A stretch of DNA of 64,000 bases from a virus, in IMG/VR virus record IMGVR_UViG_3300029959_000014, positions 1 through 64,000 of that record, one strand, 5' to 3'. The notes beneath the pieces were generated by a model. The model ran no database searches. It had not been told where the DNA came from and worked only from the letters and a program-made list of their open reading frames with translations. Shown one piece after another: positions 1 to 64,000 of the stretch. Position numbers and translations under genes: made by a program. Within the stretch, counting starts at the first letter, position 1; the number at the start of each line of letters is the position of its first letter.

Positions 1-227
1 TTTATCTGGATTTAAAAATTCATCACGATAGACACCAGATGCTCCCTGTTTAAGTGGTGCCAAATTAGAATGATCATTATCATTATCAATACGAATCTCA
101 AGCACACACGGATCTGCCTGTAATACATCAGTTCCATGAATATGCTTCATCGCACCACAACCTAACACATATCTTACACCTTTTTCATAGGCTTGAGCAA
201 TACCTGAACACTTTATAACTCGCATAC
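1..227 (-). CDS. hypothetical protein, C-terminally truncated by the window edge. The N-terminus reads MRVIKCSGIAQAYEKGVRYVLGCGAMKHIHGTD.
   Basis: The minus-strand reading frame is open from ATG (rc of cat at 225-227) to the window edge. A C...HxHG motif is weakly reminiscent of the PTPS/QueD fold. It is co-oriented with the surrounding array. Confidence 0.3.
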
Positions 228-264
228 TAATCTAGTATTATAAAACTAATGTGTTATTAATCTT

Positions 265-516
265 TCACGCCGATACCATTGGTGGGAATGTCGTGGTGAA
301 TGTTGACCAACCACAATTATCACATCTATACACATACATTGGTGTTATTAGTCCCATTAAAGTTATATAAAACACCACGCGCCTTTCACCACAACACGGG
401 CAAGTCACATTGCTGTATATGTGTTGTTTATTTTGACTTCCCATGGAAATAAGCACAAATGAAATAATAAACAGTAGCAACACTAGTATACTAACCATGA
501 CCAGGTATTCTATCAT
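265..516 (-). CDS. small membrane protein with a C4 zinc ribbon (CPCC...CDNC)
   Basis: It has an N-terminal hydrophobic helix followed by two CxxC pairs. Confidence 0.4.
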   Translation of the reverse strand: MIEYLVMVSILVLLLFIISFVLISMGSQNKQHIYSNVTCPCCGERRVVFYITLMGLITPMYVYRCDNCGWSTFTTTFPPMVSA

Positions 517-582
517 ATTTAAATAATATAAGTTATATTATAAAAAGATTACGGTCCAACCACTAGTTTTATATAACGGCAT

Positions 583-662
583 GACCAATATGTATGTGCC
601 CAACAGTAATAGAATGACAACAAGGAAGAGGGATCTTTCCTTTTGTTGTTTTGTTATGATGG
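583..662 (+). repeat. dispersed ~90-nt intergenic repeat, copy A (ATGTATGTGCCCAA ... hairpin ... TTTTGTTGTTTTGTTATGATGG)
   Basis: The conserved 5' and 3' blocks are shared with copies at 29201-29288, 54587-54670, 30474-30555 (inverted) and a partial copy at 6576-6600. The central segment forms a different but complementary hairpin in each copy. Confidence 0.6.
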
Positions 663-778
663 AATTGTGGCTACGTGTTCGCTCTTTTGTTAAACTAACT
701 CATTTACAGTAGTTTGAACGATATTTATATTGACTCATATAAATATTTAAATATATAAAAGATAAATTAATAATCTAT

Positions 779-1393
779 ATGCCAAAGAAAGGTGAAAAGA
801 TGCCTGAAGAATGGAAAGAAAAAATAAGAAAAGCACATCTCGGCAGATCTCATCCATGGCAAGTCGGAATTCCTTTGAGTGACGAGCACAAAGAAAATAT
901 TAGAAAGTCTAGATTGGGTTCGTCATCGTGGAACAAAGGATTAAATTTGAGTGATGAACACAAAAGAAAGATTGGAGAGTCTAATACTGGAAAAATAATT
1001 TCAAGAGAATCTATCGACAAGGCATTAGAGACAAGAAAGTTAAATAATTATCCGGTATTAGAAAATAATCCAAATTGGAAAGGTGGGATTTCATATGGAA
1101 ATTACTGTCCAAAGTTTAATAAAAAGTTTAAAGAAAATGTTAGAAATTTCTTTGGTAATGTATGTGTAATATGTGGGAAAACTAAAGAACATAATTCGAA
1201 TTATGAATTAGCAATACACCATGTAAATTATAACCCATATTCAATGTGCGATGATAGTCCTAAAATGTTCGTTCCATTGTGTATAGGATGTCATAATAAA
1301 ACAAGGACAAATGTAGAATACTGGAAAGTGTATTTCACATCATTAATAAACGAAAAATATGAAGGAAAATGTTATGATGTAGAATTATTATAA
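779..1393 (+). CDS. HNH homing endonuclease with NUMOD3-like repeats
   Basis: It carries repeated SDEHKxxIxxSxxG modules and a C-terminal HNH/zinc motif RNFFGNVCVICGK...HHVNYNP...CIGCHNK. It is one of only two plus-strand genes. Confidence 0.75.
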   Translation: MPKKGEKMPEEWKEKIRKAHLGRSHPWQVGIPLSDEHKENIRKSRLGSSSWNKGLNLSDEHKRKIGESNTGKIISRESIDKALETRKLNNYPVLENNPNWKGGISYGNYCPKFNKKFKENVRNFFGNVCVICGKTKEHNSNYELAIHHVNYNPYSMCDDSPKMFVPLCIGCHNKTRTNVEYWKVYFTSLINEKYEGKCYDVELL

Positions 1394-2241
1394 TCTACAC
1401 TTTTTACCAAATTTATTGGAAATCCATTAGATCCTGTTGGGACATAAAACACTTCTTTTCCAGATAGTTTGTCAAGCCAATACCACTGCAAATAATGATT
1501 ACTTAAACTATCACTGATGATTCGATTTGCATCTGCAATACCTTGGGCTTCAGCGCGTTTACGATCTGCTTCAGCAACTTCTTTCTGAACTTCAAATTGT
1601 TTCTTTTGAATTTCCTGCTCCATTTGTTGTTTTGCTTCAATGGACTGTTTAACTGCTGCTGGAGGTTCTACCTGACGAAGCAGAACATCCTCGATGATGA
1701 CACCGCGAATTGATAGATATGTATCTAAACGCTGTTTGATGTCTGCACTTAAATTAGTTCGACCAGAACTGTAAAGGGTCTTTGTGTCATAAACAGCAAA
1801 CGAATCACGAATTACCGATCTGATAGTAGGATCAATCACTGTGTCTTTGTAACCTATACCCATTGTTTTATAAATCATAGGTGCTTTCATCGGATCAATA
1901 CGGTAATTGATCGACACATCGGTTGTAATGGTCAATGCGTCTGATGTGAGAACACTAGCCTGTTGTGTATCAACTTGGGTTTTTGCGTCAAATACAATGA
2001 TGTCAGTAATGAATGGCATAATGAAATGGATTCCTGCTGGAACTGGATCATCACCCACGTTTCCCCAAATATTGGTAACACCAACTTCTCCTGGATTAAT
2101 AATGATAATCGCAAATGACGCTATACATAATAGAAATGCAATCATAAACGCCAGCGTTGCTTGATTTCCATATTCTCCAAATACAAGCAATATTCCAATA
2201 ACGAATATTACTATAGCAATAATCAATAATGGTAGAAACAT
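1372..2241 (-). CDS. SPFH/band-7 (prohibitin/HflK-like) membrane protein
   Basis: There are two N-terminal TM helices, an SPFH core (GVTNIWGNVGDDPVPAGIHFIMPFITDIIVFDAKTQV...INYRI) and an A/E/Q-rich coiled C-terminus (EAKQQMEQEIQKKQFEVQKEVAEADRKRAEAQG). Confidence 0.75.
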   Translation of the reverse strand: MFLPLLIIAIVIFVIGILLVFGEYGNQATLAFMIAFLLCIASFAIIIINPGEVGVTNIWGNVGDDPVPAGIHFIMPFITDIIVFDAKTQVDTQQASVLTSDALTITTDVSINYRIDPMKAPMIYKTMGIGYKDTVIDPTIRSVIRDSFAVYDTKTLYSSGRTNLSADIKQRLDTYLSIRGVIIEDVLLRQVEPPAAVKQSIEAKQQMEQEIQKKQFEVQKEVAEADRKRAEAQGIADANRIISDSLSNHYLQWYWLDKLSGKEVFYVPTGSNGFPINLVKSVDYNNSTS

Positions 2242-2377
2242 TTTAAATTACACCTTTGAGTTGTGTCCAACTCTACAATGTAATTTGATACATGTATATT
2301 TATAATTAACTAAACGGTATCAAAACTTAACTATACACCATTTACAATAGTTAAAAATATAAGTTAATTGATAAAAC

Positions 2378-2575
2378 TTAATCGCTTTTAATGCGAGATC
2401 TCGCGAATACGCTGGTGAACCAAACCATTGCAAGATATGTCCACATGGTGAGTTCAATTGCTTTTGTGAAGAATACTCCGACGAACAAGGTATTAAGCGC
2501 CCAAATAGTGATGATTGGACATACAACAATAAAGGCTATAATCAATACAACTAACAGGATTTCCCTATCATACAA
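2378..2575 (-). CDS. small hydrophobic membrane protein (65 aa), uncertain
   Basis: It has two predicted TM segments. It lies in a 540-bp intergenic gap with overlapping alternative ORFs. Confidence 0.2.
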   Translation of the reverse strand: MYDREILLVVLIIAFIVVCPIITIWALNTLFVGVFFTKAIELTMWTYLAMVWFTSVFARSRIKSD

Positions 2576-2769
2576 TTATAAATATGTTGTTATAATATGT
2601 AAACTTAACTATAACATCCCATCCACATTTTGAATTGAATCCACTTCCAATATACAGCGGTGAATAAGTCATGTTCAGCGAGTTTAAAACGAAGGCGTAA
2701 CATATTTATATAGTGTGATTTCATCACATAAATAATTATGCTTGAAGTTATATAAAAAGAATGGGATAA

Positions 2770-2781
2770 TTTCGCGCGAAA
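2770..2781. promoter_or_regulatory. perfect GC palindrome TTTCGCGCGAAA immediately 3' of the GT47 gene stop
   Basis: This is a 12-nt GC-core palindrome in an AT-rich context. It is related to the TTTCGCGCCGA upstream element. Confidence 0.35.
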
Positions 2782-2790
2782 ATTGTAATG

Positions 2791-3705
2791 TTAAGTTTGC
2801 TTTATAATGCGGTTGATATCATCTTCATAGTAATCGAAGTGTTTTATATAGCCATCAACACTACAATATTCGTGGTAAAGTTTGACCAACTTGTCTTGGT
2901 GTTGTCTAAATGATTTGTCATCGGTGAATTGATTGTGGAAATTGTTTACATCATCACGAATGTTACGGAGATCATTGACGTTCACTATGCATTGATCCCA
3001 GTCGATTTCGTTCTCGAATGGTAGTGGGTCGCCGGTGTCAATGTGAACTGGGATGCGACCACTGGCTAACAATTCGTAAAATCGCGCGCTGTAATTGCCC
3101 CAACCACGAACAGCAAGACCATATGGATGTTGTGACATCGCATGATAATATTCACTTGGATTGAGTCGTCTACCACTGATGTGATGGAAACTTCCCTGGA
3201 TAAATTGAGTCATCCTCAAATCAATCTGGGTGTTAAGTCCACAAGTCGCTAATGACACCACGCTCATGTATCTGGCATTTTGTTGTGGAAATATCTGACC
3301 ATTTTCCATGATCACGAAATCACCAGCAAACCAAACACTCGGCTCATCATCAAAGTCAAGATGCTTCAATTGCTTTAGATGACTATAATCGGTGTATATG
3401 AATAGTAATTGATTGTCACTGACACCCTTTGTGATTGATGGTCGAAGTTCAACACCTTTGAAACCTTGTATGGGGATGTCTGGAGCATCAACAATCATGA
3501 AGAAGCCATCATACTTATTGAGATCTTTGAGTCTTGACATTGGGCCATCTTCGTTGATGTTGCCTTCGTGGTAGAATACTCCTGGATAAAAATTATATGT
3601 ATCACATATATCCTTTAACTTCAAATACAGGACATGATCGACTTCTTTTCTACCCTCTCGAATTTCATCAAGAGAACTTTTAGTTAAAATAACATTACTG
3701 GGCAT
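2791..3705 (-). CDS. exostosin-like (GT47 family) glycosyltransferase
   Basis: The C-terminal block ARFYELLASGRIPVHIDTGDPLPFENEIDWDQCIVNV matches the exostosin motif RFxEAL.xGCIPV....W.LPF.E.IDW. Confidence 0.5.
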   Translation of the reverse strand: MPSNVILTKSSLDEIREGRKEVDHVLYLKLKDICDTYNFYPGVFYHEGNINEDGPMSRLKDLNKYDGFFMIVDAPDIPIQGFKGVELRPSITKGVSDNQLLFIYTDYSHLKQLKHLDFDDEPSVWFAGDFVIMENGQIFPQQNARYMSVVSLATCGLNTQIDLRMTQFIQGSFHHISGRRLNPSEYYHAMSQHPYGLAVRGWGNYSARFYELLASGRIPVHIDTGDPLPFENEIDWDQCIVNVNDLRNIRDDVNNFHNQFTDDKSFRQHQDKLVKLYHEYCSVDGYIKHFDYYEDDINRIIKQT

Positions 3706-3729
3706 AAAATGGTGTGGGTAATGTAATAG

Positions 3730-4101
3730 TTAAACATTCGTTAACTTTTCTTTATGTTCATCATAATATCCAAGTAAGTCACTAAATGAAGCATTACTAT
3801 AAGATGAACCATCATCTAACTCTACAGGATTAGGTTCAAGTCCAATTGATTTGAACAATGGAAGTAATTTTTCAAAGAAACATTCTAAACATATATCAGG
3901 ATCCCAGTTATGTGAATCGCATGGCTCATAATACCAACGAGAGTAGAATAAAGCCATTCTAAATCCAAATTCAACAATCTCACCGTGATTATAATATTTT
4001 TGTTTAAATGCCTTTCCACAAATGTCACATGTTGTACGATCAAGTTCAACTTTAGTGTGTTCTGGAATAAGAACGTCTTTATAATACTTCATGGTTTTCA
4101 A
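3730..4101 (-). CDS. hypothetical Cys-containing protein
   Basis: It has a CDICGK...CLEC pattern and no recognised family. Confidence 0.4.
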   Translation of the reverse strand: MKTMKYYKDVLIPEHTKVELDRTTCDICGKAFKQKYYNHGEIVEFGFRMALFYSRWYYEPCDSHNWDPDICLECFFEKLLPLFKSIGLEPNPVELDDGSSYSNASFSDLLGYYDEHKEKLTNV

Positions 4102-4249
4102 GCGAATAATTCAGGGTAAAAATCAAGTAGGCTGGTCTGTGACTTGTCAACGATTCTAATAACGCTAAATTCGTTTGTCATAACAATACTTGGTCGTGAC
4201 TTTTTATAAAACTTGCGATCTAAAAATAGTTGTGTAAGATCTACAACTG

Positions 4250-5026
4250 TCACATGAACTTTTCAAGGATTTCATCCCCATCTTCACTTGATTCAGAAAG
4301 TTGAGATTGTTCATTAGGTTTGTGGTATTTATTAAGCATTTTACCAATAATGTTTTTACGTTCTCCTATGTCAGAATATTCTAATTCATGGAGAACAATA
4401 TCAGCACCAATTGCAAGAGATACTCTAGCCAAATCTTTAATCGATGCTTTGTTTCTCATACCACGACGATGGTGTCCCATTGAAGTTTCGTTTATCATAA
4501 TATTTTCTTCCATGTATCGTCTACGTGGGACTACTCCATTTTCATGATGAGATTCATAAGTATCATGAACTGCCTGCATTAATGGATAATGATTTTGTTT
4601 AGTGATTTCGCGCTGTTCATCCCAATTATCCGCAAGTAAACCACTTGCTTTTGATAGAAATTGCTTTTCATATGCTTCGCCCAATACAGTTGTTGCCCAT
4701 TTCTTAAATTTTATAATTGTTTGTCTTTTATCTTCAGGATATGATTTAGTATTAATCATAAACATAAGCCCGATTATACCATCTCTTGACAAACAAACCT
4801 GTTCTATTGGAGATCCATTCATCCGGGATACAGTGTCCCGGATGTAAAGACCGTCAAATGTGTCACTATTTCTACCTATAAGTTTCCTTATAGTATCATT
4901 TTCAACTCCGATTGCATTAGAAATGGAAGTGACGGATATATACTTGATACCGTCCTTAATTACGCATTCAACAGGAGTTCCCATGAATTCCATTTTAACA
5001 ATTTCATTACTAGATTTCTTCATCAT
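4250..5026 (-). CDS. Bro-N/KilA-N domain DNA-binding protein
   Basis: The N-terminus FMGTPVECVIKDGIKYISVTSISNAIGVENDTIRKLI fits the Bro-N pattern (F..G..V...DG..Y.....I..AIG..N...R..I). Confidence 0.45.
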   Translation of the reverse strand: MMKKSSNEIVKMEFMGTPVECVIKDGIKYISVTSISNAIGVENDTIRKLIGRNSDTFDGLYIRDTVSRMNGSPIEQVCLSRDGIIGLMFMINTKSYPEDKRQTIIKFKKWATTVLGEAYEKQFLSKASGLLADNWDEQREITKQNHYPLMQAVHDTYESHHENGVVPRRRYMEENIMINETSMGHHRRGMRNKASIKDLARVSLAIGADIVLHELEYSDIGERKNIIGKMLNKYHKPNEQSQLSESSEDGDEILEKFM

Positions 5027-5226
5027 AATTTCCTACATGTTGATTAACAAAAGAATAGAAAGACTTATAACAAATAAAAGACAACATATAGAATGTAACT
5101 TCTTTTACTTGAGATAGATCTGGAACATCTAATCTCTTATTTTTATCAACATAATATAGTTATAACTATAAGTTAATATATTTAACTATTACGATACATC
5201 GTTCTAAAAATAGAGGGTGAGTTGGA

Positions 5227-6078
5227 TTACTCACTCGATGTTGCATTAACGTTGGTAACTTCGTCTTCAACTGCTTGTTGTGAGGTTTGATTGTCCACCA
5301 CTGTTTTGTTAGATGCATATCCATCCACAGTTGTAGTGTTGAGAACTTTGTTGTAGGCATCTTTGAAACCGGTGTATGAGGTCTTGTAACCTGCCTCATA
5401 ACCACCAGTGGATGAATTAATCTGGGTGTTGTCGTGCTTGATGATGTCGTTTTCGTAGCCATATGATGTATCGGACTTGTTAAATCCTTTGATTGCACTT
5501 GAGTGGAAGTCACGATATGCATAACCCTGATCGGCAGCAACATACAGATCATTAATCATGGTGTCATCAACAGTTCCCGTAGTGGAATCCAATTGCACGT
5601 TTCCAGAGGCCATTGAACTGAACTTTCCACTAACACGCTGTTCACTTGGATACCTTGAAGTCGATAGATTGCTGTCCATAGCCACGATGTTTCCAGCAGC
5701 ATCACAAATAACATCTGGACGATTGCTTTTGAGATCGGTGATACCTGATGTAGCGTCAAAATTTATCATACCGAGTGTATCGACATTTGCCACATTCTTA
5801 TATACATTGGAAGTTGCCGCACTAACAGTTACAGATTCTGTGTGTGCTGTTCTCCCAAGTGTCAAGATTGTTTGACTGTTGCCTTGTTCATTTAATGTTC
5901 CAGCAATCTGCCCAAACTTGTAACTTCCATCCAGCGTGGAACTATACACAGCGGTTCTAGAAGTAATACTATCGCTTTGCCCATACGATTCAAATTTGGC
6001 TGCTGCAAGTGATGGCGCCACTATAATCATCAGACAAAGCGTAATGAAAGTTATGTGTTGTAAAAGTTGTAGTTTCAT
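5227..6078 (-). CDS. secreted Ser/Thr/Asn-rich protein (signal peptide)
   Basis: An N-terminal cleavable-type hydrophobic leader is followed by a low-complexity S/T/N/G-rich body, a candidate envelope or glycoprotein. Confidence 0.5.
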   Translation of the reverse strand: MKLQLLQHITFITLCLMIIVAPSLAAAKFESYGQSDSITSRTAVYSSTLDGSYKFGQIAGTLNEQGNSQTILTLGRTAHTESVTVSAATSNVYKNVANVDTLGMINFDATSGITDLKSNRPDVICDAAGNIVAMDSNLSTSRYPSEQRVSGKFSSMASGNVQLDSTTGTVDDTMINDLYVAADQGYAYRDFHSSAIKGFNKSDTSYGYENDIIKHDNTQINSSTGGYEAGYKTSYTGFKDAYNKVLNTTTVDGYASNKTVVDNQTSQQAVEDEVTNVNATSSE

Positions 6079-6336
6079 GTGATCACTTTAAAATTTGTTT
6101 TATAAAAATAAAAGGTTGCTTATTAGTTACGTTGTTCTTGATCTGTCATTTTTGGATTCCTGTTAGTGCGCAAACTTTGTTGTAAACTTTACGGACAAAA
6201 CTAACCTTTGTTTCAGCAATTACTTTATCAATTTCATTACCGGTGTTACCTTGTGGTGTCAAGTCCTTGTTGAACAGTGATGGTCGTCTCAATTTGTTTC
6301 CTCGTCTAAATTAACTATAAATTGCACAATATTCAC

Positions 6337-6492
6337 CATTATAGTTTTTCATTGCCGTCGAATGGGCAGTTTTTCTTTTCGCGTTCGGTTCGAAGATCGA
6401 CTGTTTCATCGATGATTTTATCAATCTGCTCGCTGGTATCTTCACGATCACCAGAAAGATCTTGATCTAAAAGGGATTTTCGCCTAGCCATA
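6337..6492 (-). CDS. small acidic ORF (51 aa) with its own promoter elements
   Basis: It begins with ATG (rc of cat 6490-6492). The CGCGCCGA element and a TATATAA box lie 55 and 25 nt upstream respectively. It is below the size cutoff of the ORF track. Confidence 0.3.
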
Positions 6493-6534
6493 CAAGTGGT
6501 ATGTGGTTACACTTATATAATAGTTATGGTATAA

Positions 6535-6546
6535 TTTCGGCGCGAA
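6535..6546 (-). promoter_or_regulatory. upstream GC element TTCGCGCCGAAA (gene orientation)
   Basis: This is one of at least 4 copies placed about 50-75 nt upstream of start codons. Confidence 0.4.
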
Positions 6547-6713
6547 GAATAGAAAACTGACGGATGTAGCCTAGCAACATAACAACGAAAAAGAAAACCA
6601 CAAAGAGGCATGTGGCTTTCTGTGACGTATGTTAGTAATGGGGGGGTACATACAGGTGGTTGTTCACGTTATATAAATGTTGTGTTCTAGTTGTAGAAGT
6701 CAAAAGGTAAACA

Positions 6714-9059
6714 TTAGAAGCCAAATTTTTGTAGATTGGTTTGACCTTTTATTGCTGTGTTCCATTCAATGTCAACTGCCCAGAAATATGATTCAAGTTT
6801 CTTCTTTATGGTTTTTTCAGCCATTAATTTCCAATCTACTAGATGTGATATTTGTGAGGTATCAAATCCATCATCTATACATATTGTTTCTCCATGTTTA
6901 AGGTGGACCAATCTTGGTTTTTCTCCTTCTTGGATTGTATAGTTGAAGTGTTGTAATGCATAGGTTTTCCCATCAGCCCAAGCATTCTTTTCACCATTGT
7001 AATTGGTCTTACGAAGTTCTCTAGGGATGGATATATCGTAGATATTGGCTGTTCCATCAAGAACCGATCGGTAATGATCACGGACGAATTTTGTTGCTTT
7101 TTCAACTTCACCTTTAAGTAGAGTTGTTTCTAATAAATAAGATAGACACTGTTTGGTCATTATTGAATTATCTGAACGTTTTATTTCAAGTCCCATGAAT
7201 TTAAATTCATCGCAATCTCTACCTTCTTCCCAGATGAGATGACCAGCATACTTCTTCTTACTAGCCTGTGATCTATCATTGGATTTTGGCTTAAAGATTA
7301 TACGACGAAATAATTTTTCAGATTTCAATTTGAAATGGATTTTACATCCTTGTTCATCGGACCACTTTACTAATTCTTCATTTAACCATTTTTCAAAGTA
7401 TAAACATTCGGAGCCTGTTTTGACCTCAGAAAAGAAAACGGAGTCCGTATCGCCGTAGATTACCGATTTCCCCTTCAATTTGACGAGTTCTTGAATATGT
7501 TTATTGATCTTTTGCCCAGTGGCAGTTACGAATGCTGCTTTTTCTTCATCATAACATTCAGATGACTCTGCGCCCATAATTCCATAAATAGAGTTCACCA
7601 GAGCCTTTGCTGCGGAATCACGTGCACTAGCACCGTCTAATCCACGATTCTTCTGATCTCTATAGACTTCACGCAGATCCATAAGTTTTTGAGTGGACTT
7701 GTGAATTATTCCATCGCAGTCACTAGAAAGTTCGTAGGCTAAAATTATGTGTGGGTAAAGGGAATTCAAGTCAACTGTTGCTACCCACTCATGTACACCG
7801 AGTTTTGGAGTGACAACTAATGCACCTGGAAACTTCGGTCCATCATCTTCATCGTCACCTTTGTATTTACGGCGAGGAAGGGGTTTGATGCCTTCATGTC
7901 GAACATAGGTGGCAATGATGGTGCTGTTGTGTAGACTTTCAGTAATTTTGTTCCCTGCGATAAATCGTATGGATTCAAAGAATTTGTAGAGTCCAAGTTT
8001 CTTGTCAATTACTTTGAGGGCCTTAATATCGTTTTTGCAGTATGCTATGAAATCATCCCATCGTTCAGCAACAATAATATCATTGATGATTGGCCCAAGA
8101 TCTTGATATGTGTATGCTGCTTCTTTTAGAAGTGATTTGTCAGATATGACTGATTTAAGACCATTAGATTCTCTTTGACCTTTACCAACATTGTATTTTT
8201 TGAATGCTTCCATCATATCGAGACATGCACGACCAGGAAGATAGGATCTGAATTGTTCACGCTTCTTATATATGGTTATCTTCGTTGATGGTTCAGCATA
8301 ACGACATAGACTTTTCTTTAGTGTTCCTTGGGTTCGTAGAATTTTAGCACGATTAATAATATATGGTATGTCGAATTGATCACTGTTCCATGCAGCAAGA
8401 ATATCTGGATTAAGTTCTTGGATATAAGCCATTACCATTTGGTAGAGTTCTTGTTCAGTCTCACACATGAATTGATCGGGATCATTTGATTTACCAATTG
8501 CGTAAGTGAATACGACTTCCTTGTCATTGTAGTTGTTGCCAATTTGGATAGATACGATTGGGGCAGTTGCTTCTTTTGGTCCAGTAAATCCACCAGTATT
8601 GTCCCAAGTCTCAATATCAAAATACATTACAAGGGGATCCATAGGATGATCGACTTCAACTGGAATTGGCTTATTGTCTATTACTTTGTAAGCATAACGA
8701 ATTTTATGATCGATCAGGAATCGCTTATCAAATAATACATCGCTTTCACGAGTGAACGAATATCCAAGATCTCGAACATCTCGAACATCAGTAGGAATGT
8801 TTACAATAACTTTTCTAATTTCGTTATGTTTATAGTCTAATAGGATTTCATCTTCAATTCGTTTAATTGCTGGATGAGAAAACTTTGTTGCTTCATTAGC
8901 AGGCACATATAAGTATGGTTCATATGGAAATGAATGAGTTGCAGTGACCATGGGATCTTCGTAACATCGAGAATAGAGATTTACAATTGGTATACCACTA
9001 TGTCTGTCAATGTAATAACCAGATTCCATGACCACATAAGTGCGATCATCAGCATTCAT
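6714..9059 (-). CDS. polB: family B DNA polymerase
   Basis: Exo I FDIET, motif A DLNSLYP, motif B KALVNSIYG and motif C YGDTDS are all present in order. At 781 aa it is compact. Confidence 0.92.
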   Translation of the reverse strand: MNADDRTYVVMESGYYIDRHSGIPIVNLYSRCYEDPMVTATHSFPYEPYLYVPANEATKFSHPAIKRIEDEILLDYKHNEIRKVIVNIPTDVRDVRDLGYSFTRESDVLFDKRFLIDHKIRYAYKVIDNKPIPVEVDHPMDPLVMYFDIETWDNTGGFTGPKEATAPIVSIQIGNNYNDKEVVFTYAIGKSNDPDQFMCETEQELYQMVMAYIQELNPDILAAWNSDQFDIPYIINRAKILRTQGTLKKSLCRYAEPSTKITIYKKREQFRSYLPGRACLDMMEAFKKYNVGKGQRESNGLKSVISDKSLLKEAAYTYQDLGPIINDIIVAERWDDFIAYCKNDIKALKVIDKKLGLYKFFESIRFIAGNKITESLHNSTIIATYVRHEGIKPLPRRKYKGDDEDDGPKFPGALVVTPKLGVHEWVATVDLNSLYPHIILAYELSSDCDGIIHKSTQKLMDLREVYRDQKNRGLDGASARDSAAKALVNSIYGIMGAESSECYDEEKAAFVTATGQKINKHIQELVKLKGKSVIYGDTDSVFFSEVKTGSECLYFEKWLNEELVKWSDEQGCKIHFKLKSEKLFRRIIFKPKSNDRSQASKKKYAGHLIWEEGRDCDEFKFMGLEIKRSDNSIMTKQCLSYLLETTLLKGEVEKATKFVRDHYRSVLDGTANIYDISIPRELRKTNYNGEKNAWADGKTYALQHFNYTIQEGEKPRLVHLKHGETICIDDGFDTSQISHLVDWKLMAEKTIKKKLESYFWAVDIEWNTAIKGQTNLQKFGF

Positions 9060-9079
9060 AACGATATATTTGTATTTAC

Positions 9080-9089
9080 TATTATAAAA
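9080..9089 (-). promoter_or_regulatory. TTTTATAATA promoter box 20 nt upstream of the polB ATG
   Basis: The exact 10-mer occurs at the same distance in many genes. Confidence 0.6.
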
Positions 9090-9107
9090 GAGAATGTAAG
9101 TTAAGGA

Positions 9108-9314
9108 TTATTCATCAACCAATACATAGTTATCCTTGCTGGTTTCAATCACAATAACACTACGGCATTTCTTGCACGCCGAAGTAGAACATATGGTATT
9201 GTCGTTGTGATCGGGTTCTTCCATACTAACGACCATTTGCCCACTACAAAAAATACATGGTCGATAAATGTGATTTAGGTGTTTAAATAATTTGATTTTC
9301 ATGTAAAGCCCCAT
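9108..9314 (-). CDS. small Cys-containing protein
   Basis: It is a co-oriented ORF with a CIFCSGQ...CKKC pattern. Confidence 0.35.
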   Translation of the reverse strand: MGLYMKIKLFKHLNHIYRPCIFCSGQMVVSMEEPDHNDNTICSTSACKKCRSVIVIETSKDNYVLVDE

Positions 9315-9613
9315 AGTTTAAATTCATATTTGTGACCAGTCTCATCAGAAGTAATGTATTTAAAATATCTAATTAATTCAATCCAATCATTATTAGACAT
9401 TTTCTCACTCTTTTTAGAAAAAACTTCTAGCATTATAATTAACGTTTTATGTATATTATTAAAAGCCCAAGAATTTCCATCTATACATTTCCTATCACCA
9501 TAACGTTCAAGATCTTCAATATAACTTGAAATCATATTGTATTTTAACTTTGTACATGTAGATGGTTCAGTTAAATCTAATTTAGATAATTCAGAATAAA
9601 GATTAATTTTCAT
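9299..9613 (-). CDS. hypothetical protein
   Basis: It is a co-oriented ORF preceded by CATAACTAGT at its start. Confidence 0.4.
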   Translation of the reverse strand: MKINLYSELSKLDLTEPSTCTKLKYNMISSYIEDLERYGDRKCIDGNSWAFNNIHKTLIIMLEVFSKKSEKMSNNDWIELIRYFKYITSDETGHKYEFKLWGFT

Positions 9614-9818
9614 AACTAGTAATCACCACAATAATTTACTTAAACTCAATGTTAAATTCTTCACAATATTTTTTAGCACAAACCCACAGAGCATTAGGAT
9701 AAACCCAATGATAAATGCCATATTCATCAATGGTATATTCGTCTGTCATGTTTTCCTTACAATATTCAAGGAATTTCTGATCTTTGAGTAATTCTGATAA
9801 ATTTGTCATGGTTAAACT

Positions 9819-10523
9819 TCACTGGTAACTACACCTTATTGATTCGGGAGTTATTTCAACACCAGGGTTAAGGTTCTTCACACAAAGATCCCAACGTTGT
9901 TCATGAGTCATATCATCAAAGTCACTGTAGCCTTCGTCATCAATTGGAAGTCCACTTAAACTTACATTTGGGAATCCCTCACACACTGAATATGACATTA
10001 CAATGAGATCAACGTCATCTCGTTCACACAAACTAATAACGTCATCCCAACCCATGTCTTGTCGTAGGATTTTTTTTTCTAATGCTTGTTTAATGAGGTT
10101 ACTGAACCATGTAAAGTTTTCTTTCTTGATGTGTGCGTAGATTTCCATTTGAGCAGACATTTGGCCTATTAAGCACATAACATCACTACCATACAGGGAA
10201 TTCATTGTAAGGAACCAAGGCCACGATAACAACCATTCACCCTCATATTTGATTTTATGGTTATCCATTCCAGTATGTAATGCAGTAATTATGTGTTTTA
10301 TGTCATCTGGTTTTAAATGAGATTTTGACAATACATCTTGTAAGTAATTAATTTCAATCCAATTACTGAATGGTTCATCATCTAAATTGTAGGATGATAA
10401 TTTATTATACAATATTCCAGTTCCAATTTGTTTGTCAAGGAAATGTAATAGGTGTGCTTCTCTTCCAGAAACTTCTACATCCCCAATATCAACATTCCTT
10501 GTATTAAAATAAATTCTAGACAT
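9819..10523 (-). CDS. hypothetical protein (234 aa)
   Basis: It is a long ORF in the array with no recognised motif. Confidence 0.45.
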   Translation of the reverse strand: MSRIYFNTRNVDIGDVEVSGREAHLLHFLDKQIGTGILYNKLSSYNLDDEPFSNWIEINYLQDVLSKSHLKPDDIKHIITALHTGMDNHKIKYEGEWLLSWPWFLTMNSLYGSDVMCLIGQMSAQMEIYAHIKKENFTWFSNLIKQALEKKILRQDMGWDDVISLCERDDVDLIVMSYSVCEGFPNVSLSGLPIDDEGYSDFDDMTHEQRWDLCVKNLNPGVEITPESIRCSYQ

Positions 10524-10529
10524 TAAATT

Positions 10530-10766
10530 TTACTCATCTGTATATGAATCCCACATATTTTCAACCATTTTACCAATTTCTTGTAATTCCAATCCTTGAG
10601 AATAATCTAGTTTGTTATAATTTTCTTTTAATATATCAAAAATTTCATCAATATCATTGACTCTATTTTTCAATTCTATCCAACCCTCACAGTTTTTAAG
10701 ATTTCCAGCAACACATTCAAATTCACAATCTTCAATGTTTTTAATTAATTCATTAATGGTTGACAT
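10530..10766 (-). CDS. small acidic protein
   Basis: It is a co-oriented ORF. Confidence 0.35.
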   Translation of the reverse strand: MSTINELIKNIEDCEFECVAGNLKNCEGWIELKNRVNDIDEIFDILKENYNKLDYSQGLELQEIGKMVENMWDSYTDE

Positions 10767-10768
10767 AA

Positions 10769-11494
10769 TTAATCACTCTCAATTCTAGGAGCCAGCATAT
10801 AGTAGCCAATTTCACAGCCACCAACTTGTATACTGATTTTACATGGCATGTCATTACCAGATGAAAATTCCACATCGCCCTTTAGATGTTTGAATAGACG
10901 TTTCATATAATCCATGTTATAGAGGCTACTGTTGTTGTCTACAGTTATCATGCCATTATCAATCTCGAAGGTGAGTTTATCATGATCGTTGCTAACGTAG
11001 AAGTGTGAATGGTTGTTTTGAATGTGAACACGAATTTTATCATAGTATGGTGAAGTTTTAGTCAGGAACTTACGCATGTCACTGGCCTTAATAATGGTTT
11101 TAGAAGTCCATATCATGGTTGGTTCGTTAGGTTCCTTTTTAACAACAGCATCAGCATCGTGCTTAAACACGCTACTATATTTACCACTTTCAAATTTCAA
11201 CATTGTTAATGTTTTATTTTCATCAGCAATCTGACTAATAGTTACAAATCCATAGGTGAGGTTGGCAGATGTTCGTAGGTTTTCAAGTTTAATAACAATG
11301 TCCTGTTCAGTGAGATCATAACACTCAAATACACTAGTTGGAATGGTCAGATTCACTAATGCGACATTTGCGAGATCAACAAACTTAACAATGATACCAT
11401 CAGTTTTAAAGTGCAGGGTAACTTCATCTTCACGAATAGCACACATCTGATTAATTATGTCTCTAAAGTGTAGATACTTGATAACAGTAGACAT
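10769..11494 (-). CDS. pcna: PCNA-type DNA polymerase sliding clamp
   Basis: The C-terminus GCEIGYYMLAPRIESD matches the PCNA signature (L.YYLAPKIEDE). The N-terminal DGIIVKFVDLANVALVNLTIPTSVFECYDL aligns to the first PCNA domain. Confidence 0.8.
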   Translation of the reverse strand: MSTVIKYLHFRDIINQMCAIREDEVTLHFKTDGIIVKFVDLANVALVNLTIPTSVFECYDLTEQDIVIKLENLRTSANLTYGFVTISQIADENKTLTMLKFESGKYSSVFKHDADAVVKKEPNEPTMIWTSKTIIKASDMRKFLTKTSPYYDKIRVHIQNNHSHFYVSNDHDKLTFEIDNGMITVDNNSSLYNMDYMKRLFKHLKGDVEFSSGNDMPCKISIQVGGCEIGYYMLAPRIESD

Positions 11495-11513
11495 AACTAA
11501 TAATTATATGTGA

Positions 11514-11523
11514 TATTATAAAA
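11514..11523 (-). promoter_or_regulatory. TTTTATAATA box 19 nt upstream of the PCNA gene ATG
   Basis: It has the same motif and geometry as the other copies. Confidence 0.55.
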
Positions 11524-11566
11524 AGGTGTGGAAATATCAATTACAAAACTTAACGCCGATCAACTC

Positions 11567-11938
11567 CTACTGGTATTTTAGAAAAGATCTTCGATACCAA
11601 GCATAATACTTATTATATAATTCTTCAATTTTGTATTTGGCATCTTTGTCTATGAAGTAGCGATATCCACCATATCCTGATTTTGTTTCTCCATATTCAC
11701 CATAGATTACTATCCAATCACTCAAAGTGTCAAGTGAATGATTTACATCATTTTTAGATATTAAGCCTTCAAAAACTTCACAGAGTCGTGTAAACCATAC
11801 AGGTTGACCATTCGTGTTATTGTGGTAGATTTCACAGGCAATAATTAGATCAATACTTAACTTGCGTTTGAGGCTGTCAAAATGCATTTGTTTTAAATCT
11901 TCATAAGATGGTTCACAATCACAAAAGTCAGGCATCAA
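11567..11938 (-). CDS. hypothetical protein
   Basis: It is a co-oriented ORF with a TTTTATAATA box upstream. Confidence 0.45.
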   Translation of the reverse strand: MMPDFCDCEPSYEDLKQMHFDSLKRKLSIDLIIACEIYHNNTNGQPVWFTRLCEVFEGLISKNDVNHSLDTLSDWIVIYGEYGETKSGYGGYRYFIDKDAKYKIEELYNKYYAWYRRSFLKYQ

Positions 11939-12156
11939 GTAATGTTGGTGTTAGTATTATAAAAACTAGTTGATCGGTGTATGGATTACTAATTTAGCCC
12001 TCAATCTTTTCCCAACCAATGTCGATGTGATTCCACATCCAATCATTGAGCATCTCACTTATTTCATCATCGGAAGTGTCGTCATCAACTTCCAGAGTTG
12101 TTGTTTGTTTACACTTCACTAAATTCATTCCCACGTAAAATTCAACCTTCATAACA

Positions 12157-12351
12157 TTATCGCTCCTTTGTATTTATCATTCCAAACCATACTATAACTG
12201 GAAATACTACTCCTGTTAAAATTCCAAACACTAATAAAGTTCGTTCATTGACATTGTATAAACCAGATATAGCCATTCCAATACATGCTCCATAGAACAA
12301 TAACAGACCAATCATCACACTAAATTTTTCAAATACATCCATAACATTCAC
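12157..12351 (-). CDS. small two-TM membrane protein
   Basis: It is strongly hydrophobic. Confidence 0.35.
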   Translation of the reverse strand: MNVMDVFEKFSVMIGLLLFYGACIGMAISGLYNVNERTLLVFGILTGVVFPVIVWFGMINTKER

Positions 12352-12566
12352 CGCAATGCTTTATAATTCCATTGCACGAGATTTCCACAAACTTCACATC
12401 GAGGCGAAACACCAGTAATTAGATGATCAGTGTCCATGATATTTACATTGCGTTGACAAATTGGACAGTAATATACCGGTATAACGTGTTCAGGATTCGA
12501 TGACAACTTTCTAAAGAGATCTTCACGATCTTTAAAATATTGTTCATATCGTTTTGTGTTAAACAT
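12348..12566 (-). CDS. small zinc-ribbon protein (CPICQ...CEVCG)
   Basis: It has two CxxC pairs. Confidence 0.4.
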   Translation of the reverse strand: MFNTKRYEQYFKDREDLFRKLSSNPEHVIPVYYCPICQRNVNIMDTDHLITGVSPRCEVCGNLVQWNYKALR

Positions 12567-12575
12567 AATTATACT

Positions 12576-12806
12576 TTATACCCAATCAATTCTAAATTCA
12601 TCATATATTCCAGATTCTTTCTCCAATGCTTCAATAATCATTTCATGACATCTAATTAATTCATCTTTTATATATGGTCCATATTCTCCAATAGATGGAA
12701 CAGTCGACTTATATATGATACCAATTGGTTCATTTTTATACTGGAATGAAAAATTTAATTGATATTCATATGGAGATAATCTTTCTAAATTAACATCGTT
12801 AGACAT
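12576..12806 (-). CDS. hypothetical small protein
   Basis: It is a co-oriented ORF. Confidence 0.35.
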   Translation of the reverse strand: MSNDVNLERLSPYEYQLNFSFQYKNEPIGIIYKSTVPSIGEYGPYIKDELIRCHEMIIEALEKESGIYDEFRIDWV

Positions 12807-12814
12807 AATACACC

Positions 12815-13021
12815 TTACTTGTATGATGGAATTTTACTCATGATCCATGCAATTAATTTTTCCTTGAGATCGCTATTTCGAGTGCGATGAAGGTAGACGT
12901 TATAAACGGTTGCTATACAAAGTCCAAGTATACATATGATGCCGATGATCATTGTGAGATAAGGTTCCATACTAGTATTTTGGCGTTGAGGTTTAAAATA
13001 GTTACGTTTTATTAAATCCAA
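12815..13021 (-). CDS. small TM protein
   Basis: It has a central hydrophobic helix. Confidence 0.35.
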   Translation of the reverse strand: MDLIKRNYFKPQRQNTSMEPYLTMIIGIICILGLCIATVYNVYLHRTRNSDLKEKLIAWIMSKIPSYK

Positions 13022-13653
13022 TCTATAGTATCATTAATAGATGATTTATATTCTTGTGTTATATTATCAATAATTTGAGTTTTTTCTATATCTTCATTTA
13101 ATTTTTTAATTCGAATGTTATGTTCACTTTCTATTATTTCCTTTTCTAATCTATAGTTATAATCATCAAATAACGAATTCAATCTCTCAATGGTGATTTG
13201 TTTAATTATGTCATCATAAAACCAAGTATATTTACTACATACATGAAGCAATGAATCATTTCTTGATGAATATGTAATTGGTTGTATAAATTGCAACACT
13301 AACAACTTTTTTCCATCTATTAATTCACAATTAGGAGTAAATCTATTATATTTTTGGTTAATTGTTGGGCTTTCTCCATCTATTAAATATACATTTACAA
13401 AAGTATCACAATAATATTCTTTGCTTATAAATAATTCTATATACAATTTATTTTTATAAATTATTTGTATTTTACCATCAAAATATTTTTCATAATACCC
13501 ACTATACATTATTGAGATAATGAAAGAAATGAAGTTGATAGGAAGAATATCATTAGCATCTAAATTTGGAATTTGTTCATTTCTCTCAATACTTAATGTA
13601 AATAAATCAACATGTTCCATTTCCTCGTGACTATATATGTGCTCAAATGACAT
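13012..13653 (-). CDS. hypothetical protein (213 aa)
   Basis: It is a co-oriented ORF of low complexity. Confidence 0.4.
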   Translation of the reverse strand: MSFEHIYSHEEMEHVDLFTLSIERNEQIPNLDANDILPINFISFIISIMYSGYYEKYFDGKIQIIYKNKLYIELFISKEYYCDTFVNVYLIDGESPTINQKYNRFTPNCELIDGKKLLVLQFIQPITYSSRNDSLLHVCSKYTWFYDDIIKQITIERLNSLFDDYNYRLEKEIIESEHNIRIKKLNEDIEKTQIIDNITQEYKSSINDTIDWI

Positions 13654-13704
13654 AATATAGGTATTGATGTTTGGATTTAAAATAGTTGCGGGGTTTTATA
13701 AAAA

Positions 13705-15081
13705 TTAGATGAGTATTCCTACTCGTTTTCTAATGTCTGATATGTTTTCATCAATTAGAAGTTTTCCGTTGCTGTAGACGAGTGGTAGGTTGTCGAATCG
13801 ACCTGCCTTTGATTCTTTACCTGGAGTAGTTTTATTGACATTGTGCCATACTCCATTACGCTTTACCGCGCTGCACTTCATAGCAAATCGATTGGTGTCC
13901 CTGTTGTGATTTTGAAGAAGATTTCCACCACAACCAAATATAATGTTACTTGGAGCAAACTTATGCTTGATTACAGTTTCATTGTAGATTTTCTCTACCA
14001 TTGCAATATCGACACCATCGCCAATAATTATACTGATATGAGGATCTAGAACTTTATAGCCATGATCGTTTATGGTTCCTCCATAACAATCCCAAAGTGC
14101 TTGGAGAATTACTGGGGCATTTATTTCATGGCTTCCAGAATCAGGACGACACACAATACGACCTTTGCGATTCATTATCAATGACTTTAGTTCTTTACAG
14201 AAGTATTCATTGATTGCATGTTTCCAATCATAACTATCAATGACCAGTGAAATTATACAATCATCACCATATAGTTTATCGGTGGTTTCAATGATGTGTC
14301 GATAAGCCTCTAGTTCGTGATCTTTACCCCATGAAGTGATCGTGCTGTGTTCTGCTGCAACCACAGATACTCCGATTGGGAAAGTGTTGTCTGGGTGATA
14401 ATACCAACGAATTTTGTCTATTGCTGGGTTGTTGTCAGTTCCAATGAAATTTAGAAGATGTCCGATTCCACACATTTCAGCGCTCATCAATGAACTTGCA
14501 CCACGAAGGCCAAAGTCATTGAGGTGAACTGGGCTTACATCTTCGCCCGCTAGATCACAATACCTCTTAATGGTTTTATAAAATGCATGACTGATAGTTG
14601 CAGTATTGGTCATCGCATAGCAATGCATGAGCAAACTCTCAACGTAATTAGTAAGCCATGGAACTTTCGGATCAGTGTTTTCCAGTGCTAATACAGGAGT
14701 TCCTGGTTTTACAATGGTTCCTTCTGGGAGCGCATAAATGTTTATCGGTAAGTTTCCACCATGGGCCTTTTTAATGTGTTCCCAACCTTCATAATTGAAG
14801 AATGGTTTTCCGAATATCCCATTGCTAATTATACTGGATTCTTCAATAAAATCACGATCTATATAACTATCAATGAACCCATATTCTTTGAGGACAAATT
14901 GAAGTCCACACCATACAATTTCATTGAATTGTGCTCCATTACGTGGTTCCATGTAACTATACATTACTTCAAGATCCGGTGGATACTGAAAGTGGTGAGT
15001 TTGCTTGTAAGCATCCGTCAAATTGGGAAATGATCTTTCTGGCATAGTTCTCATCAACTTATAATTGTTATAACTGCTCAT
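13705..15081 (-). CDS. NAMPT: nicotinamide phosphoribosyltransferase (NAMPT)
   Basis: There is collinear similarity to NAMPT across the whole protein: DAYKQTHHFQYPP, ALPEGTIV.PGTPVLALENTDP...WLTNY, DFGLRG, AAEHSTITSWGKDHE, RPDSG, IIIGDGVD and IFGCGGNLLQ. Confidence 0.93.
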   Translation of the reverse strand: MSSYNNYKLMRTMPERSFPNLTDAYKQTHHFQYPPDLEVMYSYMEPRNGAQFNEIVWCGLQFVLKEYGFIDSYIDRDFIEESSIISNGIFGKPFFNYEGWEHIKKAHGGNLPINIYALPEGTIVKPGTPVLALENTDPKVPWLTNYVESLLMHCYAMTNTATISHAFYKTIKRYCDLAGEDVSPVHLNDFGLRGASSLMSAEMCGIGHLLNFIGTDNNPAIDKIRWYYHPDNTFPIGVSVVAAEHSTITSWGKDHELEAYRHIIETTDKLYGDDCIISLVIDSYDWKHAINEYFCKELKSLIMNRKGRIVCRPDSGSHEINAPVILQALWDCYGGTINDHGYKVLDPHISIIIGDGVDIAMVEKIYNETVIKHKFAPSNIIFGCGGNLLQNHNRDTNRFAMKCSAVKRNGVWHNVNKTTPGKESKAGRFDNLPLVYSNGKLLIDENISDIRKRVGILI

Positions 15082-15599
15082 TACACATCATTGTTATGTG
15101 ATCGAATAATTTGTTCAACTTCATTTCTAGTGTGTTCTGTAAAGTGCATTTTATGATAATTGGAATTATAATATGATAAAACTTCCTCCCAACCGCCTGT
15201 TGGATTGGTTCCTTGTGCTCTACCAGCACCACGCCAATCAGCAAGCATCTCACGAACATACTTGTATGGCATATCAAGGCACCTAAATGTTCCATTATCC
15301 AAAGCCATTATCCAGTATTGCCAGTGGTGTTTATTGGTTCGTTGATGATAATGCCACGCCAAATCAAATAGATTGTCACCGGTTTGAGATGCATCGTAAT
15401 ATCCAGTTTTATCACGAACAAACTTACCCTTACCTTCCTTTAAGTAGAAATAATTTGCATATGCATAGAAATTTGATGGTCTAAATTTGTTGATGTCATG
15501 AAGTATGCCCTGAATGTATAGTCCATCCTCAAAGCAATATTTCATCACCCAAAACTTGTGAGTAATCACATACTTAAAATATTTATAATATTGTTTCAT
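15081..15599 (-). CDS. hypothetical protein, possible small HD-type hydrolase
   Basis: It shows an H...HD spacing (ITHKF...ILHDINKF). Its stop abuts the NAMPT start, making it a likely co-transcribed partner. Confidence 0.3.
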   Translation of the reverse strand: MKQYYKYFKYVITHKFWVMKYCFEDGLYIQGILHDINKFRPSNFYAYANYFYLKEGKGKFVRDKTGYYDASQTGDNLFDLAWHYHQRTNKHHWQYWIMALDNGTFRCLDMPYKYVREMLADWRGAGRAQGTNPTGGWEEVLSYYNSNYHKMHFTEHTRNEVEQIIRSHNNDV

Positions 15600-15603
15600 G
15601 ATA

Positions 15604-17124
15604 TCAACCTAGTAATGCACTGCCAATTATATTGCAGAACTTTTTGGCCTTGTAACCTAGCATCAAAGTTAAATGGTTGCTGGATCTGGTGGCTGCCACG
15701 TAATATATGCGATGTTCTTCAGCGATGTCGCCATCAGCATTGAATCCTGGATCATAGATGACAACGCATGGTGATTCTAAACCTTTACTAGCGTGGATAG
15801 TATCGACTATAATACTATTAGGATCTATGCGTCGTTCGCTTTTAATGGCCTTGAAGATGATTTTGTGGAGGAATTCATCACTATAACTAAATCGCATACC
15901 GTATAGATCCGTGATGGCCTTGTTGGGATTCATGTATGCAGCCTTCATAAATTGTAGCATGTCGAACTTGACCTTTCGATTGTTTTTCATAATGTAGGCA
16001 ATTGTCCACGTGTTATATCGATTGGTGAGCGAAGTATGTGGTATGCCAGCATAGTTAAGTGCCATATGAATTTGGTTCGCGCCCGCCTTGATCCTGGATA
16101 ATATCATGACTTTGCCATAACGACGATGAAGTTTGAGGATTACTTCGGCGACTTCAGCAGCGTCCTTTGGAGTTTCAATTGCTATACTACCACCATCTTC
16201 TCGTGGAGATCCATGTGATGGTTTACCAAGCATTAAATCGCCCATAGTGTGAATTCGTGAAGGATTTCTCCAAGACTTAACTCTACGTTCTGATGTGGCT
16301 CCAACATCATCATCAACGCGAGTATCAATCATTAATTTTGGATCTGCACCACGAAACTTGTAGATGCTCTGATTATCATCAAGGGCCAATATTACCGTTT
16401 CAAATATGTTGGCATCTCTCCACATCTCATATAACCTGTATTGTGCATATGAAACATCCTGACCTTCATCGAGAACTAGAAACTTACGAGATCTTGGCAA
16501 CAATCGTTTGTTATAAACTTCATTTATATAGTCATCGTGTTCATAACACCCCTTAATCAACTTGTAGGCTTTCCAAGCAGTAAACAAATCATCAGTGAAT
16601 TTTTTACATTGACTATCAATGAATTTCATCTGTTTAACTACATCAGGCCACAACGAAACGTCCAATGCACAAGTTTCGAGATAACTATTTACTTTGAAAA
16701 ATACGTTGCCAGATTTGAGTGATGAGTTGTAATTTGGATCAGTGATACCCTCATCGACTTGATATTTGAATTCATATTCAAGGCCATTGCTGTTGCAAAA
16801 TCCCTCATAATACTCTTGATTGGTTTTTGACTCGGTGATTACTTTTATACCTGAATTTGGATTTGATGACATGAAAACTTGAAGTGCAGCACTATGAATA
16901 GTTTTAACATTGTTCTTAATATCATCATCACTGGCCATTGGGAAAATATCGCTAATTCTACCCTTAACATCACTTATCTGACTTTTAGTAAATGATATAA
17001 ACAAAATGTCATCAATACTAATGTTTTCAGAATCCTTTGATTCTTTGATTATCTTTAGTAAATTGGACGTTTTTCCACTGCCTGCACAGCCAACGTAACG
17101 AATAACGCGAGTCATTATGTACAT
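15604..17124 (-). CDS. UvrD/PcrA-like SF1 DNA helicase
   Basis: Walker A GCAGSGKT, motif III LDDNQSIYKFRGA and motif VI TIHASKGLE are present. Confidence 0.8.
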   Translation of the reverse strand: MYIMTRVIRYVGCAGSGKTSNLLKIIKESKDSENISIDDILFISFTKSQISDVKGRISDIFPMASDDDIKNNVKTIHSAALQVFMSSNPNSGIKVITESKTNQEYYEGFCNSNGLEYEFKYQVDEGITDPNYNSSLKSGNVFFKVNSYLETCALDVSLWPDVVKQMKFIDSQCKKFTDDLFTAWKAYKLIKGCYEHDDYINEVYNKRLLPRSRKFLVLDEGQDVSYAQYRLYEMWRDANIFETVILALDDNQSIYKFRGADPKLMIDTRVDDDVGATSERRVKSWRNPSRIHTMGDLMLGKPSHGSPREDGGSIAIETPKDAAEVAEVILKLHRRYGKVMILSRIKAGANQIHMALNYAGIPHTSLTNRYNTWTIAYIMKNNRKVKFDMLQFMKAAYMNPNKAITDLYGMRFSYSDEFLHKIIFKAIKSERRIDPNSIIVDTIHASKGLESPCVVIYDPGFNADGDIAEEHRIYYVAATRSSNHLTLMLGYKAKKFCNIIGSALLG

Positions 17125-17405
17125 ATAAGATGTACAAAGGTAAAATAGTTTGGATTTAATAAAACTTGATTATTTAAATCTTGTTATATGTTGGTTTCCA
17201 ACATTTACATCTCCCAGTTATTTGTGGTGTAAAGAAATGCAATTTACATTCATGTTGTCTATAATGCTCACAAGTTACACAACAACCAAGTGAATTATCA
17301 ATATAATTTTCAACGTAGCCAAAAATTAATGCTCGCAGGAACATAATATACATTTATAATAGTATATTATTTAAAATGTTGTTAAAATAGAATGGTAGAT
17401 TGATT

Positions 17406-17777
17406 TTATAGTCCATCAATCATTTGTTTGAGTTCATCGATAGATTTACCCTTGAGATCATCATTCTGTTTTTCCTTGAGAATTGATAGTAGATATTGTT
17501 TCTGTTCAGATCGTTCTTTTGATTTTACACGTGCTTCTTTTTCAGCAAGTTTCGTGTTGAATATATACATTACAATATCAATTTTACTCTGAACTTCTTT
17601 ATCAACCTCATTGATAGTGATAAGTAGGCTATCTTCTGTTACTTCTTTAAGTTCAAATTTAAGTGATTTGTATACATTGTCTAGTTGTTCAATTGAAAGA
17701 TCCCAGAGATCTTCTACACCAATCATCCCAACAGTTGATGGAAATCTATACTTGTTTCTAATTGCTGTTTCAAACAT
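17406..17777 (-). CDS. hypothetical coiled-coil protein
   Basis: It is K/E-rich and co-oriented. Confidence 0.4.
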   Translation of the reverse strand: MFETAIRNKYRFPSTVGMIGVEDLWDLSIEQLDNVYKSLKFELKEVTEDSLLITINEVDKEVQSKIDIVMYIFNTKLAEKEARVKSKERSEQKQYLLSILKEKQNDDLKGKSIDELKQMIDGL

Positions 17778-17809
17778 TTTTAATCACCTATATAATATAA
17801 TTTTAAAGT

Positions 17810-19849
17810 TTAAAAAGTTATTTTCATAACTCTTTCTGTTGCACCCTTAACCTTCACAGTTACAGAAGATCGCTTGGTAGTAGAAAATCCTAGACCACTT
17901 AACTGATCTGTTGTTGATTTTACTGCTGACTTGCTAGACAAGGCTTCAAATACTCGTTTATGTTCATATAATTCTTGCTTTAGATACTCGTTGTAAAACC
18001 CTGATGGACTTTCAATGTTTATACAGTCCTTAAGCATGAAGAATACATGTCTATGACCAATTCCATCCTGTTCATCCCAGTAATTTGGTGAATACATTAT
18101 AACACTTACTGGAATAAACTGATTAGTTTTTATGTTCCACACATCTCGCGATGACATTTGAGATGATAACTTCTCCTGTATACTAAATCCATTACTATCT
18201 AATGTTACTTCTGCAACTACTACATTTTCTCCCGGTCGAAGTTCTTTATTATAAATAAATTCAAAGATCTGTCCATCAAATTCAATTTCTGCTTTGAAAC
18301 CTTCTTTACCACCTCGATTATTATACTGATGAACAAAGAACTTGTATACACCGTGAGACATACTTCGTAGATCAGTGTAAATGATGTTCTCTACTGCTGG
18401 AACACCTTCACGTGGTTGAGTAATATCCACATCGAGTATCCCACTACTTTTGTGTTTATATCCTTTATTGCTAAAGTAAATATGATTATTGCTTGGTTCT
18501 ATGCAATGAGCATCAAGATCATTGGGATCATGTTTACTGTTGTCATTCCACTGAATTGAAAATCGCAGGACTCCATCTACATTTCCACCAGCCATTTTTA
18601 CATTGGCTTTCATAGTAGAATCAGTGATGTTACCTGTGTATGCCCATGAGAATGCATTGTTCCACTTAAACATTGATTTACTATCAGCCTTTGCTGGTGC
18701 AATCAATGATACCATATTAGATGATAGTTTATTCTCAAATAACACTTCAATTTCGCGCACAGATGGCAACATATCACTTATGAATTTAGATACTGGGATT
18801 TCTTCTACTTTTGAGAACTTTTTAGGATCTACAGCAATATCTGATTTCAGACTTTCAAATATATCAGAACTTCCAGTAATACGCTTTGCTGCATCACGAT
18901 TACTAAACAGTATATTGTTGACTGTTATGTCATCAAGCGTTGCATATCTTCTACCAAGTGATGGTAGATATCCAAGTTCCTCTACTGTTTTTTGAGCATC
19001 TTCAAGCATTTTCTTTGTAAAGATTGCTTTAGGGCGCTTGTAATTTGTAGGGGCAACCACCTTCTCGTATCGTTTTACTGCTTCATCGAGTTCCATACCG
19101 GAGGTTATGTCAATTAGAAGTGTCCCTATACTGTGATTACGGATTTTACCAATTACCGGACCTGCTTCAACTGAATATTCCCAAGCAAACACATCATGAT
19201 CTGTTGCTGAACTATACAACAATTTATAGTGTTTAAACTTCTCAAGAACTGATTTCCATTCTTCACCTTTATACAATGTATTGGAATTTATAAGTTCAAG
19301 AACTGTGTCAATACTTTCACTGGACAGTTCATCAAGTGATCGCTTAAATACATCTTTAACTGCCTGATAATTACCTTTAACTGTGTCTAGAGTTTCACGA
19401 CCACTATAAACAAATCTAGATGGAAGATCAACATACAGGTGTTGCCATTCTTTTGCAATACCATCAATAAGTTCAAGATTTTTATCAACCACAACCTTAC
19501 TTTCTTTTGTTACAAATACACCGGAGATTGATTTACTCTTAATATATTTGTGTAGCGCATTAATTACTGTCTGGAATGTTAGATCATTTACTTGGAAATC
19601 CCAAATAGTAGATACCTTACCATCTTTAAGAATGACTACATTTCCAAGATTCTTAATGAATCTTCTACAACATGAACAATCATATTCTCGTCGCTTACGA
19701 TAGATTTCATTAGTTCCCACAGGAAATGCATCAAGATATACATTCCACATTTCATCGAGATCTACATCTACTGTGAACAGATGATTGATGTTAGATGTTT
19801 TGACTTCAAAATTTTTCTGAAGTGCTTTTTTAAATTCTACAAATTCCAT
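17810..19849 (-). CDS. large hypothetical protein (679 aa)
   Basis: It is the longest orphan. It has a CSCCRRF cluster and a DVDLD acidic motif, with no confident family match. Confidence 0.5.
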   Translation of the reverse strand: MEFVEFKKALQKNFEVKTSNINHLFTVDVDLDEMWNVYLDAFPVGTNEIYRKRREYDCSCCRRFIKNLGNVVILKDGKVSTIWDFQVNDLTFQTVINALHKYIKSKSISGVFVTKESKVVVDKNLELIDGIAKEWQHLYVDLPSRFVYSGRETLDTVKGNYQAVKDVFKRSLDELSSESIDTVLELINSNTLYKGEEWKSVLEKFKHYKLLYSSATDHDVFAWEYSVEAGPVIGKIRNHSIGTLLIDITSGMELDEAVKRYEKVVAPTNYKRPKAIFTKKMLEDAQKTVEELGYLPSLGRRYATLDDITVNNILFSNRDAAKRITGSSDIFESLKSDIAVDPKKFSKVEEIPVSKFISDMLPSVREIEVLFENKLSSNMVSLIAPAKADSKSMFKWNNAFSWAYTGNITDSTMKANVKMAGGNVDGVLRFSIQWNDNSKHDPNDLDAHCIEPSNNHIYFSNKGYKHKSSGILDVDITQPREGVPAVENIIYTDLRSMSHGVYKFFVHQYNNRGGKEGFKAEIEFDGQIFEFIYNKELRPGENVVVAEVTLDSNGFSIQEKLSSQMSSRDVWNIKTNQFIPVSVIMYSPNYWDEQDGIGHRHVFFMLKDCINIESPSGFYNEYLKQELYEHKRVFEALSSKSAVKSTTDQLSGLGFSTTKRSSVTVKVKGATERVMKITF

Positions 19850-20127
19850 GATACTATACCTAATGTTTAATTTTCATAAAACAATGCTAGTTTTCCTGTT
19901 TGTGTATATTAGATATAAGATGTAATTTTATTTATAAATTACTAATTCATGAAAAGAATGTATTTAAATGTTACTAATGTTGTAAGTTTTGTTCAACCTC
20001 ATAAGCAACTAGTTCTTAATCTTCCTTACTTTTATATGGTCAAGCACCTTACAATCATAACTGGATTGTGTATCATCAATGTAGTTGATACGATGACCCA
20101 ATAATGAATGGTTGTGTTCAAACATTA

Positions 20128-20376
20128 CTATACCTTTGTAGTTACAACAGTTATATCAATTGATAACCATTTATATATTCTAAAACTTTTCCTTTTTATC
20201 ACTTCATCTACAATTTCATCATTGAAGTCTACTCCAATATATTTATAAGACTCTCCATCATGTCTATCAGAAACATCCAAGATTTCTACAATTACTAAAG
20301 TAACATAATGATCCCATGATATTCTTTTATAATTGACATGATCACCTAAATTAAACGCCGACATATTGGTTACCAA
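20128..20376 (-). CDS. hypothetical small protein
   Basis: It is a co-oriented ORF. Confidence 0.3.
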   Translation of the reverse strand: MVTNMSAFNLGDHVNYKRISWDHYVTLVIVEILDVSDRHDGESYKYIGVDFNDEIVDEVIKRKSFRIYKWLSIDITVVTTKV

Positions 20377-20548
20377 CTATCATAATCGGATATTTCCAAA
20401 GATTCTCCACAACCTAGACACTTCACATATACATTAGTGCCGATGCCACCTGGATGGAATATCACTTCAATTTGTCCACAATGATTAGACTTGAATTCTT
20501 CATATCGCTGCTCTTCAACATCATTAAGTTTGAATGCCCACGCCATAA

Positions 20549-21175
20549 TTAACTTCCTCTATTAAACTTTGTAACTTCATTGCCATATTGATCCCAACCA
20601 TCTACTACTTCTCTAGCAAATATTTCAATACGAGATACATCACCATATAACAATTCTAATCTTCTTCTAACTTCATCTGGTTTGCGTGAATGCTCTCTAA
20701 CCTTTGCTTCTACAACGCTATGAACTGATGCTGATACACGCTTAACTCCTTTACCTTTTATACCTAATATCACATATTCTGGATTTGATCGTGTTGATAC
20801 AGCACCCATACCCCAAAATAATTTATCATTTTTAGTCTTCTTAATCCATACGAAAGCAACCACTTTAAATTTAAATCCCCAATAATTCATTAATTCAATA
20901 CTATCTTGCATCATTGGACCAGTTGTCCACATATACATTACAGAATTTAGATTTGATATCTCATCGATATATAATTTCATATCTTTTAATTCTGGTAATG
21001 TCATACATGGATATTTAAATTCAGCACCACGATTACCAGCAGTTGCCTTATCATTATACGACCACGGTGGATCGATATATATTAAATCATACATCAATGT
21101 CAACTCCCTTATAAGTTTTAAAATATTCTTTATCTGATATGTAACATTTCCAATTAGTTTCTTTAAGCATTTCAA
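20549..21175 (-). CDS. MT-A70 family N6-adenine methyltransferase
   Basis: It has the IYIDPPW catalytic motif in a family-typical context. Confidence 0.7.
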   Translation of the reverse strand: MKCLKKLIGNVTYQIKNILKLIRELTLMYDLIYIDPPWSYNDKATAGNRGAEFKYPCMTLPELKDMKLYIDEISNLNSVMYMWTTGPMMQDSIELMNYWGFKFKVVAFVWIKKTKNDKLFWGMGAVSTRSNPEYVILGIKGKGVKRVSASVHSVVEAKVREHSRKPDEVRRRLELLYGDVSRIEIFAREVVDGWDQYGNEVTKFNRGS

Positions 21176-22126
21176 TAAACATTTCAGTATATTTTATTTT
21201 AGTTTCTTTATTTTTCATTCTCGAATGACATGAATGACACATAGTTATAAATAATTTAGAACTATTATCACACAATGATTTTGGATTCTCCATTACATGA
21301 TGGACTGTCATTTTTTCTTTATTCTCATCTTCAGTTTTACCACATAATACACATTTCTTCCCCAAAATATTCTCACACGTTCTTTAAAACTATCGCGTTC
21401 AAATCTATGACAATACCCAGTATTTCTTAATGTTACACCATCATTCCAATGTGGATGTTTTGAATCTCGCAATGAAACATTTCTTAATATAGTATTTTTT
21501 CTAACAATACAACCACAAGATTCTTGTTTTCCATTAATTAAACTAGTTGTTTTTATCCATTTTTCATTACCACAATCACATTTACATTTCCAGTAACAAT
21601 TATTATTATTTCTAATTTCATATTCACTAGATGTTGTAAGTTTTCCAAATCTTTTATTTGATATATCAATTATCCTAGATGGTTTTTTGATACAACCACA
21701 TGAAACATACTTATTTTTTAATTTTTTACATGACAATAATACCATATTACCACAATTACATTGACACATCCATTTTACTTTAAAATTAGTAGTTTCATCA
21801 CAAATTGAATATAGACATTTAACATTACCTATTAATTTTCCAGTATAATCTAGTGACATTTTTAAATAATTTTGATTCATTTTGGTTGTAACTTGTTTAC
21901 AATTTATACTCTCCATTCTAATATTATTATTTAAATGATATGTATTTCTATAAACTTCAGTTTCACAAACAACACATTTACATAACCACCTTATTTTTAA
22001 TCTATCATTATCTCCATAATATTCCCATGAAATAATATCATAGTCATTAACAGTTTTCCCAGTATAATCAATTTTAGGACCATAGTGATAGTTTTTGTCA
22101 CTTGACATAACATTAGCAACGTTCAT
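21087..22126 (-). pseudogene. frameshift-disrupted HNH endonuclease (two overlapping ORFs, 21308-22126 and 21087-21365)
   Basis: The upstream ORF has triplicated W.C.C.CG zinc modules and ends ...RVRIFWGRN in the wrong frame. The downstream ORF resumes CVLCGKTEDENKEKMTVHHV...CHSCH, which is the HNH core of the paralogs at 779 and 23820. Confidence 0.5.
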
Positions 22127-22148
22127 TACTAGTGTAGTATGTGAGTAA

Positions 22149-22158
22149 TATTATAAAA
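22149..22158 (-). promoter_or_regulatory. TTTTATAATA box 22 nt upstream of the ATG
   Basis: It shares the motif with the other promoter boxes. Confidence 0.55.
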
Positions 22159-22164
22159 TACATG

Positions 22165-22635
22165 TTACACCTTGTTTGCATCAAACACCAGTGATTGACT
22201 TCTATCTTGAAATGTCACCACCTTGTGACCAATGTAATGATCGCCAACTTTTGTAGCATCCACTTCCATTTGTATTGGATAAATTTGTCCACCATACTTG
22301 AAGTTCACAATACTAGTTGCTTGTAATCGATCACCCACTATATTGCCGGTGAGATTTCCATGCAACTTAATCGTCCATCCATCATCAATGACTTGATAAG
22401 TAACATTACCTGTAATAACATCACCTGTATCATCAAAAATTATTATGGAAGTAACATCCACACCACCCACATTGGTGTTGTAGGTTTCTAGATATTCAGC
22501 ACTGACTTGACACATTACTACCATTAATATAATTACTAGTTTTATATATAACATGATATAGAAATGTGGCACATTCGTTATATATAAAATGATTTTGTGT
22601 AGTGCATGGATAGAGTTTCGCGTGAAAAATTCCAC
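22165..22635 (-). CDS. secreted/membrane-anchored beta-rich protein
   Basis: It has an N-terminal hydrophobic leader and then a G/T/V-rich repeat-like body. Confidence 0.45.
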   Translation of the reverse strand: MEFFTRNSIHALHKIILYITNVPHFYIMLYIKLVIILMVVMCQVSAEYLETYNTNVGGVDVTSIIIFDDTGDVITGNVTYQVIDDGWTIKLHGNLTGNIVGDRLQATSIVNFKYGGQIYPIQMEVDATKVGDHYIGHKVVTFQDRSQSLVFDANKV

Positions 22636-22673
22636 TTATGCACTACGGTAAAAATAGTTAAGTAAAGTAAACT

Positions 22674-22970
22674 TTATGCGGTGGATTCTTCGACTTTAGA
22701 CGCCGAATACTCTTCATTCATTGGGCCTTCAATACTTACAAGCCAATCAATAGTTGCCTGTGAATCTTCCTGTGATACATGCTTCATCATTTCAATTGCA
22801 TCATAAAGTTGAAGGCGAGCCTTATCAATTGCAGACTTTTTATCTTCTTCTGATAGAGTAGTATCATTGTTAATTATATCAAGATCGATCATTGATGCAA
22901 AAAGATAGTTGTTCCACGTTATGAGCGTTGCAGCGACTTCCTTGCTTAATTCAACGTTGAAGGTCATCAC
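22674..22970 (-). CDS. small acidic protein
   Basis: It is a co-oriented ORF. Confidence 0.35.
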   Translation of the reverse strand: MMTFNVELSKEVAATLITWNNYLFASMIDLDIINNDTTLSEEDKKSAIDKARLQLYDAIEMMKHVSQEDSQATIDWLVSIEGPMNEEYSASKVEESTA

Positions 22971-23071
22971 TATAAGGTGTGGTGTTAGGATATATAAGCG
23001 TTATTATCTGCAATGGTATTATAATCAATGTTTAAATGTAAGGTTAAAAAGAAATGTTTTTAAATGTATGA

Positions 23072-23809
23072 CTAGAAAAACCCATCTGGAAATAACTCTA
23101 CATTTCTATCATACATTCCACAATCATCTAAACTACACAATTGACAGTAAGGATATTTGCCTTCGCTACAAGTTCTTTCAAAGTTTCCAGTTCGTTTCGA
23201 TTCCCGTAAATTCTTCAAAACCTTTACTATGGTAGATTCTTTAGAAGGTGCCATATATTCAACTTGACACAGTCTTGGATTAATAACACGCCCAAGTGTA
23301 ATATTCCATTCATCATATGGTGGTGTATGATTTAATAGATATTTATAGAAACCAAATTCCTTTTGAAGTGATGGTTTATAAATCGATTTACTAGTCTTAT
23401 ACTCCACGATAATATACTCATCATTTACTTTGTCCACTCGATCGATGATACCACGCAACCCCAATTCCTCATTAACCACCATAGTTTCGCGCATAATAGG
23501 CATCCACAAATCATAATTATTATTGAACTTCTTGAGTCTACTCCATTCGTAGTCCATGAAACATCTGATCATCTTTTGTTCATATGGACTAAAGCCAGGA
23601 TGTATCAAACCATACCAATCTTCAGGAGCCACTTCTTTTGCCACTTCAAAAAACTTATCGTAGAACTCATGTATCCTAGATCCTATAGCCAGCGTCGGAT
23701 TAGTTTCACTCTTAATACCGTCAACATATCTGAACTTGTATTGCATTGGACAATACGAATACGTGCTAACTTGGCTCTTGGAAATCAATTGTTTTGTTAA
23801 TTCATCCAT
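23072..23809 (-). CDS. Cas4/RecB-family PD-(D/E)XK nuclease with a 4-Cys cluster
   Basis: It has an N-terminal YSYCPMQY, GIIDRVD...IIVEYKTSK (D...ExK), a QKEFGFYKY (Q..Y) motif and C-terminal CSEGKYPYCQLCSLDDC. Confidence 0.75.
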   Translation of the reverse strand: MDELTKQLISKSQVSTYSYCPMQYKFRYVDGIKSETNPTLAIGSRIHEFYDKFFEVAKEVAPEDWYGLIHPGFSPYEQKMIRCFMDYEWSRLKKFNNNYDLWMPIMRETMVVNEELGLRGIIDRVDKVNDEYIIVEYKTSKSIYKPSLQKEFGFYKYLLNHTPPYDEWNITLGRVINPRLCQVEYMAPSKESTIVKVLKNLRESKRTGNFERTCSEGKYPYCQLCSLDDCGMYDRNVELFPDGFF

Positions 23810-23819
23810 AATTTAACCT

Positions 23820-24710
23820 TTAAATAAAACATACCCCACCCATATAATTCTCAATCAATTCAATGAAATATGGTGTCCAATAATCCCATTCATTTTTATC
23901 ATGGTGCAATTTTGCATGACATGGCCTACATACACAAACATATTTCGTTTCTTCAAAAGGTAGTGTTCTTTCTTCTGGATAGATATGATGAATTATTGCA
24001 TCTTCATCGTTTTCTCCATGAACTTTACCACACATTATACAAGTATTTTTAAAGAAGTTTCTAACTCTTGCTTGATTATGTTTTTGTATAAATGTATGAT
24101 GATAACCATGATAATTTATAACATTTTTAAATACTGGATGATTTTCACCTTTACAATGTTCTCCAAACCATGTACCTTGACATTTAGTGCTGCAAAATGA
24201 CTTTTTATATATGTCAATAGAATGTTGAGTTCGAATTAATTCAACTCCACATTGAGCACAAACTGTTTTCACTCTTGGTATGTAAGTTGATCGCTCTTCA
24301 CCTTTTTTACCATGTTTCTTATACCAAGCACCAAAACACTTTTTAGAACAAAACTTTCCTCTACCCTCATTGATTACTCTAGAACGAGAAGATTCAAACT
24401 TAACACCACATTCTAGGCAAGTCATTTCAATATTTCCACCTTTCCATTGCGGACTTCCTGGACCTTTCATACGTTTAGACTGGGCAGTAAATTGACATTC
24501 TTTTGAACAAGTCTTATTATGCCCATTTCTAATTCGATAATATGTAGTTTTAATTTCTTTTCCACACTCCATACAAATTACTGTAAGTCTTCCATCATGA
24601 AACTCACCACGATCCAACATCGTTTTACATTCTTCAGAACAGGCATCTAACTTTTCATCACTTTCAAAATTAGATCCACAAATAATACATCTATTAAGCA
24701 TAGAAATCAA
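23820..24710 (-). CDS. HNH endonuclease with multiple zinc-ribbon modules
   Basis: It has repeated C..C...C..C units, then RNFFKNTCIMCGK...HHIYP...CRPCH, which is paralogous to 779-1393. Confidence 0.75.
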   Translation of the reverse strand: MISMLNRCIICGSNFESDEKLDACSEECKTMLDRGEFHDGRLTVICMECGKEIKTTYYRIRNGHNKTCSKECQFTAQSKRMKGPGSPQWKGGNIEMTCLECGVKFESSRSRVINEGRGKFCSKKCFGAWYKKHGKKGEERSTYIPRVKTVCAQCGVELIRTQHSIDIYKKSFCSTKCQGTWFGEHCKGENHPVFKNVINYHGYHHTFIQKHNQARVRNFFKNTCIMCGKVHGENDEDAIIHHIYPEERTLPFEETKYVCVCRPCHAKLHHDKNEWDYWTPYFIELIENYMGGVCFI

Positions 24711-24742
24711 AAAGAAAAATGAAGATTACAAAACTGTAACCT

Positions 24743-25594
24743 TTATTCGAACTTTACACCGGATTTATCAGTAAGATACTGACGAAGTTCATCAAAGTTA
24801 ATATTGCTCTTTTCTTCGTATGTATCACCAAATCTACCACCATGAATAATAAACACGTGGTTATTTACAACTCTACGAAGTTCCACATTGAGATCGAGCC
24901 AATGGAAAGTGTTCTTCTGCCAATCTGGATCAAAGATACCAAGACGCTCACCTTTGGAACCAAATTTCTCCTTGGCCTTAAACGTCAAAATGACATTCCA
25001 ATTTGAAGCCTGTAGAAGCCTCATAAACTGTGTCCAACGTTTATTTGCGCGTCCCCACTCCGTTGACATCATATCACCAGTAGATTTCACAGTTTTAAGA
25101 TCAGTCTGTTCTTGGAGCCAAGCCTTCAAGAAATCCCAAAGGTCACTACAAGAATCCACAATAATAGTACCAACCTGTTCAGATTCACTAACTGCATCAA
25201 TCAACTGACCAATGACATCAAATGCAACTTCCATTGAAGATACAACATCCAAATGGTTACCTTTCTTCTCTGCGTATTCAACAAGATCCACAATGAAAAT
25301 CTCTCGTTGAACATCTTCCGGTAACTGTTTAACCAGAATGTTTGCAGATTTTTCAGTGTCAAGGAAATAGATAGGTCTCTTCGCTGTGAGGCAGAAATGC
25401 GTTTTGCCGCATTTTGCGGGCGCAAATATGCCCATGCGTAGACATTTGACCGCCGGTATATCAATAGCAGGTTTAAACATCGCGAGGAGGTTTTCAGATG
25501 GTTTCTTCATAGATTCCTTTGTATTCTTCTTTGGAGTTTCTACAACCGTAGATTCCACTTTAGGTTCAATAACTTCTGTTGTATCCCAAGACAT
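24743..25594 (-). CDS. Sak4/AAA_24-like RecA-fold ATPase
   Basis: Walker A is GIFAPAKCGKT, followed by YFLDTE and Walker B IIVDSCSDLW. Confidence 0.5.
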   Translation of the reverse strand: MSWDTTEVIEPKVESTVVETPKKNTKESMKKPSENLLAMFKPAIDIPAVKCLRMGIFAPAKCGKTHFCLTAKRPIYFLDTEKSANILVKQLPEDVQREIFIVDLVEYAEKKGNHLDVVSSMEVAFDVIGQLIDAVSESEQVGTIIVDSCSDLWDFLKAWLQEQTDLKTVKSTGDMMSTEWGRANKRWTQFMRLLQASNWNVILTFKAKEKFGSKGERLGIFDPDWQKNTFHWLDLNVELRRVVNNHVFIIHGGRFGDTYEEKSNINFDELRQYLTDKSGVKFE

Positions 25595-25697
25595 ATTTTA
25601 AAACCTCTTTGGATGGTTTAGTTTTAACATTGCACTACAATATTAACTTTTAACATTTATAAAAGTATGCATTAAAAAAGTTACGATAAAAATTGAA

Positions 25698-25886
25698 TTA
25701 TTTAGAATTAGATAAGTTACGAAATCTTAACATCTCTGCAAGAACATTCCTCATCTGATCCATTATAAATGCAACCCTATCATACACATAAGGATCATTC
25801 TCTTGTTTATCAACCATCGAATTAAGTTTCTCCTTATAGAAACCAAATGATTCATATAAAATATTTAGATATTCATCATTATCCAT
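25698..25886 (-). CDS. small hypothetical protein
   Basis: It is a co-oriented ORF. Confidence 0.3.
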   Translation of the reverse strand: MDNDEYLNILYESFGFYKEKLNSMVDKQENDPYVYDRVAFIMDQMRNVLAEMLRFRNLSNSK

Positions 25887-25895
25887 AATACACCA

Positions 25896-26108
25896 TTAAT
25901 TTGTAGTTTCGGCATTGACCTTACCAGTAGATTTCAATTTTATATTACCAGTCGGACTACCAATATCTGATAAATTTTGAAACCTTCCACAATCATGATT
26001 CTCTGGGAAGTCATCGATATCCACCCACACAGGTTCAAACTTACACTTAAATCGCTTACTTCCCTTCTTTCCATTTACATTAAATTTACATTCTAAACAA
26101 CATACCAT
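25896..26108 (-). CDS. small Cys-rich protein
   Basis: It carries CCLECKF...CKF...C motifs and is preceded by TTTTTAACGCGGAG. Confidence 0.35.
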   Translation of the reverse strand: MVCCLECKFNVNGKKGSKRFKCKFEPVWVDIDDFPENHDCGRFQNLSDIGSPTGNIKLKSTGKVNAETTN

Positions 26109-26211
26109 GATAATTTCTCCGCGTTAAAAATTAATTTGTATTATTTACCATTTCCAAACAATTATTGAAATAATAGCATCAATCAAATCCAATAACCATT
26201 TAAGCATTATT

Positions 26212-26394
26212 CTATACTCGCTCGCTCATTAAATCAGCAGTAACATACAGTGTATTCTCAATATACTTCAATACACTTAATGCCGCTTCAATGCTTTCAA
26301 CACTCGATTCTTCTTCAATGACAATGTTGCCAAGTTCACTTTTTAGTTCACTGTATCGACCAATCGCATCCTTTAATTGTATACTCATAAACAT
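26212..26394 (-). CDS. small hypothetical protein
   Basis: It is a co-oriented ORF. Confidence 0.3.
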   Translation of the reverse strand: MFMSIQLKDAIGRYSELKSELGNIVIEEESSVESIEAALSVLKYIENTLYVTADLMSERV

Positions 26395-26421
26395 TCACCA
26401 ACTATAAAATTGTGTGGGACT

Positions 26422-27678
26422 TTAGATTAGTCCTGCTTCCTTGAGACGCTTTTTGGCTTCAGCACCAGTTACATCCTTGCTAGCGATTACTCCCCAAAGT
26501 TCATAGTAAGGCATCTTGATGGTTGGTTTCTCTTTGTCTGGAGCAAATGACATCTTACGACCAAACACAATAACCTCATCATGAACACCCATCTCATCAG
26601 CGACATCTGCAATCACCGGGGCATATCGAGATTTCATACTGATACCAGTTGTGACATCAGCATCTCCAACCTTGATCTGAATAACCTGATTACGTTCTTT
26701 CTCACTACCAGTAAGTTTCTTATACTGAAGAGTTCCTTTTGCACTGAAAGTCTTGTAAGCATCCAAATCTTCGAATTCACAAAGATCACGCCAAATCATA
26801 TCAAGATCTTTCTCACCACTTCCCTGCTTGGACATAATGGTCAATGCAACGTCATATGACTGATCAAATACACCAAAGTCCTCATATGCATCCTTACTAA
26901 TTGAGAGACCCTTGCCTGCAAGTCTTCCATACACTCTTGATTTGCGACCAATTGCTGGAAGATTCTTCACACCATTGCCATGTCGATCCTCACAACGCAT
27001 GGTTCCCATCTTGAACTCATTGACAGCCTTGCCAACATTTTCAGCACCAGGAGTCTGATCAAATTTATCATACACTTTGCTGACGATCATTGGCACCTTG
27101 AAAGACCATGCCTCGGGAATGTCCTTACCAAAGTTTGGATTCTCTTTCTCTTCAACTACCTGACCATCATCACCCTTAATCTTAATAGTGCGTTCAGAGT
27201 CAAGTGCAATAGCATAATCCTTGCCTTCCTTGGATTTCGCAAGTCTCACGATCTTATTGGTAAGCATTGCATTTGCTACTTCAAGATCAGGTGCATGGTC
27301 GACAGGTTCGCCCCAAGTTCCATCTTCATTCTTTTCGGCCCACTTTCCACCATTAAGTGCCCGGTAATATTTCATAGTGATCTGGCGTTTCTTGTAATCA
27401 TTACCATCTTCTGGCTTTCCAGCACCAAGAATGATAACATCAAATGTCTTGAGTCCACCTTTTGCTGCCTGATCCTTCGCATACTCTAGACCCGAGAGTG
27501 AAAACATGTCACCAAGACTGCCTACAACAAGTTTCTCAACTTCTGCATCGATCTTATCAGCAGAATACAGGTCGCCAATCTTCAACTTAATTGCGTTCGT
27601 CTTATCATTAATCTTCTTACTTACTTCTGCTTCAGTCAGTTTATACTTTTCAGCCAGTGCCTTTACATCAATAGTCAT
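26422..27678 (-). CDS. abundant-type K/G/D/A-rich protein (418 aa), function unknown
   Basis: Its composition and GC content are distinct from neighbours. It has a ~70-nt leader with AAGGA 9 nt before the ATG. Confidence 0.5.
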   Translation of the reverse strand: MTIDVKALAEKYKLTEAEVSKKINDKTNAIKLKIGDLYSADKIDAEVEKLVVGSLGDMFSLSGLEYAKDQAAKGGLKTFDVIILGAGKPEDGNDYKKRQITMKYYRALNGGKWAEKNEDGTWGEPVDHAPDLEVANAMLTNKIVRLAKSKEGKDYAIALDSERTIKIKGDDGQVVEEKENPNFGKDIPEAWSFKVPMIVSKVYDKFDQTPGAENVGKAVNEFKMGTMRCEDRHGNGVKNLPAIGRKSRVYGRLAGKGLSISKDAYEDFGVFDQSYDVALTIMSKQGSGEKDLDMIWRDLCEFEDLDAYKTFSAKGTLQYKKLTGSEKERNQVIQIKVGDADVTTGISMKSRYAPVIADVADEMGVHDEVIVFGRKMSFAPDKEKPTIKMPYYELWGVIASKDVTGAEAKKRLKEAGLI

Positions 27679-27887
27679 TTCAATTATTCCTTAACAACTG
27701 AAGTGTGTTAGTTGTCTATACACATATTACACTTGACATTATATAAAACCATGAGAAATTTAAAAGAAGTATTTAAGGGTTTGCCTTTTATACAATCACT
27801 TTTATAAAAACTAGTTAATCGGCGTTAATAATTCACTTATTGCCGAATTTACGCCATACCATACATATATTATAAATCCAAAACACC

Positions 27888-28316
27888 TTATACCCCTTTA
27901 CTAAATTCACAACATTTTCCAAGTTGCATGACCATGAAACCATGATACTGACAATATGCCATGTCATAATACCGATGTTCACTATACATCACAGTATCCA
28001 ATGGTAAGGCATATCCACATTCCATACAACAAGATACTGATGATGTAGATTTAGATTTCTCTCTAGCGTATTTACTATTAAATTGCTCTAATGAAGATTT
28101 ACCCATTACAGGCTTATCATCCTTACACTTGCACCCGTCACCACACTTCTTACTAGTAAATACACTACCAACTTTATCATCAATACCCTTTACTTTAATC
28201 TGTTTACCATTTACCCATACAGTAAAAGTTTCAGGATCCCATCCACGTTTAGCCAGCATCTCATTAATGTAATCATAAACACTACAAATTACATCTAAAT
28301 TATCATCATGCTTCAT
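27888..28316 (-). CDS. Cys-rich protein
   Basis: It has CGDGCKCKDD and CCMEC clusters. Confidence 0.4.
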   Translation of the reverse strand: MKHDDNLDVICSVYDYINEMLAKRGWDPETFTVWVNGKQIKVKGIDDKVGSVFTSKKCGDGCKCKDDKPVMGKSSLEQFNSKYAREKSKSTSSVSCCMECGYALPLDTVMYSEHRYYDMAYCQYHGFMVMQLGKCCEFSKGV

Positions 28317-28319
28317 ATT

Positions 28320-28520
28320 TCACCTCATGTAAACAAACTGTAAAACTTCATCAGGATTCAAGAACATAACTTCCTGTAAATAATCACCTTTATAACAACT
28401 AATCACATAGAATCTAGTAACTTCATCAGTATCAATCAAAATTCTAGTATAATTCTCTAAATCAAACGGATCTCTTTCATAGTCTTTATAAATAATTAGA
28501 ACATGTTCCAAATAATTCAC
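28320..28520 (-). CDS. small hypothetical protein
   Basis: It is a co-oriented ORF. Confidence 0.3.
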   Translation of the reverse strand: MNYLEHVLIIYKDYERDPFDLENYTRILIDTDEVTRFYVISCYKGDYLQEVMFLNPDEVLQFVYMR

Positions 28521-28607
28521 CTTATATTTTATAATTAAACTTTTATTTTATATAACAATATTGTTACTAATTTAATAGTGTGAAGATCCATAAATCTTAA
28601 CACCAAT

Positions 28608-29123
28608 CTATTCCGTAGGCATTTTACCATAATGTTCGATTACAATGCCACCATAAGTTAAACTACCAATCAATCGCATGTTGTCCTTAGTCTTCTTAAA
28701 ATAATACGATTTATTATAGCGTTTAACCCGAAAGCAAACCTTTTCCTTGCGAACAAGTATATCGAACAAATAGTGCCGCGCCAAATGTCTAGTAATATTA
28801 TAACGATCAGTAAAGTCAGTGGTAAAGTACACTTCATTATTCTTCCAATCATTCTCAAAAAACTCCATGAATAACCTATATAGACTTGAATCGTAATGTT
28901 GACAGGTATTCAGGCACTCAATCATCGGATCATCTAAAAACTTCCTACGCTTCTTACATCGATTATGTTCCACATCAACATACTTACAAATATTACAATG
29001 AAAACTAGGTGATAGTGTTTTTCGTGTTAATTGATCCTCATTATATTGTTCTATATTCTCAATAACTAAACCACTAGCATTACCAAGATCACTAACTTTA
29101 TTATGATTATTAATATTATCCAT
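28608..29123 (-). CDS. Cys-rich protein
   Basis: It has a CNICK...CKK...C..C cluster. Confidence 0.4.
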   Translation of the reverse strand: MDNINNHNKVSDLGNASGLVIENIEQYNEDQLTRKTLSPSFHCNICKYVDVEHNRCKKRRKFLDDPMIECLNTCQHYDSSLYRLFMEFFENDWKNNEVYFTTDFTDRYNITRHLARHYLFDILVRKEKVCFRVKRYNKSYYFKKTKDNMRLIGSLTYGGIVIEHYGKMPTE

Positions 29124-29200
29124 TACTATTTATATAAGTTAATTTTATAATATATAAAACTAACTGTTTAACACGATCAATATCTTTATATAGTGTTAGT

Positions 29201-29288
29201 GACCAATATGTATGTGCCCAAAGTAACACAACGATAGAGAGAACCAAATGCACGTTGTTTGGTTTTCTTTGTTGTTTTGTTATGGTGG
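29201..29288 (+). repeat. dispersed repeat family, copy B
   Basis: It reads GACCAATATGTATGTGCCCAAAGTAAC, then an ACAACG...CGTTGT hairpin, then TTTGTTGTTTTGTTATGGTGG. Confidence 0.6.
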
Positions 29289-29328
29289 TCTTATTCTGTA
29301 ACCACTTGCATTTACGCCGAGAAAATAG

Positions 29329-29658
29329 TTATGGTAGTTCAAACACTTCATACAATGGATGTGATGAATTTGAAACCAGTGATTTATCATATTCTCGTTT
29401 AAGCATCATACCGCTGTTAATTGTTGTATAGACTTTTAATCCTGCAATTTTGATTCTATAAACTTGTTTGTCTTTAACCAATTCTTTCAAAACATGTAAT
29501 ATACAATGTCTCTTATGTTGTGGGAATGTTTCTTTCAAGGCATCTAAAGAATATAGATGGTCATTATGAGTCATCAAAAATATCATTACATCACTTTCGA
29601 TCGACATATAAAAGAATAGTTGAATTTGATTTATTCTTTCTTGATGTTTGCGCAACAC
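29329..29658 (-). CDS. hypothetical protein
   Basis: It is a co-oriented ORF. Confidence 0.35.
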   Translation of the reverse strand: MLRKHQERINQIQLFFYMSIESDVMIFLMTHNDHLYSLDALKETFPQHKRHCILHVLKELVKDKQVYRIKIAGLKVYTTINSGMMLKREYDKSLVSNSSHPLYEVFELP

Positions 29659-29870
29659 TCAATGTTATACAGAATCAATGGAGAATTGTCAACTGGATGG
29701 TTATACCTACTTGATGATATGTCAACTCGTGAAAGTTCATGAACATATTCTTTTCTAGTATCAAGCATAATTTGAGTAATTTTGCCGGTAGAAACTCTAC
29801 TACAATCTCCAGTTTTTGGATAATGTGTTACATCAATTATATAACGTTCATGGATTTCTTGATTTTCCAT
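29631..29870 (-). CDS. hypothetical small protein
   Basis: It is a co-oriented ORF. Confidence 0.3.
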   Translation of the reverse strand: MENQEIHERYIIDVTHYPKTGDCSRVSTGKITQIMLDTRKEYVHELSRVDISSSRYNHPVDNSPLILYNIECCANIKKE

Positions 29871-29897
29871 AAAATTATATTAATTTAAAAGTATATA

Positions 29898-30212
29898 TTA
29901 TTGTTGCTTTTTAATCCTGCCCTTCACGTAAATTTGATCACTGATGGTTACTATCGTGGATTTTGGGTTGGTTTGTGATTTGGTTTTGAAAGCCCTGGAT
30001 ATTACGGTGTGAAAATAATTACGGGTGATAAGTTCTTCGATGCCGGGGAATTCGACAAGAAACGCGGCATATAAACTGTCTTCAGGAGCAACATCTAAAA
30101 AGTTTTGTTCACCATACGTTCGCACGAAATCACGGATCTTTTCAGATTTGTGAGAAGGATCCATCCTAATTTCGCTTTTGAATTGTGCGTGAACATCATA
30201 TATATATTCCAT
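29898..30212 (-). CDS. hypothetical protein
   Basis: It starts CATACTAGT and has the GC element 70 nt upstream. Confidence 0.4.
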   Translation of the reverse strand: MEYIYDVHAQFKSEIRMDPSHKSEKIRDFVRTYGEQNFLDVAPEDSLYAAFLVEFPGIEELITRNYFHTVISRAFKTKSQTNPKSTIVTISDQIYVKGRIKKQQ

Positions 30213-30266
30213 ACTAGTATATAAGTATTAATATAGAAGTATTTAAATGTTCCCACTAAATTTATA

Positions 30267-30278
30267 TATTAGTATGTC
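30267..30278 (-). promoter_or_regulatory. upstream GC element TTTTCGCGCCGA (gene orientation)
   Basis: It belongs to the same element family. Confidence 0.4.
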
Positions 30279-30473
30279 GGCGCGAAAATCATTAGTTGGT
30301 TGAATATTGAGCAAATCGATTAATACTATTGTATTCCTGTTCAACCACACCAAAAGGTTACGATTACCATTATATAAATCTAGTGCACATGTTAGTTCGA
30401 AGTGCGAACAATTCCAGTTATGAACTAATAAGCAATATTAAATGGTTGCAATCGAAGAATAGGACGAAACACT

Positions 30474-30555
30474 CGCCATAACAAAACAACAAAAAAGAAG
30501 AAAGAACGAGCCTTTCAACTTTGTATTGTTTCGCTACTTGGGCACATACATATAA
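30474..30555 (-). repeat. dispersed repeat family, copy C (inverted orientation)
   Basis: Its reverse complement reads TATATGTATGTGCCCAAGTAGC...TTTTTTGTTGTTTTGTTATGGCGAG. Confidence 0.55.
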
Positions 30556-30703
30556 GATGTTGACATTATAAAAGCATTATGTTGGTGTGAAAATAAAAAA
30601 TTGATTTGTAGGAGGATCATTGTGAGGATATTTCTAGAGAGGACATTTAACTAGTAACAAACTGATCGTCTACATTACCCATATATAAAACTATATGGTG
30701 ATA

Positions 30704-31357
30704 TTATACATCAAATTTTTTCCTAGTGTGTTTGTTGAATCCTTCAAAGCACGTTGAATTTTCTAGCACGTTATGCCAGGGTGGACAATACTTGTGACAT
30801 TGCGGTGATATGTAGTATGCACAGTTATAACATACATTGAGTTCTTGATTAGATTTGTTAGTGTCATAGAAGGTTTTTACTACATTAGTTATGAGATCTG
30901 GTGTAGATAGTTTAGTGTCTTCGTAATTTGCAGGTTTATCAAATAATGATGATTTCTTTACATTATGGGTGCGCGATGGAATGAAAGTATTGTTGATGCG
31001 TTCTAATGCTTTAGTTTTCATTTCGTTGTATTCTTTTAAGGTAGTGTCAATTTCAACGGGTTCTATTTTAATACTTGATGCATCTTTAACACGATCATTG
31101 CTGATCTTACTCCTAAACATTCTAACTTTGCCATTATCATCCTTACGGCGAATGTTTAGGTTATGGCGCCGGTAATATATGTTGTGAGTTGGTGCAAATT
31201 TATCGAATTCACCGGTGTCAATTTCAATGTAGTGATCCATGTTTGGTAATTCATCACTGATGATAAGGTTGGTGGGATAGTTGTTGTTCTTGAATTTCTT
31301 GATGAGATGAGTCGGCTTTGGGAGTTTAGGATCCAAATTGGCGTAGGATACATACAT
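30704..31357 (-). CDS. hypothetical protein with a C-terminal Cys/His cluster
   Basis: It has a CYNCAYYISPQCHKYCPPWH motif. Confidence 0.45.
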   Translation of the reverse strand: MYVSYANLDPKLPKPTHLIKKFKNNNYPTNLIISDELPNMDHYIEIDTGEFDKFAPTHNIYYRRHNLNIRRKDDNGKVRMFRSKISNDRVKDASSIKIEPVEIDTTLKEYNEMKTKALERINNTFIPSRTHNVKKSSLFDKPANYEDTKLSTPDLITNVVKTFYDTNKSNQELNVCYNCAYYISPQCHKYCPPWHNVLENSTCFEGFNKHTRKKFDV

Positions 31358-31397
31358 AACAATGATGTATGTGTGGGGTTATATAAAATAGTATGGA

Positions 31398-31637
31398 TTA
31401 GTTGTGGGCTAAATATTCCTCGATGAAATATTTGAGCATAAAGTTTACTTCTAGATTATGATCATTATAACGTAGAGTTGTTCCATAGGGAGATGATATG
31501 ACTAAATCACAGAACGATGGGATTATAATTTCATTAAGATCTTCAATGCCAAGAGTTTCATATAATCGTCGTTTCTTAATCAAGTAGATTTTATGATCAT
31601 GATCAAGTTTGGTGTCATCTATAACTGTGATTGTCAT
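31398..31637 (-). CDS. hypothetical small protein
   Basis: It is a co-oriented ORF. Confidence 0.35.
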   Translation of the reverse strand: MTITVIDDTKLDHDHKIYLIKKRRLYETLGIEDLNEIIIPSFCDLVISSPYGTTLRYNDHNLEVNFMLKYFIEEYLAHN

Positions 31638-31660
31638 AATTAAATGTTTAAATTTACCAG

Positions 31661-31852
31661 TTAATATTTAATTGTAGGATTGTCGTATTCCGTGGTATAT
31701 GTATTGATATTAGTTTCTTGGTGGATTTCGCGTAATAGTTCATTTTGTTCTTGTAATAATTTAATTATGGTGGTAAGTTGTTTATTTATTAATGTATCAC
31801 GCGATGACAACTTGCCTTGTAATTCAATGTGATTTGGTGCAGTACAGATCAT
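31661..31852 (-). CDS. hypothetical small protein
   Basis: It is a co-oriented ORF. Confidence 0.3.
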   Translation of the reverse strand: MICTAPNHIELQGKLSSRDTLINKQLTTIIKLLQEQNELLREIHQETNINTYTTEYDNPTIKY

Positions 31853-31936
31853 ATAACTAATATTATGTTTTTACAATTATAAAATAGTAATGGTTACTAG
31901 GATCTTGGCGTCAAAATAGAAATTGTTACGCGAAGA

Positions 31937-32134
31937 TCACATTTGACTTATTTTGAAATCTTTCTTGTCCACCACGTTAACGTAGACGAATGCTCGCTTG
32001 TGGCATTTGTTACATTCAATGGCGATTTCTAGATAGTTGTCATCGATACCAATAAAATGAGTGCGTGTTGTGATATCCACGCTCTTACAATGCTTACAAG
32101 CAATTGCCAAATTGATGGTCATATAACACATCAC
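31937..32134 (-). CDS. small zinc-ribbon protein (CKHCKS...CNKCHK)
   Basis: It has two CxxC pairs. Confidence 0.4.
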   Translation of the reverse strand: MMCYMTINLAIACKHCKSVDITTRTHFIGIDDNYLEIAIECNKCHKRAFVYVNVVDKKDFKISQM

Positions 32135-32454
32135 AACATAATGACGAATAATGCTACAATGGTGATTGCTTGTATAATGCCTATTGCCATGAGGAGTTTG
32201 TAAGAATTGTTGATCCTGTTGTGTAATGATGATAGTTCATAATCCAGGGTTGATAGATCTTTATCAATTTCGTCTATATCGTTACAAATTTGAGTTTGAT
32301 TGATAGCAAGTTGTTCCACAGTTTCAATTACTGTGCTTACAACGGTGGAATTTGCTTCGTCTTCAAGTTGCTGTACAGTTTCAAGATTGTCAATGATTTC
32401 CTGTTCGGTGATGCGATCATTTTCAATGTATCGTCCTTTAATGAACTTTCCCAT
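32131..32454 (-). CDS. tail-anchored coiled-coil membrane protein
   Basis: It has an acidic coiled N-terminus and a C-terminal TM helix. Confidence 0.4.
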   Translation of the reverse strand: MGKFIKGRYIENDRITEQEIIDNLETVQQLEDEANSTVVSTVIETVEQLAINQTQICNDIDEIDKDLSTLDYELSSLHNRINNSYKLLMAIGIIQAITIVALFVIML

Positions 32455-32511
32455 ACTAGTATGTTAGCGTTAGTATTATAAAATAGTTATTATAAAGAAT
32501 AGGTGGTGTGG

Positions 32512-33102
32512 TCATTCACCAATTACTTGTTCGATCACCCTAGACGCTATATATGTGCTGTTGTCAAGGTTGTGCTGATCGGTGTTAATGATAGTGTATG
32601 GGTAGTTGAACATTTCTAGAATCATTTCGTAGCGGGACTGGATCATGGTAGCATACTGTGTGGTCATTTTTTCATTACGTTTTTGGCAACGTGCTGTTAG
32701 GGTAGTAGGATCGGCCTTGGTGAAGATTACGTGATCAATCCAGAGGGTGGGTGGTTGGTGACGTTCGATGTAATCGATTGCTTCTAGGGTTGTCCATCCA
32801 TATTGATCTTCAATTGCAAGTGATTGATAGACAAAGTTACAGATCATGGAACGATCACTAATGATGAGATCGCGCTTATCTGGTATGATGACTTCATTGT
32901 AAAGTTGTTCGCGATCTTTTGCAAACAATTCAATTAACTTTAATGCATCATCACATTGTTTAATAAGTGCAATGTTGTGTGCATAATATGGTTCTTTGAC
33001 GAATAGAGCATTGGTGAATAATGGATCACTGGATAATCTACGATGCATTGATGATTTACCACTAGCATCACAACCAGCCAGTGTTATTAATTTGCGTGTC
33101 AT
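32512..33102 (-). CDS. P-loop deoxynucleoside/deoxynucleotide (thymidylate-kinase-like) kinase
   Basis: It has Walker A LAGCDASGKSS, a VKEPYY block and an ERS-like ISDRSMICNFVY block. Confidence 0.5.
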   Translation of the reverse strand: MTRKLITLAGCDASGKSSMHRRLSSDPLFTNALFVKEPYYAHNIALIKQCDDALKLIELFAKDREQLYNEVIIPDKRDLIISDRSMICNFVYQSLAIEDQYGWTTLEAIDYIERHQPPTLWIDHVIFTKADPTTLTARCQKRNEKMTTQYATMIQSRYEMILEMFNYPYTIINTDQHNLDNSTYIASRVIEQVIGE

Positions 33103-33393
33103 AACTAGTATATTTGGTATGATGTTTTATAAAACTATTACATGTAAAGTTGATGTGATCACTAATTTTATATACGGACAATCACAACTATGTATTGTTA
33201 CTACTACTTTGACGGGCGGTATGTGACAAGAACCCCGCTTCAATTCTTGAAGCAAGAGTCTTCATAGCAAGAAACGCGCTTTATAGGTATAAACCTATTT
33301 AAGCGGCACTTGCGATTTAATGCTCTTATTTGTTAGGTGGTGTTTTGCTCCCATCACTTAACCATTAGTTTAATTGGCGTGAAGAATACATTC

Positions 33394-33407
33394 TTTCGCG
33401 CCGAAAT
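33394..33407 (+). promoter_or_regulatory. upstream GC element TTTCGCGCCGAAAT, 10 nt before the promoter box
   Basis: It is centred about -52 from the ATG of 33451. The same element lies upstream of several minus-strand genes. Confidence 0.45.
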
Positions 33408-33417
33408 ATACAATTAG

Positions 33418-33429
33418 TTTTATATAATA
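33418..33429 (+). promoter_or_regulatory. TTTTATATAATA box 21 nt upstream of the plus-strand gene ATG
   Basis: It is the plus-orientation copy of the motif. Confidence 0.55.
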
Positions 33430-33450
33430 TTACGCACATATAATACTGCT

Positions 33451-33810
33451 ATGGATGAATTTATTGATTATGAGAATATTTCTGATATGAATGATATTGT
33501 GGAAGATATAGAATCTGCTGAATGGGAAAGAAAAGTTCGATATGTTCGCGGTGTGGTGAAAGCCAAGATCATTGAAAAGGAGAGAGCAGCCGAAGCATTA
33601 TTGGAGGCCAATGAAAATTACGATAAGGTTGAAGAAGAATATAATGATTTGATTGCTAGAGATATTGATGATTTTGAAGTTCCAGTAGATTTTGAACGCA
33701 ACACATTATCCTCTGTCACAGTTTCTAAATATAATGGTAGAACTATTATTCCAAGTGGGTGGTCAGCGGTTTTTAATTCTGATGGATCTTCCTGGTCAGC
33801 AATTTACTGA
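33451..33810 (+). CDS. acidic hypothetical protein
   Basis: It is the second plus-strand gene and has its own promoter box and GC element. Confidence 0.5.
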   Translation: MDEFIDYENISDMNDIVEDIESAEWERKVRYVRGVVKAKIIEKERAAEALLEANENYDKVEEEYNDLIARDIDDFEVPVDFERNTLSSVTVSKYNGRTIIPSGWSAVFNSDGSSWSAIY

Positions 33811-34235
33811 TCACAACATTCTATCACTTTTATTTTTAAATCATTTCTAGTAACCATATAGATCATGGTTTCTATTAGAGTGCTATGATCATTGAATATT
33901 AATGCATGGGTGGCGCGTCGAATCATTGCAAATTGAGAACTGATAATTGGAAGTGCACCACAATTTCTAGTAGGCATTTCAACTTCGATTGGGATCTCTG
34001 TTAAAGATAACATACTGATTAAGGCAATATCACCCGTAGTATAATTGGTGATTAGGATTTTAGATATGTCGTGATCGCAGAGGTAGTCGATGAGTATATC
34101 TTGAGCAAATTTGTAATTGATTGTGTTGCTAGAAATGATATGTAAGTTGCTGGGTTTCATCACGATAATATTGTAATGTTTACAATTAAAAAATAGAAAG
34201 GTAAATCCTAGTAATTTATACTTTGGTGATCTCAA
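33804..34235 (-). CDS. hypothetical protein
   Basis: It is a co-oriented ORF. Confidence 0.4.
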   Translation of the reverse strand: MRSPKYKLLGFTFLFFNCKHYNIIVMKPSNLHIISSNTINYKFAQDILIDYLCDHDISKILITNYTTGDIALISMLSLTEIPIEVEMPTRNCGALPIISSQFAMIRRATHALIFNDHSTLIETMIYMVTRNDLKIKVIECCDQ

Positions 34236-34542
34236 TTATATTGGGAAAGAAACTCAATGGTGGAAATCTCATACCAGTTACGTTGATGTTGTAAGTTTCA
34301 TTTAATTTTATCTTTGCATAGCGATTTGATGCATCAACTTTTCCAACAAGCCAATTGTCACTTATAATGTAGACGTTATCTTCCATATCAACAATTTTGT
34401 ATGGAGTTGTAGGTATTTTTTCTTGTATAGTGATAGTTTTAGATGTTATGGTTACTGAAGAAATCAACATTAAAATTCCAAGTATAATTATAATTAGAAG
34501 TGCAAATACCACTTCAAACATTTCAGCATTATCACGTTGCAT
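34216..34542 (-). CDS. small TM protein
   Basis: It has an N-terminal TM helix. Confidence 0.35.
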   Translation of the reverse strand: MQRDNAEMFEVVFALLIIIILGILMLISSVTITSKTITIQEKIPTTPYKIVDMEDNVYIISDNWLVGKVDASNRYAKIKLNETYNINVTGMRFPPLSFFPNIIEITKV

Positions 34543-34686
34543 ATAATTTTATATGTAAGTGATAGTATAAAAATAAGATGTTATTCTAATGTGATATTTT
34601 GTTATTATAGTGAACAATATCAAGTTCACTTTGTCAGATGGATGAACAAGTTCTTGTGGTTATCATCGATCGTCATGTGGTGGTTA

Positions 34687-35046
34687 TCAAACTACAGCAA
34701 GTGTGACTTCATTGAGTTTAGAAATCAATCTCACGCTATTGTCAATTTTCTTTTTGTTGTATTGTCGTTCACGGAGTTCTTTGGCGATCACCTCGGGAGT
34801 TTTACTTAATCGGTAGACGTTGGTAGGTCGCCCGATATTGTTTTTAATTCGTTCGCTGATGGCAATGAAGTTGTCCTTGGTAAAGTCACTGATGATGTGG
34901 CTTACAACAGGCTGCTGGAGATCAGTCGCGCGTTCAAGTTCATGTTGAGTGAACTGTTTACGGGTTAAAATCTCTGTGAGAACTTCAGCCTTTTTGGGGT
35001 TGAGACCTAGGGTTTCAAGCGCCTTTATAATTTCTACTTGTTCCAT
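34687..35046 (-). CDS. winged-helix (MarR/TrmB-like) transcription regulator
   Basis: LGLNPKKAEVLTEIL..TQHELERATDLQQPVVSHII...IAISERI..GRPTNVYRL fits a wHTH. The likely start is the internal MEQVEII, which has ACTAGTATG and a TATA-like box at -22..-32. The 22-codon 5' extension in the ORF track is probably spurious. Confidence 0.4.
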   Translation of the reverse strand: MEQVEIIKALETLGLNPKKAEVLTEILTRKQFTQHELERATDLQQPVVSHIISDFTKDNFIAISERIKNNIGRPTNVYRLSKTPEVIAKELRERQYNKKKIDNSVRLISKLNEVTLAVV

Positions 35047-35234
35047 ACTAGTTAATATGATGTAATGAGATATATAATTATCGATTAGAAGGTAGTATAT
35101 ACTCAATGCCATTTACGAGGTGACTTGAATGTTTTACATTCGCATACAAGGTTGAATGTTGTATATAAGGCTTTAAATGCAAATGAAAGTGATTTTGGCG
35201 TGATTATTATATGTATGCGTATATAAAATAGAAG

Positions 35235-36122
35235 TTAAGTTGAATTCATATCTTCTAATTTGTTCTGGTAATAGGTGAAGATTGAACGTGGTGGAGACAT
35301 GAAATGTTTACGGGCTTCAGTGCTTACTTGTTTGGCAATTATCGGCATTGCGATCTTGACGTTTTTGAATTGTTCGGGGCCGATATCAGCAAGAACTTTA
35401 TCCAATGCCCCATAAATTTCACTGTCAGAAAGTGGTGGTAGTTCGACTTTATTGGGATCTATATCCTTTGGGATCTTATCAAGTTTTAAAGTATCGTGCT
35501 TTTCCTTGACGGCTAACAATCCATTGTTGTATGATGGTTTGTATGACTTGATTACAAAGCCCTCGATGTCTTGATGATCACGAAGCATACTGTCTCTGTA
35601 GGTGTAGAGATCTTCGATGCTGGTGTGTCTGGTGATTACCTGAACATCGATACATGGGATGTTACTGTGATGGCATTGTTGATGAAGGAAGTTATAGTGG
35701 GTGAATTGCTGGGTCTTGGAAGTCCATAGATCGAATGCTACGAATGATGGTTGATCATAGGTTTTAATACGGGTGGGAGATCGTCCTTTGGCCATCAACT
35801 CACCATAAAGGATGTAGTTATTACTCCAGTTACGAGCATCGAGTAATAGTTCCTTGATATTTTCTAGAAGTTGACCATCATCAATGCTTCGCGCAATACT
35901 CAAAAATGATGGATCTGCAATTGGTTGATTACGAGATCCCATTATGAGATTGTCTTCGTTGTCAAGATAGAAGCGAACATTGCTACCATCATGTTTAGGT
36001 TGCCAGAGAAGTTCTTCACCTAATATCATACCGGGACCAGGATACAATAATGCTATGCGATTGAGATGTGGATAAGTGATGTCACCGAGATTTAATGATA
36101 CTTGTTCTTTAACGTTAAACAT
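35235..36122 (-). CDS. ATP-dependent nucleotidyltransferase ligase (RNA/DNA ligase family)
   Basis: Motif I KHDGSN, motif III YILYGEL, motif IV EGFVIKSY and motif V LAVKEK are present in canonical order. Confidence 0.55.
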   Translation of the reverse strand: MFNVKEQVSLNLGDITYPHLNRIALLYPGPGMILGEELLWQPKHDGSNVRFYLDNEDNLIMGSRNQPIADPSFLSIARSIDDGQLLENIKELLLDARNWSNNYILYGELMAKGRSPTRIKTYDQPSFVAFDLWTSKTQQFTHYNFLHQQCHHSNIPCIDVQVITRHTSIEDLYTYRDSMLRDHQDIEGFVIKSYKPSYNNGLLAVKEKHDTLKLDKIPKDIDPNKVELPPLSDSEIYGALDKVLADIGPEQFKNVKIAMPIIAKQVSTEARKHFMSPPRSIFTYYQNKLEDMNST

Positions 36123-36640
36123 TAAGTGAACAAATATAATTTACCATATATAAAGAAAGAGATAAAAGTTATATAATAGAAATGTTAAAAAGGTGTCAAA
36201 TAGTTTGTTATAATCGTGTGATGGGATTGATCCATCAAATGATTTAGTGTGGTAATAAGAGAAAATCACGAAAATAATTATACATACATGTAACTCACCG
36301 GCTTCATTACTAGAATTATCCGGCCAAAAATATTAGATGGTGATGAACCAAGTCTACTATCAACGTGTGGATGGTTTGGAAATTTAATGATGGAGTCCAC
36401 ATCAGCCCATCGTATACCGCCATTCCATTAAGCGGTCAAGTTTGTTGTAATGTGATCATTGTGGAAGACTATTCATTGTTTATCCACATGTTTTAAACTT
36501 CTACCCGTGATAGCCGTAAATAACTCAATTGTTATCATTGTGGTCATCTATCTACCGTTTGTTTATTGACCAGCAGGGAAGTTCTAGTCTTGCATGAAGT
36601 TACCTTCATTCTGCACATTACATAACTTGTTTGCATTCTC

Positions 36641-36700
36641 GATATCACTCCCATGCCTGAATGCTAGGCCGAACGTCACGTTTGATATCCAACGTCAACC
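36641..36700. repeat. ~60-nt direct repeat unit 1 (GATATCACTCC...GTCACGTTTGATATCCAACG)
   Basis: A second copy lies at 36860-36915 and flanks the tRNA-like element. Confidence 0.45.
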
Positions 36701-36768
36701 GCTTATACTGTTTTTATCGGTTGAAATATCCTACAGGGCATCCATAATAAATGGTTGCTCAAGTTAGC

Positions 36769-36849
36769 AGTGGATTGATGATGGTGAAAGGAATTGAACC
36801 TTCGTTAACCAACATTAGACGATAGCAAACCGGTCAGACTATCGTAGTA
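36769..36849 (-). ncRNA. tRNA-like element a (7/7-bp acceptor GATGGTG/CACCATC plus T-arm GAAGG-TTCAATT-CCTTT, 81 nt)
   Basis: It has a perfect acceptor helix and a canonical T-loop, but the 49-nt interior (containing a 7-bp ACGATAG/CTATCGT stem) does not give a canonical D-arm and anticodon-arm fold. Confidence 0.4.
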
Positions 36850-36859
36850 ATACACCATC

Positions 36860-36915
36860 AATACCTTCTGATATCACTCCTACGGCGAAGGCAACCTGCG
36901 AGTCACGTTTGATAC
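36860..36915. repeat. ~60-nt direct repeat unit 2
   Basis: It pairs with 36641-36700. Confidence 0.45.
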
Positions 36916-37187
36916 CCAACGCACCAGATCGAGCGGTTTCACCTGGTGAATCACATTCCAACTTAATGGACTTGCCGCAGTGCTGATAACCAGCAATAGG
37001 AATTGCACCTATATCTCCACCAGGAACGATGGTGAGATTCTGTTACTCCATGCTGGTTAGAACTCTTTGTTCGGTCACCCAATTTGTTTCCATGATAACG
37101 CTCGTGGATAATCGCAGTAAACTTCCAAGCGGTAAATTCTGTTTATTCGTGCACTAATAAACTTATTGGTGGGTTTACTTCCACCTA

Positions 37188-37251
37188 TAACTGATGGGTG
37201 GATTCGAACCAACCCGTTGCACACCCATTGTGTCATCGGTTACGGTTGCCA
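37188..37251 (-). ncRNA. tRNA-like minihelix b (acceptor AACCGAT/ATCAGTT, T-arm GGTTCGAATCC)
   Basis: It has a T-loop TTCGAAT and a 6/7 acceptor pairing. Only ~19 nt separate the 5' acceptor strand from the T-arm, so the D and anticodon arms are absent. Confidence 0.4.
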
Positions 37252-37290
37252 CATTTGCGCAGATGTGGTTTACAACCATTTTATCAGGTT
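37243..37290. repeat. 48-nt direct repeat, copy 1
   Basis: It contains a CCACAT-loop8-ATGTGG hairpin and supplies the 5' acceptor strand of minihelix b. It is 47/48 identical to 37551-37598. Confidence 0.6.
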
Positions 37291-37403
37291 TTGGATTTGT
37301 TCCTGGGAAATTAAACCTGCAAAACGCCCACGGTTAACGAGCGTGCCTCGGCGGTTTAACAACTTTGATAATGGGGTTCTAAACCTGCTGAATTGAGACC
37401 CAC

Positions 37404-37461
37404 ATAACCAGTAGTGGATTCGAACCACTCCTCTTTCTCTTCCACCCGTCTGTGGCTGGTT
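37404..37461 (-). ncRNA. tRNA-like minihelix c (perfect T-arm AGTGG-TTCGAAT-CCACT)
   Basis: It has a 5/5 T-stem, an acceptor AACCAGC/ACTGGTT (6/7) and an internal CCAC-AGACGG-GTGG hairpin. Confidence 0.4.
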
Positions 37462-37510
37462 ACTCTCCTTACTCTCGCCTGGGATTTTTATCTCGCAGAG
37501 GATTTCAGGG

Positions 37511-37559
37511 ATAACCGATTGGGGATTCGAACCCCTTAATTCCCATTTGGTTTATCGGT
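37511..37559 (-). ncRNA. tRNA-like minihelix d (acceptor AACCGAT/ATCGGTT 7/7, T-arm GGGG-TTCGAAT-CCCC)
   Basis: It has a perfect 7-bp acceptor and a 17-nt linker to the T-arm. Its 5' strand lies within the 48-nt repeat copy 2. Confidence 0.45.
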
Positions 37560-37598
37560 TACGGTTGCCACATTTGCGCAGATGTGGTTTACAACCAT
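37551..37598. repeat. 48-nt direct repeat, copy 2
   Basis: It is a near-identical copy of 37243-37290. It is followed by a GNRA-capped hairpin GTTGGGATT-GCAA-AATCCAAC. Confidence 0.6.
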
Positions 37599-37784
37599 TT
37601 ATCCGTTTGTTGGATTTGCAATCCCAACCAGGCGTCTTACATTCCCTGTCACCTGCATTCCATCGTCGTAAAGACTTGCCTGCAGGGAAACCATCATACA
37701 AGATTTGACCTTGCACGATGGCTAATTCACTTACCGGGTCATCACTCCCGTATACATTATATTACACGTAATATTATTTAATAG

Positions 37785-38033
37785 TTACGAAATAATACTA
37801 GTAACCTCACCGTTATTGTGAAACGTATCAACGGCTTGATCATTGTATTCAATTACTTCGGCAAATACTTGATCACTTGGCACATAATCAGCCATAGCAT
37901 ATTTCATGGTCTTAAGACATTGTTTGACACTTTTGAATACAATGGCTTCCTCACGGTGATGAGCAAATCCTTTACGACCATAATAGATGGTATTGTTGTT
38001 TTCAGTGATCCACATAATTACTAGTGATGTCAT
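37785..38033 (-). CDS. hypothetical small protein
   Basis: It has a TTTTTATAATA box 20 nt upstream. Confidence 0.45.
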   Translation of the reverse strand: MTSLVIMWITENNNTIYYGRKGFAHHREEAIVFKSVKQCLKTMKYAMADYVPSDQVFAEVIEYNDQAVDTFHNNGEVTSIIS

Positions 38034-38053
38034 GATTAATTGTTTGGTGTTAG

Positions 38054-38063
38054 TATTATAAAA
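38054..38063 (-). promoter_or_regulatory. TTTTATAATA box
   Basis: It lies 20 nt upstream of the ATG of 37785-38033. Confidence 0.55.
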
Positions 38064-38160
38064 AGATGGTTATTATAATCTATACAATTATACATCCAGA
38101 TCGTGATCTCCTGATAGGTTCATTACAACGTAAGTGTTACCAGCCTTGATTTCACTATGT

Positions 38161-38637
38161 TTAATGATTATCATTGTCCAATACTATTTTACTATCGTTA
38201 CAATAAATCCATTGTTTCAATGTTTCTTTGTCTTTGAACATTTCAATGTTTCGATCTTCATCAGCGCGACTTTGATGATCAATGTAGGCACCTGAAGGAA
38301 GTTTCCAAATTAACTGGAGGTCTGATACTTCTTTAATCACTTCTATAAGCATTTGTCCTTCGGGAGTTTTCCACCCTTTAAATTCATCATATCCATATGG
38401 GTTTCTAATCATTGCCTCAACTTGTATCATTGTAAATACAATACGTGCTTGAACATCTTGTACAGTGTATGGACCCCATCCAAATTCAATGAAATCTGAT
38501 TTTGTTATGAGAGATGGATCAAATGTATTACTGTTTCTGTTGTATAATGGATCAAGTCTATCATAAGAAGAATTTCCAATTATGATATAGGAACTACTAG
38601 AACTATTACTTATGAAGCCATGTCGATACTTTACCAT
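38161..38637 (-). CDS. paralog 1 of the RHGFISNSSSSS family
   Basis: Its N-terminus MVKYRHGFISNSSSSSYIIIG is shared with the adjacent gene. Confidence 0.5.
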   Translation of the reverse strand: MVKYRHGFISNSSSSSYIIIGNSSYDRLDPLYNRNSNTFDPSLITKSDFIEFGWGPYTVQDVQARIVFTMIQVEAMIRNPYGYDEFKGWKTPEGQMLIEVIKEVSDLQLIWKLPSGAYIDHQSRADEDRNIEMFKDKETLKQWIYCNDSKIVLDNDNH

Positions 38638-38652
38638 TTTAATAAACCTTTA

Positions 38653-39033
38653 TTAATTGCTATAGCCACCATCGAATACCATGGGATTTTTAATTTCTAG
38701 AAAGTCCAATACTGATTGAAGTTCTTCCATCTTGTATGGTTTCTCACTTATATCATCGTCAAAGATAATTCCACCCCAACCAATGTAAGTATCGCCATCG
38801 TTATTTACTGTGTTGTATGGTGCTTTGCTAGAGATGTTTGGCCACCAAGTCACGATTTGCCAAGGATCGTCTTCAGTATCATAATCATCAATTAGTTCTT
38901 GCATATCATCATCACTGATCAGTGATTTGATTTTAGGCCATACAACTTCAACTATCTCATCAGTAAGTTTTGCACCAATAATTAAAAATGATGAACTTGA
39001 ACTGTTACTAATAAAACCATGTCTAACTTTCAT
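38653..39033 (-). CDS. paralog 2 of the RHGFISNSSSSS family
   Basis: Its N-terminus is MKVRHGFISNSSSSSFLIIG. It is a tandem duplicate with a diverged C-terminus. Confidence 0.5.
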   Translation of the reverse strand: MKVRHGFISNSSSSSFLIIGAKLTDEIVEVVWPKIKSLISDDDMQELIDDYDTEDDPWQIVTWWPNISSKAPYNTVNNDGDTYIGWGGIIFDDDISEKPYKMEELQSVLDFLEIKNPMVFDGGYSN

Positions 39034-39091
39034 ATGATAATATACGAGTTAATATTATAAAATAGTTACTAGTAGATCTAATACTGAAATC

Positions 39092-39337
39092 CTAATAATA
39101 GATTTCCCAGGTTTCACCTCTAAATTCTCTCTCGATGTAGATTTTAAGTATGTGTGGAAGTAGTTCATTGAATAACACTACAGATCCTCGATGTGACCAA
39201 TTACAATGAGTTATGACATGAATGTAACCAACATTTGATTTATATTCATACCAAATTATCATTCCATCGCACAATTCACCAAATTCAAAGCGTCGTGGTT
39301 TTGCATATTCTAAAAACTGCTGATAGGTTAGATTCAT
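39092..39337 (-). CDS. hypothetical small protein
   Basis: It is a co-oriented ORF. Confidence 0.35.
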   Translation of the reverse strand: MNLTYQQFLEYAKPRRFEFGELCDGMIIWYEYKSNVGYIHVITHCNWSHRGSVVLFNELLPHILKIYIEREFRGETWEIYY

Positions 39338-39352
39338 AATACACTACTAGTA

Positions 39353-39613
39353 TCATTTCTTCCTTGGTGGGGTGTCACAGAGTTCACCTTCAATATATCC
39401 GTATGTATGATTACATACAATTGCTAGACCCGTTGAACCATCTTTATCTATGAACTGTTGAACACATTTAATTGGATCATAACATTCCATACCAGCACAA
39501 TTTTTGTGACCTTTTGGTCGATAAAATTCATTGATGTAGTTAACTTCTACATCGATATCACCAAGTTCTTCAAGTTGCCATTGCAATTCTTCAATAATTT
39601 CACTAATTTTCAT
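39353..39613 (-). CDS. hypothetical small protein
   Basis: It is a co-oriented ORF. Confidence 0.35.
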   Translation of the reverse strand: MKISEIIEELQWQLEELGDIDVEVNYINEFYRPKGHKNCAGMECYDPIKCVQQFIDKDGSTGLAIVCNHTYGYIEGELCDTPPRKK

Positions 39614-39891
39614 AACATTATCACCTTGTTGCCGCGTTCATTTAAGTAGTAGCCATTATATTTGTTAATTACGTAACTAATTGCTGTATCGCTGATTATG
39701 TAGATGTTGTTTAATCTTTTGGAATTTACATTATCGTTTTTGCACCCAACAATTTTTATATAACTCATTCGTTTGAGATTGCCGATACCGAAGCCATCGA
39801 TTCCTAATGCTGTTATGTCATTACTGGTGAATTGATTACTGCCAAAGTTTTTGTACAATTTTAATAGAAGGTTGTAAGTGCTGGTTTTCAT
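39610..39891 (-). CDS. hypothetical small protein
   Basis: It starts CATTACTAGT. Confidence 0.35.
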   Translation of the reverse strand: MKTSTYNLLLKLYKNFGSNQFTSNDITALGIDGFGIGNLKRMSYIKIVGCKNDNVNSKRLNNIYIISDTAISYVINKYNGYYLNERGNKVIML

Positions 39892-40128
39892 TACTAGTAT
39901 ATCAGCGTGGAGATTTATAAAACTAACGAATCAGAGTATTGGTGATATTATTTATATTTTATAAAATAATCTCTGATTAGTTTTTCAGCACAGGTTTCAC
40001 AATATATACATTCATGAAAGAGAAATTCATGACTTTTCCATTTAACTGCCATGTGGTCATAACCAACATCAATAATTTCTTGTTCACAAATTCTACATTT
40101 CATAATATCATCACTTACACGATGTTAC

Positions 40129-40314
40129 CTATATAATGTGAATACCATTACCGTGCATAAGTTTACGTAGGTAATACTCGCGTTCATTTTTGTGATCTTG
40201 TGCATCAATAATAGTATTACATAATGATTTGTATAATTCACTATCATCTGTGTCACTAAATACAAAATTCTTAAGCATTTCAAATTCTTGATCTGTGAGG
40301 ACTAATTGATACAT
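40129..40314 (-). CDS. small acidic ORF immediately downstream of the radical-SAM gene
   Basis: It is separated by 6 nt from 40321-41397. Confidence 0.35.
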   Translation of the reverse strand: MYQLVLTDQEFEMLKNFVFSDTDDSELYKSLCNTIIDAQDHKNEREYYLRKLMHGNGIHII

Positions 40315-40320
40315 GACGAA

Positions 40321-41397
40321 TCATCCCCCTACACATAAATTAAATAGTGGACATTCTCGATTATTTGTTAGTAATTTTTTGCGGAACGAAGTGAAAGTTT
40401 CTGATTGCCAGAGATCATCTATGTTGGTTATGTTATTGATGTGAATTCCTTTGCATTGATCATTACTAAATGAGCAAGGATAGAAATTTCCAGTAGTATC
40501 TAAATATGCACTGAATAGTGTTGATTCACAAGATTCAATAACATCTTTAAATTGTTCCATTTGTTTATTGCATAGACACATAGGTGATGAACAAGAATCA
40601 AACCCTATACTGATGTTATTTGATAACGCATAGGATATAAAGTCGTCAAGCATCGATTGGGTGATGGGATGGAAATTGTCCTGTGCACGACCTTTTGGTT
40701 TTACCCAAAGGAATACAATTGCATTGGGATTGAAGTATGAGTTATCTTTGACTTCTTGGAGAATTTTCATTGCGTCATTGTAAGTTTCCATTGAAAGAAA
40801 TTGGTGGACATTGACTTGTGCTAATTTACTTGGAACATTATTCATATCACACTGCATGTAGTCAACCATCAGTATAGTATCTTCTAATTTGTAATTGCTA
40901 ATTGCTACTGCACCACAATGATTTCGAATAGCATGAAGTTGATCATCGACACCCATACCATGTAAATATTCGTGTGAAGCAATTGTTATGTTTGGTATGA
41001 TATTTTTACTTCTAGTGTATTTTAGGATGTCTTCCAGATGTGGAATGTAATTAAGACTTCCAACACCATATGCAATCTGCATCAATATGGGATTCATTGA
41101 TTTGATTTTATCAAGACTAGATTTGAATGTATCAATGTCAATTGTATCATTTGATGGCATACATGACTTGTAACACCAAGGACAACAATGATCACACGAT
41201 GAAGAAAGTTCCCAATCGAGATGTTCAAACATCGGTGCAACTTGTGGATCATTACTATGGTTGAATCCTTTACGTTCCATGTAACCATTCAATTTATTAA
41301 ACCTCACATTATACTGATCATTAGTAATGATCTTGTATTTACTATTTTCTTTGATGGTTAGTTTCAATTTATTCATACTATACACCAACATATACAT
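40321..41397 (-). CDS. radical-SAM-like enzyme with a Cys-rich (SPASM/twitch-like) C-terminal region
   Basis: CDHCCPWCY fits CxxxCxxC(Y). C-terminal CSSPMCLC...CES...CSF...C...CPLFNLC is a candidate auxiliary-cluster region. The glycine-rich SAM motif is not clear. Confidence 0.4.
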   Translation of the reverse strand: MYMLVYSMNKLKLTIKENSKYKIITNDQYNVRFNKLNGYMERKGFNHSNDPQVAPMFEHLDWELSSSCDHCCPWCYKSCMPSNDTIDIDTFKSSLDKIKSMNPILMQIAYGVGSLNYIPHLEDILKYTRSKNIIPNITIASHEYLHGMGVDDQLHAIRNHCGAVAISNYKLEDTILMVDYMQCDMNNVPSKLAQVNVHQFLSMETYNDAMKILQEVKDNSYFNPNAIVFLWVKPKGRAQDNFHPITQSMLDDFISYALSNNISIGFDSCSSPMCLCNKQMEQFKDVIESCESTLFSAYLDTTGNFYPCSFSNDQCKGIHINNITNIDDLWQSETFTSFRKKLLTNNRECPLFNLCVGG

Positions 41398-41577
41398 TTT
41401 AATATTTTACAACAGCGATACTTACAAATGATTCACCTTGGAAATTGTGTGTTCGTTCTATAACCTTATACACACAATAATCATGGATAATAAAGTCTCC
41501 AACTACTGGAGGAACTTCAAAATCCATGAAAGTGTCTTTATCACTGTTCCCCATAAATTCAACATTGATTTTCATAA

Positions 41578-41760
41578 CTAGAGTTTACACCCCATACAAA
41601 TTATTTCTTCTACTAATCCATTTACGTATAATTCACATTTCTTTTCAGCAATGTAATCATTAAGGTAGATGCATTCTCCACCAAAATTACATTGGTTGGT
41701 GTTGTCATCAAGTTCCAGACAGTGATTACTAGTATGTTTGTAGTTTGGATTATTTAACAT
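41578..41760 (-). CDS. small Cys-rich protein (60 aa)
   Basis: It has 7 Cys in 60 aa and starts CATAACTAGAGTTTACACC. Confidence 0.4.
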   Translation of the reverse strand: MLNNPNYKHTSNHCLELDDNTNQCNFGGECIYLNDYIAEKKCELYVNGLVEEIICMGCKL

Positions 41761-41961
41761 TTACTGTTGCTTCCATTCATTTAATTTTGTCTTCAATGCA
41801 TTAAATGCAGAATTTACACCTCTACGAAATTGATAATTATCATTGAACTTTTTAGTATTGTCATCTGATAACTCATCAATAAGATCACACATATAGTCAA
41901 TTGAAATAAAATTTCCGAAATTCGTTTTAATTAATTCTAATTTAGATTCTTTAGTGGTCAT
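41761..41961 (-). CDS. small hypothetical protein
   Basis: Its stop abuts the next start, suggesting an operon. Confidence 0.35.
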   Translation of the reverse strand: MTTKESKLELIKTNFGNFISIDYMCDLIDELSDDNTKKFNDNYQFRRGVNSAFNALKTKLNEWKQQ

Positions 41962-41969
41962 TTATATCA

Positions 41970-42293
41970 TTAATCCTCCCAAGGAATGTTTCCAATGTCA
42001 TTAAGTCCATACCATGCATAATCTTGACTTGTATAGCAATCAGCGAATTGACAGGCATATGCAATATCAGTGAAGTCACCGAGCAATTCAACGTAATCAT
42101 GATGAACTTCTTCTACAGCCCAAAACTGTGTATGGGTTTGATCATCGTAGTGACTTGGGTGCACAACGACTTTTGTGTATGAAAAATCATCATTTTTATA
42201 TGTTTCAGGAAATGTTGCTTGAAAATTCCTTATGAAATCATAACAGTTGAATTGAGATTTAAAACATTTAAACATAACTAGTGATCTCCACAT
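41970..42293 (-). CDS. hypothetical protein
   Basis: It is preceded by GGAGATCACTAGTT before the ATG. Confidence 0.4.
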   Translation of the reverse strand: MWRSLVMFKCFKSQFNCYDFIRNFQATFPETYKNDDFSYTKVVVHPSHYDDQTHTQFWAVEEVHHDYVELLGDFTDIAYACQFADCYTSQDYAWYGLNDIGNIPWED

Positions 42294-42299
42294 TAAAAT

Positions 42300-42482
42300 T
42301 TATTCAATTCCATGATCATAAAACATCACGATATCTTCATATAACTGTGTTACTTCTTTCATGTTGTCAAAATACTGTAAAGATGGATTATTTTCAATTG
42401 TAAATGATAATACATCCTTTATTATATTAACTTCATCTAGTGTTAATTTCCAAATGTGTTCACAATTAATTCCGATTTTCAT
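42300..42482 (-). CDS. small hypothetical protein
   Basis: It is preceded by TTTTAATGCGGAGGAGTTAGTA before the ATG. Confidence 0.4.
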   Translation of the reverse strand: MKIGINCEHIWKLTLDEVNIIKDVLSFTIENNPSLQYFDNMKEVTQLYEDIVMFYDHGIE

Positions 42483-42513
42483 TACTAACTCCTCCGCATT
42501 AAAATTTTACTAT

Positions 42514-42786
42514 TCACATTATGTAGGGATCGTAAATTTGATTAAATTCATCGATGGTGAGATTCCATAGACATGGTTCAATACTGTCTTCGTAATCACG
42601 AATTTTATCACGGTCATTTAGATACATACAAAAGTAATCAGTATTAAGATCGTCGCTATAGAAAATACAAACACCACATGAACGAACTTGTCGTTCCAGT
42701 ATACTAGGGATATCAGCAATTCGAGTTCCTTGTTTACATAATCCTTCTAATTTTAAATTTGTACATATGTTTTCATAATAGTTCAT
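42514..42786 (-). CDS. small Cys-containing protein
   Basis: It is preceded by GGTGTAAACTCTAGTT before the ATG. Confidence 0.4.
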   Translation of the reverse strand: MNYYENICTNLKLEGLCKQGTRIADIPSILERQVRSCGVCIFYSDDLNTDYFCMYLNDRDKIRDYEDSIEPCLWNLTIDEFNQIYDPYIM

Positions 42787-43016
42787 AACTAGAGTTTACA
42801 CCGCCATAATTTTATAGACAAGTAATATACAGAATAATATGACGACTAATAATATAAATTGTTTGTATTTTTCATCATTAGTCACTAACAACCTCCGTGT
42901 AAGGTTTTGTGAAATATTCAGTGGCACACTTCATGTGAAAGTTGTGGCATGTAATCCAATTGGAAGTTTCACCGCGCTGGATAGGTTTTCCACAATAATA
43001 ACAGTGAATGTCTACA

Positions 43017-43271
43017 TTACTGGTGCTCATCATTATATCCTCTGTAGTTGCAAACTATTTCATTAAGTTGTTCTGATGATTCATAAATCTTATTATCTAA
43101 ATATGTTAAAAGTAACATGAAAGATGAAAAAACACACAAATAAAAAGATCCTTGTAGTATTATTGAACAAATATAATAATTATCATCGATAATAAGTCCT
43201 CTTACAATCCCAACTATTCCTATTAACAATAATATTAAATATACTCCAAATTTCTGTTTATAATAATGCAT
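43017..43271 (-). CDS. small TM protein
   Basis: It has two hydrophobic helices. Confidence 0.35.
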   Translation of the reverse strand: MHYYKQKFGVYLILLLIGIVGIVRGLIIDDNYYICSIILQGSFYLCVFSSFMLLLTYLDNKIYESSEQLNEIVCNYRGYNDEHQ

Positions 43272-43273
43272 CT

Positions 43274-43474
43274 TTAGAATCCTTGGAATTCATCACGAAT
43301 TTGCTCCTGTAAGATTTTCATTCTATCCATAAATCCATCATTATCTATGGAATCATTTACATAATATGTTCGTAGATAAATCAAGTATCTAATTTTGGAA
43401 TAAACTTCTTCACTCGTCTTGATCATCTCAAATAACATGTAATCGGTATTGGTGAGATCTCTAATTCTAATCAT
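43274..43474 (-). CDS. small hypothetical protein
   Basis: It is co-oriented and tightly packed. Confidence 0.3.
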   Translation of the reverse strand: MIRIRDLTNTDYMLFEMIKTSEEVYSKIRYLIYLRTYYVNDSIDNDGFMDRMKILQEQIRDEFQGF

Positions 43475-43710
43475 GATACAAATTCCTCATTATCATTGAT
43501 ACCTTCATCACAAGGGACTTGAGTATCGTAAATCGTTCTAATTGGTTTACCATTATGATCAATAATCATCATTCTACCAATAGTATATACTTTGTAATAT
43601 GGTGGATAATGTTTTAAAATGTCGATTAGATCGTGTATGTTAATTGTCATTACCAACCTCATCACTACATTTCTTATATAAATCATAGAAATACCATACG
43701 AATATCCCAA
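43471..43710 (-). CDS. small hypothetical protein
   Basis: It overlaps its neighbours in an operon-like way. Confidence 0.3.
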   Translation of the reverse strand: MGYSYGISMIYIRNVVMRLVMTINIHDLIDILKHYPPYYKVYTIGRMMIIDHNGKPIRTIYDTQVPCDEGINDNEEFVS

Positions 43711-43957
43711 TAACTATACAAATTACAAGCAATATAAATGTGATCTGTATAATGAAACATGCAAATGCTCCAATAATATTACCTATAAAGGTAATTACAA
43801 TACACAAAAATACTAGAAGTAACATTGCTCCGACAATAATTGATACGGTGCAGATCATACCAAATATTGCTTGTAAACTAGTCCATACATCAGATTTGAT
43901 GTGTTTTATAAAACAAGATTTATTTAACTTCATAATATACATTCCTCTAATGGACAT
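43640..43957 (-). CDS. multi-pass small membrane protein
   Basis: It has three hydrophobic segments. Confidence 0.35.
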   Translation of the reverse strand: MSIRGMYIMKLNKSCFIKHIKSDVWTSLQAIFGMICTVSIIVGAMLLLVFLCIVITFIGNIIGAFACFIIQITFILLVICIVIGIFVWYFYDLYKKCSDEVGNDN

Positions 43958-44075
43958 CCATCTGGTATTGTAATATAATTCCTGACGTTAGATCCTGTTA
44001 TCATACAATCTCCATAAATATCATGATATGGACATAATTTACAATTCTCTACTTTTATAATGATTTGTTTCATTA

Positions 44076-44285
44076 CTAGAGTTTTCCTTTTAATAATGGG
44101 CAATTATCAGGTGGTTCATCTTCCCAATTTACATAGGTTGTTACGTCATCATACGTCAGATCACACCAATATTTATCTTGGTAGAGACTTACATCTTCAC
44201 CTTCTGATTCATATTGATGTGGACACCCATTACAATGAACAATATTGTTAGTTATCATATTTACCAATTGTCTAATGGACACCAT
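44076..44285 (-). CDS. small Cys-rich protein (CNGCP...WCD...DNCPL)
   Basis: It is a member of a WC/CPL small-protein family. Confidence 0.4.
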   Translation of the reverse strand: MVSIRQLVNMITNNIVHCNGCPHQYESEGEDVSLYQDKYWCDLTYDDVTTYVNWEDEPPDNCPLLKGKL

Positions 44286-44467
44286 TTTGGGATGTCACCG
44301 GTTGTGTCATCAAATGGTTTTCCATCATCAGGAAATTTACCGAATACCGGGTGATTACATGAACAATAATCTTCGGAGTGTGTTTCTAATCCACTTGAAT
44401 GATAGCACCATCGACATGAATCAATTACATAACTTGGGACAATTTTCATAACTTGTTTAGACTTCAT
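44261..44467 (-). CDS. small Cys-rich protein (CRWC...CSCNHP...KWCPLDNW)
   Basis: It is paralog-like to 44076-44285. Confidence 0.4.
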   Translation of the reverse strand: MKSKQVMKIVPSYVIDSCRWCYHSSGLETHSEDYCSCNHPVFGKFPDDGKPFDDTTGDIPKWCPLDNW

Positions 44468-44759
44468 AACTAGTGTTTTCCTTTTTAGTGTTTGCCTTTT
44501 TAGAATTTGCCTTTTGATTTTTCTTTAAACAATACATGAGATTTATTACATTTATATCATAACCAATCACCATCATACAACCGTCTTCAGAACGAGCAAA
44601 ACCAGGTATAGATTCATCGGTTATGCATTCATAGGCATATCGACGCTTACCATGATCGCTAATGTAGGTTCTAGAATTGATCCAGAGATCTCCGGTTGGT
44701 GATATACAAGTTATGTAAGGATCATTACCTGTTATGAAGTCAAATATGGTATTGATCAT
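44457..44759 (-). CDS. hypothetical protein
   Basis: It is a co-oriented ORF. Confidence 0.35.
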   Translation of the reverse strand: MINTIFDFITGNDPYITCISPTGDLWINSRTYISDHGKRRYAYECITDESIPGFARSEDGCMMVIGYDINVINLMYCLKKNQKANSKKANTKKENTSYEV

Positions 44760-44771
44760 ATTAACACATTT

Positions 44772-45176
44772 TTATTCTTCCCATTGTTCGATCCATTCAA
44801 CATAGATGCCTTCATTATCAAATGTTATTATATATTTATCACCAGTGTAACATTTAAGTTGTTCTATAAAATGAGGAACTGTAACACCTGAATCTAAAGT
44901 TTTATATTTAAAACGTTTGAATTTATTAGTTGGATTGTATTTATCAAGATAAAACTGTTGAAGGTTTCCATCAACACGTTTCCAATATCCTTCTAGTTTA
45001 AACGGAGGACATTCATCAAGATATAAATTTTTTCTTGTTCTATCAGTTGTAAAACTTTTATATGCTGTTCCAATTACCATATCACCAAATCGAGACACTT
45101 GAAGTATTCCATTAAGTCCAACGATAACGTAGTCTCCTGGTTCTACATTATCATCAAAAGCACAATTCATCTGCAT
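44772..45176 (-). CDS. hypothetical protein
   Basis: It is a co-oriented ORF. Confidence 0.4.
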   Translation of the reverse strand: MQMNCAFDDNVEPGDYVIVGLNGILQVSRFGDMVIGTAYKSFTTDRTRKNLYLDECPPFKLEGYWKRVDGNLQQFYLDKYNPTNKFKRFKYKTLDSGVTVPHFIEQLKCYTGDKYIITFDNEGIYVEWIEQWEE

Positions 45177-45409
45177 AATTCATCATCTATCTTAAATTCA
45201 TTTATAATTGTTTGTGCATATTTTAATTCTGTTCGCAATTCAAATATCTCTTTAATATAATACTTTGATTGTTCTTCAAGTTGATTGTTTAATCGTTGCA
45301 AATTTTCATAACGTCGCTTATAATCATGTAATTGTTCTTCAGTGGTAGGTTTATACTTATGATCGTCACCAAAACTTGCATCAATTGCCATTAATTTCCT
45401 CACATTCAA
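45167..45409 (-). CDS. small coiled-coil protein
   Basis: It has E/Q/L/K heptads. Confidence 0.35.
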   Translation of the reverse strand: MNVRKLMAIDASFGDDHKYKPTTEEQLHDYKRRYENLQRLNNQLEEQSKYYIKEIFELRTELKYAQTIINEFKIDDELCR

Positions 45410-45725
45410 TATGCACTATTCCATCACGTATTGTAGTGATGAATTCCTTGGCTTCACTGTATGCATGATCGTCGTTTTCAGTTGAAAATTCCTTGAGGAC
45501 GATATCAGTGTTGTTTACTATGACTTTATAGATTTCAACCTTTCGTTTTATATAGAATCTACAGATGTGTTCAGCAAACCTTACACTGTAATTTGAATTT
45601 GCAAAGGGACAAACCACGTAATCGTTTTCTTTGTATCCAAGGAGTGTTTTTAATTCTTTACACCCACAAGCCTTATCACCATATCGGTATTGACCCATAA
45701 CTAGGGTAAATTTATTACTATCCAT
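45381..45725 (-). CDS. hypothetical protein
   Basis: It starts CATAACTAGGG. Confidence 0.35.
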   Translation of the reverse strand: MDSNKFTLVMGQYRYGDKACGCKELKTLLGYKENDYVVCPFANSNYSVRFAEHICRFYIKRKVEIYKVIVNNTDIVLKEFSTENDDHAYSEAKEFITTIRDGIVHIECEEINGN

Positions 45726-45734
45726 GACTTATCA

Positions 45735-46067
45735 TCATCCATCACACAATTTAGATATCCGCTTCCATATATTTGATATGATTTTAGATTTTTCTAATTC
45801 TTGTTCGCTTAATCCAAGATGCCTCCAAAGCGGGCGTCCGTTTTCTGCTTCTAGAATTTTTACTAACTGATCTCTCGTAATGGTATTTTTAATCGAAGCA
45901 TACATTTTCAATTTGCGAATTTCTCGCTTTAAGTAGTATGTATCATCCACCTTTTTAAGAAATGAACGAGGACATCTCTTATATTTAAGTTCACCATCTT
46001 TCTTATAAAGTAAAATAACATCACTGTCATCATTACCAAAGTTAAATAAATTAAATTCATTAAACAT
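45735..46067 (-). CDS. hypothetical basic protein
   Basis: It is a co-oriented ORF. Confidence 0.35.
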   Translation of the reverse strand: MFNEFNLFNFGNDDSDVILLYKKDGELKYKRCPRSFLKKVDDTYYLKREIRKLKMYASIKNTITRDQLVKILEAENGRPLWRHLGLSEQELEKSKIISNIWKRISKLCDG

Positions 46068-46069
46068 AA

Positions 46070-46297
46070 TTATAACCTACTTGAATTAATTATTTTTACA
46101 CCTAGGCATTGCACTGGGAATCCATCATCCTTGATAGCATCAACTTGGATGTCTTTGTGTAGACTCCCACAATAAAAGGTTTCTTCACTAGAATCTTCTT
46201 CCTCATAATGTGGACAATCCCTACATTTTTGAACATAAATTTTGATGATTCTAACGTCATTAATACTTGCGATTATAACCACGTCCTTCATAATCAT
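46070..46297 (-). CDS. small Cys-containing protein
   Basis: It has a CRDCPHY...C motif. Confidence 0.3.
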   Translation of the reverse strand: MIMKDVVIIASINDVRIIKIYVQKCRDCPHYEEEDSSEETFYCGSLHKDIQVDAIKDDGFPVQCLGVKIINSSRL

Positions 46298-46544
46298 GAC
46301 TCGTGTAACTGTTCATTCTAGTAGATATTTCGTCACGTAATCGGCTTTGCATTTCAATAATGGCATTACTGTAACGATCTGAACGAACATTCCTGTTGTC
46401 TATGTAGATTTCTAGTATCGCTAATGCCTCATCATTAATTTCAATAGATTTCATTTTGGATCTTGTATAAGATTCATCTAAATTTGATTCAACTACCTTG
46501 AGATCATCGAGTAAATTTTGAAGATTAAACATCGTTAATACCAC
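46260..46544 (-). CDS. hypothetical small protein
   Basis: It is a co-oriented ORF. Confidence 0.3.
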   Translation of the reverse strand: MVLTMFNLQNLLDDLKVVESNLDESYTRSKMKSIEINDEALAILEIYIDNRNVRSDRYSNAIIEMQSRLRDEISTRMNSYTSHDYEGRGYNRKY

Positions 46545-46740
46545 TTTGTATATGATAATGTGATCCGGCAGGAATCCATAAAGCGCGATATGACTGTTCT
46601 AAAAATTCATTGAATTTTCTAAAATCATGATAACATTTAATTCCAATTTCTGGCATGTATTCAGTTGTATGCATCATTGCTCGGTAACTTCGATGACGAA
46701 AGGCATAACGACCCCCATCGATTATAACAACCAATTTCAT
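46525..46740 (-). CDS. hypothetical small protein
   Basis: It is a co-oriented ORF. Confidence 0.3.
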   Translation of the reverse strand: MKLVVIIDGGRYAFRHRSYRAMMHTTEYMPEIGIKCYHDFRKFNEFLEQSYRALWIPAGSHYHIQSGINDV

Positions 46741-46988
46741 TTCGGAACATAATTACTTATTACCTCATTAAATTTTTCTATTCCAAGATCTGTTAACCAT
46801 GCTCCTCTCACAGATGTTCCATAGTCTATATACCCTTTATTAGACCATTTATACAAAGTTGCATAAATTTGTTTTTCAGCAACACCACATCTATTACATA
46901 ACTCATCTATTTGATCTGGTAGCCATATTTGATAATTAACAGAATTTAAAAAGATATTCATTAAAAATTTTTCTGCATCTAGATTCAT
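46737..46988 (-). CDS. hypothetical small protein
   Basis: It is a co-oriented ORF. Confidence 0.3.
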   Translation of the reverse strand: MNLDAEKFLMNIFLNSVNYQIWLPDQIDELCNRCGVAEKQIYATLYKWSNKGYIDYGTSVRGAWLTDLGIEKFNEVISNYVPK

Positions 46989-46997
46989 AATACAAAT

Positions 46998-47312
46998 TTA
47001 GACCTTTACGTTTGATCCTACGTGATAACACCCACACTTTACAATTCCATTATTTTTGAATGTAAAGACCATTGGAGAGCCATCATGTGTGCATTCCCAC
47101 CCTAGACGACGAATAAACCTTTTCAATTTCGTGATTCTCTCACCATCAGAATCATCATTACCAAATACATTGGATTGACTACCATAACCATCATATTCAT
47201 CGATCATTTCAACACCACTAACGATGTCATCAACAATGTCATCATTAATTTGTATGCCGTTATCAGCCAATATTTCCTTGACTGTATTACGTTTAACTTC
47301 TTCAAGACTCAT
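46998..47312 (-). CDS. hypothetical acidic protein
   Basis: It is a co-oriented ORF. Confidence 0.35.
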   Translation of the reverse strand: MSLEEVKRNTVKEILADNGIQINDDIVDDIVSGVEMIDEYDGYGSQSNVFGNDDSDGERITKLKRFIRRLGWECTHDGSPMVFTFKNNGIVKCGCYHVGSNVKV

Positions 47313-47335
47313 AAATATCGATATACCCCGTATTG

Positions 47336-47581
47336 TTAAGCCATTTTACATGAAAACTTTCTACTTCTTGCCTCTTCTATAGCAATCGATTCTAAATATT
47401 CTTTATGAACGTTGCAAAAATATTCATAGAGTCGTTCACTCAAGTCATAACTTGAAAAATTTAATTCTAACATTGTAATAAAATCATATATGGTATCTTC
47501 ATCAAAACCATATGAAATTTTAATTAAAATATCTTCAAGATCAACTTTAACATTAAAATCCACTTCATGTTTTTCATTCAT
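47336..47581 (-). CDS. hypothetical small protein
   Basis: It is a co-oriented ORF. Confidence 0.3.
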   Translation of the reverse strand: MNEKHEVDFNVKVDLEDILIKISYGFDEDTIYDFITMLELNFSSYDLSERLYEYFCNVHKEYLESIAIEEARSRKFSCKMA

Positions 47582-47880
47582 AACATATCTCCAACATTAT
47601 CATTTTCATAACATACACATTCTTTATATGCATCATACCAACTACCTTGATGATAGTTACAAATTTCATCGTAAACATCATAATGCTCTTTTATACATCT
47701 ACGTTTATAAACATCACAATGATGATATCCAGATTGGTGATTACATTTAAATTTATCAAATTTCTCACAATGTAAAACCCCATCTTCATTACACGACTCC
47801 TTATATATTTTTGAGTAAACATCTATGTTAAATTTCATTCTATCACAATACCTTTTTCTTTTTAGTTTGTCCATCAACAT
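47578..47880 (-). CDS. Cys/His/Tyr-rich small protein
   Basis: It has a CNHQSGYHHCDVYKRRC...CNYHQG...CVC cluster. Confidence 0.4.
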   Translation of the reverse strand: MLMDKLKRKRYCDRMKFNIDVYSKIYKESCNEDGVLHCEKFDKFKCNHQSGYHHCDVYKRRCIKEHYDVYDEICNYHQGSWYDAYKECVCYENDNVGDML

Positions 47881-48127
47881 ATAATGTCAATTGAAAGTTA
47901 TAATCTTCCCACAACTCTTTATATAATTCTCCCTTTTTACCACAATCGTGTAAATGAGACTTAACATGAATTTCAAAATCCATGGTAGAATTAATTATTT
48001 CATCATAAATTTCAGATGAAATTTTCCTGGCATTCTTTGAAGTGTAAACTCTTCCAAGCCCCAATACTTTCACCTGTCTAATTAATCGTTTACACAACTC
48101 CATTTTATATTCATCATATTTGTTCAT
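47843..48127 (-). CDS. hypothetical basic protein
   Basis: It is a co-oriented ORF. Confidence 0.35.
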   Translation of the reverse strand: MNKYDEYKMELCKRLIRQVKVLGLGRVYTSKNARKISSEIYDEIINSTMDFEIHVKSHLHDCGKKGELYKELWEDYNFQLTLYVDGQTKKKKVL

Positions 48128-48504
48128 TCTATCACAATCCCTTTACCCCTTAAATTCTCCACGCATTCCTTATAATAAGCGTCGTCGTGTTCTGGGTAGA
48201 TGATATCTAGTTCGGTTGCATCACACAGTATATCATAATCAATTACCCATGAATTATCACATGTTTTACCACGATATGATGATCTAAACCATGATGTGTC
48301 AACTTTATATCCCCTATCATCCATTTCCATCATTACTACATTGTGATATGCAACCAACCACTCCACCGGATACTTAAACACATAATCCACAGTGCTATGT
48401 TTCTTACCCCATCCAAGACCCCTCAATGCTGCGCATTCGCGATGCTGCCCGAGCAACTGCTGCCTTGGGAGTTTGGGAATTAATTTTTGATGCCATAATC
48501 TCAT
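48124..48504 (-). CDS. possible pyrimidine-dimer DNA glycosylase (DenV/Pyr_excise-like)
   Basis: KLPRQQLLGQHRECAALRG aligns with the endonuclease V block ELADQHLMAEYRELPRV. The N-terminal MR (not MT) leaves the catalysis assignment uncertain. Confidence 0.35.
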   Translation of the reverse strand: MRLWHQKLIPKLPRQQLLGQHRECAALRGLGWGKKHSTVDYVFKYPVEWLVAYHNVVMMEMDDRGYKVDTSWFRSSYRGKTCDNSWVIDYDILCDATELDIIYPEHDDAYYKECVENLRGKGIVIE

Positions 48505-48660
48505 AACAATACACCTAAAATTATAGAGGTTCCTCGCTATTTGCTAATACAAAAAATTCGCCAGGCCATACATGAATACATATATAGTTTTCATTTATAT
48601 CACCATGCACTCTAATCTCATGATCTCCATACGTTTCTATAAATCCTTCTAATTTTTTAA

Positions 48661-48826
48661 CTAATTCGCTTGTTTGCATTTCCATTCTCCATTTTCATAC
48701 CAATATAACGCATGACATAGTTCACAATGTCCAGTATCTTTACAATCATCAATACCATAAAGTAAAATGTTGCCATTACAATACTTACAGTTCATTATTA
48801 TTAATTTCTGATGCCACAATCTCATA
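48661..48826 (-). CDS. small Cys-rich protein sharing the MRLWHQKLI start with the neighbouring gene
   Basis: The likely start is the internal ATG (MRLWHQKLIIMNCKYCNG...CELCH...C). The longer track ORF 48661-48918 overlaps the TM gene 48822-49031. Confidence 0.35.
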
Positions 48827-49031
48827 TTACACCATACATTTCTAAAACTGCTCCGATCGCCAATATGATAAATATCCACATAAATATGAGACATATAATC
48901 GGAAGTTTGAACCCCCACACTTTATAATCATACCATGCGGAAATTGTCATGGAAATCATAGCATACGAACCACCAATCCCAATTGCAATAACAAATAGGA
49001 TTATTAAACAAATTAATAACTCAACAAACAT
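48822..49031 (-). CDS. small two-TM membrane protein
   Basis: It is strongly hydrophobic. Confidence 0.35.
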   Translation of the reverse strand: MFVELLICLIILFVIAIGIGGSYAMISMTISAWYDYKVWGFKLPIICLIFMWIFIILAIGAVLEMYGVI

Positions 49032-49414
49032 TTTAAATCACCACAAATTCAAAAATAAGCGTCAGCAACATTGCTGTAAAAAACCCAATTACAGCACTAA
49101 TTATATATGATTTTAAGTTTTCAGTCATTTTTCACCATGCCATATAATTTCAACTGGGAGTTCATGTCGTTCCTCAATAGCAATACCATATATGAAGCAA
49201 GCAATGTAATTCAATACAATATCACTCATTTCCTATGCCTCAATTACATGAATTGGTATCATGGTTATTCACCGGTGCATTCTGGCTCTGAACCATATAC
49301 TGGGCACTCTGGGCCACACCATCCAGATATCCCACATATTTCACAATCAGTCATACCACGCCCATAATCTAGTAACGGGTCGTGACTTACAAACGGACTG
49401 TATAAGTTACCCAT

Positions 49415-49624
49415 TTACTTCACTCCATGCAAAATACATTTGATATATTTTGCATATTCCGTTTCATTTTCTGCTGTGATTTCATCCCCATATTTGTATG
49501 ACTCTACATCACACCCAAGCAATTTATGATATTTACCCGTCTCTGGATTTTTAAGCAAATCCAAAGATAGGAAAAATGTGTAGCAAACATGTAATGAATC
49601 ACATGTCACACACTCGGGGCACAT
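49415..49624 (-). CDS. small Cys-containing protein
   Basis: It is a co-oriented ORF. Confidence 0.3.
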   Translation of the reverse strand: MCPECVTCDSLHVCYTFFLSLDLLKNPETGKYHKLLGCDVESYKYGDEITAENETEYAKYIKCILHGVK

Positions 49625-49846
49625 TCAGTCCACCCCCTGCACGACGATGATACGGGCCGGACCATCAAATAAAAGATTATATTCTCTAACCTCTCTACAA
49701 TTTAATTCTTCAATGCATTCATCCCGTTTCACCAGTTCATCCACCAATTCATTAACACTTGCATCATGTAAATATTGCAATCTAGTTATATCTTCCAATC
49801 GTTTCATTTTCATCTCAATTGTTGGAAATCCAAGTCGTTCAGTCAT
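49625..49846 (-). CDS. hypothetical small protein
   Basis: It is a co-oriented ORF. Confidence 0.3.
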   Translation of the reverse strand: MTERLGFPTIEMKMKRLEDITRLQYLHDASVNELVDELVKRDECIEELNCREVREYNLLFDGPARIIVVQGVD

Positions 49847-50029
49847 AATTTAACTTCCTCCATAACTTTACCACAAACATATGTAAATGGGTGAGTTGCC
49901 TTTGGATGAGCCTCTTGTGAAATTCATATAATTTGAGCAATTCATCTGTAACTGGTTGTTGACATCCACATCGAGGGCATTTTAAAATAACCATACTAGT
50001 TTATATTCTCCTGGTTTCACAAGTCATGA

Positions 50030-50257
50030 TTATTCATTCAACACTTTAACCAAATGATAATTCACATCATCAATCTGCATTAAATTTTTACTCAAATCAC
50101 AAGCAATGACAATATGCTTGGGAATCATCACTGTATCTTCATTTAATGTCTGCCAATTTACAAGTCTAACATTATAATAACCATCTTTATCTAAACATTC
50201 ATCAAATGAGTTGTATTCACGTTTCATTGAATCTGGAATAAGTAGATTAATAATCAT
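50030..50257 (-). CDS. hypothetical small protein
   Basis: It is a co-oriented ORF. Confidence 0.3.
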   Translation of the reverse strand: MIINLLIPDSMKREYNSFDECLDKDGYYNVRLVNWQTLNEDTVMIPKHIVIACDLSKNLMQIDDVNYHLVKVLNE

Positions 50258-50263
50258 ACTAAC

Positions 50264-50554
50264 TTACATTCTCCTCGTTTTATACTTACTATTATTCATT
50301 TCAATTTCTTCTTCAGTTAAAAATTTATAGGCATCACTAACCTGTTGGCGTTTTGCTTCTTCGTATGCTTCAGGCCACAACACAGCGAAGGTGATTGTAA
50401 CGTAACACACAACGTAGGCTGCTGGAAGATACAACCATGGAAATGGAATACTGGTGTAATGGAAGTGATTACCAAGTAATATGGTGATTTGTGCTACTAT
50501 GGCAATTCTAAAACTCCACTTAAAGATGCTGGTGATAAAAATATTAAATTCCAT
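50264..50554 (-). CDS. small multi-TM membrane protein
   Basis: It is hydrophobic. Confidence 0.35.
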   Translation of the reverse strand: MEFNIFITSIFKWSFRIAIVAQITILLGNHFHYTSIPFPWLYLPAAYVVCYVTITFAVLWPEAYEEAKRQQVSDAYKFLTEEEIEMNNSKYKTRRM

Positions 50555-50561
50555 AACAACC

Positions 50562-50978
50562 TCATTTCAATCTATTAATCTTTTTCAATTCCTTGCGTAA
50601 AATCTGATCAGCATAAAACTTTTTTCTATCTTGCATTTTTTGACATTTAATTTCATAATACTGAATGTTTTGTTGAATTTCTTGATATAACCGTTCTTTA
50701 AATTCTTTCGTTACCCAATCTTCCCATCGTTCATTTGCATATACCCATATAGTATCATTCCATGTAAATGGATTCCACCACATACTGCAATTATGTTGTA
50801 TAGAACTTATATACCATGTAACTGAATACATAGATATATTTATAATAAAATTATCAAAATTAAATGTAAATGTAGTTAACCTATTATCATTATTAATTAA
50901 ATTTAAATACCTAATTTTACAATCAACTAACTCTCTAGCAATGCATAAAATATTTTTAGTTAATTCATCATCAATCAT
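50562..50978 (-). CDS. hypothetical protein
   Basis: It is a co-oriented ORF. Confidence 0.35.
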   Translation of the reverse strand: MIDDELTKNILCIARELVDCKIRYLNLINNDNRLTTFTFNFDNFIINISMYSVTWYISSIQHNCSMWWNPFTWNDTIWVYANERWEDWVTKEFKERLYQEIQQNIQYYEIKCQKMQDRKKFYADQILRKELKKINRLK

Positions 50979-50979
50979 A

Positions 50980-51162
50980 CTAATCCTGTTCAGTTACTTC
51001 GTAATCATGCCAATCGATGATATCATCAACTTCCCAATTGTGCATATGTTCCATTTGTTCATCAGCAATATCCATGGCATCATCTTCATTTTCGGCCTCT
51101 ATAACCTTTTCATAGGTAATATATGCTGTGGCAATGCGTGTAATTTTAAACTTTTTCATCAT
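50980..51162 (-). CDS. small acidic protein
   Basis: It is a co-oriented ORF. Confidence 0.3.
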   Translation of the reverse strand: MMKKFKITRIATAYITYEKVIEAENEDDAMDIADEQMEHMHNWEVDDIIDWHDYEVTEQD

Positions 51163-51470
51163 CGAGATCCACCCTGAAAATACATAGACGGTGTTACATC
51201 ATTTCTCATTTTTGAATTATACCAAGTGTCTATATCCACCTTTTCAATTTTGTGTTGACCATACTGATTTTGATATGTTATGAAATATACAATGCCATAC
51301 CATCCAACATCCTGTGAATGATAACTATCATATACCCAACATTTATCAACTGGAGTCCATACATCACCACTAACTGGTGTTGGATCTGGTCCAAAAATTT
51401 CAGCACTAACAACAGGTAATGTGATCAATGATACAAACACTGTCATTATAATTACATTTTTAATTTTCAT
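51159..51470 (-). CDS. small secreted protein (signal peptide)
   Basis: It has an N-terminal hydrophobic leader. Confidence 0.4.
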   Translation of the reverse strand: MKIKNVIIMTVFVSLITLPVVSAEIFGPDPTPVSGDVWTPVDKCWVYDSYHSQDVGWYGIVYFITYQNQYGQHKIEKVDIDTWYNSKMRNDVTPSMYFQGGSR

Positions 51471-51484
51471 AATTAATAATCCTC

Positions 51485-51793
51485 CTACTCATTATTTAAA
51501 TGACACCAAGATGGTCTACTAGTCAAATCACCGATAATGTTATGTGTGAACATTATACTATCTTTAAAGTTAGTTGTTTCTCGATATGGATGCCCACAAT
51601 AATAACACTTTAGGTTATCACTGTAGATGTATTCTTTGTGTAAGTAACAACCTGAACATCCATGCCCATCAATTCGTTTTATGGACAAAATTTCATTCTC
51701 CCTCGTTGTAATGGCACCAATCTGGTATTTTATCATTATACATAACATCATCAATAATATTATAAGTAAATGACAACTTTGTTTTAGATTCAT
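51485..51793 (-). CDS. Cys-rich WCH-motif protein (paralog A)
   Basis: Its C-terminus ...FTHNIIGDL...PSWCHLNNE is paralogous to 51693-51905. Confidence 0.4.
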   Translation of the reverse strand: MNLKQSCHLLIILLMMLCIMIKYQIGAITTRENEILSIKRIDGHGCSGCYLHKEYIYSDNLKCYYCGHPYRETTNFKDSIMFTHNIIGDLTSRPSWCHLNNE

Positions 51794-51905
51794 AGAGTGA
51801 AAGAACTACTTCATGATCACAATAACGTAGAGATGAATCAAATCCAACAGATTTACAATAATCACATTCTTTACATGAAACACATTTAACCATGATTATT
51901 ACCAC
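51693..51905 (-). CDS. Cys-rich WCH-motif protein (paralog B)
   Basis: It has CVSCKECDYC... and ends ...FTYNIIDDV...PDWCHYNEGE. It overlaps paralog A by about 100 nt. Confidence 0.4.
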   Translation of the reverse strand: MVIIMVKCVSCKECDYCKSVGFDSSLRYCDHEVVLSLYESKTKLSFTYNIIDDVMYNDKIPDWCHYNEGE

Positions 51906-51917
51906 CTACATACACTA

Positions 51918-52178
51918 TTATCGTCTCCTATATAAACTTCTAATGCATTTTTGTTCTTCAGTAAATTTCTTTTTAGATTCTATATTATCAACTTCATTCA
52001 TTTTCATTTCATGTAACTGCATTTTGAAATTTTCAATGGCTTTATCACATTGCTCCTTGATATTATCAAAAGATTGAGATAAGGCTAATAAAATTTCATT
52101 TATAGAACATGAATCATTTAAACACTTATTTAAGTGTTGTTCCCGGTAATATCTTTCTAAATCATCGAGATTTGGCAT
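51918..52178 (-). CDS. hypothetical small protein
   Basis: It is a co-oriented ORF. Confidence 0.3.
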   Translation of the reverse strand: MPNLDDLERYYREQHLNKCLNDSCSINEILLALSQSFDNIKEQCDKAIENFKMQLHEMKMNEVDNIESKKKFTEEQKCIRSLYRRR

Positions 52179-52456
52179 CTAAATTATCACACCATTAACT
52201 TACAGTTCGCCATATTTTCCATAATCATCATATGATTTTCGTTCTCTACATCCTCTTTTATACCATGCCCAAATATCATTCATTGGAACTAAATTATACA
52301 TTACATATTACATTGGAGTTTGTATCATAAAATAATTTTTTAACTTTGAACGTTTCAACACTAAAAGATATATTACCATAACTTAATCCAAACTCGATAT
52401 ATCTTAAATGATCTTTAAGTGATGATTCATCATGATCACACATTGTGCCTCACTAA

Positions 52457-52834
52457 TTAGCAATTTCCCGTAAACATTTTGTCCATTAATTTCCAATTAG
52501 TTGGTGGAAACCTAAAGTTTTTCTCTAGTATCGTTACACTTAAAACGTAACTATCGAATTTTTCTTGGGCTTCGAAATCCCATGGGGTGTTGTCTATTGA
52601 TTTGGTTAATTGCAGAATGTAGGCTGCATAAATCATTTCATCTTTGAATTGTTCAGCAATATTACGACATTGGATATATGTGTCACTTGTAGTTTTAGAA
52701 CCCTGTAACTTGATGATATCAGTAATCTCATTGAATTGATCATTATAATCTGTGATGCGATCATTCAGTGCTGTTATGTGATCTAAAACTTCATCGTGTG
52801 GCATTGTTAATAGCACACTACTAAACTGTTGCAT
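52457..52834 (-). CDS. hypothetical protein
   Basis: It has a promoter box 21 nt upstream. Confidence 0.45.
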   Translation of the reverse strand: MQQFSSVLLTMPHDEVLDHITALNDRITDYNDQFNEITDIIKLQGSKTTSDTYIQCRNIAEQFKDEMIYAAYILQLTKSIDNTPWDFEAQEKFDSYVLSVTILEKNFRFPPTNWKLMDKMFTGNC

Positions 52835-52855
52835 ACTAGTAATGTATGTGCGTTA

Positions 52856-52865
52856 TATTATAAAA
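52856..52865 (-). promoter_or_regulatory. TTTTATAATA box
   Basis: It lies 21 nt upstream of the ATG of 52457-52834, with CATACTAGTA at the start. Confidence 0.55.
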
Positions 52866-53070
52866 TAGGTTGGTTTTGTTATTAGATACGCTCATCAATG
52901 AATTTCATCAAATGATCTTTATTGCAAAAATGATGAGTTACATCCATATGAAGTCTTTTATCCCCCCACCAATAATGACATCTTCGCCCATACTTACATA
53001 GTAATAACTAATATTGACATCGGGGATCACTTCCCCACAATAGTCACATTTAGTTACATACATTGTATGC

Positions 53071-53370
53071 TCAATCATTTTTACCCACACGCAAAGTTAA
53101 CACCGCACCGATCGGTATTAATTTCAACAATTCATTATTGCGAAGTTCTACCTCTAAATTATGATCACCGTAGTAAATGATCATTCGATGTTTGACAAAT
53201 TCCACATTAGTAACATTAGTATTATCAACTAACTTACACAATGCGTTGTAACATGATGTCCAATTACGATACTTGGATGTATAGGTGGTGGTTGAAATGT
53301 CACCGATGTTGTGGTAATGTTTAGTTAATGTGAACATAATCAGAGTCCTCCGCGCGACATTAACATGCAT
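53071..53370 (-). CDS. hypothetical protein
   Basis: It is a co-oriented ORF. Confidence 0.35.
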   Translation of the reverse strand: MHVNVARRTLIMFTLTKHYHNIGDISTTTYTSKYRNWTSCYNALCKLVDNTNVTNVEFVKHRMIIYYGDHNLEVELRNNELLKLIPIGAVLTLRVGKND

Positions 53371-53546
53371 ATTCCATCATCTGCTGTATCAGTGTCATCA
53401 ATTGATGCGTATTTCTTGTATGCAGCACATTCTTCACCACGACAAAACACCTTCATAAGTTGTACACCACGAACATAATTATGATCAATGTAGATTGATC
53501 GTGACATAAATGGACAGATCTTATTAGTAATAGCATCATTGGTCAT
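53340..53546 (-). CDS. small Cys-containing protein
   Basis: It is a co-oriented ORF. Confidence 0.3.
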   Translation of the reverse strand: MTNDAITNKICPFMSRSIYIDHNYVRGVQLMKVFCRGEECAAYKKYASIDDTDTADDGICMLMSRGGL

Positions 53547-53876
53547 GTTTAATCACCTTTATTCATGGCATTAATCCAATTCTTTGTAAAAATGTTAACT
53601 TATTTACTTTATTACAATTATCCATAACATTCATTTCCTTTCTAGTTTTTTCTAAATTTTTAAAGTATAAATCTAAATTTTCAATTACCCAATCTTCATA
53701 TGTCATATCTAATCACTTAATCCATAATAAATCTCAACAGCAATACATAAAAATACAATGGCTGTAACATTAATTACTCTAACCTAATCATGTAGATTAA
53801 ACATAGCACTAAATATATTAATAGTAAGCACAATACCAATGAATACATAATATCTATCAAATGATGTCATAATTAA

Positions 53877-54350
53877 TCACACGAAAAATAATTTAAACCA
53901 GATATTCACTGCCCATATCAAGAAAAATACAGAGATAATAAACCCAAATAGTGGTAACATTATTGTAATGAACGAAGCGATCATTAGTATAATCGCGACA
54001 ACAGTTAACGATATAGTAGATCCTGTCATTATATATGCTGAATCAAATGTTACTTCATTACCCTTTTCATACCATATACAATCAACATCGTCAATATTAC
54101 CTCCTGATAATGTATATCCAAACATCTTTACATGATGTCTCGGTGCATTTATAAAACAAGAACTAACCATAATAACTTTATTCTCCGTAGGGATCTGTAT
54201 TATCCCAAAAATATTCACAGGTGTTAGTATTGGCATTAAATTCCTTATACATGTCAGCATATGATTGACCATAATGTGCTGCTCGTGCCGTATAACGATA
54301 ACATTTAGATTTGATAGTGCAATTGATACCAAGACATTTAGTAATATCAC
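53877..54350 (-). CDS. membrane protein with a C-terminal TM pair
   Basis: It is hydrophobic at its C-terminus. Confidence 0.4.
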   Translation of the reverse strand: MILLNVLVSIALSNLNVIVIRHEQHIMVNHMLTCIRNLMPILTPVNIFGIIQIPTENKVIMVSSCFINAPRHHVKMFGYTLSGGNIDDVDCIWYEKGNEVTFDSAYIMTGSTISLTVVAIILMIASFITIMLPLFGFIISVFFLIWAVNIWFKLFFV

Positions 54351-54586
54351 TCATGATTATACACCTATTTCAATAAAATGCTGAATCATCATAATGTCTA
54401 ATAAACATCAAACTATATGAATCAGCAAAATGTTCACTAGGACTTTCAAGTTCATCTATCAATCTCTTTAATGCAAATATAATAATTTGCTTATCTCGTA
54501 TGTCATCTAATTTTAAATCTGGCATTAAAGTTTACCTTTTTAATTTTGATAGTAATCCATAAGTTTTTATAACGTGAAAAATTTAC

Positions 54587-54670
54587 CTGTATGTGCCCAT
54601 AAGTAACTTAACGAAAAAGAAAACATGGACACGATCCTTGTTTTCTTCTTTGTTTTGTTATGAAGTTGCT
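54587..54670 (+). repeat. dispersed repeat family, copy D
   Basis: It reads CCTGTATGTGCCCATAAGTAAC, then an AAAGAAAACA...TGTTTTCTT hairpin, then TTTGTTTTGTTATGAAG. Confidence 0.55.
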
Positions 54671-54686
54671 GTTGTTATCGTCGATT

Positions 54687-54884
54687 TTATTCAACACCTA
54701 CTATACAAGAAATGTCGAAGACTTCATCGTTGATTGCATGAATCACTTTTACTGTTCGATGCATAATCATACGAATGTCCTGAATGTTTAGATCACTATC
54801 ACCAATACCCGATTCAAGATAATCCTGGATACAAGCAAGGTCAGCATGAAGTTGATCAAAAGTTTCATCATCAATTATGTTCAT
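54687..54884 (-). CDS. small hypothetical protein
   Basis: It is a co-oriented ORF. Confidence 0.3.
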   Translation of the reverse strand: MNIIDDETFDQLHADLACIQDYLESGIGDSDLNIQDIRMIMHRTVKVIHAINDEVFDISCIVGVE

Positions 54885-55064
54885 TTTTGCCTCTCAAATT
54901 CACAATCGCACCATAAGCACTTAAATCCAGTTATCCGGATATTTCGACCATGATAAATGTCATCATATTCATAGAGCATTTCCAGATCTTGACTTTTGCA
55001 AGACTTAATGGGACAAGTAATAGGAGATGGTTTTTGTTTTTTAATTTAAATCACCTACAAGTAG

Positions 55065-55080
55065 ATCGGCGCGGAAAATT
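55065..55080 (-). promoter_or_regulatory. upstream GC element (TTTTCCGCGCCGAT in gene orientation)
   Basis: It is a variant of TTTCGCGCCGA. Confidence 0.35.
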
Positions 55081-55358
55081 TAGATGTGGTTGTTTTCAAT
55101 TGCTTTTGTTACTGATTTGTAAATTTCATAATAATCGGCATTACGATGTTTATATAGTAATGCAGCAAGTTCAGTAGCATGGATGAATTGCTCAATTACT
55201 TTATGATTTTTGTTATCCCAAATACGCAGCGAAATTGATCCACAATTACTTACCCTAATATTTATCCAAGAAGCATTTATGTTACTCGGATCTCCTAAAT
55301 CTACTTTAAATTCAGTAGACATTACTAGATTAGTTGTAAATGTTGCCATAATAATCAA
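55080..55358 (-). CDS. hypothetical small protein
   Basis: It is a co-oriented ORF. Confidence 0.35.
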   Translation of the reverse strand: MIIMATFTTNLVMSTEFKVDLGDPSNINASWINIRVSNCGSISLRIWDNKNHKVIEQFIHATELAALLYKHRNADYYEIYKSVTKAIENNHI

Positions 55359-55364
55359 ACCAAT

Positions 55365-55649
55365 TTAATATTTACCAACTACATCGATGTTACGAGGTTC
55401 TGTCTGATAATTACGACAACATTTTGCAACACATTCAAGACTTATCCAAACATTTGGAGTTTTTCCAGTGTCGTGATTATCTATGGTTTCTTCATCAATC
55501 ATGGTGCAAAAGCATGGCTCTGGATAACCACCCATTCTATGAAAATAATCCTGTTCATCTGGTTTATAATCACCTTTATAACAAGATTGATCACTTTCTT
55601 CAAAATGCACACATTTAATGTCATCAAATTTTACATACATAATAATCAC
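55365..55649 (-). CDS. Cys-rich small protein
   Basis: It has 8 Cys. Confidence 0.4.
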   Translation of the reverse strand: MIIMYVKFDDIKCVHFEESDQSCYKGDYKPDEQDYFHRMGGYPEPCFCTMIDEETIDNHDTGKTPNVWISLECVAKCCRNYQTEPRNIDVVGKY

Positions 55650-55689
55650 AAATAGTTAAAATAAAATTAAGGCTTACGTAACGCTCCCC

Positions 55690-55859
55690 CTACTTGTAAT
55701 ATTCATTGGGATCGTGGCCATACTGAACGATGTATTCGTTGAATCGTTCTGAATCATAGGTTTTCATGTGATCCATGATTTTGTTGTAACCATATAGACC
55801 AATCATAACGGTGAGTAGTTTACTAAACTTCTCTTCTGATATAGGCATACATGTATGTC
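55690..55859 (-). CDS. small hypothetical protein (probable start at the internal Met MPISEEKF)
   Basis: TTTTTATAATA and TTTTATAAT boxes plus a CGCCGACATAC element fall inside the longer track ORF 55690-55917 and sit at promoter distance from the internal ATG. The end coordinate is approximate (within ~6 nt). Confidence 0.3.
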
Positions 55860-56062
55860 GGCGTATAAGATTATAAAAGTTACTATTATAAAAATGGTTG
55901 ATTAACGTGAAGATCATGGATCGTTGCGTAACAAGTTAATTGCGTAGTCGTGGAATTGTCCCGGATCTTCGTTATACATAAACTCTATTATTTCACTATA
56001 TCCATAGTCTTTAATGAGTTTAATCATTTTAGTTGTAAAATCGTAGTCATATACACCATATC

Positions 56063-56311
56063 TCATGATTTATGTCTCCATTTCATTTTATCTTCATCAA
56101 TTACACTTTCTAATGCGTGTCCACGTTCTACAGGGTTGTCTAAATCATGTTCATTTCGAATTATAGATTCAAGATAACCAAGATTTAATCCAACATTATA
56201 CATGTTGACATTTTCAAATTCATGAGGATTTGCCTTTTGGATATTGGCTTGGATGTCAGTGATACATCGTAAGCAAAATTCCCGATAGGTGTTGTTAAGT
56301 TTCATGATCAC
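56063..56311 (-). CDS. hypothetical small protein
   Basis: It is a co-oriented ORF. Confidence 0.35.
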   Translation of the reverse strand: MIMKLNNTYREFCLRCITDIQANIQKANPHEFENVNMYNVGLNLGYLESIIRNEHDLDNPVERGHALESVIDEDKMKWRHKS

Positions 56312-56504
56312 TCCATTTTCTTTGTGTAATCTTTATACATATCAGATACCATGCACTTTATCTGACAATCAATACTATGTTCACGTGAACTATATAATGC
56401 GTATTCCATGATGTATTTAAATGCATACATTTCATTACTAGATAGTTCAATAGTGTAAGTTTTAGTTTCATTAATTTTCATAACTAGTATTTACCTTTTA
56501 AGTT

Positions 56505-57173
56505 TTATTCATCATCGCTATTGTCTAGATAATAGATTTTGGGTTCGCCATCTTCAGTTGTTACAATTGCATACATTTCGCGAAGGCCACTCCCTGAATC
56601 GATGTATGGTTTTATCCAATCAAGGAACAGTTCAATTTCATCGTAGTTTTTGAGATTGCTACGAGTAGATATCTGCCAACAATGCCTAATATCGTCATAC
56701 CAGATTTTAGCCATTGGTTCATTCACACCAAAGTAGTATGATGCGCATTGAAATATCCAACGCCATCTTGTATCACTAAATAGTGGGTGATCTGGCAACC
56801 ATGGTTCTTTTGAATTATTATCTATTATTTCATCCCAAGTTTTAAATTCACTTGAATCAACCATAAATTTCAATAATCGTATGATTTCATGTGGTGTATC
56901 TTCCCCGAGGCTGCACCCAAATATAAGTTCTGTATAATATCCCATGTTAGTGTTTGCCTTTTCATTTATGAGTTCAACTAAATCCAATGCATAATACCAG
57001 ATTTCTGATGCTCCATAGGTATGACTAAGATCATATGCAATTGCATACAATTTACCTGCTTTTGGATGATCCTTGATATTAAGTTCATCGAAAATGTCAT
57101 CACGAAGTTCATTGAAATGGGTGCTATAGTAATCATTATCAATTCCTCCATATTCTAATTTTTTAATTCCCAT
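56505..57173 (-). CDS. hypothetical protein (222 aa from the internal ATG; the track ORF starts at an upstream GTG at 57200)
   Basis: The ATG at 57171-57173 is preceded by AAAAAGGTGAACATTAGT, with GGTGA 9 nt upstream. The 16-nt unit AAAAAGGTGAACATTA is tandemly duplicated. Confidence 0.45.
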   Translation of the reverse strand: MGIKKLEYGGIDNDYYSTHFNELRDDIFDELNIKDHPKAGKLYAIAYDLSHTYGASEIWYYALDLVELINEKANTNMGYYTELIFGCSLGEDTPHEIIRLLKFMVDSSEFKTWDEIIDNNSKEPWLPDHPLFSDTRWRWIFQCASYYFGVNEPMAKIWYDDIRHCWQISTRSNLKNYDEIELFLDWIKPYIDSGSGLREMYAIVTTEDGEPKIYYLDNSDDE

Positions 57174-57227
57174 ACTAATGTTCACCTTTTTAATGTTCAC
57201 CTTTTTATTTTAAGATGATTACAACCG

Positions 57228-58166
57228 TTACTTGTTTGCACTGTATTCCATTGCCAACTGAAATCCTTTTTCATCGAGAGCACGACCATTTGAACTTTTG
57301 AAAATGTAACCAGCACGGAGAAGGTGAGGTTCAACTGTGCGTATTAGAACTTCTTTTTCTACTTGCAGTTGTAGGGCGATGCTTTCCACACCAGTTTTTT
57401 CACCATTAAATACTTCGAATAGTGTTGTAATGTATGCTCTATCAATTGTGTTAAGGCCATGTTCATCTATACCATTGAGAGCCAATGCATCAATTACAAT
57501 TTGTTCACTAATTTCATTGTAGTTGCTATAATGCATTTTGATATGGTCACGGACTCTTCTGATGAGATTTTGGCTATCACGAGGAACTCCTTTAGATGCA
57601 CGAGAAATTACAGTGATGGCATCATGAGTTAGATTGAGATTTTCGCTGATGACATTATTGATTACGATGGTGTCCAGTTCATCACTAGTGTAATTTTCAA
57701 GTCTAATTTGAATGGGGAATCTATTGTAGAATGGTGTTGCTATTTTTGATATCTCGGTGGTGGCACCTATGAGTGTGATTTTTTTAGCATCGAGAAGTAT
57801 AGGTGCTTTACCTGGAAAATTAAACTGGACTTGTCCCTGATCAAAGAATTTGTAGAGTCCTTCGGCTTGATCAGTAACCAAATTGTGAATTTCATCCATA
57901 AGAAGGATTGAAAAGTCCTTCATCTTCATTAACTTGATGTTTAACTTACCGATGTTTTTACCGCTGCAAAGAATTTCCTCAAATTCAACGCCCATTTCAT
58001 TAGCAATGACTTTGGCGAGTGTGGATTTTCCAGCACCGCTAAATCCAGATATGAATACATGATCTAATGGTTCATTACGTGATTTTGCTGATGCAATGGC
58101 CTCTCGAAGCATAGCCTTAACATCTTCATTACCGATGTAGTCATCAAATGTGTTAATAATTTTCAT
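57228..58166 (-). CDS. ruvB: RuvB-like Holliday-junction AAA+ ATPase
   Basis: It is collinear with bacterial RuvB. DYIGNEDVK...ASAKSRNEPLDHVFISGFSGAGKSTLAKVIANEMGV matches EYVGQ..V...AAK.RGE.LDHVLL.GPPGLGKTTLA.IIANEMGV. LMDEIHNL, ITLIGATT...NRF, KGVPRDSQNLIRRVRD and EPHLLRAGYI also align. Confidence 0.85.
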   Translation of the reverse strand: MKIINTFDDYIGNEDVKAMLREAIASAKSRNEPLDHVFISGFSGAGKSTLAKVIANEMGVEFEEILCSGKNIGKLNIKLMKMKDFSILLMDEIHNLVTDQAEGLYKFFDQGQVQFNFPGKAPILLDAKKITLIGATTEISKIATPFYNRFPIQIRLENYTSDELDTIVINNVISENLNLTHDAITVISRASKGVPRDSQNLIRRVRDHIKMHYSNYNEISEQIVIDALALNGIDEHGLNTIDRAYITTLFEVFNGEKTGVESIALQLQVEKEVLIRTVEPHLLRAGYIFKSSNGRALDEKGFQLAMEYSANK

Positions 58167-58262
58167 TTCTAGTTACCTCCGCGTTAAAATTTTGAACTGT
58201 GATGTTTGGAACGTTTTGAACCAAACCACCACACTAGAGTTTACATTTTTAGTTTTGAAATA

Positions 58263-58634
58263 TTACAATACTGGTTTGTCGTTTAGGTCATTTATAACTT
58301 TCTCCAAAGCATGAGTATATAATGTATCAATGAGCCACATAGAAGGAGTCATTTCAACGTCCTTTATGAATTTAAGTATTGCATTCCACACTTCAGTGTC
58401 ATTGTATTTGGCAAGGAATTCATGACCAGTCCATGTAAGATTATACACCACATTTGTATTATCGACAGTTCTTTCCTTTGTGATGAATCCACCATCAATA
58501 CAAAGTGCAATGTGACAATGTTTAGGATAGTCGTATTCTTTACCATTTGGAAAATTGTTAGAAATGTCTAGGAGAATTTCCCTGATGAGATTCATATCAC
58601 GTTTCATAATAGTTGACCTGTAAAATATTTTCAT
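58263..58634 (-). CDS. hypothetical protein upstream of the ruvB-like gene
   Basis: It is a co-oriented ORF, likely in the same transcription unit. Confidence 0.4.
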   Translation of the reverse strand: MKIFYRSTIMKRDMNLIREILLDISNNFPNGKEYDYPKHCHIALCIDGGFITKERTVDNTNVVYNLTWTGHEFLAKYNDTEVWNAILKFIKDVEMTPSMWLIDTLYTHALEKVINDLNDKPVL

Positions 58635-58691
58635 TACCTTTTAAAATTTACTATGTTAGCACTGATCAACTAGTTAGCACCAATCAACTAG

Positions 58692-59048
58692 TTACCAACC
58701 TGTTTTATACTTCTTAATGATATTTGTAATCATTTCTATGTCACCCGGTTCGTTGTGTGGAGTTATTCCCTGCATACGGAGCATAAGGGTGCTAAAGATG
58801 AAGGATTGTTCCTTATCAGTTAGGTGGGTGGCGTTAATTTCATAATGTAATGCACTTCCCTGTATTCTTTTTACAAAATCACAATATCTTTTATAGTCAT
58901 CAATTGATAATTTTAAGAAGTATTCACTTTTCTTTGATTCTAAAACTCTATTAAGTATTTGATAATCAAATTCAGATATTTTTATCTCCATAGGTATCCC
59001 TCCCTCACAACGCTGGCATAAATTACAATCATCACCGGGCTGACACAT
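58692..59048 (-). CDS. hypothetical protein with an N-terminal CxxC pair
   Basis: It has a CQPGDDCNLCQRC motif. Confidence 0.4.
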   Translation of the reverse strand: MCQPGDDCNLCQRCEGGIPMEIKISEFDYQILNRVLESKKSEYFLKLSIDDYKRYCDFVKRIQGSALHYEINATHLTDKEQSFIFSTLMLRMQGITPHNEPGDIEMITNIIKKYKTGW

Positions 59049-59159
59049 AAATGTTAACTCATTCTTAATGATTCTTCATTTCATCAATACAATATGTAAA
59101 TAATACCCTCATTGAATTTATTAATAGCATACAATGATCTTCAGTGATCTTCAGTGATC

Positions 59160-59555
59160 TTAATTGTAATTAATGCTATCCTTGATAATTTCATAATCAT
59201 GTATGTTTTTAACTGTTTTAAGATTGCGATCGACATTCTCCTCTATGAATTCTAATATTTCAAAATCTTCACATCCATATTCAACATCAATGTCATTTGT
59301 TATAGTGATTATCAATGACCAATTAAAATATTCATCATCCACACCTTCATAGATCAGATTATCAATGACATTATATGATATACTGCTATTAGGAATGTGA
59401 AGTCTAGCAATATCAAGTAAGATACTTTCTACAGTATCACTAGACGAATAAATTTTAACATCGCAATCATAAGATATCGTTATGTCGCGATCCCCTGGAA
59501 GACTTGTAACTCCCGGAGGATATTCCCATCCAAAATTTGATTCTCTTAATGCCAT
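59160..59555 (-). CDS. hypothetical acidic protein
   Basis: It has GAGGAATAATC before the ATG. Confidence 0.4.
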   Translation of the reverse strand: MALRESNFGWEYPPGVTSLPGDRDITISYDCDVKIYSSSDTVESILLDIARLHIPNSSISYNVIDNLIYEGVDDEYFNWSLIITITNDIDVEYGCEDFEILEFIEENVDRNLKTVKNIHDYEIIKDSINYN

Positions 59556-59756
59556 GATTATTCCTCGATACCCAACACTATTTTCATCGCATTGATGATT
59601 TGCATGGCACTGTCACTTGGCTCTGATACATAATCCTTGATATAAGTTTCAAGAGCACCTGCAACAAATTTAAATTCTTCGTATTCAAATATAACTACAA
59701 TTCTTTCAGATGCTAAATATTTCCCAATACTAACCATAACAATAATTACCTCCTGT

Positions 59757-59948
59757 TTAATATAAAAATTGCCTATCCACTGCTGTCATGTTGACTTCAT
59801 TGAACAGCAACATTTCATGATTGTCCAATTTGCCTTTGATGTAGACTTCATTGGCAGTATCTTCGTTATCACCCATGTAAAGGATGATAGGTTTGGTCAG
59901 TGTTCGATCTAGAACTTTATATGGTTCCAATTGAATTACTAAATACAT
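59757..59948 (-). CDS. small hypothetical protein
   Basis: It is a co-oriented ORF. Confidence 0.3.
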   Translation of the reverse strand: MYLVIQLEPYKVLDRTLTKPIILYMGDNEDTANEVYIKGKLDNHEMLLFNEVNMTAVDRQFLY

Positions 59949-60187
59949 AACGATTGATTCCTCACATTTATTCCAAGTTTGCGTAACTGATCAGGATCTT
60001 TATATGTTCGTTGTAAGCGATCACATGATAGCACTGAACACGTGTTGATGAAACATGGTAGTGATGGACTGTAGATACATGTGCCTTTGGTTTTAATGTG
60101 TTTTGGATTTTTATCAATGTCATAATTAATGTTTTCACGAACCTTGCTAATATTTAGTTTTTTATTAAAGATTACTATAAAATTCAA
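59939..60187 (-). CDS. small Cys-containing protein
   Basis: It is a co-oriented ORF. Confidence 0.3.
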   Translation of the reverse strand: MNFIVIFNKKLNISKVRENINYDIDKNPKHIKTKGTCIYSPSLPCFINTCSVLSCDRLQRTYKDPDQLRKLGINVRNQSLCI

Positions 60188-60250
60188 CTCCTGTTACATA
60201 ACTTTTCCAAATTCAATCAAAATTAAATTTATTAAATATATTTAATAAAT

Positions 60251-60475
60251 TTAAATCATTTTAATGATATCATTTTCAATGGTAAACGTATATGGATACT
60301 TGTTTACAATTACCTGTGGATCATGATTAATATACTGACGTAGTTTATTGATTGGTAGGCCATTCACACCATGTTTGCTGTTGTGTTTCATGAGTTTTTC
60401 CCGTAGAGTTAGTGCACATTCATAAGTATCCATGTGCTCACGGTGAAATTGCTTTAAAATTTTGTTTGTTGGCAT
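60251..60475 (-). CDS. small hypothetical protein
   Basis: It is a co-oriented ORF. Confidence 0.3.
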   Translation of the reverse strand: MPTNKILKQFHREHMDTYECALTLREKLMKHNSKHGVNGLPINKLRQYINHDPQVIVNKYPYTFTIENDIIKMI

Positions 60476-60489
60476 TTTATCACTATCAT

Positions 60490-60915
60490 TTATTTTATGT
60501 TGTGTTTACTCTTCAATGTTTCCATACCGGCTATGGTGTATTCAAGGCTGTCAAGGGCATTATCAATGCGAAGTTTTGTTAGTGTCATGTCATCAAAATC
60601 AACGGGGATGGTAAGTTTGCCTTCTTTACTAGCACTGCCAATTTCCACTACACTATTCTTGCTAATAGTGAAAGTGTCATGGGATGGCAATTTCGTCGTT
60701 TGTTCACTACGGGACTTCCACCGATCAGTGAATTCATCGTAGACGAGATTGGTTTCACCTAAATTAAAGATGAATTTTGCTTTGTTACCTGAATGGTGTG
60801 GGCAGTCTCTTGGTGGTATAGGCTCCTGATCTTGAAATTCATCAGGTTCATAATCTATGTATTCACAGGGATATCGTGGATCACATACTTCACATCTAAA
60901 TGTTATTCGCATCAT
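60490..60915 (-). CDS. hypothetical protein with an N-terminal CxxC...C..H motif
   Basis: It has CEVCDPRYPCEY and GAGGTAAACCCTAGT before the ATG. Confidence 0.4.
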   Translation of the reverse strand: MMRITFRCEVCDPRYPCEYIDYEPDEFQDQEPIPPRDCPHHSGNKAKFIFNLGETNLVYDEFTDRWKSRSEQTTKLPSHDTFTISKNSVVEIGSASKEGKLTIPVDFDDMTLTKLRIDNALDSLEYTIAGMETLKSKHNIK

Positions 60916-61073
60916 ACTAGGGTTTACCTCTTAATCTTCATCGTATGCACACATCACACGATCTTTGTCATGTGTCTGGAAATGTTCACAACCTTCACAT
61001 CGTTCAATACGGACTTGATGCCGCATTTCAGGACAATCAACAACGATAATAGTTTGAATGATTCTTGTCATAT

Positions 61074-61337
61074 TTAGTAATTCTCCTTCATGATCATTTT
61101 ATCGTGGATACCAGGATTGTAGTCAAGGGTAAACAAATTATGGTTATAATCATCTACAGTTTTTCCTTTGATTGTTTTATCATATTCCCATGATAATTTA
61201 CCATCAATTACCACAGGTTCGTAAATACTTACTCCAGTCGGAGTATCACAAATTTTACACCACCTGCAGTGTGGTCCATCATCAGTTATCCACTTGAATC
61301 TTACAATGTAAAAATAACGTTTTCCAATTTTAACCAT
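61074..61337 (-). CDS. small Cys-containing protein
   Basis: It has HCRWCKIC and AGGTAAACTCTATT before the ATG. Confidence 0.35.
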   Translation of the reverse strand: MVKIGKRYFYIVRFKWITDDGPHCRWCKICDTPTGVSIYEPVVIDGKLSWEYDKTIKGKTVDDYNHNLFTLDYNPGIHDKMIMKENY

Positions 61338-61573
61338 AATAGAGTTTACCTCTTGGTTTTAGAAATGTTCTGTAATCGATTCTAAAAATGTTAGGAAGGT
61401 GTGAACTTCGCTAACATTAAATATCTCATTGGATATTTTGTCGGGGCACGTAACGGATGAATATCTTGCAGTAAAAGATGAGAAAGGATTACAAGGTTTG
61501 TTTGGTAGTTGTTTACGATGTTACCAGCATACCAAGATAATGGATAGATTTGACCTATCCAACTATTAAAATG

Positions 61574-61780
61574 TTAACTAAATTCAAATTTCACAACTTC
61601 AGAAATATTGTATCCAACCTGTCTTACGATATCTGTATTCTCATCATACCACTGAATTAATATTCTTGATGTTTGATTCGTTTCATTCATATCATAAGCA
61701 TGAAGTTTGTACCCATCAGGAGTGTAAACTTCTTTACTTCCATCCTTAAGATAGATTTCAACCTTTTTGTAATCTTTCAT
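61574..61780 (-). CDS. small hypothetical protein
   Basis: It is a co-oriented ORF. Confidence 0.3.
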   Translation of the reverse strand: MKDYKKVEIYLKDGSKEVYTPDGYKLHAYDMNETNQTSRILIQWYDENTDIVRQVGYNISEVVKFEFS

Positions 61781-61784
61781 GGTG

Positions 61785-61982
61785 TCACTTGATTTTAATT
61801 CCGAAGGATTCCATCATACATTGTTTGTATTCTTCGTGTGAAAGATATGTATTAGTAGATAATGATTCAACATTTTCAATTTGTTCGTTATTTCCAACCT
61901 GAATTACATAATCATATGCTTCGACAATAGCATCATCTTCAAATTGATTAAGAAATTCTTTTACTTCTTTAACAGTTACCAT
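61785..61982 (-). CDS. small acidic protein
   Basis: It has GGAAAACCCCTAGTT before the ATG. Confidence 0.3.
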   Translation of the reverse strand: MVTVKEVKEFLNQFEDDAIVEAYDYVIQVGNNEQIENVESLSTNTYLSHEEYKQCMMESFGIKIK

Positions 61983-62648
61983 AACTAGGGGTTTTCCTTT
62001 TTAATTTAGTGTTCTGAAAACTTTACTGGAAGATAATGAGATGGAATGAACCAACTCACTACCAGTATATTGAAAGGAGATAACCATGAGGAGACAAACA
62101 TGAGGATTTCGTTTACCCGGATCGGATGGAATGTGTCTATGCCAGAATTAACCCGGTTTGGTAGTTTTTTACATTGATACCAGCAATCATGAGTATGGCA
62201 GGAGTTGCACCTGCGTAGGACTGACCACTTGAGTTTGAATCAAGCCCGGTTTCTGCTTCGGTACATACTCAATTAGTAATTTTACCGTGAGCAGTTTAAC
62301 GATCATTATGATCTTGAAACTGTCACGTGGTAAATACACGTTCACTGATCCTTGGTGTTTGGCCTATGTAGATTAGAGTCCGGGCGATCAGTTTCCCTTT
62401 CTACTCAATCCCATTATTGTTACAAGATTTTAGGTGTAAAAGTTTTAGGCATTTTTGCACCTGTTACCTTGCTACACTATAAGATTGATCTGCTGACTAT
62501 ATAATGATTTTGTTTTGATAGTTTTAGAAGTAGTGGATCAATGATCAGAGTTATATACTATTGCTTTTGTTATGAAAAATGTAACGGAAAGATTGTTAGT
62601 GCGCAAGAAAAGAGTGGTGGTGATTACAAGGGAATTTAAGCACTGAAA

Positions 62649-63098
62649 TTACTCTGCACTGCATTCCATTGGATTAGGGATAATCTCTACTGTGAACTTT
62701 GGAATCTCCTCACGGGTATTTGCTTGGAGTGCATCCATAAACCACTGTTCAAGTTCTACGTGCTTGGCTTTCTCGGCCTGACAGATTGCCTTTTCTTGTG
62801 AGCGACATGAAGTAATGATTGGATCAGCATTATATTGTTCATCGAAATCTGGAAGTTTCATGATATCTCGAAGATCGCCTTCGCTTATTTCTTTTCGTTC
62901 ATGAACTGGAAGACCCGTTGCCTGAAGTTTTTTATAAATATCACCATAAGTAGCACTCTTAATCTGCTTTTTACGATCATTCTTCTGTGCAACGATTGGT
63001 GTGCGAACGTTGCTGTAGTAGGTTGATACCTTGGAACTGTAGATGTTGCGAAGTTCCTTGATCTGGGCTACTGATAGCCTTGTTTTGCTTGCTGTCAT
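62649..63098 (-). CDS. hypothetical basic protein
   Basis: It has a promoter box 21 nt upstream. Confidence 0.45.
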   Translation of the reverse strand: MTASKTRLSVAQIKELRNIYSSKVSTYYSNVRTPIVAQKNDRKKQIKSATYGDIYKKLQATGLPVHERKEISEGDLRDIMKLPDFDEQYNADPIITSCRSQEKAICQAEKAKHVELEQWFMDALQANTREEIPKFTVEIIPNPMECSAE

Positions 63099-63118
63099 AA
63101 CAGTAATGTTAGTGTGGA

Positions 63119-63128
63119 TATTATAAAA
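63119..63128 (-). promoter_or_regulatory. TTTTATAATA box
   Basis: It lies 20 nt upstream of the ATG of 62649-63098. Confidence 0.55.
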
Positions 63129-63154
63129 GAGTTTTGATAGTCAATCTACTAGTA

Positions 63155-63559
63155 TTATATTATACCTTCTAGAACTAGATCACAAAGAGCATCACATCGT
63201 TTAAGCATGATATGTTCACGCGGGGACCATTCAAAGTTTATGGTATTGAATTTTTTAATGATGTATTGAACTTGAGCATGTAAAGGTTTTAAATGTTCAC
63301 TTTTAACCTGATATTTTCCTGTGATTTGGAATATAGTTAACTGACTATCACTTGTTAATGTAAGATCTTTAATTCCTCCTGCTAATGCCGATGTAAGACA
63401 TAGGATGATACTAGTATATTCAGACTGATTATTACTATAGTTCCCAAAATAAAAGGAGTTGCTATATACCTCTTCATTTTTATCATTACAAATTATAAAG
63501 GCTCCAGCACCATGAGAATTATTCATTCTACTTCCTCCATCAGCGTATGCATAAAACAT
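63155..63559 (-). CDS. rnhA: RNase H1-type ribonuclease H
   Basis: The DEDD residues sit in YADGGS, NNQSEYTSII, LTSDSQ and CDALCD, with RNase H1-like spacing. Confidence 0.8.
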   Translation of the reverse strand: MFYAYADGGSRMNNSHGAGAFIICNDKNEEVYSNSFYFGNYSNNQSEYTSIILCLTSALAGGIKDLTLTSDSQLTIFQITGKYQVKSEHLKPLHAQVQYIIKKFNTINFEWSPREHIMLKRCDALCDLVLEGII

Positions 63560-63633
63560 AATGGTATTGTATGTTTGGGATTTTATTTATACATTGGTAA
63601 TGGTGGAATTTTAAATATTTATAATTACCTGTT

Positions 63634-63762
63634 TGTGCACATCCCAGACAGAATCGGGTTTCCTGTCAATTCTCTTCTGTTTGAGGTGAATTGTTGATGG
63701 AAGTATACCGAAATGTTTATATAATAGTAGTTACATATATTATTGTGCACATCCCAGACAGA
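63634..63762. repeat. pair of 20-nt direct repeats TTGTGCACATCCCAGACAGA spaced 109 nt apart in an ORF-free terminal region
   Basis: Exact copies occur at 63634-63652 and 63743-63762. Each is preceded by a TATA-like AT stretch. Confidence 0.5.
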
Positions 63763-64000
63763 TGAAGGTTATACTTCAATAACTCTCACTGTTTGTTGGA
63801 ATGGTGTTCTATTCTAGTTAAATTGTCAGTGTTTTATATAATTAGTTTTATAATATACGGCAACGTATCTTACTAGTGGTGATCATCATTAGTTTTGATA
63901 TTTACACTAGAAGGGAAGATTGCCCTGCTTGGATTACTCATGAGATGGTAGAGATTGGGGTGATTACGCCAAGGAACAATGAGACAATTATTGATACTGA

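Follow-up and report, generated by a model that had tools for sequence, protein, structure and literature searches.

The window analysed here, that is the whole 64-kb stretch of DNA, has a GC content of 34% and carries 142 ORFs, 136 of them on the minus strand and six on the plus strand. Its genes encode a family-B DNA polymerase (PolB), a UvrD-type helicase, NAMPT, a dNK/thymidylate-kinase-like protein, an RNA ligase, a RuvB-like ATPase, a PD-(D/E)XK nuclease plus AAA_24, an MT-A70 methylase, a T4-endoV-like glycosylase, a NUMOD3 endonuclease, a Bro-N/P22_AR_N protein and ~100 small ORFans. There is neither a capsid nor a terminase gene within the 64 kb, and we therefore speak of a virus on the grounds of gene content. 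With its best matches among GenBank viruses, which are haloarchaeal tailed viruses, PolB shares only 26% identity, and with proteins of two metagenomic contigs of 133-135 kb, one of which comes from a rice-root-plaque sample, 60-61%; its nearest cellular relatives are uniformly from Methanomicrobiales (25-28% identity). The window apparently belongs to a large archaeal virus-like element associated with Methanomicrobiales, and probably amounts to some half of a genome of ~130 kb.

Some features of the window stand apart from the subject of this work. The 679-aa protein encoded at 17810-19849 (minus strand) has no Pfam or PDB match, and along its whole length it aligns at 59-60% identity with 'hypothetical proteins' from phages of the Bacillus cereus group (BCP78, TsarBomba). 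Its matches comprise 557 phage records (from Salmonella, Klebsiella, Caulobacter and other hosts) as well as PHROG 1735 (E = 8e-259), and such conservation between bacterial phages and an archaeal-type virus is striking. An ORF-poor stretch of 1.6 kb (36123-37784) has a GC content unusually high for this window. In it are an 89-nt sequence repeated directly at 37211-37299 and 37530-37618 (80% identity) and, at 36779-36859, a tRNA-like Rfam match that is not called by ARAGORN; the only tRNA that ARAGORN finds in the window is Leu-CAA at 62189-62271.

The core promoters of the window are of archaeal type. The position of the TATA core peaks sharply at 26-30 nt 5' of the ATG, and the top over-represented 8-mers of the window are TTTTATAA and TACTAGTA, the second of which occurs 24 times against 2.5 expected. 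A TTTTATAA-type box lies at 26-30 nt in 36 ORFs, only 5 of which have an SD-like motif; SD-like sites of the GGTG/GGAG type are found at 42 of the remaining 106 ORFs, at internal operon genes. Since the archaeal TATA box is centred ~26-27 bp before the start site (PMC5512572), a TATA core at this distance implies that the mRNAs are leaderless and start at or beside the ATG. The fixed 26-30 nt between TATA core and ATG, together with the lack of an SD at these genes, led us to reject a bacterial reading with -10/-35 boxes, such as a phage middle promoter. Archaeal viruses depend on the RNAP, TBP and TFB of the host together with small DNA-binding regulators (PMC5569661).

Beyond the TATA box, ~30 promoters share the consensus aACTA-TTTTATAATA-n-AACGCaCATAC-n-ACTAGT-ATG (for example at 52832-52870, 32452-32490 and 33419-33453), so that the core promoters carry a promoter-proximal ACGC..ATAC word and a ACTAGTATG start context. 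Near the window edge, two tandem plus-strand units (63612-63651 and 63716-63761) each consist of a TATA box followed by an identical 17-mer, GTGCACATCCCAGACAG; in the second unit CCGAAAT directly precedes TTTATATAA, making a CGAAA-type BRE. These units may be another small transcript family.

A small number of the promoters carry an additional GC-rich element, here called the GC box, with the consensus 5'-TTYCGCGCCGA-3', which is loosely palindromic as TTCG-N3-CGAA. There are five good copies, which align as (T)TTYCGCGCCGA followed by AAT(T)ATAC in three copies or yMTAC in two, and the exact 8-mer core CGCGCCGA occurs four times in the 64-kb window. The copies, with the short label used for each below, are as follows.

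33394-33407, plus strand: copy 1 (the 33394 box), TTTCGCGCCGAAAT, with the core CGCGCCGA at 33397-33404
6533-6547, minus strand: copy 2 (the 6546 box), cTTCGCGCCGAAATt, core at 6537-6544
2770-2781, minus strand: copy 3 (the 2781 box), a perfect palindrome, TTTCGCGCGAAA, one base shorter than the others
30274-30288, minus strand: copy 4 (the 30287 box), TTTTCGCGCCGACAT, core at 30277-30284
55063-55078, minus strand: copy 5 (the 55076 box), TTTTCCGCGCCGATCT, core at 55066-55073

These positions agree with the first-pass annotation for four copies, and the perfect palindrome that it reported at 2770-2781 is indeed present there; its remaining copy, placed at 30267-30278, was off by ~10 nt and actually lies at 30274-30288. 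The hexamer CGCGCC at the centre of the quasi-palindrome is invariant and the arms vary, a pattern that is unusual for a symmetric dimer site and that points away from a classical wHTH dimer, towards recognition that is asymmetric or a short site of the RHH type. The downstream 'ATAC' was also considered as a second half-site and was rejected on its variable distance to TTCG (11, 11, 13 and 14 bp).

The GC box is real and non-random. Markov models of order 0 to order 3 predict 0.06-0.16 occurrences of the core CGCGCCGA, and 4 are found (Poisson P ~1.6e-6, borderline once corrected for 65,536 words); in dinucleotide shuffles no replicate reached the observed count of either TTCGCGCC (4 against 0.16) or TTTCGCGC (7 against 0.32). 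G/C runs of at least 7 number 21 in the window, and four of the seven that are intergenic are GC boxes. All five copies are intergenic and lie 45-100 nt upstream of a co-oriented ATG, a placement open to only 2.0% of strand-specific positions (f^4 = 1.6e-7), and the sole plus-strand copy precedes one of the six plus-strand ORFs. When words were counted without bias in the -85 to -33 region of 36 leaderless promoters, the top 7-mer was TTCGCGC, the sole GC-rich word listed. Across the window, orientation and position of the good copies with respect to start codons are thus anything but random. Given the borderline corrected P of the 8-mer and the existence of only five copies, the case for the element rests on count and placement combined.

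The promoters and genes that follow the five copies are given below.

33419-33428, plus strand: TATA box of the copy 1 promoter, TTTATATAAT; the ATG at 33451 lies 28 nt after the TATAA core (leaderless)
33451-33810, plus strand: gene after copy 1, a 119-aa acidic ORFan
6511-6522, minus strand: TATA box of the copy 2 promoter, TATTATATAAGT
6339-6491, then 5227-6078, minus strand: genes after copy 2, a 50-aa ORF and a 283-aa secreted-looking ORF
2746-2757, minus strand: TATA box of the copy 3 promoter, TTTTATATAACT; the ATG at 2724 lies 28 nt after the TATAA core
2605-2724, then 2378-2575, minus strand: genes after copy 3, a 39-aa ORF and a 65-aa hydrophobic ORF
30259-30270, minus strand: first TATA-like box after copy 4, AATATATAAATT, 8-9 nt nearer the GC box than elsewhere
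30228-30238, minus strand: second TATA-like box after copy 4, TTCTATATTAA, before the ATG at 30212
29329-30212, minus strand: operon after copy 4, with ORFs of 104, 79 and 92 aa
55041-55052, minus strand: possible TATA box after copy 5, GATTTAAATTAA
54881-54979, minus strand: first ORF after copy 5, 32 aa (the ORFs there are of 32 and 65 aa)

The geometry of these promoters is closely similar at most of the sites. A TATAA-type core lies 26-28 nt past the start of the GC box core in four of the five copies and 19 nt past it at 30287; measured from the other end of the core, the gap to the TATAA core is 18-20 nt, again at four of the five. At three GC box sites the TATA core in turn lies 26-28 nt before the leaderless ATG. 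The register of the box is identical at three sites and agrees to within 1-2 nt at one more; that of 30287 is displaced by 8-9 nt. With the ATG as +1, the GC box occupies approximately -58 to -47 and BRE/TATA approximately -35 to -24, with a short gap between them. The 45-75 nt from element to gene proposed by the first-pass annotation holds at four sites, where the core starts 54 nt (33394), 53 nt (6546), 54 nt (2781) and 72 nt (30287) before the ATG, but not at 55076, where the distance is 94 nt, and the promoter of this last copy is the least certain of the five. Its GC box starts 3 nt past the stop codon of ORF 55080-55349, and copy 3 likewise lies 10 nt past a stop. The genes downstream of the five boxes are mutually unrelated ORFans. 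The TATA boxes TTTATATAAT, TTATATAA and TTTTATATAA are as near to the window consensus as those of promoters that have no GC box.

The GC box of copy 2 lies ~25 nt after a small-RNA-like unit that follows polB. This unit is one of a five-copy family in the window, at 561-665 (plus), 6570-6690 (minus), 29167-29295 (plus), 30470-30600 (minus) and 54565-54670 (plus), with further members in two relatives (L155:12305-12420 and L156:12955-13075), in both of which the copy after polB is conserved. In each unit the TATA box TTTATATAAC is followed ~22 nt later by the invariant start GTATGTGCCC(A) and then by an A-rich stretch. The unit closes with a U-rich 3' end, TTTTCTTTGTTGTTTTGTTATG, that can pair back onto the A-rich stretch, and compensatory changes support 5 of the 18 pairs in the consensus fold. 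Copies C and D of the family (29167-29295 and 30470-30600) form an inverted pair that flanks the operon of the 30287 GC box. The family has no match in Rfam, and it may be of more interest than the GC box itself. Downstream of polB, L156 also contains an apparent cluster of tRNA-like sequences (L156:13280-14200).

The 'degenerate copies' that had been added to the GC box family by the first-pass annotation do not belong to it, since all that they have in common is CGCCGA, and their orientation and spacing differ. We rejected the sequence at 11552-11565 for its opposite orientation, that at 27813-27826 because it abuts the TATA box, and that at 55858-55863 because its place is either inside an ORF or past a TATA box and ahead of the ATG. 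The assertion that the element always has the same orientation therefore holds for the five good copies only. The 'TATA-like box' reported next to it is a genuine archaeal TATA box, whose core peaks 26-30 nt before leaderless ATGs. A second recurrent word, AACGCCGAT(C/T)AACT or ACACCGATCAACTAG, is present at 11552-11565 (plus), 27813-27826 (minus) and 11966-11980 (minus), two copies abutting a TTTTTATAA box and one being inverted. It seems to be a motif separate from the GC box, and comprises the former 'degenerate copies'.

We compared the window with its relatives. The same virus is represented at 99.995-100% nucleotide identity by three further assemblies from other public datasets (L157, L158 and L159; ENA ERZ27247097, SRR5248198 and JGI 3300001866), an identity so high that they are uninformative on conservation of the box. 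A moderately diverged strain is represented only by an 806-bp contig (L160, in which the wHTH discussed below is 86-88% identical) that covers no GC box site. Ten related loci make up 182.6 kb at 32-43% GC, with polB 31-62% identical to that of the window. They contain a single CGCGCCGA, in L168, which is the most distant and the most GC-rich of them (43% GC), and none before the orthologous small gene after polB. As the ten loci lack the box apart from this one occurrence, the GC box is, as far as these relatives indicate, lineage-specific, which fits either a co-evolving pair of virus regulator and site or a factor of one particular host. For the dNK and RNA ligase genes nearby there were no homologues usable in a comparison of conservation. 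Exact-pattern scans of IMG/VR and JGI metagenomes with the box, or with the box plus TATA, returned unrelated contigs only, apparently chance matches, and also missed the source contig.

Other GC-rich words occur in other genomes. L155, whose PolB is 60% identical to that of the window, has its own word, TCGCGCTYTGRTGATTA, of the form TCGCGCT(T/C)TG(A/G)TGATTA, at 1697-1715 and 3620-3640, upstream of the TATA boxes of two genes, AAA_24 and the one that follows PD-(D/E)XK, a hint that upstream boxes may differ from lineage to lineage. The word CGCGCCGAA is present in five AT-rich viral contigs that came up in the pattern scans and have no similarity to the window (L096 at 8830-8870, L061, L050, L244 and L247). 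In L096 and L061 it is duplicated in tandem at a spacing of ~22 nt, and in all five it is followed by a conserved stretch, ...CTAnAAGGGG...CCC.TATCAGAT...

From its sequence and placement, we consider it somewhat probable that the GC box is a protein-binding upstream regulator site, positioned just 5' of BRE/TATA at a small subset of promoters. It would be recognised as double-stranded DNA by a sequence-specific protein, encoded by either virus or host, at promoters that the RNA polymerase of the host would read with the help of TBP and TFB. By recruiting TBP or TFB, the bound protein would turn on or modulate ~5 of the ~36 promoters as a co-regulated group. Activation, or modulation, is the most likely action since a box at -58 to -47 falls in the zone of known archaeal activators, from which Ptr2, TFB-RF1, EarA and the ara-box factor recruit TBP/TFB (PMC5512572, PMC5569661). 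Archaeal activators typically bind upstream of the BRE, and repressors overlap the promoter or the start site (PMC5512572). The proposal of the first-pass annotation, an operator or activator site, is sustained as far as an oriented, promoter-linked cis element at 3-5 of the ~36 promoters is concerned; its repressing form, an operator acting by occlusion, is the less likely because BRE/TATA and the start site stay clear of the box at four of the five copies.

The closest parallels are the archaeal upstream activator sites (UAS), namely those of Methanocaldococcus jannaschii rb2 (Ptr2), Pyrococcus pf1089 (TFB-RF1), Methanococcus fla (the EarA boxes of the fla promoter) and the Sulfolobus ara-box. 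Like the GC box, these are short, lie immediately upstream of BRE/TATA and mark a small regulon at promoters of the host TBP/TFB/RNAP type (PMC5512572, PMC5569661). The GC box also shares with them a location upstream of BRE/TATA without overlap, and a fixed orientation and register. It differs from them in its unrelated sequence, in an uncultured host and a virus-like genome, in binding and activation that are putative, and in a BRE/TATA that is not visibly weak. Activator-dependent archaeal promoters usually have a weak BRE/TATA. The TATA boxes of the GC-box promoters match the window consensus as well as the others do, which weakens the activator reading; this comparison concerns the TATA alone, as the consensus against which BRE strength is judged would be that of the host. 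Weakening it further, spacing deviates at two of the five sites (30287 and 55076).

Outside these systems, T4 middle promoters offer an analogy only: there the MotA box takes the place of the -35 element in sigma-70 appropriation and defines a co-regulated (temporal) class. In each case a virus-specific word stands upstream in an otherwise standard promoter, but the T4 system is bacterial whereas the GC-box promoters have archaeal TATA/BRE. Among archaeal viruses, crenarchaeal promoters are tuned by small wHTH, RHH and AbrB-type proteins that bind near BRE/TATA and in some cases well upstream (PMC1635249, PMC5569661). These sites (those of the host protein Sta1 on SIRV1; the SvtR, AvtR, F55 and C68 operators) resemble the GC box in lying at virus promoters read by host machinery. 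In contrast to the predicted site described here, in a large element apparently associated with Methanomicrobiales, they belong to Sulfolobales viruses, have other motifs and have binders that are demonstrated (PMC1635249, PMC5569661).

The most serious of the alternatives, though an unlikely one, makes the box a repressor operator, or a nucleation site. A small viral repressor, perhaps of the RHH type, would spread from it into BRE/TATA and keep the genes off until a set time. There is precedent in SvtR, a repressor that binds DNA ~80 nt upstream of BRE/TATA and for which polymerisation in the direction of the promoter is proposed, and in AvtR, which protects ~100 nt (PMC5569661). A quasi-palindrome of 9-13 bp is no worse a fit to an RHH-type site than to a wHTH dimer, the box at 30287, alone of the five, lies within ~6 nt of a TATA-type box (the ACTA-TATA box), and the strong TATA boxes are those expected of promoters that need repression rather than help. 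However, BRE/TATA is left free by the other four boxes, and no tandem or degenerate secondary sites are present between box and TATA. Nor was any RHH or similar protein found by the Pfam scan (E <1e-3), which covered ~100 ORFs at 265-54525 and left ~40 small ORFs at the upper end outside it.

It is improbable that the box is instead part of a second promoter, in which CGCGCC(G) would serve as a GC-rich BRE and the A/T stretch that follows as a weak TATA, firing ~25 nt downstream, near the canonical TATA box, perhaps through an alternative host TFB. The eukaryotic BREu has the consensus SSRCGCC. CGCGCC(G) matches 6-7 of these 7 positions, and the CCGCGCC of the 55076 box is a full match. Three copies have an A/T 7-8-mer directly after CCG/GCG (AAATATA, AAATTATA and AAATTAT), and a CGAAA-type BRE directly before a TATA does exist elsewhere in the window (CCGAAATGTTTATATAA at ~63708-63724). 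But such an A/T-rich stretch abuts the box in three of five copies only, being absent from that place at 30287 and 55076, and a BREu abuts its TATA whereas the GC box is separated from the functional TATA by a gap of 13-15 bp. The downstream TATA boxes are at the leaderless distance (26-28 nt), as at ~30 others, and are thus working promoters in their own right; a start inside that TATA would give a leader of 15-25 nt with no SD, unlike any other gene in the window.

That the boxes are an effect of chance or composition, either GC words that have fallen in intergenic DNA or functionless remnants of a duplicated promoter cassette, is very improbable. Such an origin would account for the modest number of copies, with a P that is borderline after multiple-test correction, and for the likeness of the 33394, 6546 and 2781 sites over ~40 nt including the TATA box. 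Against a cassette, no alignment extends into the flanks beyond the box-to-TATA segment, the genes that follow are not related to one another, and it is the GC core that is invariant and the A/T spacer that varies, the reverse of neutral decay at 34% GC. Against chance, placement alone has P ~1e-7, and the 182.6 kb of related loci, similar in composition, hold one CGCGCCGA (and 15 CGCCGA, compared with 14 in the 64 kb).

We give slightly less credence still to the GC box as a BREu-like element read by an alternative TFB. A second resemblance is to the E2F site, the consensus of which is TTTSGCGC: the E2F-like TTTCGCGC occurs at three of the five copies, once at 33394, once at 30287 and on both strands at 2781. 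No E2F/DP (E2F_TDP) domain was found among the ~100 of ~140 ORFs scanned by Pfam, and this together with the archaeal leaderless promoters and the SD-type internal starts led us to reject an E2F-responsive promoter. We treat the apparent likeness to both E2F and BREu sites as the coincidence of a short GC-rich word.

Least credible of all is a terminator or insulator, made of a T-run and GC clamp or of a short RNA hairpin, that ends the upstream unit: a T-run does precede each copy, and copies 3 and 5 lie 10 and 3 nt past a stop, but copy 1 has no co-oriented gene on its upstream side, conservation resides in the GC core and not in the T-run, and T-runs of 3-4 bases are shorter than the 5 or more Ts typical of archaeal terminators. 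RNA folding likewise gave no hairpin worth the name (MFE 0 to -1.5 kcal/mol, z -0.6 to +0.9 against shuffles, two copies unfolded).

If the GC box is an upstream regulator site, several proteins of the window are candidates to bind it.

34687-35046, minus strand: wHTH protein (MarR/TrmB-like, 119 aa), candidate only, its true start being the leaderless ATG at 35046, in line with the first-pass coordinates
4250-5026: Bro-N/P22_AR_N protein, DNA-binding candidate (PHROG 'transcriptional regulator', E = 3e-7)
29329-29607, minus strand: 92-aa ORF in the operon of the 30287 box, wHTH-like by eye, with neither profile nor structural support

Further DNA-binding candidates are several unannotated small ORFs that look like wHTH or Zn-ribbon proteins. 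The wHTH protein at 34687-35046, which the first-pass annotation had put forward as the binder, is the only one among the ORFs scanned with wHTH Pfam matches of the MarR/TrmB type, all of them below the curated thresholds (MarR_2, E = 3e-5; TFIIE_alpha; TrmB). Its PHROG matches are to 'MarR family' and, weakly and not significantly (E = 0.003), to 'MotA-like activator', and a PDB sequence search gave only a weak match (E = 0.38) to AF2008, a protein with no assigned function that we take to be TrmB-like. The AlphaFold models of this protein (pLDDT 58) and of the 92-aa ORF (pLDDT 49) are too poor for a fold search. Nothing links the wHTH protein to the box. Its own promoter (TATA at ~35070-35080) has no GC box, and the 22 kb around its homologue in the relative L162 (39% identity) contain neither CGCGCCGA nor CGCCGA, although co-occurrence is a weak test given that specificity can diverge. 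The box-driven 119-aa ORF and the 119-aa ORF that adjoins the L162 homologue show no homology.

Tentatively, and as a possibility that we regard as doubtful, the elements described here may form a virus-encoded, lineage-specific activator circuit, in which a small viral protein would bind TTYCGCGCCGA, recruit TBP/TFB and, at a given stage of infection, switch on a defined set of ORFan operons. Possible binders are the TrmB/MarR-like wHTH, the protein with Bro-N and the product of an unannotated ORF within one of the box-driven operons.

To our knowledge, almost nothing is known of how genes are scheduled in viruses of methanogens and of other non-extremophile archaea. Published archaeal virus regulators come mainly from Sulfolobales viruses (PMC5569661). 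The GC box is an ordinary kind of element, present in five copies in one lineage, and it leaves the general picture unchanged. What it provides is a concrete handle: promoters on which to run tests, 11 bp as a target for mutation, and a few candidate binders. If a viral activator circuit of the kind outlined above proved true, no temporal transcription switch would have been described before it in a large virus of Methanomicrobiales-type methanogens.

What the first reader, a model, noticed from the sequence alone, without database searches (positions are those of the whole stretch)
36240..37790. A 1.5-kb ORF-free locus is packed with tRNA-like acceptor/T-arm minihelices and direct repeats instead of canonical tRNAs
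This is the only long ORF-free stretch and it is visibly GC-richer than its surroundings. On the minus strand it carries at least four canonical T-loops (GGTTCGAATCC type). Each is immediately followed by a 7-nt strand that pairs 6-7/7 with a segment only 17-50 nt upstream, giving acceptor-stem plus T-arm structures. In three of the four, the sequence between is far too short to hold the D and anticodon arms. Two of the minihelices take their 5' acceptor strand from a 48-nt direct repeat that also encodes a stable hairpin (CCACAT-N8-ATGTGG). A second ~60-nt repeat pair and a GNRA-capped hairpin lie alongside. This is not a normal tRNA cluster. The candidates are: non-aminoacylatable tRNA-like RNAs (as used by some herpesviruses to drive Pol III transcripts and adjacent hairpin RNAs), intron-containing or split tRNAs, tRNA-derived processing or priming signals, or a decayed tRNA island.
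Basis: seen in the sequence. Interest (0 to 1): 0.8.

Follow-up and report, generated by a model that had tools for sequence, protein, structure and literature searches.

The report
Viral modular RNA with tRNA-like domains
The gene-free stretch most likely encodes a large folded RNA of an undescribed viral family, built from shortened tRNA look-alikes and from hairpins whose self-complementary loops suggest that copies of the RNA stick to one another.

Summary
The locus 36123-37784 is the longest ORF-free stretch in the window and is GC-richer (0.44 vs 0.34). On the minus strand it carries four GGTTCRANTCC T-loops, where 0.21 are expected in the whole window. Each closes an acceptor-like stem.

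Standard tRNA finders call none of them, with or without introns. Only one passes Rfam's tRNA threshold.

They are not decayed tRNAs. The unit "bulged hairpin + acceptor/T-arm minihelix" recurs in 14 other distinct uncultivated viral or metagenomic loci. Across 16 copies, 97.5% of cells are paired and 19 of 24 pairs show compensatory changes.

The hairpin loops differ between copies, but every one contains a palindrome (UGCGCA, UGAUCA, AUGCAU, GACGUC, GGCC, UCGA). This is the signature used to infer symmetric kissing loops between copies of OLE and GOLLD RNAs.

The locus looks like one ~1.46-kb transcription unit. It is an expanded version of a 250-700-nt core that is absent from Rfam 15, from cultured phages and from 185,579 species genomes.

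Best reading: a self-associating structured RNA that displays tRNA "top halves". Its function is unknown. The main rival is processing by tRNA enzymes at the minihelices.

The parts
37758..37800 (-). AT-rich promoter-like leader (ATTAAATAA ... GTATACGGGAG); inferred start of the RNA at about 37758
   Evidence: Relatives carry TTTTTATAC/TTTATATAC, then about 19 nt, then GTGTAA in the same position ahead of their RNA loci. The 12-mer TATACGGGAGTG is shared with L003. Inferred, with no transcript data.
37691..37721 (-). Hairpin X: 12-bp stem capped by the invariant T-loop-like loop GUCAAAU
   Evidence: 13 copies in 11 loci. 91.7% of cells are paired, 11 of 12 pairs carry compensatory changes, and 0 of 500 shuffles reach the score. 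The alignment is ungapped and anchored on the loop. Folding gives z = -4.1.
37562..37596 (-). Kissing-type hairpin K-A: GGUUG / UAAA bulge / CCACAU / loop C-UGCGCA-A / AUGUGG / CAACC
   Evidence: R1 match 37511-37597 at 100.5 bits. Both stems covary. All loop variants are palindromic.
37512..37561 (-). tRNA-like minihelix A: UAACCGAU, a 17-nt GGG-containing linker, T arm GGGG-UUCGAAU-CCCC, then AUCGGUUA
   Evidence: The minimum-free-energy fold gives exactly this structure.
37404..37463 (-). tRNA-like minihelix C, with no K hairpin upstream: UAACCAG, 26-nt linker, AGUGG-UUCGAAU-CCACU, CUGGUUA
   Evidence: z = -2.6. Its 3' part and the following sequence are 90% identical over 89 nt to L046.
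37371..37405 (-). Hairpin H2 with the conserved loop AAUUCAGCAGGUUU
   Evidence: The loop motif T[TA][CT]AGCAGGTT is present in the window, L010, L046, L063 and L147, with different stems.
37282..37370 (-). Conserved connector (AUCAAAGUUGUUAAACCGCCG ... CAGGUUUAAUUUCCCAGGAACAAAUCCAAAACCUGAUAAAA)
   Evidence: 80% identity over 172 nt to L035 and 90% over 89 nt to L046. AAGTTGTTAAACCGCC also occurs in L147.
37243..37277 (-). Kissing-type hairpin K-B, identical to K-A
   Evidence: R1 match 37187-37278 at 71.3 bits. Part of the 89-nt direct repeat.
37188..37242 (-). tRNA-like minihelix B: UAACCGAUG, 20-nt linker, GUUGG-UUCGAAU-CCACC, CAUCAGUUA
   Evidence: One mismatch in the acceptor stem and one in the T stem.
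36987..37058 (-). tRNA-like element E: 8-9-bp acceptor stem AACCAGCA/UGCUGGUU, weak D arm, stem-loop CACCA-UCGUUCC-UGGUG (C33, no purine at 37), T arm AUAGG-UGCAAUU-CCUAU
Evidence: ARAGORN calls it only at 80% thresholds, as 'tRNA-Asn(gtt)'. Also (z = -3.65).
36877..37009 (-). Module Z, following GGUUAUCAGCACUGCGGCAAGUCCAUU...
   Evidence: 81.6% identity over 136 nt to L004, where it also directly follows a minihelix. A 7-bp stem covaries between them: GGUAUCA/UGAUAUC against AUCUAUG/CAUAGAU (read).
36779..36859 (-). tRNA-like element F: near-complete cloverleaf, but with a 7-8-bp hairpin and 11-13-nt loop in place of a proper anticodon arm
   Evidence: Rfam tRNA 32.3 bits against a gathering score of 29. 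ARAGORN calls it only at relaxed thresholds. Fold.
36636..36694 (-). Second copy of the 3' sub-module of Z (UAUCAAACGUGAC ... GGAGUGAUAUC)
   Evidence: 59 nt, 76% identical to 36866-36921.
36594..36609 (-). GNRA-capped hairpin AUGAAG-GUAA-CUUCAU
   Evidence: It lies in the part of the locus with no counterpart in the other loci.
36298..36326 (-). Terminal hairpin G: UGGCCGGAUA-N11-GAAGCCGG
   Evidence: One match in the window, none in 100 shuffles. The same motif closes the RNA locus in L009, L010, L032, L046, L063, L147, L159 (twice) and L161.
36258..36280 (-). T-rich tract (UUAUUUUCGUGAUUUUCUCUU); possible end of the transcript
   Evidence: Read from the sequence. Relatives have T5-T6 runs in the same place. 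Inferred.

Best explanation
The whole ORF-free locus (about 37758 down to about 36296, minus strand) is one transcription unit for a long, non-coding, highly structured RNA. It belongs to a family that no library or paper I could search describes.

Module order:
- An AT-rich promoter.
- Hairpin X with the invariant loop GUCAAAU.
- One or more units of a bulged hairpin K joined by 1-3 nt to a tRNA-derived 'top half'. The top half is an 8-9-bp acceptor-like stem starting UAACC and ending GGUUA, a short GG-containing linker in place of the D and anticodon arms, and a canonical T arm.
- Further conserved hairpins.
- A closing hairpin GGCCGGAUA...GAAGCCGG, then a T-rich tract.

The window holds an expanded version with two K+minihelix units, one bare minihelix and two fuller tRNA-like elements. 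Relatives have cores of 250-700 nt.

Shown: the helices are maintained by compensatory substitutions on this strand, and the elements cannot decode.

Inferred mechanism: the 8-nt loops of K always contain a Watson-Crick palindrome that changes from copy to copy. They would form symmetric loop-loop (kissing) pairs with the same loop of another RNA molecule. In the window, which has two identical loops, the pairing could instead be with the second copy in the same RNA. The RNA would then self-associate into dimers or larger assemblies. The tRNA-like top halves, with the GG linker docking on the T-loop to mimic the tRNA elbow, would be displayed to engage a factor that recognises the acceptor/T-arm/elbow of tRNA. 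Which factor that is, and what the virus gains, is unknown.
For: Real and non-random:
- Four T-loops in the locus against 0.21 expected in the whole window.
- The 641-nt 5' part folds with z = -5.3.
- Modules A, C, E and F fold on their own into the proposed shapes.

Conserved as RNA:
- Model R1 finds 16 K+minihelix units at E < 1e-4 in 11 sources, and three more in L063, L161 and L147.
- On the 16 units, 97.5% of cells are paired, 19 of 24 pairs show changes on both sides, and 0 of 500 shuffles reach any measure. Slid controls give 26-49% paired.
- Seventeen of the paired cells are G-U, which would be A-C mismatches on the other strand.
- Hairpin X: 91.7% paired, 11 of 12 pairs compensatory, on an ungapped alignment that was not fitted to a model.

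Not decoding tRNAs: ARAGORN returns none at default or with introns. Linkers are 9-26 nt in most units.

Self-association:
- All 9 distinct loops contain a palindrome: UGCGCA, GCGC, UGAUCA, AUGCAU, GGCC, GACGUC, UCGA.
- Collapsed to 6 independent classes, 4 have a palindrome of 6 nt or more and all 6 have 4 nt or more (shuffle P = 0.0003 and 0.003).
- Mean self-duplex energy is -7.5 kcal/mol against -3.1 for shuffled loops.
- Loci with several K hairpins use different palindromes: L046 has UGAUCA, AUGCAU and UGCGCA; L050 has UGCGCA, GGCC and GACGUC; L004 has UCGA and UGCGCA.
- Kretsch et al. (PMC12286853) used the same switching between palindromes as evidence for symmetric intermolecular kissing loops in OLE and GOLLD.

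One unit: a shared promoter-like motif upstream, the shared closing hairpin G at the 3' end, and the same module order in relatives.

Undescribed:
- Nothing but tRNA in Rfam 15.
- No blastn match in 50,697 phage records.
- The hits in 185,579 species genomes look like chance. Thirty of the 35 were tested with R1 and gave only two weak matches, 28.6 and 29.7 bits.
- No paper found.
Against: - There are no transcript data, so the ends, the abundance, and whether the RNA stays in one piece are all unknown.
- The kissing-loop inference rests on 6 independent loop classes from 15 loci. Two of them (GGCC, UCGA) are only 4 nt long.
- The window's two K hairpins are identical, so here the pairing could be within one molecule.
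- The outer five pairs of the acceptor-like stem are nearly invariant in sequence (UAACC/GGUUA) and do not covary. That points to sequence-specific recognition or cleavage, which the scaffold model does not explain.
- The A4 alignment was fitted to the model, which inflates the percentage paired.
- The 3' third of the locus (36330-36630) has no counterpart elsewhere and may not belong to the functional RNA.
- No partner protein is conserved next to the locus. The RNA ligase gene adjoins it only in the window.
Confidence: 0.5

Rival explanations
1. Polycistronic precursor with tRNA-like punctuation. The minihelices are recognition sites for the host tRNA-processing enzymes: RNase P at the 5' side, RNase Z or an exonuclease plus the CCA-adding enzyme at the 3' side. 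The long transcript would be cut into discrete small RNAs, namely K hairpins, X, H2 and 50-60-nt CCA-tailed tRNA-like RNAs. Precedents are MALAT1/mascRNA, the MHV68 tRNA-miRNA units, and T4 species 1 and 2 RNAs in the T4 tRNA cluster. This is compatible with K hairpins still dimerising after release.
For: - An acceptor stem stacked on a T arm (12-13 bp) is the minimal RNase P substrate. This is established knowledge and was not tested here.
- Every unit ends with the same GGUUA-U junction and starts with G/U-UAACC, as expected for a fixed cleavage site.
- T4 rnaC, a stable RNA in the T4 tRNA cluster, ends in a canonical T arm, CCGGGTTCGAATCCCGG.
- Genuine tRNAs lie immediately downstream of the RNA locus in L004 and L050.
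- An RNA ligase gene (PF09414) follows the locus in the window.
Against: - Punctuation needs only shape. Here the outer acceptor sequence, the K hairpin and the 1-3-nt K-to-minihelix junction are all conserved as one unit, which suggests they act together.
- The acceptor helix runs on past 7 bp through a U-A and often a G-U pair instead of ending in free 5' and 3' tails.
- The minimal relative L159 has X and G hairpins but no minihelix, so the family can exist without punctuation.
- The RNA ligase is not a conserved neighbour.
Confidence: 0.25
2. Unusual but functional decoding tRNAs that standard finders miss, for example archaeal-type tRNAs with introns at odd positions, or split or permuted tRNAs.
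For: - The virus may infect an archaeon. TATA-like boxes start 28-35 nt before the ATG of 19 genes with no Shine-Dalgarno between.
- Elements E and F have four arms, and ARAGORN calls them at 80% thresholds.
- F passes Rfam tRNA.
Against: - Intron-aware ARAGORN finds nothing at default thresholds. At 80% it returns only scattered calls, two of them on the plus strand.
- A, B and C have 17-26 nt between the acceptor strand and the T arm.
- E has C33 and no purine at position 37. F has an 11-13-nt loop.
- K is not a bulge-helix-bulge motif. It has one 4-nt bulge and a 6-bp inner stem.
- The order K, acceptor 5' strand, linker, T arm, acceptor 3' strand is not a circular permutation of a tRNA.
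- All units share one acceptor sequence, which is not expected of tRNAs for different amino acids.
Confidence: 0.03
3. Decayed tRNA island: pseudogene remnants of a former viral tRNA cluster, drifting without function.
For: - The modules clearly descend from tRNAs. L003's unit keeps a canonical D arm and scores 44.6 bits with Rfam tRNA. L032's keeps a D arm and a stub of the anticodon stem.
- The 3' third of the window locus is not conserved elsewhere.
Against: - Compensatory changes occur in 19 of 24 pairs, with 97.5% pairing.
- A 36-46-nt stretch is 100% identical across otherwise dissimilar viral contigs.
- The same truncation recurs in 14 other distinct loci.
- Non-tRNA modules (X, K, H2, G) are conserved alongside.
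Confidence: 0.03
4. A DNA-level element, such as a replication origin, packaging site, attachment site or protein-binding inverted repeats, and not an RNA.
For: - The region holds inverted repeats with palindromic centres.
- It is a non-coding, GC-rich island.
- Integrases often target the 3' parts of tRNA genes (established knowledge).
Against: - Seventeen G-U cells in the helices would be A-C mismatches on the other strand. Hairpin X also has many G-U pairs.
- The UAAA bulge is on one side only.
- The half-sites vary freely while staying complementary, unlike operator half-sites.
- T-loop motifs, a promoter-like motif upstream and T-runs downstream all have one consistent orientation.
Confidence: 0.03

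Closest known systems
GOLLD and ROOL RNAs (large ornate phage and prophage RNAs; Rfam families; cryo-EM nanocages, PMC12286853)
   Same: Both are virus-encoded, several hundred to more than 1,000 nt long, multi-hairpin and non-coding. Both often lie next to tRNA genes (L004 and L050 here), and GOLLD can carry tRNAs inside its linker. In both, self-association is inferred from loops that switch between palindromes.
   Different: No match to either covariance model, even at E up to 10. The helices and conserved motifs are different. Here the tRNA-related parts are truncated, non-decoding and integral conserved modules, not optional complete tRNAs. No structure or oligomer has been shown.
T4 species 1 and 2 RNAs (rnaC, rnaD), small stable RNAs of the T4 tRNA cluster
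   Same: Both are phage non-coding RNAs of unknown function. rnaC ends in a canonical T arm (CCGGGTTCGAATCCCGG) in a tRNA-cluster setting.
   Different: Model R1 matches only the T arm (13.7 bits, E = 0.027). T4 has no K hairpin, no UAACC/GGUUA stem and no X or G hairpins. The T4 RNAs are 119-139 nt long, against about 1.46 kb here.
tRNA-like domain of tmRNA
   Same: Both have an acceptor stem plus T arm with a D-loop-like strand and no anticodon arm, that is, a tRNA top half with an elbow.
   Different: The 3:70 pair is C-G, so the alanine identity pair G3:U70 is absent. There is no tag reading frame and no pseudoknot body between the strands. ARAGORN finds no tmRNA. The Rfam tmRNA model gives only a 17-nt T-arm fragment in L050.
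tRNA-like processing signals in long RNAs (MALAT1/NEAT1 mascRNA; MHV68 tRNA-miRNA units)
   Same: Both are non-decoding tRNA mimics embedded in a longer non-coding transcript next to stable hairpins.
   Different: Those are eukaryotic or herpesviral systems, cut by RNase P and RNase Z, with the mimic at a defined 3' end. Here processing is untested, the mimic is repeated, and it is joined to a conserved hairpin.
Dimerisation hairpins with palindromic loops (HIV-1 DIS; the symmetric kissing loops OLE L9.3 and GOLLD L21a)
   Same: A 6-nt Watson-Crick palindrome sits in an 8-9-nt loop flanked by unpaired bases. Variants exchange one palindrome for another.
   Different: The context differs: a bulged hairpin fused to a tRNA-like helix in a DNA virus. 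Dimerisation has not been shown.

Membership tests
Canonical decoding tRNA (Rfam RF00005 / ARAGORN cloverleaf) | Acceptor stem of about 7 bp continuous with a 5-bp T stem and a 7-nt T-loop (GTTCRANYC type) | tested here: met
   Four exact GGTTCRANTCC sites with flanking stems. The acceptor helix is 8-9 bp, not 7.
Canonical decoding tRNA (Rfam RF00005 / ARAGORN cloverleaf) | D arm and anticodon arm with a 7-nt loop, U33 and a purine at 37 | tested here: not met
   A, B and C have only 17-26 nt between the acceptor strand and the T arm. E has C33 and C37. F has an 11-13-nt loop.
Canonical decoding tRNA (Rfam RF00005 / ARAGORN cloverleaf) | Called by tRNA finders at their normal thresholds | tested here: not met
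   ARAGORN returns 0 genes at default or with introns. Rfam tRNA passes only for F, 32.3 bits against 29.
Archaeal intron-containing, split or permuted tRNA | Bulge-helix-bulge motif (3-nt bulges around a 4-bp helix), or halves that reassemble into a full cloverleaf | tested here: not met
   K has one 4-nt bulge and a 6-bp inner stem. The module order is not a permutation of a tRNA. aragorn -i returns nothing at default thresholds.
tmRNA | tRNA-like domain with G3:U70, plus a tag reading frame and pseudoknots between the acceptor strands | tested here: not met
   The 3:70 pair is C-G. ARAGORN finds no tmRNA. The Rfam tmRNA match is a 17-nt fragment at 15.1 bits against 47.
GOLLD RNA (Rfam covariance model) | Match to the conserved 3' domain of the covariance model | tested here: not met
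   No match in the window locus at E up to 10, in 10 related loci at gathering threshold, or in 6 loci at E up to 1.
ROOL RNA (Rfam covariance model) | Match to the covariance model | tested here: not met
   Same searches as for GOLLD.
Homo-oligomeric ornate RNAs (functional class: OLE, ROOL, GOLLD) | Hairpin loops whose variants switch between Watson-Crick palindromes (symmetric kissing loops) | tested here: met
   9 of 9 distinct loops are palindromic. Of 6 independent classes, 4 have 6 nt or more (P = 0.0003). Self-duplex energy is -7.5 against -3.1 kcal/mol. The criterion is the one used in PMC12286853.
Homo-oligomeric ornate RNAs (functional class: OLE, ROOL, GOLLD) | Physical formation of a defined multimer | not testable with these tools
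   Needs in vitro transcription followed by native gels, mass photometry or cryo-EM.
tRNA-like processing signal (mascRNA / T4 species 1 type) | Cleavage by RNase P at the 5' border and 3' trimming with CCA addition, giving discrete small RNAs | not testable with these tools
   No transcript data. The shape is compatible. T4 rnaC shares only the T arm.
Bacterial Y RNA (YrlA type tRNA mimic) | Match to the Rfam Y RNA models and a neighbouring Ro60 (rsr) gene | tested here: not met
   No Rfam match. None of the proteins scanned in Pfam had a Ro60/TROVE domain.

The most novel reading that the evidence does not exclude
A new class of virus-encoded, self-assembling RNA. It would be built by exapting tRNA top halves and fusing each to a bulged hairpin with a private palindromic loop. 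One RNA with two or three orthogonal self-complementary loops could then polymerise into a defined multivalent assembly (ring, cage or lattice) studded with tRNA-elbow mimics. Such an assembly could trap or recruit a tRNA-recognising host factor during infection. The host may be an archaeon, given the TATA-box and leaderless geometry of the virus's genes.
Probability: 0.3. Interest if true: 0.9.

Novelty: new variant of a known kind. Interest (0 to 1): 0.72.

Why it matters
Large virus-encoded structured RNAs such as GOLLD and ROOL were recently shown to build protein-free cages. Their function is unknown, and their link to tRNAs is unexplained.

This family makes that link explicit. The tRNA-derived parts are conserved, truncated and welded to hairpins that carry the sequence signature of RNA-RNA self-pairing.

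It offers small, tractable versions for testing: about 370 nt in L147 and about 250 nt in L159. Two questions become directly testable. Do such RNAs assemble? Which tRNA-binding factor do they address?

It also shows that stretches of viral genomes where tRNA finders return nothing, or only weak hits, can hide functional tRNA mimics.

If the host is archaeal, this would be a candidate large ornate RNA from an archaeal virus. I found no description of one in the libraries searched.

Tried and rejected
- Known RNA families. Rfam 15 at gathering threshold on the window and 10 loci, and at E up to 10 or up to 1 on the locus and 6 loci, returned only tRNA hits plus chance-level noise: Plastid-ycf2 on the wrong strand, snoRNAs and Pseudomonadales-1.
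- Cultured phages. blastn (near and distant) with the locus and with two relatives' loci found no match.
- Flanking RNA ligase as a handle. The search for related loci with the ligase found no relatives in viral contigs. Exact look-up returned only identical copies of the same virus in four data sets, so there is no extra variation.
- Pattern GCAAGGTCAAANCTTGTAT. It gave one chance hit in coding DNA, L006.
- Pattern GTTGTAAACN{17,21}GCAACNGTAAC. The 10 new loci had no R1 match, so all are chance.
- Genome-collection scan. All 35 hits look like chance or coding sequence. Thirty were tested with R1 and gave only two weak matches, in L089 and L102.
- Microbial-mat elements. About 40 contigs matched the pattern but belong to an unrelated element.
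- RNA ligase as a conserved partner. Rejected, because L004's 295-aa neighbour is a different protein. The ligase has no sequence match in the PDB.
- Sigma-70 promoters and intrinsic terminators. Not enriched over shuffles.
- Whole-region minimum-free-energy fold. Uninformative in detail, because it pairs the two identical K hairpins with each other.
- K-turn or loop-E reading of the AUAG/GAAG internal loop of hairpin G. I could not fit either consensus by eye and dropped it.
- Second ORF-free stretch around tRNA-Leu. No similarity to the family by blastn.
- Literature. Six full-text searches found no description of such an RNA.

Full report
**1. What the window is**

The 64-kb window is dense with small genes. 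By my own gene pick, 111 of 115 lie on the minus strand. It encodes the following proteins:
- a family-B DNA polymerase
- NAMPT
- a UvrD-like helicase
- a RuvB-like AAA+ protein
- thymidylate kinase
- an MT-A70 methylase
- a PD-(D/E)XK nuclease
- an RNA ligase (PF09414, 35235-36122)

It is a large tailed virus with no close cultured relative:
- There is no nucleotide match in 50,697 phage records.
- The polymerase is at most 26% identical to anything there.
- Identical copies of the locus occur in four public assemblies, and gene callers left the same stretch empty.

**2.

- 36123-37784 is the longest stretch of the window without an ORF of 80 aa or more (1,662 nt).
- GC is 0.44 against 0.34 for the window.
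- GGTTCRANTCC occurs four times on the minus strand between 36790 and 37533, where 0.21 matches are expected in the whole window.
- Each T arm is followed by a strand that pairs with a segment 17-49 nt upstream.
- Modules A, C, E and F fold on their own into acceptor-plus-T-arm shapes. B's minimum-free-energy fold differs in the T-arm region.
- The GNRA hairpin is at 36594-36609.

- a fifth tRNA-like element, E (36987-37058, T-loop UGCAAUU)
- hairpin X (37691-37721)
- the outer stem and UAAA bulge of the repeat hairpin
- the fact that its loop is a palindrome

**3. They are not ordinary tRNAs**

- ARAGORN calls nothing in the locus at default settings, with or without introns.
- At 80% thresholds it calls only E and F, as poor cloverleaves. 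E has C33 and lacks a purine at position 37.
- Rfam's tRNA model passes only for F, at 32.3 bits against a threshold of 29. No other family matches, even at E up to 10.

**4. They are conserved, so they are not debris**

The exact hairpin sequence and looser patterns retrieved related loci from IMG/VR and from metagenome contigs.

After removing duplicates and chance hits, 15 distinct loci remain:
- the window
- L001, L003, L004, L005, L009, L010, L032, L035, L046, L050, L063, L147, L159 and L161

The 35 hits in one genome for each of 185,579 species look like chance. Thirty of them were tested with R1 and gave only two weak matches.

I built a covariance model, R1, from six units. It finds 16 units at E < 1e-4 and three more in loci fetched later.

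On the 16 units:
- 97.5% of cells form standard pairs.
- 19 of 24 pairs show changes on both sides.
- No shuffle out of 500 reaches any of the five measures.
- Sliding the partners drops pairing to 26-49%.
- Caveat: this alignment is fitted to the model.

Hairpin X gives an independent check. On an ungapped alignment anchored only on its invariant loop, 91.7% of cells are paired and 11 of 12 pairs are compensatory.

Many pairs are G-U, which would be A-C on the other strand. The selected molecule is therefore an RNA read from the minus strand of the window.

**5. Anatomy of the unit**

- **K hairpin:** a 5-bp outer stem (GGUUG/CAACC, or AGUUG/CAACU), a UAAA bulge on the 5' side only, a 6-bp inner stem that varies freely, and an 8-nt loop.
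- **Junction:** 1-3 nt.
- **Acceptor-like helix:** 8-9 bp. The outer five pairs (U-A, A-U, A-U, C-G, C-G) are almost invariant. The inner pairs covary.
- **Linker:** usually 9-26 nt. In the 12 units I read by eye it always contains GG. That could dock on the T-loop as G18 and G19 do in tRNA (inference).
- **T arm:** canonical.
- **3' strand:** ends GGUUA-U.

Descent from tRNA is clear:
- L003's unit keeps a textbook D arm and scores 44.6 bits with Rfam tRNA, yet has 8 nt where the anticodon arm should be.
- L032 keeps a D arm and an anticodon-stem stub closed by a tetraloop.
- E and F in the window are fuller still.

**6. The palindromic loops**

The nine distinct K loops are:
- C-UGCGCA-A
- A-UGCGCA-A
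- CA-GCGC-AA
- UG-UGAUCA-G
- C-UGAUCA
- A-AUGCAU-G
- CA-GGCC-AG
- U-GACGUC
- UCGA-UCAA

Every one contains a Watson-Crick palindrome. When related loops are collapsed to six independent classes:
- Four have a palindrome of 6 nt or more (shuffle P = 0.0003).
- All six have 4 nt or more (P = 0.003).
- Mean self-duplex energy is -7.5 kcal/mol against -3.1 for shuffled loops.

Loci with several K hairpins give each a different palindrome:
- L046: UGAUCA, AUGCAU, UGCGCA
- L050: UGCGCA, GGCC, GACGUC
- L004: UCGA, UGCGCA

A loop that must pair with a copy of itself has to be a palindrome. A loop that pairs with a different partner does not.

Kretsch et al. (PMC12286853) used this same argument. They read switching between GGCC, GAUC and AGCU as covariation evidence for symmetric intermolecular kissing loops in OLE and GOLLD.

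I therefore infer that K is a self-pairing element.

In the window the two K hairpins are identical, from a recent duplication. The contact could be within one RNA or between RNAs.

**7. One larger RNA**

Conservation is not limited to the minihelices. The following modules are also shared:
- Hairpin X.
- Hairpin H2 (loop AUUCAGCAGGUU).
- An 89-nt connector, 80-90% identical to L035 and L046.
- Module Z, 82% identical over 136 nt to L004, with a covarying 7-bp stem.
- A closing hairpin, UGGCCGGAUA-N-GAAGCCGG. It occurs once in the window (36298-36326, none in shuffles). It also closes the locus in eight other distinct loci.

The module order X ... K+minihelix ... G recurs.

All loci are preceded by an AT-rich box, and about 19-20 nt after it comes GUGUAA or a similar sequence. 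T-runs follow them.

Minimal versions are about 370 nt (L147) and about 250 nt (L159, which has no K or minihelix). The window's 1.46 kb is the largest.

The 5' 641 nt fold with z = -5.3.

The segment 36330-36630 has no counterpart elsewhere.

**8. How it most likely works**

*Shown:* this is a conserved, strand-specific, non-decoding structured RNA locus made of tRNA-derived top halves and accessory hairpins.

*Inferred, in order of decreasing support:*
- It is one transcript.
- K loops mediate symmetric RNA-RNA pairing, so the RNA self-associates. With two or three orthogonal loops per molecule it could form higher-order assemblies.
- The minihelices present the acceptor/T-arm/elbow face of tRNA to a factor that recognises that face.

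*Main rival (0.25):* the minihelices are cut by tRNA-processing enzymes to release small RNAs, as with mascRNA or the T4 stable RNAs. T4 rnaC indeed ends in a canonical T arm. The invariant UAACC/GGUUA-U borders would suit a fixed cleavage site. The two readings can coexist.

Decoding tRNAs, a decayed island and a DNA-level element are each contradicted by specific results.

**9. Comparison with what is known**

- The family is absent from Rfam 15.
- Six full-text literature searches found nothing.
- In lifestyle and inferred behaviour it is closest to GOLLD and ROOL. It is not a member of either family, because both covariance models fail.
- It shares the top-half design with the tmRNA tRNA-like domain. 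It lacks G3:U70, a tag frame and pseudoknots.
- I file it as a new family within the known kind "large virus-encoded structured RNAs linked to tRNAs". Its distinctive trait is integral, truncated tRNA modules fused to palindromic-loop hairpins.

**10. Host**

- Nineteen genes carry TTTATAWW starting 28-35 nt before the ATG, where 1.7 are expected. No Shine-Dalgarno lies between.
- Sigma-70 promoters and intrinsic terminators are not enriched.
- This is the geometry of archaeal TATA boxes with leaderless mRNAs. A virus-specific promoter is not excluded, and several protein domains are typical of bacterial phages.
- The host domain is unresolved. It affects which processing enzymes would act on the RNA.

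Noticed in passing
window, upstream of 19 genes (e.g. 6714-9059, 10769-11494, 11567-11935, 21308-22126, 30704-31357, 32131-32454, 35235-36122, 37785-38033, 38653-39033, 52457-52834, 62649-63098): A TATA-like box (TTTTATAATA / TTTATATA) starts 28-35 nt before the ATG in 19 of 115 genes, where 1.7 are expected. No Shine-Dalgarno lies in between, and ACTAGT-like bases often sit just before the ATG. Sigma-70 promoters and intrinsic terminators are not enriched. The geometry fits archaeal promoters with leaderless mRNAs, or a virus-specific promoter. The host domain is unresolved.
   Followed up: partly
window 61983-62648 (minus strand), including 62189-62271: A second ORF-free stretch begins with the same start motif as the relatives' RNA loci (TTATATAG...TATAGTGTAGCAAGG). 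It holds the only ARAGORN tRNA, Leu(caa). Rfam's tRNA model did not report this tRNA at gathering threshold, and its T-loop is UGCAACU (G at position 55), as in several minihelices. The stretch ends with CAUGGUUAUC. It has no blastn similarity to the family loci.
   Followed up: partly
window 17810-19849 (-); L001 12102-14141; L004 9273-11312: A 679-aa protein (phrog_1735, no Pfam domain) is unusually conserved. It is 59% identical to proteins of Bacillus phages and matches 557 phage records, including Salmonella and Klebsiella phages. It is 69% identical to the L001 copy, which lies directly after the RNA locus there.
   Followed up: partly
window 35235-36122 (-): An RNA ligase (PF09414) lies immediately downstream of the RNA locus. 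It has no PDB relative by sequence. It is not a conserved neighbour in the related loci: L004's 295-aa neighbour is a different protein.
   Followed up: yes
L011-L088 (about 40 metagenome contigs, mostly the Ga01631xx and ORBV01 microbial-mat series): An unrelated, highly conserved element matched the search pattern by coincidence: GTTGTAAACAAAGTCATAACAAACTATGCAAC-TGGCACGCCGATTCTTCAC...CAGAGAGAGGACTACGCC. It is repeated across many contigs and may be a separate structured or mobile element.
   Followed up: no
L004 6244-6387; L050 4398-4873: Genuine tRNA genes (Rfam 55-63 bits) lie directly downstream of the RNA locus in two relatives. In those viruses the family sits at the head of a tRNA cluster.
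   Followed up: partly
L010, L063 and L159 (upstream of their RNA loci); L003 (two small ORFs between): In the smaller viruses the RNA locus follows a 412-aa P-loop protein (GGAGSGKS). I read it as a terminase large subunit but did not scan it against any family library. In the large viruses it sits among methylase and nucleotide-metabolism genes.
   Followed up: no
window 779-1393 (+) and 63155-63559 (-): One of the few plus-strand ORFs has a NUMOD3 motif, as homing endonucleases do. An RNase H / RVT_3 domain protein lies near the tRNA-Leu region.
   Followed up: no
L124 1409-1547 (T4 rnaC): T4 species 1 RNA ends with a perfect T arm, CCGGG-TTCGAAT-CCCGG, followed by CGTTTCG. This small stable RNA of unknown function may deserve re-examination as a tRNA top-half mimic.
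   Followed up: partly

What the first reader, a model, noticed from the sequence alone, without database searches (positions are those of the whole stretch)
40129..41760. A radical-SAM/SPASM-like enzyme flanked by tiny Cys-rich ORFs may be a virus-encoded peptide-modification (RiPP-like) module
The 358-aa ORF at 40321-41397 has CDHCCPWCY (CxxxCxxC-aromatic) near the N-terminus and a cysteine-dense C-terminal third of the kind that binds auxiliary Fe-S clusters in SPASM/twitch maturases. It is immediately bracketed by a 61-aa acidic ORF (40129-40314) and a 60-aa ORF with 7 cysteines (41578-41760). That arrangement is expected for a precursor peptide plus maturase. No queuosine-pathway or RNR-activase context is present to explain it otherwise.
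Basis: partly seen in the sequence, partly recalled or inferred. Interest (0 to 1): 0.65.

Follow-up and report, generated by a model that had tools for sequence, protein, structure and literature searches.

The report
Phage radical-SAM enzyme with tagged partner proteins
The flagged gene is a real radical-SAM enzyme of the peptide/protein-modifying type, but its conserved partners are not the tiny neighbouring ORFs: they are a huge, undescribed family of fast-evolving phage proteins, two of them 1.3-2.2 kb downstream, that all begin with the same 16-residue serine-rich tag.

Summary

**The proposed precursors are not supported.**
- The 60-aa ORF has 6 Cys, not 7.
- A 58-aa ORF separates it from the enzyme.
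- 26 of 90 small ORFs in the window are equally Cys-rich.
- None of the flanking ORFs has a homolog in 116 other rSAM loci.

**The real partner is a family of variable proteins starting MK[IV]RxGF[VI]SNSSSSS[FY].**
- It occurs within 10 kb in 74 of 80 viral rSAM loci. All 353 genes are on the same strand as the enzyme gene, with up to 13 per locus there.
- It is the only co-conserved neighbour.
- The window has two copies (38653-39033 and 38161-38637).
- The tag is conserved at the protein level, not the DNA level, and is predicted disordered.
- The family has about 17,000 representative clusters, no Pfam entry and no literature.
- Cultured RB43/KP15-type phages carry both genes.

**Most likely mechanism** (inferred, about 0.6): the enzyme modifies the tag post-translationally.

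The parts
40321..41397 (-). Gene for a 358-aa radical-SAM enzyme with a C-terminal twitch/SPASM Fe-S domain. It belongs to an uncharacterised viral family, phrog_7293. In-frame ATGs at codons 1, 3 and 7 mean the true start may be codon 7.
41173..41196 (-). Codons for C68-x3-C72-x2-C75 (CDHCCPWC), the radical-SAM [4Fe-4S] binding motif.
   Evidence: Motif position. C68, C72, C75 and Y76 are invariant in 34- and 56-sequence family alignments. Cluster binding itself is inferred from the radical-SAM superfamily.
40333..40593 (-). C-terminal auxiliary-cluster region (aa 269-355). The invariant Cys are C269, C290, C308 and C349, with C290-x13-G-x4-C308. There is no CX2CX5CX3C block. This is a twitch-like, single-auxiliary-cluster architecture.
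   Evidence: Alignments. Pfam SPASM on aa 290-349. NCBIfam N_Twi_rSAM partial hit. BtrN twitch region in the PDB profile search at E 3e-5. The number of clusters is inferred from the count of invariant Cys.
41263..41397 (-). N-terminal all-beta mini-domain (aa 1-45, five strands) preceding the barrel. It carries family-invariant Y29, F33, G38 and G44. It is a candidate docking site for the substrate tag (inference).
   Evidence: AF2 secondary structure. Invariant columns. No Pfam RRE/PqqD hit.
38653..39033 (-). Gene for a 126-aa tag-bearing protein, identical to database protein P0121. It is a candidate substrate and belongs to the commonest subfamily, of roughly 110-130 aa.
   Evidence: N-terminal tag HMM at E 1.1e-12. 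AF2 pLDDT 82.8 with residues 1-12 below 50. No structural neighbour found.
38986..39033 (-). Codons for the N-terminal tag MKVRHGFISNSSSSSF of the 126-aa protein.
   Evidence: invariant M1, R4, G6, F7, S9, N10, S11, S12, S13, S15; protein-level conservation.
38161..38637 (-). Gene for a second tag-bearing protein of 158 aa, with a different variable body.
   Evidence: Tag HMM at E 1.9e-8. It clusters with the family.
38587..38637 (-). Codons for the tag MVKYRHGFISNSSSSSY of the 158-aa protein.

Best explanation
**What it is.** The ORF encodes a radical-SAM enzyme with three parts: a small N-terminal beta domain, a partial TIM barrel with CX3CX2C, and a C-terminal twitch-type domain that probably holds one auxiliary [4Fe-4S] cluster.

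**What it works with.** It is one half of a two-component system found almost only in phages. The other half is a set of 1-15 rapidly diversifying proteins per locus. Every one starts with the near-invariant 16-residue tag MK[IV]RxGF[VI]SNSSSSS[FY]. This window has two, at 38161-39033, on the same strand and 1.3-2.2 kb downstream.

**Proposed mechanism.**
1. The exposed, unstructured tag is the enzyme's substrate.
2. The enzyme docks the tag, possibly on its N-terminal beta domain.
3. It cleaves SAM to a 5'-deoxyadenosyl radical and abstracts a hydrogen from a tag residue.
4. The auxiliary cluster takes up the second electron, giving an oxidative modification.

Candidate products are serine oxidation to formylglycine (as in anSME or BtrN-type dehydrogenases) or a Phe-to-C-beta crosslink on F7-V8-S9 (as in triceptide synthases). 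Epimerisation is a third option.

**Biological role.** One enzyme would mature a whole battery of variable phage proteins, plausibly host-takeover or counter-defence effectors.

**Shown:** enzyme class and fold; the gene association; protein-level invariance of the tag; the tag's predicted disorder.

**Inferred:** that the tag is the substrate; the chemistry; the biological role.
For: **Enzyme identity**
- Invariant CX3CX2C and four invariant C-terminal Cys.
- SPASM hit above the Pfam cut-off.
- Homologs carry PF04055 and PF13186.
- AF2 pLDDT 93.9 and pTM 0.92.

**Association with the tag family**
- 74 of 80 viral loci fetched through the enzyme have tag genes within 10 kb.
- All 353 tag genes are on the enzyme's strand: 291 downstream and 60 upstream. 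In 53 of 80 loci one starts within 700 nt of the enzyme gene.
- The result survives dereplication: 62 of 66 enzyme clusters at 90% identity and 55 of 58 at 70%.
- Reverse test: 30 of 49 loci fetched through the tag alone carry the enzyme within 10 kb on the same strand.
- 23 of 29 MAG or genome loci also carry the pair.
- Among all ORFs within 6 kb in 117 loci, only these two families are widespread. The third most common family is in 11 loci.
- In cultured phages the enzyme (172 records) and a tagged protein (175 records) occur in the same clade.

**The tag behaves like a recognition or modification site**
- It sits at residue 1.
- Tag amino-acid identity is 0.86 against 0.49 at third codon positions. 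All six Ser codons are used.
- The enzymes have diverged to a median 44% identity while the tag stays fixed.
- The rest of each protein is not conserved (mean column identity across the alignment 10-20%).
- AF2 places residues 1-12 outside the fold at pLDDT below 50, although they are the best-conserved columns.
- One enzyme gene accompanies many tagged genes, which fits an enzyme-substrate relation.
Against: - There is no biochemical evidence. The modification, its site and even binding are all inferred.
- In this window five unrelated small ORFs separate the enzyme gene from the tag genes.
- In RB43/Slopekvirus phages the two lie 20-25 kb apart, so tight operon coupling is not universal.
- 6 of 80 enzyme loci and 19 of 49 tag loci lack the partner within 10 kb. 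Some of these are at contig ends.
- No RRE domain is detectable.
- The low pLDDT of the tag could be a modelling artefact.
- An invariant N-terminal peptide on variable proteins can also be a sorting signal, as in T4 internal proteins.
- The tag is more conserved than the enzyme. That suggests an additional constraint, such as a host or virion partner.
Confidence: 0.6

Rival explanations
1. One reading: the flanking 61-aa acidic ORF and the 60-aa Cys-rich ORF are precursor peptides matured by the enzyme, in a classical RiPP cluster.
For: The ORFs exist and are close to the enzyme gene on the same strand. The 60-aa ORF has 6 Cys. The enzyme's fold neighbours include thioether-forming maturases.
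Against: - Neither ORF, nor the intervening 58-aa ORF, has a homolog in any of 116 other loci encoding this enzyme family.
- They match no Pfam, PHROG or NCBIfam family.
- 29% of small ORFs in the window are equally Cys-rich.
- The 60-aa ORF is not adjacent to the enzyme gene.
- The region is a typical run of small phage early-type ORFs, as in Matisse and leE.
Confidence: 0.03
2. The tag is a sorting, packaging or stability signal read by some other machinery. Examples would be capsid targeting as in T4 internal proteins, export, or a degron. On this model the rSAM enzyme acts on a different substrate, and the genes travel together only as parts of one accessory cassette.
For: - Arrays of variable proteins sharing a short invariant N-terminus are the pattern known for T4-type internal proteins with a capsid-targeting sequence (established knowledge).
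- The tag is more conserved than the enzyme.
- In Matisse the genes are 20-25 kb apart.
Against: - The association is bidirectional and strand-consistent. It holds across enzymes only about 44% identical and across bacterial and archaeal virus contigs. Nothing else is co-conserved.
- The tag has no Glu, so it lacks the (L/I)xE cleavage site of the T4 prohead protease.
- The tag is Ser-rich rather than hydrophobic, so it is not Sec- or Tat-like.
- This model leaves the enzyme without a substrate.
Confidence: 0.2
3. The tagged proteins are not substrates but partners of the enzyme. They could be adaptors that present different targets to it, or users of a small-molecule product it makes, with the tag serving as the docking peptide.
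For: The co-occurrence evidence is the same. The variable bodies could be target-recognition modules. The tag is exposed.
Against: - The nearest structural relatives modify the peptide they bind.
- The variable bodies have no recognisable binding or enzymatic domains.
- An adaptor model needs a further unknown substrate.
Confidence: 0.1
4. The enzyme is a nucleotide or nucleic-acid modifying rSAM. It could be viperin-like, or involved in the unexplained DNA modification reported for KP27-type phages. The tag family would then be unrelated.
For: - KP15/KP27-type phages, which carry a homolog, are reported to have an unknown DNA modification (PMC5219037).
Against: - Viperin and MoaA rank below the top three peptide or protein maturases.
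- The KP27 paper does not implicate this gene, and the restriction resistance differs between KP15 and KP27. KP15, for one, carries both the enzyme and a tagged protein (L085, 76).
- No nucleotide-metabolism gene is co-conserved with the enzyme.
- This model does not explain the tag-family association.
Confidence: 0.05

Closest known systems
SuiB (streptide Lys-Trp crosslinking rSAM-SPASM maturase) and SkfB (sporulation killing factor thioether rSAM with a twitch domain)
   Different: - Sequence identity is only 11-12%.
- No NCBIfam maturase family reaches its cut-off.
- No RRE domain was detected. A roughly 45-aa all-beta domain sits at the N-terminus instead.
- The putative substrates are folded proteins of 47-390 aa carrying the conserved element at the extreme N-terminus, with no invariant Cys, Lys or Trp.
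- The system is viral, with up to 15 substrate genes per enzyme.
anSME / AtsB (anaerobic sulfatase-maturating enzyme) and BtrN (twitch rSAM dehydrogenase)
   Different: - The tag lacks the (C/S)xPxR sulfatase motif.
- The enzyme has four rather than about eight invariant auxiliary Cys.
- The partner proteins are not sulfatases and have no recognisable fold.
- BtrN acts on a small molecule.
Triceptide synthases (3-residue cyclophane-forming rSAM/SPASM enzymes, e.g. ChlB)
   Different: - There is no sequence-family membership.
- An aromatic-X-X triplet is a weak criterion that any Phe satisfies.
- Triceptide precursors are short peptides with leader regions, whereas here the partners are proteins with the motif at the N-terminus.
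T4-type internal proteins with an N-terminal capsid-targeting sequence
   Same: Both are phage-encoded sets of highly variable proteins sharing a short conserved N-terminal peptide, encoded in plastic early regions of large myoviruses (recalled knowledge, not tested here).
   Different: - The tag sequence is unrelated and lacks the (L/I)xE protease site.
- The family is tied to an rSAM enzyme gene, which internal proteins are not.
- It also occurs on archaeal-virus-like and Asgard MAG contigs.
Prochlorosin-type RiPP systems (one promiscuous maturase, many precursors with a conserved leader and hypervariable core)
   Same: Both follow the logic of one enzyme and many substrates that share a conserved recognition segment and diverge elsewhere (recalled knowledge).
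   Different: - The enzyme class differs (a lanthionine synthetase against an rSAM).
- Here the conserved segment is 16 residues, and is likely the modified site itself rather than a long leader.
- The variable parts are folded domains rather than short cores.

Membership tests
Radical SAM superfamily (PF04055) | CX3CX2C motif providing three Cys to a [4Fe-4S] cluster | tested here: met
   C68-x3-C72-x2-C75 followed by an aromatic Y76. All are invariant in 34- and 56-sequence alignments.
Radical SAM superfamily (PF04055) | Partial (beta/alpha)6 TIM-barrel fold | tested here: met
Radical SAM superfamily (PF04055) | Significant match to the PF04055 profile | tested here: inconclusive
   The window protein itself gives no PF04055 hit at E <= 1. 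Most of its homologs at 35-50% identity do carry PF04055.
Radical SAM superfamily (PF04055) | SAM-binding motifs: a Gly-rich 'GGE'-like motif after beta2 and a ribose motif | tested here: inconclusive
   Conserved Q107-I-A109-x-G111-x-G and P135-N136-I-T138 lie at the expected strands. Assignment is by position only, with no ligand modelling.
Radical SAM superfamily (PF04055) | Reductive cleavage of SAM | not testable with these tools
   This needs anaerobic enzymology.
SPASM subfamily (PF13186 / TIGR04085) | Match to the SPASM profile above the curated cut-off | tested here: met
   PF13186 scores 24.7 bits against a 21.5 cut-off on aa 290-349. TIGR04085 scores 24.2 against 27 on the Matisse homolog, just below its cut-off.
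SPASM subfamily (PF13186 / TIGR04085) | Seven-Cys motif CX9-15GX4C ... CX2CX5CX3C ... C ligating two auxiliary clusters | tested here: not met
   Only C269, C290, C308 and C349 are invariant. C290-x13-G-x4-C308 is present, but the family has no CX2CX5CX3C block.
Twitch subclass of rSAM enzymes (BtrN, SkfB, MoaA type) | Truncated SPASM domain with one auxiliary cluster ligated by the CX9-15GX4C pair plus flanking Cys | tested here: met
RiPP biosynthetic cluster (rSAM maturase plus precursor peptide) | A short precursor-peptide gene conserved next to the maturase | tested here: not met
   The 61-, 58- and 60-aa flanking ORFs are singletons across 117 loci. The conserved partners are proteins of 47-390 aa, median 131.
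RiPP biosynthetic cluster (rSAM maturase plus precursor peptide) | A conserved recognition segment shared by substrates that vary elsewhere | tested here: met
   A 16-residue N-terminal tag is invariant, while mean column identity across the alignments is only 10-20%.
RiPP biosynthetic cluster (rSAM maturase plus precursor peptide) | RRE (PqqD-like) leader-binding domain, and a co-encoded leader protease or exporter | tested here: not met
   No PqqD/RRE Pfam hit. No third family is co-conserved within 6 kb. A structurally divergent peptide-binding role for the N-terminal beta domain cannot be excluded.
anSME / sulfatase maturation | Substrate motif (C/S)xPxR in a sulfatase, and two auxiliary clusters | tested here: not met
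   The tag RxGFVSNSSSSSF has no xPxR. The partner proteins have no sulfatase domain. Only four auxiliary Cys are invariant.
Curated NCBIfam rSAM maturase families (MftC, PqqE, StsB, CXXX-repeat, W-cofactor, Geo-metal and others) | Score above the family's curated cut-off | tested here: not met
   The best hits score 15-32 bits against cut-offs of 170-625.
T4-type internal proteins (capsid-targeting sequence) | N-terminal targeting peptide ending in an (L/I)xE prohead-protease site, and presence in virions | tested here: not met
   There is no Glu in tag positions 1-16 in 259 distinct tags. Virion presence was not testable.

The most novel reading that the evidence does not exclude
This is a previously unrecognised, widespread phage and archaeal-virus protein-tagging system. 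A dedicated twitch-type radical-SAM enzyme installs a radical-mediated modification on an invariant 16-residue N-terminal tag. The modification could be serine oxidation to an aldehyde, or an aromatic-to-C-beta or ether crosslink. The tag is carried by arrays of fast-evolving effector proteins, so one enzyme matures a whole arsenal. This would be a protein-scale, virus-encoded analogue of RiPP biosynthesis with new chemistry on a Ser-rich motif. It is testable in cultured E. coli and Klebsiella phages (RB43, RB16, Lw1, KP15, Matisse).
Probability: 0.5. Interest if true: 0.88.

Novelty: new variant of a known kind. Interest (0 to 1): 0.78.

Why it matters
**Scale of what is unexplained.** If the enzyme modifies the tag, that gives a function to two large families that currently have none. 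The enzyme family has more than 2,000 clusters. The tag family has about 17,000 representative clusters at 50% identity and no Pfam, NCBIfam or PADLOC entry.

**New rSAM biology.** It would reveal a new substrate class for rSAM-twitch enzymes: folded proteins bearing a Ser-rich N-terminal tag. It probably involves new post-translational chemistry.

**Phage biology.** It would point to a large hidden set of diversifying phage proteins of the kind usually involved in host takeover or counter-defence.

**Practical use.** The tag-enzyme pair could become a protein-labelling tool.

**Tractability.** The pair is present in cultured, genetically tractable phages of E. coli and Klebsiella, so the question can be tested directly.

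Tried and rejected
1. **Flanking small ORFs as precursors: rejected.** They match no Pfam, PHROG or NCBIfam family. They have no homologs in six, and then in 116, related loci. Their Cys-richness is ordinary for this window.
2. **A DNA-level repeat explaining the shared gene starts: rejected.** Synonymous sites vary freely, with 0.49 identity at third positions and all six Ser codons in use.
3. **Near-identical cultured relative of the window: none found.** Megablast against phages gave no match.
4. **tblastn with a tag consensus against cultured phages: a false negative.** It found nothing, which turned out to be caused by low-complexity masking. An HMM scan of the whole Matisse genome found two tagged genes, and their full-length protein then retrieved 175 records.
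6. **Divergent rSAM in the 19 tag loci that lack the enzyme: none detected**.
7. **Literature: nothing on the motif or the pairing**. The Avs2 paper's rSAM, Avap1, is a different, bacterial protein.
8. **AFDB fold search: unavailable**.
9. **PPR proteins at the top of the PDB profile search: spurious.** They are repeated short matches to a single helix-loop segment.
Full report
**1. The observation**

The window has a 358-aa ORF at 40321-41397 on the minus strand. It contains CDHCCPWCY at residues 68-76, so the CX3CX2C motif is C68/C72/C75. It has 15 Cys, of which 8 lie in residues 269-355.

- The 61-aa ORF (40129-40314) follows the enzyme gene directly. It is acidic and has a single Cys.
- The 60-aa ORF (41578-41760) has 6 Cys, not 7.
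- A 58-aa ORF (41399-41575) separates the 60-aa ORF from the enzyme gene.
- Cys-rich small ORFs are common here. 26 of 90 small minus-strand ORFs have at least 4 Cys. One lying near the enzyme carries no information.

The window is part of a phage genome. It encodes a DNA polymerase, helicase, clamp loader, RNA ligase, nicotinamide phosphoribosyltransferase, an MT-A70 methylase, a PD-(D/E)XK nuclease and a dNMP kinase. It has one tRNA-Leu. It has no close cultured relative. None of the 30 ORFs of at least 150 aa matches a queuosine-pathway protein or NrdD/NrdG.

**2. The enzyme**

Sequence evidence:

- Pfam SPASM matches residues 290-349 above its cut-off, at 24.7 bits against 21.5.
- PF04055 does not reach E <= 1 on this sequence. 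It is present on most of its more than 2,169 database homologs, which are up to 51% identical.
- The protein matches phrog_7293, a family of unknown function, at 2e-51.
- It is about 32% identical to proteins annotated "radical SAM protein" in 172 cultured T4-like phages of the RB43, Slopekvirus and Karamvirus groups.

Conserved residues in family alignments:

- C68, C72, C75 and Y76 are invariant.
- In the C-terminal half only C269, C290, C308 and C349 are invariant, with C290-x13-G-x4-C308.
- The CX2CX5CX3C block of a full SPASM domain is missing. I therefore infer a twitch-type domain with one auxiliary cluster.
- A partial N_Twi_rSAM hit and a BtrN twitch match agree with this.

Structure:

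- AlphaFold2 with a 56-sequence alignment gives pLDDT 93.9 and pTM 0.92.
- The model has a five-stranded N-terminal beta mini-domain (aa 2-43), then the barrel, then the Cys-rich C-terminal domain.

The enzyme class is therefore settled. Most of its nearest structural relatives act on peptides or proteins. No curated NCBIfam maturase family comes near its cut-off, so this is an unnamed family.

**3. The proposed precursors**

- The 61-, 58- and 60-aa ORFs match no family.
- They have no counterpart in six related loci.
- In a clustering of all ORFs within 6 kb of the enzyme gene in 117 loci, they are singletons.
- In Matisse and leE the homologous gene also sits in a long run of small hypothetical genes. 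Being "flanked by tiny ORFs" is simply the local genome style.

**4. What actually travels with the enzyme**

The same tblastn run showed that two ORFs further downstream in the window have several paralogs directly beside the enzyme gene in other contigs. They are 38653-39033 (126 aa) and 38161-38637 (158 aa), and both begin MK.RHGFISNSSSSS. I followed this lead in several ways.

| Test | Result |
|---|---|
| Viral loci fetched through the enzyme (80) | 74 have at least one tag gene within 10 kb |
| Strand and position of the 353 tag genes | All on the enzyme's strand; 291 downstream, 60 upstream |
| Adjacency | In 53 of 80 loci a tag gene starts within 700 nt of the enzyme gene |
| Dereplication | 62 of 66 enzyme clusters at 90% identity; 55 of 58 at 70% |
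| Reverse test: loci fetched through GF[VI]SNSSS alone (49) | 30 contain the enzyme within 10 kb, same strand |
| MAG or genome loci (29) | 23 also have the pair |
| Other co-conserved families within 6 kb (117 loci) | Tag family in 103 loci (435 proteins); next family in 11 loci |
| Exact pattern matches | 300 in 1.5 Mb of enzyme loci; 563 matching stretches in the whole 2.9-million-contig viral collection |

Further points:

- Up to 13 tag genes occur per enzyme-anchored locus, and up to 15 in tag-anchored loci.
- Of the 19 tag loci without the enzyme nearby, four are cut at the contig end where the enzyme normally lies (tag genes start within about 500 nt of the end). Two others lie on contigs that carry the enzyme elsewhere.
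- The 29 genome loci come from 185,579 species' genomes. Most are phage-sized MAG contigs, so the enzyme family is essentially viral.

**5. Nature of the tag family**

- In two alignments (30 and 76 members) K2, R4, S9, N10, S11 and S12 are invariant or nearly so. M1, G6, F7, S13, S15 and F16 are invariant in one alignment or reach at least 90%.
- Mean column identity across the alignments is only 10-20%, and the bodies beyond the tag are not conserved.
- Across 259 distinct tag DNA sequences, amino-acid identity is 0.86 while third-position identity is 0.49. All six Ser codons, AGY and TCN, appear at every Ser position. Conservation is therefore on the protein and not on a DNA or RNA element.
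- S13 and S14 tolerate Thr. S9, N10, S11 and S12 never vary.
- The enzymes in the same loci have diverged to a median 44% pairwise identity.
- AlphaFold2 of the window's 126-aa protein with a 57-sequence subfamily alignment gives pLDDT 82.8. Residues 1-12 fall below 50 and lie outside the fold. The first strand begins at residue 14.
- 76 long members have no Pfam domains apart from two weak zinc-ribbon hits.
- The family matches only phrog_7293's neighbour in the PHROG library, phrog_7397, which also has unknown function. It has nothing in Pfam, NCBIfam or PADLOC.
- A full HMMER scan of 1.84 billion cluster representatives finds 17,222 members at E <= 1e-3. In the listed best hits the match almost always starts at residue 1.
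- No paper in the library contains the motif.

**6. Cultured phages**

- A tblastn with a tag consensus found nothing. This was a low-complexity masking artefact.
- An HMM scan of the complete Klebsiella phage Matisse genome found two tagged genes, CPT_Matisse113 and CPT_Matisse118. They begin MKIRSGFVSNSSSSSF.
- They lie 20-25 kb from the enzyme gene CPT_Matisse164, on the same strand.
- Homologs of gp118 occur in 175 cultured-phage records. The genus breakdown is nearly the same as for the enzyme's 172 records. The set includes RB43, RB16, Lw1, KP15 and phiEap-3.
- This is one clade, so it is not independent evidence. It does provide tractable experimental systems.
- The report of an unknown DNA modification in KP27 does not involve this gene (PMC5219037).

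**7. Mechanism**

*Shown:*

- This is a twitch-type rSAM enzyme with a peptide-maturase-like fold.
- It has a strong, bidirectional, strand-consistent gene association with exactly one other family.
- That family shares an N-terminal, protein-level-invariant tag that is predicted to be exposed.
- One enzyme gene accompanies many tagged genes.

*Inferred (confidence about 0.6):* the tag is the enzyme's substrate.

The chemistry is open. A single fully Cys-ligated auxiliary cluster is typical of rSAM enzymes that oxidise the substrate radical. I therefore favour an oxidative outcome, and see three options:

1. Ser oxidation to formylglycine. This is analogous to anSME acting on a protein and BtrN acting on an alcohol. 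The strictly invariant serines fit.
2. An aromatic-to-C-beta crosslink on F7-V8-S9. This is the aromatic-X-X logic of triceptide synthases (PMC11499958), and ChlB is a fold neighbour.
3. Epimerisation, as in EpeE/YydG.

Thioether chemistry is unlikely as the common reaction, because the tag has no invariant Cys.

The biological role is an inference. The tandem, rapidly diverging arrays in early-type regions of large phages resemble host-takeover or counter-defence effectors.

**8. Rivals**

| Rival | Assessment | Confidence |
|---|---|---|
| Tag is a sorting or packaging signal read by other machinery | The T4 internal-protein analogy applies, and the tag is more conserved than the enzyme. The tag lacks the (L/I)xE site, and this model leaves the enzyme without a substrate. 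| 0.2 |
| Tagged proteins are adaptors or cofactor users | Possible | 0.1 |
| Enzyme modifies nucleotides or DNA | Possible | 0.05 |

**9. Comparison and novelty**

The system works like an rSAM maturase with dedicated ribosomal substrates. It is not a member of any defined family:

- The full SPASM Cys motif was tested and is not met.
- No curated maturase model passes its cut-off.
- There is no RRE domain, protease or exporter.
- The substrates are proteins, not peptides.
- The sulfatase motif is absent.

I file it as a new variant of a known kind. The association and the tag family appear to be undescribed.

**10. Caveats**

- All functional statements beyond enzyme class and gene association are inference.
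- Many loci come from related metagenomic phages, although dereplication did not change the result.
- Gene calls in the loci are simple ORF calls.
- The disorder of the tag is a prediction.
- In this particular window the enzyme and tag genes are separated by five unrelated small ORFs.

Noticed in passing
window 42500-52200 and scattered (e.g. 47578-47880, 48661-48894, 51485-51793, 55365-55640): Small ORFs with CxxC pairs are unusually dense. 26 of 90 small minus-strand ORFs have at least 4 Cys, and some have 7-9. They look like zinc-ribbon-type small proteins. All those near the enzyme gene are singletons without homologs in related loci.
   Followed up: partly
window 17810-19849 (-): This 679-aa ORF matches phrog_1735 (unknown function) end to end at E 7.8e-259. 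It is a large, highly conserved phage protein with no assigned function, lying next to the helicase, DUF5662 and NAMPT genes.
   Followed up: no
window 30001-36000: GC skew turns positive (+0.16 to +0.20) in this stretch, while the rest of the window is negative. The large ORFs there (30704-31357, 32512-33102, 35235-36122) are still on the minus strand. This is unexplained.
   Followed up: no
L139 7876-11524 (Promethearchaeota MAG, 793-kb contig JAHPZA010000009.1): On a long Asgard-archaeon contig the rSAM gene is paired convergently with a single tagged gene (MKFRYGFVSNSSSMSF...). The pair sits right after a 662-aa OLD/AriA/GajA-like ATPase-nuclease (PADLOC Old at E 1.5e-26). It may be a cellular or proviral copy of the pair inside a defence or mobile island.
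   Followed up: partly
L147 (NZ_JBHSCL010000010.1, 'Flagellimonas marina' contig of 178,077 bp): In the stretch examined, this contig of a marine Flavobacteriia isolate assembly encodes proteins matching those of the RB43-like phage in L084, and the contig is phage-sized. It is probably a contaminating or mis-binned enterobacterial phage genome.
   Followed up: partly
Many loci, e.g. L024 7513-9114, L037 16803-17183, L082 12567-13181, L036 11037-11561: A recurrent subtype of the tag family has a CxxC-containing motif immediately after the tag (...SSSF[IV]CD[VI]CGE..SGWDM.L). It suggests a zinc-ribbon-like module fused directly to the tag.
   Followed up: no
Phage records KX431559.1 (leB) and OK631813.1 (Kpn35c1): In some cultured relatives the rSAM gene is split into two ORFs. 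According to PMC9960720 a GIY-YIG homing endonuclease gene is associated with the split in Kpn35c1. These are natural disruptions that could serve as knockouts.
   Followed up: no
window 41379-41397: The rSAM ORF has three in-frame ATGs, at codons 1, 3 and 7. Homologs align from about codon 7 (MNKLKL...). The first ATG lies 1 nt after the stop of the upstream 58-aa ORF, so the true start is uncertain.
   Followed up: partly
L096 10131-12592 and L118 10992-12095, 18122-19771: Two tag-family loci that lack the usual enzyme carry other large CX3CX2C-containing ORFs (367-549 aa) a few kb from the tag genes. These might be different radical-SAM enzymes.
   Followed up: no
window 20549-21175 (-) and 23820-24710 (-): An MT-A70-type adenine methyltransferase with a TTG start, and an HNH-endonuclease-like ORF, lie within the replication module. 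The local GC skew minimum (-0.37) is at 20-22 kb.
   Followed up: no
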